The notes beneath the pieces were generated by a model. That model had not been told where the DNA came from. It worked only from the letters and a program-made list of their open reading frames with translations, and did not search any database. DNA of 18,858 nucleotides from an uncultured Pseudomonadota bacterium (GTDB lineage: Bacteria > SAR324 > NAC60-12), in NCBI GenBank assembly GCA_913020725.1, contig CAJWCD010000074.1, forward strand, positions 1-18,858. Direction: 5' to 3'. Shown here piece by piece: positions 1 through 18,858 of the stretch. The translations under genes and the position numbers were made by a program. Numbering within the stretch: position 1 is the first letter of the stretch; every line of letters starts with the position of its first letter.

Positions 1-35
1 GAAGCGATTTGTTGCTCGGAAAGTTTTATATTCAT
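1..35 (-). CDS. 5' end of an AT-rich ORF running off the window (MNIKLSEQQIA...), possible gene cassette
   Basis: ATG at 35-33 on the minus strand, open to the window edge, 24 nt after the R' box of the attC-like site. Only 11 codons are visible. Confidence 0.35.
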   Translation of the reverse strand, partial: MNIKLSEQQIA

Positions 36-59
36 AGTTTGTTGTTTGGATTAATAGTT

Positions 60-135
60 GGCTAACGCAGAGTTGAGAAGTTTTTGAGCAAGCGCAGCGC
101 AGGGGAAAAAATCTTTCTCGAACGACTTGTTGGAA
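60..135 (-). mobile_element. Integron attC-like recombination site (76 bp)
   Basis: The minus strand reads TTCCAAC (R'') - AAGTC - GTTCGAGA (L'', unpaired C at position 4) ... TCTCAAC (L') - TCTGC - GTTAGCC (R'). AAC/GTT termini, 5-nt spacers, paired L boxes and a central GCGCtGCGC are present. No integrase is in the window. Confidence 0.65.
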
Positions 136-298
136 GTTATTGTTTTAATGTTTATTTGTAATCACTTAGAAACAGAAATCCGAGGAATCTCCCCCCATAA
201 ATTCAGCAGGTATTATTTGGGTACCCCTCTCTGACTTGCACCCAACATGCATCTGTCTTCAGCAAATCGATCTTCGAAATTATCAATTTGAAAACTGA

Positions 299-1000
299 TC
301 AGACCGTCAAATAGGCATTGCGGACGGCGTCATCGGCGGCGAGGCCGGCCATCGTGCCCTCGTAGCGGATGTGACCTTTTTCGATGATGTAGGCGCGGTC
401 GGCGAGTTGGGTGGCGAAGCGCAAGTTTTGCTCAGAGAGAATGACCGTCAGCCCTTCGCGCTTGAGTTCCTGGATGGTCGCGGCCATCTGCTGGACGATG
501 ACGGGCGCGAGTCCTTCGGAGGGTTCGTCGAGCAGGATCAGCTTGGGGTTGCCCATCAGGGTGCGGGCGATGGTGAGCATCTGCTGCTCGCCCCCGCTCA
601 TCTGTCCCCCTGGACGATCCCGCATTTCTCCAAGGTTCGGAAAAATCTCGAAAATGCGGTCAGGGGTCCACTCCGGAAGTTCCGGGCGTGACGGGCGGGT
701 GCCGACCTCCAGGTTCTCCATCACCGTCAAATCGGTGAAGATGCGCCGCTCTTCCGGAACGTAGCCGATCCCGTGTCGGCACGCCACATGCGGGGGCTGG
801 CGGGTGAGCGGCTGGCTCTCGAAGGTGACGGTTCCGGACTCCGGACGCACCAAGCCATTGATGCTTTTCAGCGTGGTGGATTTGCCCGCGCCATTGCGCC
901 CCAAAAGCGCGACGACCTCCCCGCGTTGCACGTTCAGGGACAAGTCCGTGAGGATGTGGGCGCGTCCGTAGAAGGTGTTCAGTCCGGAAACCTCAAGCAT
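299..1000 (-). CDS. livF: Branched-chain amino acid-type (HAAT) ABC transporter ATP-binding protein, LivF-like
   Basis: Walker A GRNGAGKST, signature MSGGEQQM, Walker B ILLDEPSEGLAP, and SEQN switch typical of LivF. Confidence 0.92.
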   Translation of the reverse strand: MLEVSGLNTFYGRAHILTDLSLNVQRGEVVALLGRNGAGKSTTLKSINGLVRPESGTVTFESQPLTRQPPHVACRHGIGYVPEERRIFTDLTVMENLEVGTRPSRPELPEWTPDRIFEIFPNLGEMRDRPGGQMSGGEQQMLTIARTLMGNPKLILLDEPSEGLAPVIVQQMAATIQELKREGLTVILSEQNLRFATQLADRAYIIEKGHIRYEGTMAGLAADDAVRNAYLTV

Positions 1001-1015
1001 GTTCAGTGGTCTCCA

Positions 1016-1226
1016 TTACTGGTCTGCCCCCTTTGTTAGGCCCGTGGATTCCTGAGCCACTTTGATGAACGACAGCAATGCTTCATTGACTGCTTCTTCC
1101 GTGGGAAACACCAAGGCCACTTCTGGCCGGAGCAAAACCAAGTTGTGGGCTTCTTGGTAGGCTTCGTAGTACTTGCCACGAACCCCCTTGCCCAAGTCTT
1201 TCCTTGTGTACTCAGACCTCATTTCA

Positions 1227-1249
<23 letters not shown>
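1016..1249 (-). CDS. Putative antitoxin partner of the BrnT-family toxin (77 aa)
   Basis: The pattern DEMRSEY...GVRGKYY...NLVLLRPEVA..FP..EAVNEAL is typical of small proteins downstream of brnT. Its start overlaps the toxin 3' end. Confidence 0.7.
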
Positions 1250-1511
<262 letters not shown>

Positions 1512-1566
1512 TCACCAGTATTTGGAAAGTATCGTAGGGTACTGTAAAAAAGAGAGAACCACGAAT

Positions 1567-2331
1567 TCAAACCGTTTGTAAAATGTCATCCGAGCCGAGG
1601 TAAATGGCCTGCACCTCGGCGTTGTTGCGCACGTTTTCGGGGGTGTCGTCCGCGATCAATTGTCCGCGATTCAACACGAGGATGCGGTCGGCGTGCGTGA
1701 ACACCACGTCCATGTCGTGTTCGGTGAAGAGGACGGAGAGGTTGCGTTGCTTGACGATTTCCGTCGTCAGCGCCATCAGTTCCACTCGTTCCTTGGGTGC
1801 CATCCCGGCGGTCGGTTCGTCCATCAGCAACAGCTTGGGTGCATTCGCCAAGGCCACCGCCAGTTCAACACGCTTGAGGTCGCCGTAGGCGAGAGTGCTA
1901 CAAGGACGGTCTGCTTGATCGGCAATGCCGACTTGCTCCAGCAGTTCGAGGGCTTCCGGACGGTGCAGACTGGAGGCTCTCCGAATCAGGGACATCAGTT
2001 GGTGTCGGTCACTGAGTAGGGCCACCTGCACGTTTTCACAGACCGTCATGCTGGAGTAGGTTGCGGTGATCTGAAAGGTCCGACCCACGCCCAGCCGCCA
2101 AACTTCCGGAGGTCGCATCCCCACCGTTTCCTTGCCAAACAGCCGCACCGAACCGGAATCCGGCCTGAGCTGCCCGTTGAGCATGTTGAAGCAAGTGGTC
2201 TTGCCCGCACCGTTGGGACCGATGAGGGCCAGCAGTTCCCCGGAACTCAGCGAAAAACTGACGTCCCGAACCGCATGGACTCCACCGAAGGATTTGGAAA
2301 GTCCCTGAACTTCCAGACTGGTTTCAGGCAT
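1567..2331 (-). CDS. livG: HAAT ABC transporter ATP-binding protein, LivG-like (254 aa from MPETSL)
   Basis: GPNGAGKTT, GRTFQ, LAYGDLKRVELA, LLMDEPTAGM, EHDM. The start was set at 2331 because it overlaps the permease stop (ATGCCTGA). Confidence 0.92.
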   Translation of the reverse strand: MPETSLEVQGLSKSFGGVHAVRDVSFSLSSGELLALIGPNGAGKTTCFNMLNGQLRPDSGSVRLFGKETVGMRPPEVWRLGVGRTFQITATYSSMTVCENVQVALLSDRHQLMSLIRRASSLHRPEALELLEQVGIADQADRPCSTLAYGDLKRVELAVALANAPKLLLMDEPTAGMAPKERVELMALTTEIVKQRNLSVLFTEHDMDVVFTHADRILVLNRGQLIADDTPENVRNNAEVQAIYLGSDDILQTV

Positions 2332-4180
2332 CGTTTGCTCCTGTGGTTTGGGTGCGCTTCCACAGGTTTTGGACAAAGCCCGCAATGCCCTGCGGGAAGG
2401 CTAGCACGAGGGCGATGATCAGGGTTCCCAACAGCAAGCGCCAGTACTCGAACCGCGAAATTTCGTCGTGCAGCCAAGTGAACACGGATGCGCCTGTGGC
2501 GGGTCCCCAGAGCGTTTTCACGCCGCCAAGCAGCACCATGATGAGGGCATCGAAGGAACGCGGAATCGCCATTTCGTCTGGAAACACGCTACCCTTGGAG
2601 AACACGAACAAGCCGCCTGCAATGCCGGCCATGAATCCGGAGAAGGCGAAGGCCAGCCACTGCTGACGAGAGACGTTGATGCCGATGGACGCACTGCGCA
2701 AGGCGGAATCCCGCACCGCCCGCATCGCATAGCCGAAGGGGGTGAAGAGGACGTGCCGCAAAATCAGGATGCCGCCGACTCCGGCGATGATCGTCAGGTA
2801 GTAGTACGCCATGCGGTCGCTCGCCCACGCGCTGGGCCAGATGCCAAGGATGCCGTCATCTCCTCCAGTCACGGCGTCCCACTGGAAAACGATGGACCAC
2901 GCGACTTGCGCGAAGGCCATCGTGAGCATCGCTAGGTACACTCCGCTCAGGCGCACACAGAACCAGCCCACAATCAGGGCCAGCACTCCGGCCATCAACG
3001 GGGCGAAGAGCAGCGCCACTTCCATCGGTGCTTCAAAGTGCTTGACCAGCAATGCCGCCGCATACGCGCCACCGCCAAAAAATGCGGCGTGTCCGAAGGA
3101 AACCATCCCACCCGGACCCATCGCAAAGTGCAGGCTGGCTGCAAACAGCGACATGATCACCATTTCGATGATCAGCACGAGAGTGAAGTCATCAGCAAAC
3201 GTGGGCAGCGCGAATAAGCCAACCACCAGTGCCATGCCGATCATGCGCAAATTACGCGAGGCGGTTTGATAAGGCAATTCTGGAGGACCGACCTGCCCGT
3301 GCTGTCCCGGAACTTCGGGTTTGCCCAACAGCCCCCAAGGACGCACGATCAGCACAATCGCCATCAGCGCGAACATCAAAACCAAGGTGCTTTCCGGCAG
3401 GATGAGGATGCCGAAGGCATTGCACTCGAAAATCAGCACGGATGCCAGATAAGCCCCAAAAATGCTGCCCATGCCGCCGACGACGACCACGACAAAAATT
3501 GCCGCCAAAATCTCAAAATCCATCAGCAGATTCGCTCCGCCCTTAGGCAACTGCGCAGCCCCACCAAGTCCGGCGAGCAGCGATCCCAGAAAGAAGGTGC
3601 CCGTGAACAGCCACGTCTGATTCACCCCCAGCGCTCCAACCATTTCCCGATCCTGTGTGGCGGCTCGCACCAAGCAGCCCCAGCGGGTGCGGTTGAAGAG
3701 AAACCACAGCGCCACCAGCACGACCAGACTGAGGGCAATCAGGGCGAGATCGTATTCTGGCAGAAGCGTGCCAAAAATGTTCACCGTGCTGTCAAGTCCG
3801 GGGGCCAGCGGTCCCAGCAAATCCTCCGCTCCCCAAACCAACAACGCCAAATCCTGAATCACCAGAATGACCCCAAAAGTAGCGACAAGCTGGAAGAGTT
3901 CCGGGGCTTGATAGACCCGGCGCAGGATGAGGATTTCAACCACCACGCCGATCAGACCCACTGCGATGGCGGAGAGCAGCATGGCGATCCAAAACCCCAT
4001 CACGCTGGTCAGGTGGCTCGTGAAAGTGTAGGCAAAAAACGCCCCCAACATGTAGAACGAACCGTGCGCGAAATTCACCACCCGGGTGACTCCAAAGATG
4101 ATCGACAACCCGGACGCAACCAGAAACACCGCTGCTGCGCTCGAAAGCCCGGTCAGCACTTGGACAATGAAAAATCCCAT
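2324..4180 (-). CDS. Fused LivH-LivM ABC permease (618 aa)
   Basis: The N-half has GLSIIFGVTRVVNFAHG and VVVGGMGS (LivH). The C-half has GMVSFGHAAFFG, GVYLAMLTMAF, TGGDDG and MVLLGG (LivM). Many hydrophobic segments. Confidence 0.9.
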   Translation of the reverse strand: MGFFIVQVLTGLSSAAAVFLVASGLSIIFGVTRVVNFAHGSFYMLGAFFAYTFTSHLTSVMGFWIAMLLSAIAVGLIGVVVEILILRRVYQAPELFQLVATFGVILVIQDLALLVWGAEDLLGPLAPGLDSTVNIFGTLLPEYDLALIALSLVVLVALWFLFNRTRWGCLVRAATQDREMVGALGVNQTWLFTGTFFLGSLLAGLGGAAQLPKGGANLLMDFEILAAIFVVVVVGGMGSIFGAYLASVLIFECNAFGILILPESTLVLMFALMAIVLIVRPWGLLGKPEVPGQHGQVGPPELPYQTASRNLRMIGMALVVGLFALPTFADDFTLVLIIEMVIMSLFAASLHFAMGPGGMVSFGHAAFFGGGAYAAALLVKHFEAPMEVALLFAPLMAGVLALIVGWFCVRLSGVYLAMLTMAFAQVAWSIVFQWDAVTGGDDGILGIWPSAWASDRMAYYYLTIIAGVGGILILRHVLFTPFGYAMRAVRDSALRSASIGINVSRQQWLAFAFSGFMAGIAGGLFVFSKGSVFPDEMAIPRSFDALIMVLLGGVKTLWGPATGASVFTWLHDEISRFEYWRLLLGTLIIALVLAFPQGIAGFVQNLWKRTQTTGANDA

Positions 4181-4201
4181 ATGATCTCAATAGATGTGGT
4201 T

Positions 4202-4252
4202 GGGGGGCCAGATCTAAATCCCCCCTGGCCCCCCTTTGAGAAAAAGGGGGGG
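4202..4252. repeat. G/C-rich inverted repeats (REP-like or mRNA-stabilising stem-loop) between the binding-protein and permease genes
   Basis: GGGGGGCCAG (4202-4211) pairs with CTGGCCCCCC (4225-4234). CCCCCCTTT (4229-4237) pairs with AAAGGGGGG (4243-4251). Confidence 0.6.
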
Positions 4253-4259
4253 CTTAGGG

Positions 4260-5471
4260 TCAGTTGGCCGCAGGACGCAGCTTGCGCACTTCGGCATCGG
4301 AGGGCAGGTAATCGGCCCCGTCCAGATAGGACCAGTTGACCATTATGCCCTTGCCGTCCTTTAGCTTGGTCCAGCCCAAGTAGGCGCCCATCGTGGACTG
4401 GTGGTCAAGCGCTCGGTAGTGGATGGAACCTGTCGGGGAGGAATACGTCAGCCCCTCCATCGCATCCACGAGCGCTTCCGTATCGGTTGACCCGGCCTTT
4501 TCGATGGCGGCTTTGATGCCGAGCATCGTGTTGTAGCCAACAATGGAACCGATGCGGGGATAGTCATTGTACCGCGCCTGATACGACTTAAGGAAGGCAT
4601 TGTGGGCTGGAGTGTTGATGGCATACCAAGGGTAGCCAGTGACAAGCCAGCCTTCCGGAGCTTCGCCCTTCAGTGGATCGAGGTATTCCGGCTCACCTGT
4701 GAGCAGTCCGACCATGAGCTTGCCACTGAAGAAACCCCGCAGTTTGCCTTCACGGGCGAACTTGGCGAGGTCCGAACCGAAGGTGACGTTGTAGACCGCT
4801 TCGGGCTTGGCGGCGCTGAGGGCTTGCACTTCTGCACCAGCGTCAATCTTGAAGAGCGCAGGCCACTGTTCGGCTACGAACTCGACATCCGGACGCAACT
4901 GCTTCAGCACTTTCTGGAACGCCGACACCGCGTCTTTGCCGTAGGCGTAGTTCGGGGCAATGGTCGCCCAGCGTTTTGCCGGGTTCTTTGCGGCTTGTTC
5001 GGCCAGCATTGAAGCCTGCATGTAGGTGGAGGGCCGCAACCGGAAGGTGTAGCGGTTCCCATTTGCCCACACAAGAGCATCGGCCAGCGGCTCGGCGGCG
5101 ACGTACAGCACCTTGCGTTGCCCGGCGAACGAAGTCAACGCCAACCCAATGTGCGAAAACAGCGACCCGGAAATCAGGGCAACGCGGTCCTTGGACACCA
5201 GTTCCTCGGCGATCTTCACGGCGTCGCCTGGTTTGCCGTTGTCGTCCCGCGAGACGAGTTCGAGCTTTTTGCCCAGCACCCCGCCTGCGGAATTGATGTG
5301 CTCCAGCGCCAGTTCCACACCCATCTTGTACGGGATGGTGTGGGCCGGCAGGCGCTTGTAGCTGTTGATGTCGCCGATCTTGATGGTTCCCCCGGCAGAT
5401 GCCGGAATCGCGATTCCGAGAGCGGCGATGCTTGCCACCACTGCGGAAAACAATTTCTTCCAGTTCAACAT
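4260..5471 (-). CDS. ABC transporter substrate-binding protein, Leu/Ile/Val-binding (type 1 PBP) family (403 aa)
   Basis: Signal peptide MLNWKK-hydrophobic-PASA, then IKIG, INSAGGVLGKKLELVSRDD and PNYAYG. A GAGGG SD precedes the ATG at 5471. The longer 5549 start would overlap the upstream gene. Confidence 0.9.
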   Translation of the reverse strand: MLNWKKLFSAVVASIAALGIAIPASAGGTIKIGDINSYKRLPAHTIPYKMGVELALEHINSAGGVLGKKLELVSRDDNGKPGDAVKIAEELVSKDRVALISGSLFSHIGLALTSFAGQRKVLYVAAEPLADALVWANGNRYTFRLRPSTYMQASMLAEQAAKNPAKRWATIAPNYAYGKDAVSAFQKVLKQLRPDVEFVAEQWPALFKIDAGAEVQALSAAKPEAVYNVTFGSDLAKFAREGKLRGFFSGKLMVGLLTGEPEYLDPLKGEAPEGWLVTGYPWYAINTPAHNAFLKSYQARYNDYPRIGSIVGYNTMLGIKAAIEKAGSTDTEALVDAMEGLTYSSPTGSIHYRALDHQSTMGAYLGWTKLKDGKGIMVNWSYLDGADYLPSDAEVRKLRPAAN

Positions 5472-5541
5472 GATCTTGTCCCTCATTGGTTTGATGCTGC
5501 GCACCAAACGTTTCCGCAAAATGCGGTAAATGGACGGTGGC

Positions 5542-6339
5542 CTAAGCAAAGGCCGCTCGCCCCCCCTTGAGCACCAAAGTGCTCCCCACGCTGGCCTCGA
5601 AAGCGAGACCAGCCGAAGTCGTGTTTGCCGTCACCTCCACCACAGTTCCGGGCAACACCGGACTGGAGAGACGGGCTTCAAGTTGTGTGAGATTGGCTGG
5701 ATGCGTTCCGGTTGCTTCTGAAATCATCCGTGCTGCGATCCCCAAGGTGCAAAGCCCGTGAAGAATCGGACGCTCAAATGAATTCGCAAGTGCGACTTCC
5801 GGATCAATGTGGATCGGGTGCAAGTCACCCGTCAGTCGGTAAAGCGCGGCTTGGTTCGGGGACGTCGCATAGCTTCCGGACCACGAATCCCCGGTTTTCT
5901 CATCCACCGGTGCAGACCCGCCGCCGCGATCACCCCCCCAGCCGCCAAGTCCGGGAAGGAAGATCCCATACGAAGCCGTGAAGTATTCGGACTCAACCGC
6001 AATGTCGAGCAACGCTGCCTTGCCCTTGTCCCACACTCCCGTGATCCGTCCAGTGGTTTCAATGGCTCCGGATTGAGGCAGGGATTGATGCACCACCAAG
6101 GATTGCGAGGCGTGCAGCGAAAACTTGCGGTCATACGCTCCAAGACCGCCTGCCGCTTCCACCGCCCAAAGCCCGAGGGCACAGGCGTAAGTCGGCAGCA
6201 CCCGCAAATCTCGCTCGTACACCAAATCAGTTTCCTCGCTGGATGCGCCGACTGCCAATGCGTAAAGAATCGCGTTCCGCTCCTCGTAGTGGACGATGCG
6301 CTGGCCAAGTTCATAGCCTTGCAGTTCAGGCAGTTTCAT
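5542..6339 (-). CDS. MaoC-like double hot-dog (R)-specific enoyl-CoA hydratase (MFE-2 hydratase type)
   Basis: ILYALAVGA, VYE..L.VLPT, WDKGKAA, and hydratase-2 motif YRLTGDLHPIHIDP...F..PILHGLCTLG. Confidence 0.85.
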   Translation of the reverse strand: MKLPELQGYELGQRIVHYEERNAILYALAVGASSEETDLVYERDLRVLPTYACALGLWAVEAAGGLGAYDRKFSLHASQSLVVHQSLPQSGAIETTGRITGVWDKGKAALLDIAVESEYFTASYGIFLPGLGGWGGDRGGGSAPVDEKTGDSWSGSYATSPNQAALYRLTGDLHPIHIDPEVALANSFERPILHGLCTLGIAARMISEATGTHPANLTQLEARLSSPVLPGTVVEVTANTTSAGLAFEASVGSTLVLKGGRAAFA

Positions 6340-6359
6340 AGTGCTTGATTTTTCGATTG

Positions 6360-6437
6360 AACCACAGAGAACACAGAGGCCACAGAGAATTGTTTTTATA
6401 GTTTTTTCTCTACCCCTCTGGACCCGCTGTAGTGGTT
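6360..6437. repeat. Short tandem CACAGAG repeat with a degenerate inverted copy (REP-like element)
   Basis: CACAGAG at 6363, 6372 and 6381 (9-bp period). Partial complements CTCT/CTCTG/GTGGTT lie at 6408-6437, and GTGGTT pairs with AACCAC at 6360-6365. Confidence 0.55.
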
Positions 6438-6485
6438 TTTTGTCAGGTTTCAGTGTTTTGAGAAATTAAAAATCTTTTATTTTCG

Positions 6486-7235
6486 TTATGGAATGCTAAG
6501 TCGTTCCTTGGCTTGGGCCACCGCTGCCTGCCGTTCCGGAGAACTCAGGATATTGACATAGATTTCTTTCCAATACGAAAGATTCTGCTCGCCCTGTTCC
6601 AAAGCGAGCAACAACGATTTGGTCGCGCCCACGGCTTTGGGAGCCTTCGCCATGTTCCGGACGAGTTCCAGCACCTTTTTACGGGTGGTACTTTCCGGAA
6701 CCACCCAGCCCACGAGGCCAGTGTGCAGGGCCGTTTGTGCATCCCAGCGTTCCCCCAGCAGCAACAAACGCATCAGTGCTCTGGAGCCCAAACGGGCGTG
6801 AAACTGGGCCACCGCATCCGGACTGTAAAGCAGGCCCAGCCTTGTCGCCGGAATCTGAAAAAAGGCACGCTCGGAGGCGACCAACGCGTCACACGCCAGC
6901 GCGACCGTCACGGCCCCGCCCACGCACGGTCCCTCAATGGCCGCAAGGCACGGCACGGGCAACGCCCGCATGAGTTGATTCACGCGCTGAATGCGTTCGT
7001 CAATTTCCTGATCTGCTACAGTTCCGGTGACATCGGAGAGGTCCGCTCCCACACTGAACGTCCCCTCTGCACCTTGCAGGATCACCGCTCTTAAATCCGA
7101 ATCACTCTGCAACCGCTCCAAGCCTTGCTCCAGTTCCGCGAGCAAGGCCAAGGAGAGGGCGTTCTTTTTGCGGGGATTGTTAAGCGTGAGGGTGCAAATC
7201 CCCTCCTGTTGTTCTGCTAGGATCAGTCCCGTCAT
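6486..7235 (-). CDS. Enoyl-CoA hydratase/isomerase (crotonase) superfamily protein (249 aa)
   Basis: TLNNPRKKNALS, FSVGADL, P..AAIEGPCVGGA, LACD, IPATRLGLLY. The start is set at the ATG at 7235, just after the amidase stop and behind AGGA. Confidence 0.88.
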   Translation of the reverse strand: MTGLILAEQQEGICTLTLNNPRKKNALSLALLAELEQGLERLQSDSDLRAVILQGAEGTFSVGADLSDVTGTVADQEIDERIQRVNQLMRALPVPCLAAIEGPCVGGAVTVALACDALVASERAFFQIPATRLGLLYSPDAVAQFHARLGSRALMRLLLLGERWDAQTALHTGLVGWVVPESTTRKKVLELVRNMAKAPKAVGATKSLLLALEQGEQNLSYWKEIYVNILSSPERQAAVAQAKERLSIP

Positions 7236-7239
7236 TGCT

Positions 7240-8637
7240 TCATTTCCTGTTTGCAAGTGTCCACTTTTTGCGGACGGGTGTGTCGTCAAAGGCCAACTCT
7301 GCTTCTAAATCTTCGGAAAGGTTGAGCAGCAGTTCCTCCGCGTTCCAAGGGGCGACCAACTGCAAGCCCACGGGCAAACCCTCGGAGAGACCGCACGGAA
7401 GCGACACCGCTGGATTCCCGGAGACATTGAACGGCGCTGTGAAAGGCACCGCACCCCACAGCCAACTCACGCGCTGTCCGTCAATTTCACGGGGACGTTC
7501 CCGCACCGGGAAGGCAGTGGTGGCCGTCACCGGAGTGGCGATCACATCGAAATCTGCGAAAAAATTCCGGAGTCGTTGCTGGTACTCGCGGTGGGCTTTT
7601 CTGGCGTTTTTCACATCCTCCGCCGTGATTGCTTGTCCGGCTTCCAGCGACTTGCGTTCGTATGCGGTCAACTGCTCCGGAGCCTGCTTCAGCAAGTGCC
7701 CGCGTTCCCGCTGTTCCTCGGCCAAAACGAGTGTGTCGAACGCAGCATTCCAGCCTGCGAGCGGAAGCGGGGTTTCACGGACATCATGCCCCAATCTGGA
7801 CAATTGCCCCACCGCAACCTCGACCACTTGGGCGACTCCGGCAGCGACAGGGCGGTCTTCCGGCCTTGGACACCACACCACCCGCAGCTTTTGTCCGTTG
7901 AGGGATTGGCGGGCGTACTTGCGTTCGGCCAGCACTTCAAGGATGTTTCGAGCGTCCGCCACACAACGGGTGAGCGGGCCGGGCGCGATGAAGTCCGACA
8001 TCGCCCGAAAACCTTTCTCGTTGGAGCAAAGTCCGTAGGTGGGTTTGATGCCGAACAAGCCCGAGAATGCAGCAGGAATCCGGATCGAGCCTCCGCCATC
8101 CGCGCCGATGGCTGCCGTTGCCAAACCTGCCGCAACGGAAGCCGCCGCCCCGCCGCTGGAGCCTCCTGGAGTGTGGGACGTGTCCCACGGATTGCGGGCA
8201 TCGTCGCCCAAACGGTTGTCCGTGGTCGCGGACTGCCCGAACTCTGCGGCGTTGGTCTTGCCCGGAAAGACGGCTCCAGCCGCCCGCAAGCGTTTCACCA
8301 GCCCACAGTCCTGTTCTGTGCGGTTCTCCCGGTAGAGTGCAGAACCGTAAGTGGTGATCGATCCCGCCAACTCGAAGGTGTCCTTGATCGAAATTGGAAT
8401 GCCGCACAACGGCGGAATTTCCACCGTCGGCTTTCGGAAAAGACGCTCTGCGGTCTTGGCCTGCTCACGGGCTTGCTCATCCAAACAGTCGAGGTAGGCA
8501 TTCAGCGATGGATTGAAACGAGCTATCCGGGCCAAGGTTTCCTCCAGCACCTCGACCGGGGACAACTCACCTCGGCGAAACGCTTCCCGAAGCCGTGTGA
8601 TGGGCCACCAGAGCGGGCTGTCCTCCTGCTCAGGCAT
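7240..8637 (-). CDS. Amidase signature family enzyme (465 aa from MPEQED)
   Basis: Ser-cisSer-Lys triad motifs: GIPISIKD, PGGSSGGAAA, GADGGGSIRIPAAFSG; also GKTN and RNPW. The start overlaps the SDR stop (ATGCCTGA). Confidence 0.92.
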   Translation of the reverse strand: MPEQEDSPLWWPITRLREAFRRGELSPVEVLEETLARIARFNPSLNAYLDCLDEQAREQAKTAERLFRKPTVEIPPLCGIPISIKDTFELAGSITTYGSALYRENRTEQDCGLVKRLRAAGAVFPGKTNAAEFGQSATTDNRLGDDARNPWDTSHTPGGSSGGAAASVAAGLATAAIGADGGGSIRIPAAFSGLFGIKPTYGLCSNEKGFRAMSDFIAPGPLTRCVADARNILEVLAERKYARQSLNGQKLRVVWCPRPEDRPVAAGVAQVVEVAVGQLSRLGHDVRETPLPLAGWNAAFDTLVLAEEQRERGHLLKQAPEQLTAYERKSLEAGQAITAEDVKNARKAHREYQQRLRNFFADFDVIATPVTATTAFPVRERPREIDGQRVSWLWGAVPFTAPFNVSGNPAVSLPCGLSEGLPVGLQLVAPWNAEELLLNLSEDLEAELAFDDTPVRKKWTLANRK

Positions 8638-9388
8638 GGGGACTGACCCCGCCGCTGACGGTGAAGACTTCCCCGGTGATGTAGCCTGCCTTGTCACTGA
8701 CAAGGTAGGACACCATGTCGGCCACATCCTGTGGTTGTCCGACTCGTCCCACGAGCGAGCGGTTTTCCGCATAGCCCTCAAAGAACTCGTCCGGATAGAT
8801 TTTCCGCAGGAAGTCGTTGTAGATCAGTCCGGGGGAGACGCAGTTGACGCGGATGCCGTGCTTGCCGTTTTCGGCGGCGGCCACGCGGGTCAGCGCGAGA
8901 ATCCCCGCCTTGGCGGCAGAGTAAGCCGCTCCGTGTTCGGTCGAGGTCTCCCACGCAGCAATCGAGGAGATGTTGATGACTACTCCGGAACGCCGCTCGA
9001 TCATCTGCGGTAATGCCTGCCTCATGCAGTTGAAGGTGCCGTTGAGGTCCACGTCAAGGCAGCGTAGCCACGTCTCCTGCGACATCTCCGCCACCGGTTC
9101 CAACTTGTTCCAGCCTGCGTTGTTGACCAGCACGTCCAGCCGTCCGTGCTGCTCGATGATTTCCTGAACTACGGCGTCCACCGCGTCAAAATCCGTCACG
9201 TCCAGCGGTTTCGACAAAAACTCGCGCCCGTGTTTTTCGGAAAGCTCTGAGGCCAGTTCGCCACAACGCCGCTCGTGCGCATCCGTGATCACGACATCAA
9301 AGCCGTCATCCGCGAGTTGCCGGGCGATGGCCGCCCCAATGCCTGCTCCTGCCGCCGCTGTGACCAGTGCCACTTTTCGTTCAGTCAT
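8630..9388 (-). CDS. Classical short-chain dehydrogenase/reductase, resembling the IpdF/Rv3559c type (252 aa)
   Basis: VTAAAGAGIG, TDAHERR, LVNNAG, NISS, catalytic YSAAK, NCVSPG. The Asp after beta-2 suggests NAD(H). Confidence 0.9.
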   Translation of the reverse strand: MTERKVALVTAAAGAGIGAAIARQLADDGFDVVITDAHERRCGELASELSEKHGREFLSKPLDVTDFDAVDAVVQEIIEQHGRLDVLVNNAGWNKLEPVAEMSQETWLRCLDVDLNGTFNCMRQALPQMIERRSGVVINISSIAAWETSTEHGAAYSAAKAGILALTRVAAAENGKHGIRVNCVSPGLIYNDFLRKIYPDEFFEGYAENRSLVGRVGQPQDVADMVSYLVSDKAGYITGEVFTVSGGVSPHA

Positions 9389-9747
9389 GTTTGTTTGGAA
9401 AAGAAAGTTCAAGAACAACGCATCCCATGTCTGTATTGAACGGGCCGTGTATCTCGCCCGGGGGACGGCTTGCGTAGTGCCCCGTTTCTAACCACAGACC
9501 AAAAGCCTGATCATTAGAGGCTGCCACTGACAATCAAGACTTCTTCGGGGTATTCATGGCTTTTCCCGCCAAAGGAGGATGTGTCCGCTCCGGGGAGAAA
9601 TCAAGTCAAACGAGTGTATTCGCCCGTGTCCACATCAATGCTTAATGTCAGTTCTTCTACAGTTCCTTCCAGACCATCAATCCATTGCCACTCCCCTTTG
9701 TGTTCTGAATGCAGTGGATTCCAGTAGGTTTCGGTTGTTTTAGCCAT
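9381..9747 (-). pseudogene. Cupin-domain protein (ChrR-like) disrupted by a nonsense codon and a +1 frameshift
   Basis: A GAGG SD precedes the ATG at 9747. The sequence reads MAKTTETYWNPL...DTGEYTRLT*FLPGADTSSFGGKSHEYPEEVLIVSGSL, then after removing one A at 9514/9515 YDQAFGLWLETGHYASRPPGEIHGPFNTDMGCVVLELSFPNKHD*. TGA is at codon 49 (9603-9601). The repaired length is 121 aa and the stop overlaps the SDR start. Confidence 0.82.
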
Positions 9748-9762
9748 TCGTTTAACCTCGTT

Positions 9763-10767
9763 TTAGTTATCCTGAAGGGCCGGGATCACCTTGCTTCCCA
9801 ACTCCTCCAAGCGGCGGATTCGCCCACCGGAAAGCAGCGCGAAGGTGATGCGGTCGATGTCGAGCTTGGCGACTTCCTTGAGCTTGGCCACGCAACTCTC
9901 GAAATTCCCGGCAACCGTGACCGATTTGACGAATTCCTCACTGACAATCTGCTTGTGCTCGGCCCGCAGGGAGAGGTGTTCCTCGTAGTGGTACGCCTGC
10001 TCGGCGGTGGTGAATTCCTCCCGGAAACGTTCCCATGCGGGTGGGACTTTCTTCCAGACCGCGAACGTTGCCGCCTGACTCGTGGCCCAGGCCCGCACAT
10101 CGTTGAGCGCCTGCTCTTCGTCATCGTCAATGCTCATGGTGACGATCAGATCAATGAGAATGTCGCTGCGCTGGCGTCCGGCCTTTTCGAGTCCCTGGTA
10201 GATGTAATCAAGTTGCCAGTTGCAGAAATCCGGATCGGCGGCTCCCATCAGGATCGCGCCGTCGCAGATTTCTCCGCAAAGCCGCAGCATTCCCGGTTGG
10301 GAGACCGCCAGATAGATTGGAATCTGTCGCCGCGCCGTGGCCATCCGCACCTTCGTGCCGTAGAGTTCGGCTTCCTCTCCGGTGAAGAGCTGGCGGAATG
10401 CGTTGATACCCTGCCGGACCTCGGCAAGTTTGTCGGGCATTTTCCCAATCGAATGCACCGCCACCCAGCCTGCGCCGAGTCCGAGCATGGCGCGGTCGTT
10501 GGAAAGCTCGTCGAGCGCAGTCGTGGCGTTGGCCGTGACTGTCGGATGTCGTGTTTGCAGGTTGGTGACGGCAGAGCCGATGTGGATTTTCTGCGTCGCC
10601 AGCGCAGCCACGTTCATCGCTGCGTAAACGTCCTTCATGCCAAGCTGGTGGTCAATGAACCACAACGCCTCAAAGCCGTTGGCCTCCACCGCTTTGGCGA
10701 TTTCAGAGACCTGATCGAAGGTTTCGCGGGGACTGACCCCACGGGAGATGCCAAATCGATTGACCAT
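9763..10767 (-). CDS. LLM-class oxidoreductase, Mer-like, probably F420-dependent
   Basis: WFIDH...DVY, IGSAVTNLQTRHPTVTANA..LDELS.DRAMLGLGAG, IPIYLA...P.MLRLCGEICDG match the Mer-like LLM pattern. F420 use is inferred from the adjacent cof/npdG genes. Confidence 0.85.
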   Translation of the reverse strand: MVNRFGISRGVSPRETFDQVSEIAKAVEANGFEALWFIDHQLGMKDVYAAMNVAALATQKIHIGSAVTNLQTRHPTVTANATTALDELSNDRAMLGLGAGWVAVHSIGKMPDKLAEVRQGINAFRQLFTGEEAELYGTKVRMATARRQIPIYLAVSQPGMLRLCGEICDGAILMGAADPDFCNWQLDYIYQGLEKAGRQRSDILIDLIVTMSIDDDEEQALNDVRAWATSQAATFAVWKKVPPAWERFREEFTTAEQAYHYEEHLSLRAEHKQIVSEEFVKSVTVAGNFESCVAKLKEVAKLDIDRITFALLSGGRIRRLEELGSKVIPALQDN

Positions 10768-11552
10768 CAGTTTTGCCTTTGTAATGCGGTGTGAATTGCG
10801 GTTGCGTAAGCTTCGGGTTGATCAACACTCAGCAAGTGCCCGGCATTGGCCACTTCCTGATAGCTGCCGTTGGGGAGTTCCGCGAGCATGATGTCGGCGG
10901 CCTTGCGGGGACAGAAGACATCCGCTGTACCTCCGATCACACTGACGGGGCACTGAATTTTTGCTAACAACGGAGTGAGCGGGTTTTCGTGCAAACGCAT
11001 CATCGCCCGTGAGGCGTTCACATAGCCACCGCCGTTACCGACCGCCTCCAGTCGTCCGGCGGTGACGGCTTCCAGATCGACTGCGGAGTTGACGATTTGC
11101 AGCGCGGTGTCTTTTTGTAACGCAGGAGCGAAGGCGTCAAAATCCTGTTCGATCATGCGAATGCGCTCATCGAAAAAACCGACCGCCTGCCGTCCGACCA
11201 CTGTTGAGGTTCCGGTAACGACCGCCGCCGTGACCAGCTCCGGACGCTGCATCGCAGTCCACAGCACAAGGGTGCCTCCGAGCGAATAGCCCACGCATTG
11301 GGCCGGGCCAGTGACTTGCTCCAGAAAGGCAATCAGGTCGCTGCCCAATTGCTCTAGTGTGCCGTCGGCCTCGCCGAGCGTGGTTTCGCCGTGCCCCCGG
11401 AAATCGTAGGCAAGGGTACGGAAATCCTCCAACCAGTCTTGCACACCGGACCAGCTTGTCTTGTCCTCGGCAAGTCCGTGGATCAGCACGACCGGAGGGC
11501 CAACGCCCTGAACCGTGTAGGCCACCTCAAGGTCTCCGAGCTGGATTTTCAT
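10767..11552 (-). CDS. Alpha/beta fold hydrolase, PcaD (enol-lactone hydrolase)-like (261 aa)
   Basis: LIHG oxyanion motif, YDFRGHG, nucleophile GYSLGG, GTAD acid and AGH histidine. ATGA overlap with the ligase stop and TGATG overlap with the LLM start. Confidence 0.88.
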   Translation of the reverse strand: MKIQLGDLEVAYTVQGVGPPVVLIHGLAEDKTSWSGVQDWLEDFRTLAYDFRGHGETTLGEADGTLEQLGSDLIAFLEQVTGPAQCVGYSLGGTLVLWTAMQRPELVTAAVVTGTSTVVGRQAVGFFDERIRMIEQDFDAFAPALQKDTALQIVNSAVDLEAVTAGRLEAVGNGGGYVNASRAMMRLHENPLTPLLAKIQCPVSVIGGTADVFCPRKAADIMLAELPNGSYQEVANAGHLLSVDQPEAYATAIHTALQRQN

Positions 11553-13207
11553 GCTGCTCCGTTTTCCGCTTCCGATGCTTTTACGATCTGATCCCGCAGG
11601 ACGGCTTTGCGAATCTTGCCCGCTGGAGTCGTGGGGAACCCGTCCACGATCCGGAGCAGTTCCGGGCAGTGGTACTTGGGCAGCCCCTTGGCTTGCAGGA
11701 AGTCGCTGAGGCTCTCCAGCGTGGGAGCTTCGCCCTTCGGAATGATCACGGCGCAAAGCCGTTCCCCCATCCGTTCGTCCGGGTAACCCACGACTGCGAC
11801 ACCGGAAACGTGGGGATGGCTCGCCAGCGCGTCTTCAATGGGCACGGGAGCGATGTTGACTCCGCCGCGGATGATCAAATCCTTGAGACGCCCCGTGATC
11901 CGGAGGTAGCCGTCTTCACTGAGGATGGCTAAATCTCCGGTGCGGAAAAAACCAGCTTCCGTCAGCAACGACTCGTAAAGCTCTTCCTGCCCGTAGTAGC
12001 CGATGAAGACTCCGGGGCCGCGCACCACCAATTCGCCTTGCTCACCCGTAGGGAGCAGTTGGTTCTCCGAGTCGAGGATTTTCATTTCCAGTCCGGGCAA
12101 GCCGACTCCGGCGGTGGTCAGGGTTTTCTCGATAGGGGTTCCGCCCAAAGCAGTGGTCAGTCCGCCTTCGGTCATGCCCCAAAGTACAGTGACGAAGGTG
12201 TTGGGGAATTGCGCTTTGGCCCTTTGCATCAGCACCGGAGGCACCTGTGCCCCGCCGCAGAGAAACCAGCGCAGTGAAGCCAATTTCGGCTGATCGCTCT
12301 TCCAGTTCGCCTCCACCAAGTCCTTGAGGAACGGCGTGGCCGCAGCGGTGAAGACACAACCATACTCCGCGATCATCGTCAGTGCCTCTTGTGGATTCCA
12401 GACGTCCTGAAGCACCAGTGGCGCGCCGTTGTAGAGCGAGAGTCTGGCCCCATGAATTGTGCCGACGCTGTGCCCCAACGGCGAGGCCATGAAGATCGGA
12501 TCATGTGGCCCTAGCGAAAAACGCTCTGTGAAGGTGAGGTTCAGTGCTGCCAGCGTGTCGGCGCTGTGCATGACCGCCTTCGGACGCCCCGTTGTGCTGG
12601 AGGTGAACATAAGGTGATCAAGCTTGGCAACACTTGGTGCAGACGGAAGTGGCTTATCCGAACTCTCCATCCAACTCTGTGAGTTTTCGCCCACGAGCAG
12701 CATATCGATGCGATGCCTGCAAAGCTGTGTGGCAGAGTGGGCGGTCTCCCCCGTGGCTGCGGAACCGTGTCGTTCCGTCGTGATGATCCCACGCGCACCC
12801 GTGAGTTCTACAACATAACAGAGGTTGTCTGCGTCAATGCGTGTGGGCAGGTTCGCAGGAATGCCACCCATCCGGAGGATCGCCAGCAGGGCGACTTGCC
12901 ACTCCACCCAGTTCGGCAGGAACAGGATGATCACCTCGCCTTCACGCAGCCCTCGCTGCCTGAGTGTGTCCGCCAATGCTCCGGATGTTGACCAGAGTTC
13001 GCTGTGCGTCAGTCGCTGTCCCCGGTTGTCCGCAACCGCCAAGTCGCCACCTCGCTTTGTGACGATGCTCGCGTAGCGGTCTTGCAGGAGTTCCCCCGTC
13101 CACCAGCCTTGCTGACGATACCCCTGCTCACGTTGCAAGGTTTTGGTTAGGGAATCACGGTTGCCCTGTTTCTTCATTACTACCATTCTTGCATTTTCAT
13201 CGGCCAT
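11549..13207 (-). CDS. AMP-forming acyl-CoA synthetase, cyclohexanecarboxylate-CoA ligase-like
   Basis: FTSSTTGRPKAVMH, SPLGH, WGMTEG, FFRTGDL, GRLKDLIIRGG, PDERMGERLCA, PTTPAGKIRK; N-terminal YRQQGWW. The start could be one of the nearby downstream ATGs. Confidence 0.88.
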   Translation of the reverse strand: MADENARMVVMKKQGNRDSLTKTLQREQGYRQQGWWTGELLQDRYASIVTKRGGDLAVADNRGQRLTHSELWSTSGALADTLRQRGLREGEVIILFLPNWVEWQVALLAILRMGGIPANLPTRIDADNLCYVVELTGARGIITTERHGSAATGETAHSATQLCRHRIDMLLVGENSQSWMESSDKPLPSAPSVAKLDHLMFTSSTTGRPKAVMHSADTLAALNLTFTERFSLGPHDPIFMASPLGHSVGTIHGARLSLYNGAPLVLQDVWNPQEALTMIAEYGCVFTAAATPFLKDLVEANWKSDQPKLASLRWFLCGGAQVPPVLMQRAKAQFPNTFVTVLWGMTEGGLTTALGGTPIEKTLTTAGVGLPGLEMKILDSENQLLPTGEQGELVVRGPGVFIGYYGQEELYESLLTEAGFFRTGDLAILSEDGYLRITGRLKDLIIRGGVNIAPVPIEDALASHPHVSGVAVVGYPDERMGERLCAVIIPKGEAPTLESLSDFLQAKGLPKYHCPELLRIVDGFPTTPAGKIRKAVLRDQIVKASEAENGAA

Positions 13208-13259
13208 CTCATGGCATGAGGCTCTATGATACCAAGGCTTTTGGGGAAATCAAGAGAGC

Positions 13260-13299
13260 GATGTCACTTTTTTTATTGTATGATGTCACTTTTTTTATT
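13260..13299. promoter_or_regulatory. Perfect 18-bp direct repeat (22-bp period), candidate operator
   Basis: GATGTCACTTTTTTTATT at 13260-13277 and 13282-13299, in the divergent intergenic region. Confidence 0.7.
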
Positions 13300-13304
13300 A
13301 TGAT
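13276..13304 (+). promoter_or_regulatory. Putative sigma70 promoter for tetR-npdG-cofE-cofD
   Basis: TTGTAT (13276-13281) - 17 bp - TATGAT (13299-13304). Confidence 0.65.
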
Positions 13305-13331
13305 CCGAATCAGATTAATCCAGATTGCAAC

Positions 13332-14030
13332 TTGGTGACGAAATTCAAGCAAGAACAGACCGTGCGGCCACTGAAGAAAAACGAAAGCCCCCTTGTCATT
13401 CCTCCCACGATCAAAGGGCAGCGCACCCGTAGTCACATCCTCAATTGTGCCCGCAAGGTTTTTGCACGGGTGGGGTACGTCACCCTGACGATGCTGGAGG
13501 TTGCCAAGGAATCCAAGGTGTCAATGGGGGCACTTTACCGCTACTTCCAGAACAAGGATGATTTATTCATCAATTTGGTCGGCAGCATCCACGAGGATCT
13601 GTTCCGAGCCAGCCGTGCCACCGAAAATGATTTTGCAGCGGACCCGTATCATGCGTTGCTAGAAGCGAACCGGGGCTACCTGACGCACTACTACGAGAAC
13701 CGCGACGTGATGCGGGCACTGATCGAGGCGACTACTGTTAACCTGCAGTTCCGGGATCTGTGGTGGCGGATGCGGAACCGTCATGTGGATCGCTTTGTTC
13801 ATGCGCTCAAACAATCGCATGGGATTGAGACTGTGGAAGGTGTGCCCGTCCGTGCCGTGACGGAGGCAATGGCCTCGCTGGTCGAACAGAGCGCGTACAC
13901 TTGGTTTGCACAGGAAAAATTGAACGCTGAACTGGTTTCAGTGGACACGGCGGCACAGGTGGTGACGAGCATCTGGTACCGAGCTTTTCTTGGTGATGAA
14001 GTGTCCACAGCTTTTTTAAAAGAAAATTGA
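13332..14030 (+). CDS. TetR/AcrR family transcriptional regulator
   Basis: KGQRTRSHILNCARKVFARVGYVTLTMLEVAKESKVSMGALYRYFQNKDDLF is a TetR HTH. The start is uncertain (TTG 13332, GTG 13335 or GTG 13362). Confidence 0.9.
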   Translation: MVTKFKQEQTVRPLKKNESPLVIPPTIKGQRTRSHILNCARKVFARVGYVTLTMLEVAKESKVSMGALYRYFQNKDDLFINLVGSIHEDLFRASRATENDFAADPYHALLEANRGYLTHYYENRDVMRALIEATTVNLQFRDLWWRMRNRHVDRFVHALKQSHGIETVEGVPVRAVTEAMASLVEQSAYTWFAQEKLNAELVSVDTAAQVVTSIWYRAFLGDEVSTAFLKEN

Positions 14031-14031
14031 A

Positions 14032-14691
14032 ATGTCAGGCACGGAACAGATGATTGCAGTGATTGGAGGAACCGGAGGTTTGGGTTCTGCCTTGGCGTAC
14101 CGCTGGGGTAAGGCGGGCCACAAGATTTTCGTGGGTTCGCGCAGTGCGGAAAAAGCCGAGCTTACTGCCGCCGAACTCAACGCACGCTTGGGAACACAGA
14201 CCGTGTGCGGCCTGACGAATCAGGAAGCAGCGGCGGCCGCAGAAATTGTGGTGCTGACGGTGCCGTTTGCCAACCACGAGGCGATTGTCGAAGACATCAC
14301 GGAAGCCGTGCAGGGCAAGATCGTGGTGGACACGACCGTTCCGCTGGTGCCTCCAAAAGTGAGCCGCGTCCAGCTTCCAGAAGGGGGATCGGTTGCCAAG
14401 CGGACTCAGGAAAATCTTGGGGAAAACGTGCGCGTGGTTTCTGCATTCCAAACCGTCGCGGCGGCGCACTTGGCCGAGGATGGGCCTGTGGAAGGCGAGG
14501 TGCTGGTGTGCGGCAACAACGTGGAGGCTCGCACGGTTATCCTAGCGCTCGTCGAAGCTGTTGGGTTGAAGGGGTGGCACGGTGGTCCCATTGACAACTC
14601 GGTGGTCAGCGAATCGCTCACGCCCCTGTTGATCTTCATCAACAAACGCTACCAGCTCAACGGGGCCGGAATCCGCATCGTCGGGCATTAG
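14032..14691 (+). CDS. npdG: NADPH-dependent F420 reductase (F420H2:NADP+ oxidoreductase)
   Basis: IAVIGGTGGLG, VGSRS.EKA, VVLTVPF, KIVVDTTVPL, VVSAFQ, ESLTPLLIFINKRY...AGIRI. Confidence 0.9.
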   Translation: MSGTEQMIAVIGGTGGLGSALAYRWGKAGHKIFVGSRSAEKAELTAAELNARLGTQTVCGLTNQEAAAAAEIVVLTVPFANHEAIVEDITEAVQGKIVVDTTVPLVPPKVSRVQLPEGGSVAKRTQENLGENVRVVSAFQTVAAAHLAEDGPVEGEVLVCGNNVEARTVILALVEAVGLKGWHGGPIDNSVVSESLTPLLIFINKRYQLNGAGIRIVGH

Positions 14692-14694
14692 CGC

Positions 14695-15486
14695 ATGACT
14701 CCCTCCAGCCGCCGCCAGCCATCGCCCCCTCTGACACTGACCGCGCTGCCCGGAATGCCGTTGGTTCGGCCCGGAGACGATTTGGTTGCAGACATTCTCA
14801 AGAGCCTGAAGCAGGCAGCACTTGTCTTGGTGGATGGGGACATTCTCGTAATCGCACAGAAAATCGTCTCCAAATCAGAGGGGCGCACTGTCAGGCTGGA
14901 GGATGTGCAACCCTCACAACGGGCACATGAGTTGGCGGAGGTGACGGGCAAGGATCCGCGTCTGGTGGAACTGATGCTCTCGGAAGCCCGCGAAATCGTG
15001 CGGCACCGCCCCGGAGTGATCATCGCAGAGAACCGGCAGGGTGTGGTGCTGGCCAATGTGGGCATTGACCATTCGAATGTCGAAGCCGATGGTGATGCCG
15101 AACAAGTGCTGCTGCTGCCTGTCGATCCGGACGCTTCGGCAGCAAGCATCCACAAAGCACTTCAGGAGCAAACCCAAGTTAACATCGCCGTGATCATCAA
15201 CGACAGCCTCGGACGCGCTTGGCGTAACGGCACCGTGGGCACGGCGCTTGGGGTGTCCGGACTGCCTGCGTTGCTGGACTTGCGGGGTCAGCCCGACCTC
15301 TTTGGGAATCCTTTGCGGGTGAGCGAACAGGCGCTTGCCGATGAACTGTCGTCTGCGGCGTCGCTGCTGCAAGGTCAGGCGGCGGAAGGCCGACCTGTCG
15401 TGTTGATCCGGGGTTATGCCGCCTCCGCTCCCCCCACTCCGGCCACGGCCTTGATCCGTCCCAAGGAAAAGGATTTGTTTCGATGA
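14695..15486 (+). CDS. cofE: Coenzyme F420-0:L-glutamate ligase, stand-alone without a nitroreductase domain
   Basis: P.VRPGDDL, QKIVSKSEGR, ANVGIDHSN, LLPVDPDASA, DSLGRAWRNG, ADELSSAA, KDLFR C-terminus. Confidence 0.93.
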   Translation: MTPSSRRQPSPPLTLTALPGMPLVRPGDDLVADILKSLKQAALVLVDGDILVIAQKIVSKSEGRTVRLEDVQPSQRAHELAEVTGKDPRLVELMLSEAREIVRHRPGVIIAENRQGVVLANVGIDHSNVEADGDAEQVLLLPVDPDASAASIHKALQEQTQVNIAVIINDSLGRAWRNGTVGTALGVSGLPALLDLRGQPDLFGNPLRVSEQALADELSSAASLLQGQAAEGRPVVLIRGYAASAPPTPATALIRPKEKDLFR

Positions 15487-16454
15487 ACACCTCGGCGGCT
15501 TCTCCAAGCGTTCTAGCACTTTCCGGAGGAATCGGCGGGGCCAAGCTCGCGCTGGGGCTGACTCAGGCCATGCCTCCTGAAAAGTTGCTGATCGTTGGCA
15601 ACACCGGAGACGATTTCGAGCATTTGGGACTGCACGTCTCCCCGGATTTGGACACGCTGATGTACACGCTTTCTGGCAAGGCCGATCCGGAAAAGGGTTG
15701 GGGCTTGGCCAGCGAATCGTGGGCGTTCATGCAGGCGCTGGAAGCCTTGGGCGGCGAGACGTGGTTTCAGTTGGGAGACGGGGATTTGGCGACGCATGTG
15801 GAGCGCACCCGCAGGCTCCGGGCAGGCGAGTCTCTCACCGAGATCACCTCGGATTTCTGCCGATGCCTAGGCATTGTGTCCCGGATTGTTCCCGTCAGTG
15901 ATGATGCGGTGCGCACCATCGTAGAAACTCCGGACGGTGATTTGGCCTTCCAGCACTACTTTGTGCGCGAACGTTGCCAGCCCACCGTGTCCGGTTTTCG
16001 CTTTCAAGGCGCGGACGCCGCGCAACCGAATCCGCTTTTTGGGGAGGCTCTTCGCAATCCATCCCTGCAAGCGGTGGTGGTTTGCCCCTCGAATCCGTTC
16101 CTCAGCATCGATCCGATTCTTGCGGTGCGAGGAGTCCGGGAGGCGTTGCGGACCTGTTCTGCGCCTGTGATCGCGGTTTCTCCGCTTGTCGGCGGCGATG
16201 CCGTCAAAGGTCCGACTGCGAAAAATCTGCGGGAACTCGGGCATCCGGTGTCCGCAACCACCGTCGCCAACTACTATCGGGACTTCCTTGACGGCTTTGT
16301 TGTGGATACGCGAGACAAAGCCACGGTTCCAGAAATCGAGAAGCTTGGGTTGAGCGTGGAAGTCACCGACACCCTGATGACCGACTTGGCATCCAAAGCG
16401 GCTCTGGCCAAAACTGTGCTGGCGTTTGCTCAACGTTGCAGAGCTAAACGGTGA
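15483..16454 (+). CDS. cofD: 2-phospho-L-lactate transferase (CofD/FbiA)
   Basis: LSGGIGGAKL, NTGDD, SPDLDT, WFQLGDGDLATH..RT, FQHYFV, PSNPFLSIDPIL, VKGP. ATGA overlap with cofE. Confidence 0.94.
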   Translation: MNTSAASPSVLALSGGIGGAKLALGLTQAMPPEKLLIVGNTGDDFEHLGLHVSPDLDTLMYTLSGKADPEKGWGLASESWAFMQALEALGGETWFQLGDGDLATHVERTRRLRAGESLTEITSDFCRCLGIVSRIVPVSDDAVRTIVETPDGDLAFQHYFVRERCQPTVSGFRFQGADAAQPNPLFGEALRNPSLQAVVVCPSNPFLSIDPILAVRGVREALRTCSAPVIAVSPLVGGDAVKGPTAKNLRELGHPVSATTVANYYRDFLDGFVVDTRDKATVPEIEKLGLSVEVTDTLMTDLASKAALAKTVLAFAQRCRAKR

Positions 16455-16473
16455 GGATGCGCTGTCGGAAAAC

Positions 16474-17001
16474 TCAATCCCCCTCAAATTCGATCAACGT
16501 CCGCACAGGCACATTCATTTCCTCCAATTTTTTTCGACCTCCAAGGTCCGGAAGATCAATGATGAAACTGGCCCCAACCACATTACCGCCTGCTTCTCTT
16601 ACAAGCTTGGTGGCCGCGCAAGCCGTGCCTCCAGTAGCAATCAAGTCATCGATCAAAATGATTTGGTCTCCCTTTTCAATGCTGTCGATATGAATCTCCA
16701 TCTCATCGGTCCCGTATTCTAATTGATACTCTGCTGAGATGGTTTGCCAGGGGAGTTTGCCTTTTTTGCGGATGGCGACAAAACCCACGGAGAGCTGATG
16801 CGCGACTGCTCCCCCCAAAATAAAACCGCGAGCTTCAATCCCGGCGACTCGGTTGACGCCCGCACCTGCAAAAGGCTGGACCAGCATGTCAATGGAATAC
16901 CGAAACCCAACGGGGTGTTGCAAAAGCGTGGTGATGTCCCGGAAGATGATTCCGGGTTTCGGGTAGTCGGGAATGGACCGGATGAGTTGTTCGAGGTTCA
17001 T
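16474..17001 (-). CDS. apt: Adenine phosphoribosyltransferase
   Basis: [34 protein letters not shown]-binding [11 protein letters not shown]. Confidence 0.96.
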
Positions 17002-17897
17002 TTCTGCTCCTGTGGTTTGAGAAGACGACCAGCAATGGCGTCAAATTTTTTCAGGAATTCGGGATCCCGTTTCTCCGGTGCCGTAATCAAGGCGACTTCG
17101 AGGGCGCGATCATCTCCGGAAGGACAAATCGCCGGGCGCTCCTTCATGCGTGGGGCCACTTGCTTGACCAGCGTGCGGGCTTTGTCCGCATTGGTCATCA
17201 ACACGCGGATCAAAGCGTCCACCTCGACGTTGTCGTGGTCCGGATGCCAGCAGTCGTAATCCGTGACCATCGCGACCGTGCAGTAGGGGATTTCCGCCTC
17301 ACGGGCGAGCTTGGCTTCCGGCATGTTCGTCATGCCGATGACATCGCAGCCCCATTGCCGATAAAGGTTCGACTCCGCAAGCGTTGAAAACTGCGGGCCT
17401 TCCATCGCCAGGTAGGTGCCCCCGCGATGCACCGTGATGCCCTCACTCCGGCAAGCCTCCTCGCACCAGTCGGCGAGACGGGAATTGGTCGGGTGCGCTA
17501 CGGAGACATGGGCCACCAGTCCGGTTCCGAAAAAACTCTTTTCCCGCGCAAAGGTACGGTCAATGAACTGGTCCACAATGACAAAATGTCCCGGCGCAAG
17601 CTCGTCACGAAACGAGCCGACCGCTGAAAGTGAAATGAGGTCCGTGACACCAGCGCGTTTGAGGGCGTCAATGTTGGCGCGGTAATTGATGCTGGAAGGA
17701 CTCAAGCGGTGCCCCCGTCCGTGCCGGGGCAGAAAAACCATCTGGACTCCATCCAGACTGCCAAACAACAACTCGTCGGAAGCCTCCCCCCATGGGGTTT
17801 CCACTTTGCGCCATTCCACGTTTTCCAGTCCGTCGATTTCGTAGATGCCGCTTCCGCCAAGGACACCGAGCGTCGGTGCCGGATGCAGGTCGCTCAT
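16998..17897 (-). CDS. mtnP: S-methyl-5'-thioadenosine phosphorylase
   Basis: [64 protein letters not shown]. Confidence 0.93.
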
Positions 17898-17937
17898 TTT
17901 CTTTATCTTTTGGAAGGTGTTGAAGAAACAGCTAAAC

Positions 17938-17955
17938 TTTCTCCACTTGGAGAAA
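17938..17955. promoter_or_regulatory. 18-bp palindrome in the mtnP/cofC divergent region, possible operator
   Basis: TTTCTCCA-CT-TGGAGAAA: perfect 8-bp arms with a 2-nt centre. Confidence 0.35.
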
Positions 17956-18073
17956 ATGGATCAAACCCTCCAATGATACAGGATTTGCTGAAGAATACGA
18001 ACGCAAGCTTTGGAGGTTCGCGAGCAAGCGTGATGTTCGGGGATTCAGTCAAGACTTTTTATGACGAATTCAC

Positions 18074-18727
18074 ATGTGGGCCGTAATCCCGATCAAGAAC
18101 GTGAACGAGGCGAAGCACCGCTTGGCGTCCGTCCTCAGCCCCAACGAACGCAGGGAGCTGTTTGTGGCGATGTTCGAGGATGTGTTGACGACGGTGCTGG
18201 CGGTTCCGAGGCTGGAAAAAGTGGTGGTGGCGACGGTGTGCCCGACGGCTTGCGGAATCGCCAAGCGGCACGGCGCGTCCGTGCTGTCCACCGGGCAGGA
18301 CGAGGGCCAGACGGCAGCGGTCGCAAACACCGCAGCGGCTTTGGAATCGAAAGGCGTCGAGGGTCTGTTGATGCTTCCCGGAGACATCCCGCTCGTCACC
18401 ACCGAGGAAATCCAAGCCGTGCTGGAGGTGCATGGCGACTCCCCCGCAATGACGATTGTTCCTGCACGAGATGAGTTAGGCTCGAACTGCATCGCCCTCT
18501 CGCCTCCAAACGCTGCACCCCTGCGTTTTGGTTCAAACAGCTACTGCCCGCATTTGGACACCGCCCGGAAACTGGGTCTGGAACTGCACACTCTCAAGCT
18601 TCCCGGAATTGGCTTGGACATCGACACCCCGAAAGATTTAATGGAACTTTGCCGACAGCCAACGCGCACACGAGCGCAGGAGTATCTGCGCAGTCAGGGG
18701 ATTACGGAACGATTCAGGGTATGCTGA
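18074..18727 (+). CDS. cofC: 2-phospho-L-lactate/PEP guanylyltransferase (CofC/FbiD)
   Basis: WAVIPIK...AKHRLASVL...ER, MFEDV, LPGDIP, GSN, RFGSNS...H, LDIDTPKDL. Confidence 0.93.
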   Translation: MWAVIPIKNVNEAKHRLASVLSPNERRELFVAMFEDVLTTVLAVPRLEKVVVATVCPTACGIAKRHGASVLSTGQDEGQTAAVANTAAALESKGVEGLLMLPGDIPLVTTEEIQAVLEVHGDSPAMTIVPARDELGSNCIALSPPNAAPLRFGSNSYCPHLDTARKLGLELHTLKLPGIGLDIDTPKDLMELCRQPTRTRAQEYLRSQGITERFRVC

Positions 18728-18776
18728 ATCGTTCTGTCTGTTAGAGTTTAAGAGTTACGCAGCTGGTTCCCTTAAA

Positions 18777-18807
18777 ATTATATCACGGCTCGTGGAATAT
18801 AAGTCAA
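18777..18807 (-). promoter_or_regulatory. Putative extended -10 sigma70 promoter facing back towards cofC
   Basis: The minus strand reads TTGACT (18807-18802) - 19 bp - TATAAT (18782-18777), preceded by TGn. The spacer is longer than optimal. Confidence 0.4.
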
Positions 18808-18858
18808 GCGCTTTCATCTTGAATCCCGTTTGTTTTCAGTCCGTTGTGCGGATGCAAA

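Follow-up and report, generated by a model that had tools for sequence, protein, structure and literature searches.

The catabolic arm of the window (the whole analysed stretch of DNA, 18,858 nucleotides) is a conserved operon that occurs in organisms as different as marine SAR324-type bacteria and soil actinomycetes, with the same gene order across phyla. From sequence comparison we propose, with a probability of roughly one half, that this operon degrades nicotinate via CoA-activated 6-hydroxynicotinate and F420H2 reduction to glutaryl-CoA, CO2, and ammonia. The dependence of the pathway on F420 is strongly implied by the co-occurrence of cofD and the Mer-like fold of one enzyme. The features of the window are listed below; locus counts refer to the 80 loci that carry the luciferase-family gene (LLM).

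299–5486, minus strand: four-gene HAAT-family ABC transporter (Pfam; 19/80 loci)
299–1000 and 1567–2331, minus strand: transporter ATPases (Pfam)
2324–4180, minus strand: transporter fused permease (Pfam)
4260–5486, minus strand: transporter binding protein (E 2e-151 to PDB 3I45)
5542–6339, minus strand: MFE-2-type double-hot-dog enoyl-CoA hydratase, MaoC (PF01575 and PF22622; 42/80 loci)
6486–7235, minus strand: crotonase-fold protein (PF00378)
7240–8637, minus strand: amidase-signature enzyme (PF01425; 58/80 loci)
8630–9388, minus strand: SDR (best NCBIfam model PRK07831, 240 against a cut-off of 336; 62/80 loci)
9381–9747, minus strand: ChrR-type cupin pseudogene with an in-frame stop and a frameshift
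9763–10767, minus strand: Mer-like luciferase-family hydride transferase, LLM (PF00296)
10767–11552, minus strand: PcaD-like Ser alpha/beta-hydrolase (NCBIfam PcaD models best, below cut-off; 68/80 loci)
11549–13207, minus strand: AMP-binding acyl-CoA ligase (family scans and open reading frame list; 67/80 loci)
13226–13298, minus strand: divergent control region with two tandem operator copies, 13250–13276 and 13272–13298
13332–14030, plus strand: TetR/EthR-like regulator (PF00440 and PF21313; 42/80 loci)
14032–14691, plus strand: npdG, F420:NADPH oxidoreductase (NCBIfam equivalog cut-off passed)
14695–15486, plus strand: cofE (NCBIfam equivalog cut-off passed)
15483–16454, plus strand: cofD (NCBIfam equivalog cut-off passed)
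18074–18727, plus strand: cofC (TIGR03552 over cut-off; no operator)

The open reading frame list and family scans agreed with the first-pass annotation in placing ligase, hydrolase, LLM, SDR, amidase, crotonase, and MaoC genes in a divergent left arm with mostly overlapping or abutting junctions. The crotonase–maoC gap is 146 bp, and the co-oriented ABC transporter continues the arm. Among the 80 LLM loci examined (10 Binatia, 70 non-Binatia), many are close kin, so that the counts overstate independence. The full set of six partner enzymes surrounds the LLM in 37/70 non-Binatia loci, which belong to SAR324, Alpha- and Gammaproteobacteria, and Actinobacteria. Four harmless cultured strains carry the operon; carriers include Gordonia amarae NBRC 15530, Nocardioides sp. 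Root140, and Pseudonocardia thermophila DSM 43832. The shared gene order across phyla and the TetR operator common to the conserved loci indicate that the arrangement is more than chance. The 10 Binatia loci have the LLM without the partner enzymes, and in a short ligase-hydrolase-LLM form the SDR and MaoC orthologs are missing genome-wide.

The cupin that had been included in the left-arm run was rejected as a pathway member. It is a species-specific pseudogene whose match to Cupin_7 (ChrR) is weak (E 1.5e-4, below cut-off), and it has no counterpart between LLM and SDR in 62/62 relatives' loci; the spacing of these genes is -6 to 85 bp in all 62 loci with both, compared with 374 bp here. The region was covered in four of four seawater/vent DNA runs, with no other letter listed at the stop in any of them, while the frameshift was missing in two.

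Genomic context points to nicotinate or a closely related pyridine carboxylate as the substrate, formerly called unknown. The adjoining ABC transporter is the best clue. On all four annotated plasmids read, its orthologs lie inside nicotinate clusters, which represent two unrelated types of pathway; its binding protein is 51–65% identical to those of annotated nicotinate clusters. The transporter likely takes up nicotinate or 6-hydroxynicotinate. One SAR324 copy of the operon lies inside a nicotinate dehydrogenase-reductase-enamidase cluster: in L018/L095 the operon sits between Ndh-Hnr-UPF0280-transporter genes and an enamidase gene (E 1.9e-111 to 2VUN). In L019 a nicotinate-dehydrogenase (Ndh) ortholog (54%) directly follows maoC, and the genome has neither an Hnr nor an enamidase match, as would be expected if the LLM replaces Hnr. 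In genome G046, npdG-cofE-cofD-cofC and ndh-hnr stand back to back; this genome also has a paralogous LLM operon, which lies beside a Mo hydroxylase.

Mo-hydroxylase genes of three types occur in 11/80 LLM loci. In the present genome (G000, 93% complete), ndh-hnr is located on contig C36, outside the window, and no enamidase match was found. Likewise, in 12 of the 14 carriers with Hnr no enamidase exceeds 44% identity, where annotated nicotinate-cluster enamidases are at 65–70%; a plausible ortholog appeared only in G005 and G090. At the far end of the pathway, a glutaryl-CoA dehydrogenase gene (E 2e-172) follows the crotonase inside the operon in seven actinobacterial loci, and the Azorhizobium nicotinate route ends at glutarate according to the part of PMC3511419 consulted. 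These associations are not universal: the fused Ndh ortholog turned up in only 15/53 carrier genomes, Hnr in 14/54, and the second Mo type in 5/53, and none of five genomes tested had a NicB ortholog above 40%, while the nicotinate-type transporter is confined to 19/80 loci and unrelated carriers serve the others. The maleamate (nicC/X/D/E/F) pathway was rejected, since NicC, NicX, NicD, and NicE had no match in the 80 LLM loci and NicF-like matches were weak and limited to two.

In the proposed pathway, nicotinate or 6-hydroxynicotinate would be taken up, and a Mo hydroxylase (C36 here, beside the operon elsewhere) would make 6-hydroxynicotinate. The ligase, a predicted (6-hydroxy)nicotinate-CoA ligase, would form the CoA ester of this acid, rendering the ring a better hydride acceptor. 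Its best NCBIfam models are FadK and cyclohexanecarboxylate-CoA ligase, all below cut-offs (341 against 792 for the AliA-type model TIGR03208), and its top matches are aryl-acid adenylating enzymes. The Mer-like LLM would then add a hydride from F420H2 to give 1,4,5,6-tetrahydro-6-oxonicotinoyl-CoA, replacing the ferredoxin-type reductase Hnr; NpdG, drawing on NADPH, or Fgd would restore the F420H2. MaoC, SDR, hydrolase, and amidase would together hydrate C2=C3, oxidise C2, open the ring, and free NH3, in an uncertain order, substituting for enamidase and leading to 2-carboxyglutaryl-CoA. Specifically, MaoC (Asp172/His177 invariant, 12/12 aligned) is predicted to hydrate an ene-lactam/enamine CoA ester, and the SDR (PDB 3O38, E 8e-52) to carry out NAD(P)-dependent oxidation of the hydrated ester. 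The PcaD-like hydrolase (Ser90/Asp211/His239 invariant, 14/14 aligned) is a candidate for opening an ene-lactam or cyclic imide ring, and the amidase (Lys83/Ser158/Ser182 invariant, 12/12 aligned) for freeing the ring nitrogen as ammonia.

The crotonase-fold protein would finally decarboxylate 2-carboxyglutaryl-CoA to glutaryl-CoA, the substrate of glutaryl-CoA dehydrogenase. A role as crotonase-type enoyl-CoA hydratase was rejected because the two catalytic glutamates (PaaF Glu109/Glu129) are not kept; the Glu129 position is Ala or Ser in 10/10 aligned sequences and the Glu109 position is variable. A malonyl-CoA-type decarboxylase (or deformylase) is predicted from one aligned tyrosine: the invariant Tyr137 aligns with ScpB Tyr140, whereas His66, the other ScpB residue with a role in methylmalonyl-CoA decarboxylation, is not kept. 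Identity is 21–26%, and methylmalonyl-CoA decarboxylase is only the ninth PDB match. In genomes that also encode Hnr, this one included, the ligase could be the entry point for the Hnr product. Ligation and reduction appear more likely to come first than the amide cleavage originally placed at the start. The literature searched contained no description of an F420/CoA nicotinate route, in agreement with the earlier remark that this gene combination was not recognised as a described pathway.

It is possible, if rather unlikely, that nicotinate (or N-methylnicotinate, trigonelline) enters without prior hydroxylation and that F420H2 dearomatises nicotinoyl-CoA to a dihydropyridine; hydration, oxidation to the lactam, opening, and deformylation/decarboxylation would then lead to glutaryl-CoA, leaving Ndh/Hnr as a side entry only. 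Gordonia aichiensis G074, which has the whole operon and fbiC with no PF02738 (Mo-hydroxylase) match, would fit such a route, although it might obtain 6-hydroxynicotinate by scavenging, and its assembly may have gaps. Most carriers are without a recognisable nicotinate dehydrogenase, and the operon often has a further amidase gene next to it, or one for an isochorismatase (labelled "nicotinamidase-related" in one source). Methylamine-assimilation genes after the operon in L054/L055 (type III glutamine synthetase over cut-off) and betaine-type carriers near it in L037 and L062 point the same way. However, three unrelated Mo hydroxylases have been recruited beside the operon, L019 pairs it with Ndh and no Hnr, and, by chemical reasoning, a neutral pyridine ester should be a poorer hydride acceptor than F420H2 easily drives. 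Quite tentatively, F420H2 might dearomatise a CoA-activated pyridine by hydride, without O2, Mo enzyme, ferredoxin, or ATP-driven reductase, which would found a cross-phylum F420/CoA family and a hidden vitamin B3/trigonelline sink in seawater, sponges, and soil.

We doubt that the substrate is some other cyclic acid leading to glutaryl-CoA (picolinate/homarine, a reduced piperidine/tetrahydropyridine acid, or an alicyclic acid), with the nicotinate genes as neighbours through co-occurrence or shared uptake. The best ligase models, the closeness of the SDR to PRK07831, and the other transporters at most loci would be consistent with this, as would the paralogous operons L084 and L153 (about 40% LLM identity), whose existence suggests that the LLM family covers several substrates. 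Four separate nicotinate links (transporter, L018/L095 embedding, Ndh in L019, cof genes beside ndh-hnr in G046) and a conserved core with neither thiolase nor aminotransferase argue against it.

Returning to the 6-hydroxynicotinate route, the LLM is predicted from its sequence and fold model to be an F420H2-dependent ring reductase of the CoA ester. Its best NCBIfam models are Mer and TIGR03842, with all F420 family models below cut-offs, among them the curated Mer (EC 1.5.98.2) models NF002619 (156 against 276) and TIGR03555 (151 against 349). The top six sequence matches and the top eight fold matches are Mer (E 5e-34, identity 27–28%, TM about 0.8, model pLDDT 89), and the 120 best LLM homologs are 69–91% identical to it. 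This Mer-like fold and the distribution of cofD, present in 50/50 LLM-carrying genomes (48 over cut-off; 50 of the 80 loci were submitted, and kin are not independent) against 33/201 sampled Alphaproteobacteria, strongly imply F420 dependence. Together with the operator between the arms, they support the earlier claim of an F420-dependent, CoA-linked catabolic pathway, and clusters common in cof-less genomes were not encountered. Genes for npdG, fbiC, cof, or fgd adjoin the LLM in SAR324, alpha- and gammaproteobacterial, and actinobacterial loci, and the conserved core is without flavin reductase. The other three LLMs of this genome score best on FMN-type models, so this one may be its main F420 client. 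Trigonelline and tetramethylpyrazine oxygenases are FMN/O2 monooxygenases of the LLM kind. It is nonetheless highly improbable that the LLM is such a monooxygenase and the F420 genes incidental: the family holds both cofactor types (PMC6279831, in part) and every F420 model stayed below cut-off, but the Mer matches, cofD distribution, adjoining F420 genes, and flavin reductase-free core all argue otherwise.

The right arm proved to be headed by tetR followed by npdG-cofE-cofD, as first described, with 1-bp, 3-bp, and overlapping junctions, and the three genes are likely read through from tetR. The stronger operator overlaps the -35 hexamer of a sigma-70-like promoter (13253–13226) facing the ligase. 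The operator matrix scored 42.9 and 26.6 bits for the two copies, the next best elsewhere in the genome being 19.1. In five actinobacterial genomes, 11/11 matches to the pattern fell inside their cluster, and the reversed control gave 0. The operator tracks tetR-containing loci, and from these patterns TetR is likely the repressor that binds it. An inserted apt-mtaP pair separates cofC from cofD; in the sister SAR324 loci L015/L016, cofD-cofC-fbiC are contiguous. No operator above 20 bits accompanies cofC, fbiC (contig C123), or ndh-hnr in this genome.

The idea that the pathway is packaged with its own cofactor supply therefore holds only in part. The LLM as possible main F420 client speaks for it, but F420 genes lie within 10 kb of the LLM in only 9/80 loci, cofC and fbiC are without the operator, and the cofC/D/E/npdG copies here are the only ones in the genome. 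Moreover, the congener G002, having lost the catabolic arm, has kept npdG-cofE-cofD beside a truncated tetR with no close LLM, ligase, or transporter matches, and 16/19 cofD-positive kin are without an LLM ortholog.

The part of PMC3511419 consulted lists three bacterial 6-hydroxynicotinate routes; the proposed pathway, if true, would be a fourth. In the passages of PMC8498797 consulted, picrate is the catabolic LLHT example, most LLHTs are without known function, and "nicotinate" and "SAR324" have 0 occurrences. The pathway would, if true, provide a natural substrate for a catabolic F420 hydride transferase and account in part for the presence of F420 in sponge symbionts and marine SAR324. 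It would also mean one more competitor in the ocean for an exchanged vitamin. A ring reductase acting on CoA esters might serve as a biocatalyst for piperidinones.

The same transporter family belongs to the reductive THON pathway of nicotinate breakdown, which is known from Eubacterium barkeri and from Azorhizobium caulinodans and other proteobacteria and uses Ndh, Hnr, and enamidase. As far as the consulted part of PMC3511419 describes it, it also shares with the operon the inferred entry at 6-hydroxynicotinate, the ring oxidation level, and a glutarate-level end. In contrast, the operon is without Hnr and enamidase and would use CoA esters and F420H2 hydride, not ferredoxin. The nicotinate carboxyl would be retained in the operon's route as the thioester carbon, whereas Azorhizobium is reported to lose this group as CO2. 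Isonicotinate degradation in Mycobacterium sp. INA1 proceeds from citrazyl-CoA to 2,6-dioxopiperidine-4-carboxyl-CoA and ends at tricarballylate, not glutaryl-CoA. It resembles the operon in Mo hydroxylation, CoA activation of a hydroxypyridine acid, and ring reduction, and differs in isomer and product. To our knowledge it has no genes or F420 role assigned, and our literature search turned up no description of it. Candidates for isonicotinate-type chemistry are the paralogous operons L084 and L153.

The cyclohexanecarboxylate/benzoyl-CoA ring-opening module (AliA, BadK, BadH, BadI) likewise applies ligase, hydratase, SDR, and crotonase-fold enzymes to a cyclic enoyl-CoA towards glutaryl-CoA, whereas the operon also encodes an amidase and an F420 reductase, its hydratase is of the MaoC type, and its core is without thiolase. 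Compared with Mer (methylene-H4MPT reductase), the LLM sits in a CoA catabolic operon. The picrate/dinitrophenol hydride transferases of Rhodococcus and Nocardioides share the LLHT family, an NpdG partner, and the catabolic use of hydride transfer to an electron-poor aromatic ring (PMC8498797, in part); they act on free nitroaromatics, whereas here a CoA thioester would activate a natural N-heteroaromatic. In keeping with LLHTs, the LLM has a luciferase-like TIM barrel closest to the Mer/reductase group and is restricted to genomes with F420 synthesis (cofD, 50/50).

The operon around the Mer-like luciferase-family gene is real and conserved, and its gene content suggests a form of nicotinate catabolism that depends on F420 and CoA and is probably undescribed. 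The window is the entire contig C74 of a 3.45-Mb SAR324 genome (G000; 204 contigs, 93% complete) whose nearest named relatives are SAR324/Deltaproteobacteria MAGs, and seawater and vent metagenomes hold DNA near-identical to it. An ORF list and family scans recovered every gene of the first-pass annotation, which had proposed an F420-dependent, CoA-linked pathway with its own cofactor supply and regulator; the left arm extends further than described there, as a four-gene ABC transporter. The features central to the analysis are as follows:

9763–10767, minus strand: Mer-like luciferase-family gene (LLM), predicted F420H2-dependent ring reductase of a CoA ester
5542–13207, minus strand: catabolic (left) arm, with six partner enzymes (ligase, PcaD-like hydrolase, SDR, amidase, crotonase and MaoC hydratase)

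Equivalog cut-offs were passed by npdG, cofE, cofD, and cofC, while fbiC sits on contig C123. Metatranscriptome contigs from four studies map to the transporter, catabolic, and cof genes; since DNA carry-over is possible, they were not counted as expression. Two ORFs matching PF04365 make up a split BrnT toxin gene that, with a small downstream ORF, is inserted between the two ABC ATPase genes (1016–1508, minus strand); sister loci lack this insert, as they lack the cupin. Inserted between cofD and cofC are apt and an MTA phosphorylase gene (16474–17897, minus strand), as also in genome G001 and in G002, a congener of G000; loci L015 and L016 carry tetR-npdG-cofE-cofD-cofC-fbiC uninterrupted. 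The cupin, listed earlier within the pathway run, was rejected as a pathway gene: its ORF contains an in-frame stop and a frameshift, and all 62 related loci with both LLM and SDR lack it (62/62). The insert is real DNA in four of four other runs, two of which lack the frameshift, and a first Pfam scan of the cupin pieces gave no match.

The LLM subfamily is tight, its 120 best homologs sharing 69–91% identity, with the next tier at approximately 40% in a 50%-cluster library. Screening of GTDB genomes yielded 150 confirmed relatives, of which the best 80 loci were used for counting. Partner genes recur among the 80 as follows, many loci stopping at contig edges and many being close kin: ligase 67, hydrolase 68, SDR 62, amidase 58, crotonase 45, MaoC 42, and TetR 42. 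Of the 70 loci outside Binatia, 37 have the complete set of six partner enzymes. Carriers span SAR324, Alpha- and Gammaproteobacteria, Acidimicrobiia, Gordonia, Nocardioides, Prauserella, and Pseudonocardia, and include cultured strains, which makes operon function testable. Plasmids yielded no LLM ortholog (best match 31%). Gammaproteobacterial MAGs carry a short ligase-hydrolase-LLM-transporter form; neither an SDR nor a MaoC ortholog was found in the five genomes tested for each, one of the five MaoC genomes being Binatia. Ten Binatia loci among the best 80 hold the LLM in a different gene setting:

Binatia LLM loci: L066, L069, L070, L072, L075, L079, L081, L085, L087, L093

The Binatia LLM ortholog (68–70%) stands without a ligase, next to RidA, cupin, deacetylase, amidase, and SnoaL-like genes. 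Paralogous operons with an LLM 40–44% identical, a hydrolase, an SDR, and a ligase are found at L153 (genome G046, contig C47) and L084 (7707–11834), the former additionally with a crotonase, a Mo hydroxylase, and an amidase; they are candidates for isomeric pyridine acids, for example, isonicotinate or picolinate. A Thermoleophilaceae variant (L040, 3479–11781, and L051) has operators before an acetoacetate-CoA ligase and before a hydrolase-amidase-Mo subunits-LLM-SDR run; a search of G077 for the window ligase ortholog found none. Two gammaproteobacteria have methylamine-assimilation genes directly after the operon (L054/L055, 14801–19080).

Inspection of catalytic residues revealed an intact Ser-Asp-His triad in the hydrolase, which resembles the enol-lactone hydrolase PcaD; the reduced ring would be a nitrogen analogue of an enol-lactone. 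The Asp/His pair of MaoC and the Lys-Ser-Ser triad of the amidase are kept. In the crotonase, the hydratase glutamates are missing; of two methylmalonyl-CoA decarboxylase residues compared, Tyr140 has a matching tyrosine and His66 is not kept. In the predicted route, the seven enzymes would catalyse one step each (ligation, F420H2 reduction, hydration, oxidation, ring opening, deamidation, and decarboxylation, with the middle order uncertain), ending in glutaryl-CoA, CO2, and NH3. A glutaryl-CoA dehydrogenase gene directly follows the crotonase in seven actinobacterial loci.

The transporter binding protein closely matches PDB 3I45, whose ligand is probably nicotinic acid; the substrate reading was based on gene context. 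Orthologs of the binding protein occur on 29 plasmids, four of which were read. Two of the four carry it together with UPF0280, genes for a Mo enzyme and an enamidase ortholog, and a gene annotated as 6-hydroxynicotinate reductase; on the other two, it accompanies a Mo dehydrogenase and an FAD monooxygenase, read as the maleamate route (nic names assigned here), one of these also having a dioxygenase-hydrolase-isomerase-amidase set. Because the transporter is common to both nicotinate routes, it would most simply bind nicotinate or 6-hydroxynicotinate. At L018 and L095 (SAR324), the operon is inserted between a run of nicotinate dehydrogenase (ndh), 6-hydroxynicotinate reductase (hnr), UPF0280, and transporter genes and the enamidase gene. 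F420 genes lie back to back with ndh-hnr in G046, and ndh-hnr lies ~7–13 kb past the locus in G042. At L019, maoC is followed by an Ndh ortholog, with no Hnr or enamidase match in that genome. In G000, ndh-hnr is on contig C36, with 90%-cluster members labelled 6-hydroxynicotinate reductase; the 93% complete genome gave no enamidase match. After ndh-hnr on C36 (7943–10032; L161), an unnamed NAD-type dehydrogenase and a PRK08269 3-hydroxybutyryl-CoA dehydrogenase stand in place of enamidase.

From this context, the ligase substrate may be 6-hydroxynicotinate, at a probability of roughly one half. Against nicotinate, Ndh was found in 15 of 53 carriers, Hnr in 14 of 54, and the second type of Mo enzyme in 5 of 53; G074 (Gordonia aichiensis) gave no match in the Mo-hydroxylase family, and the nicotinate-type transporter is present in 19 of the 80 loci. 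Direct reduction of nicotinoyl- or trigonelloyl-CoA is a tentative alternative, and some other cyclic acid as substrate is slightly more doubtful again. The steroid C/D-ring pathway (with its IpdF-like SDR), the Rut pathway, and the tetramethylpyrazine pathway were each dropped, as their remaining genes are absent from the conserved core.

That the LLM is an FMN oxygenase is very improbable. Its top models, Mer and TIGR03842, each score below cut-off, and Mer is the best fold match to its AlphaFold model (pLDDT 89). All 50 LLM carrier genomes have cofD, 48 above cut-off (50 of the 80 loci were submitted, Proteobacteria favoured), compared with 33 of 201 Alphaproteobacteria in an even draw, two of which carry the LLM (2 of 201). 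F420 genes adjoin nine of the 80 loci, spread over four lineages. The proposed dedicated F420 supply was upheld in part. In its favour, FMN-type models score best for the other three LLMs of G000; against it, cofD is above cut-off in 19 of 41 kin with an LLM ortholog in only three, and G002 has kept npdG-cofE-cofD with half a tetR, its catabolic arm gone. The half-tetR remnant lies upstream of npdG at the site of arm loss (L097, 8702–9013). Near fbiC in G000 is a small pyridoxamine-oxidase-like gene with a sugar-type ABC set (L106, contig C123, 677–1243), possibly a second F420 client; such a gene and ABC set adjoin cofC in other SAR324 genera (L098–L101).

Two tandem motif copies occupy the 124-bp gap between ligase and tetR, the stronger ending within the -35 hexamer of a sigma-70-like promoter directed at the ligase. 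This operator motif recurs in SAR324, alphaproteobacterial, and actinobacterial loci, with additional copies upstream of transporter genes in many. The window site was one of 23 distinct sites used to train the operator matrix. No further operator above 20 bits was found in G000, inside or outside the window, so cofC, fbiC, and ndh-hnr of this genome probably lie outside the TetR regulon. Alphaproteobacterial scans found the cluster site in four of five genomes, plus two one-mismatch sites. In a separate check, a degenerate pattern gave 11 matches in five actinobacterial genomes, all in-cluster, and its reversed control gave 0. A third operator in Gordonia aichiensis lies upstream of an unannotated ORF of 485 codons and an isochorismatase gene (L036, 2131–4442). 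The npdG-cofE-cofD genes abut tetR and are likely co-transcribed.

Literature searches over listings and abstract openings, with few subscription journals covered, showed no description of the operon or of catabolic nicotinoyl-CoA, and within that coverage the pathway is probably undescribed, as first suggested. The nearest chemical precedent is the CoA-linked isonicotinate route reported for Mycobacterium sp. INA1. As tested, the operon falls outside THON (the reductive nicotinate route with Ndh, Hnr, and enamidase) and cyclic enoyl-CoA ring opening, and probably outside the picrate hydride transferases; it would resemble the first in entry and exit, the third in the redox step, and the second in its lower half.
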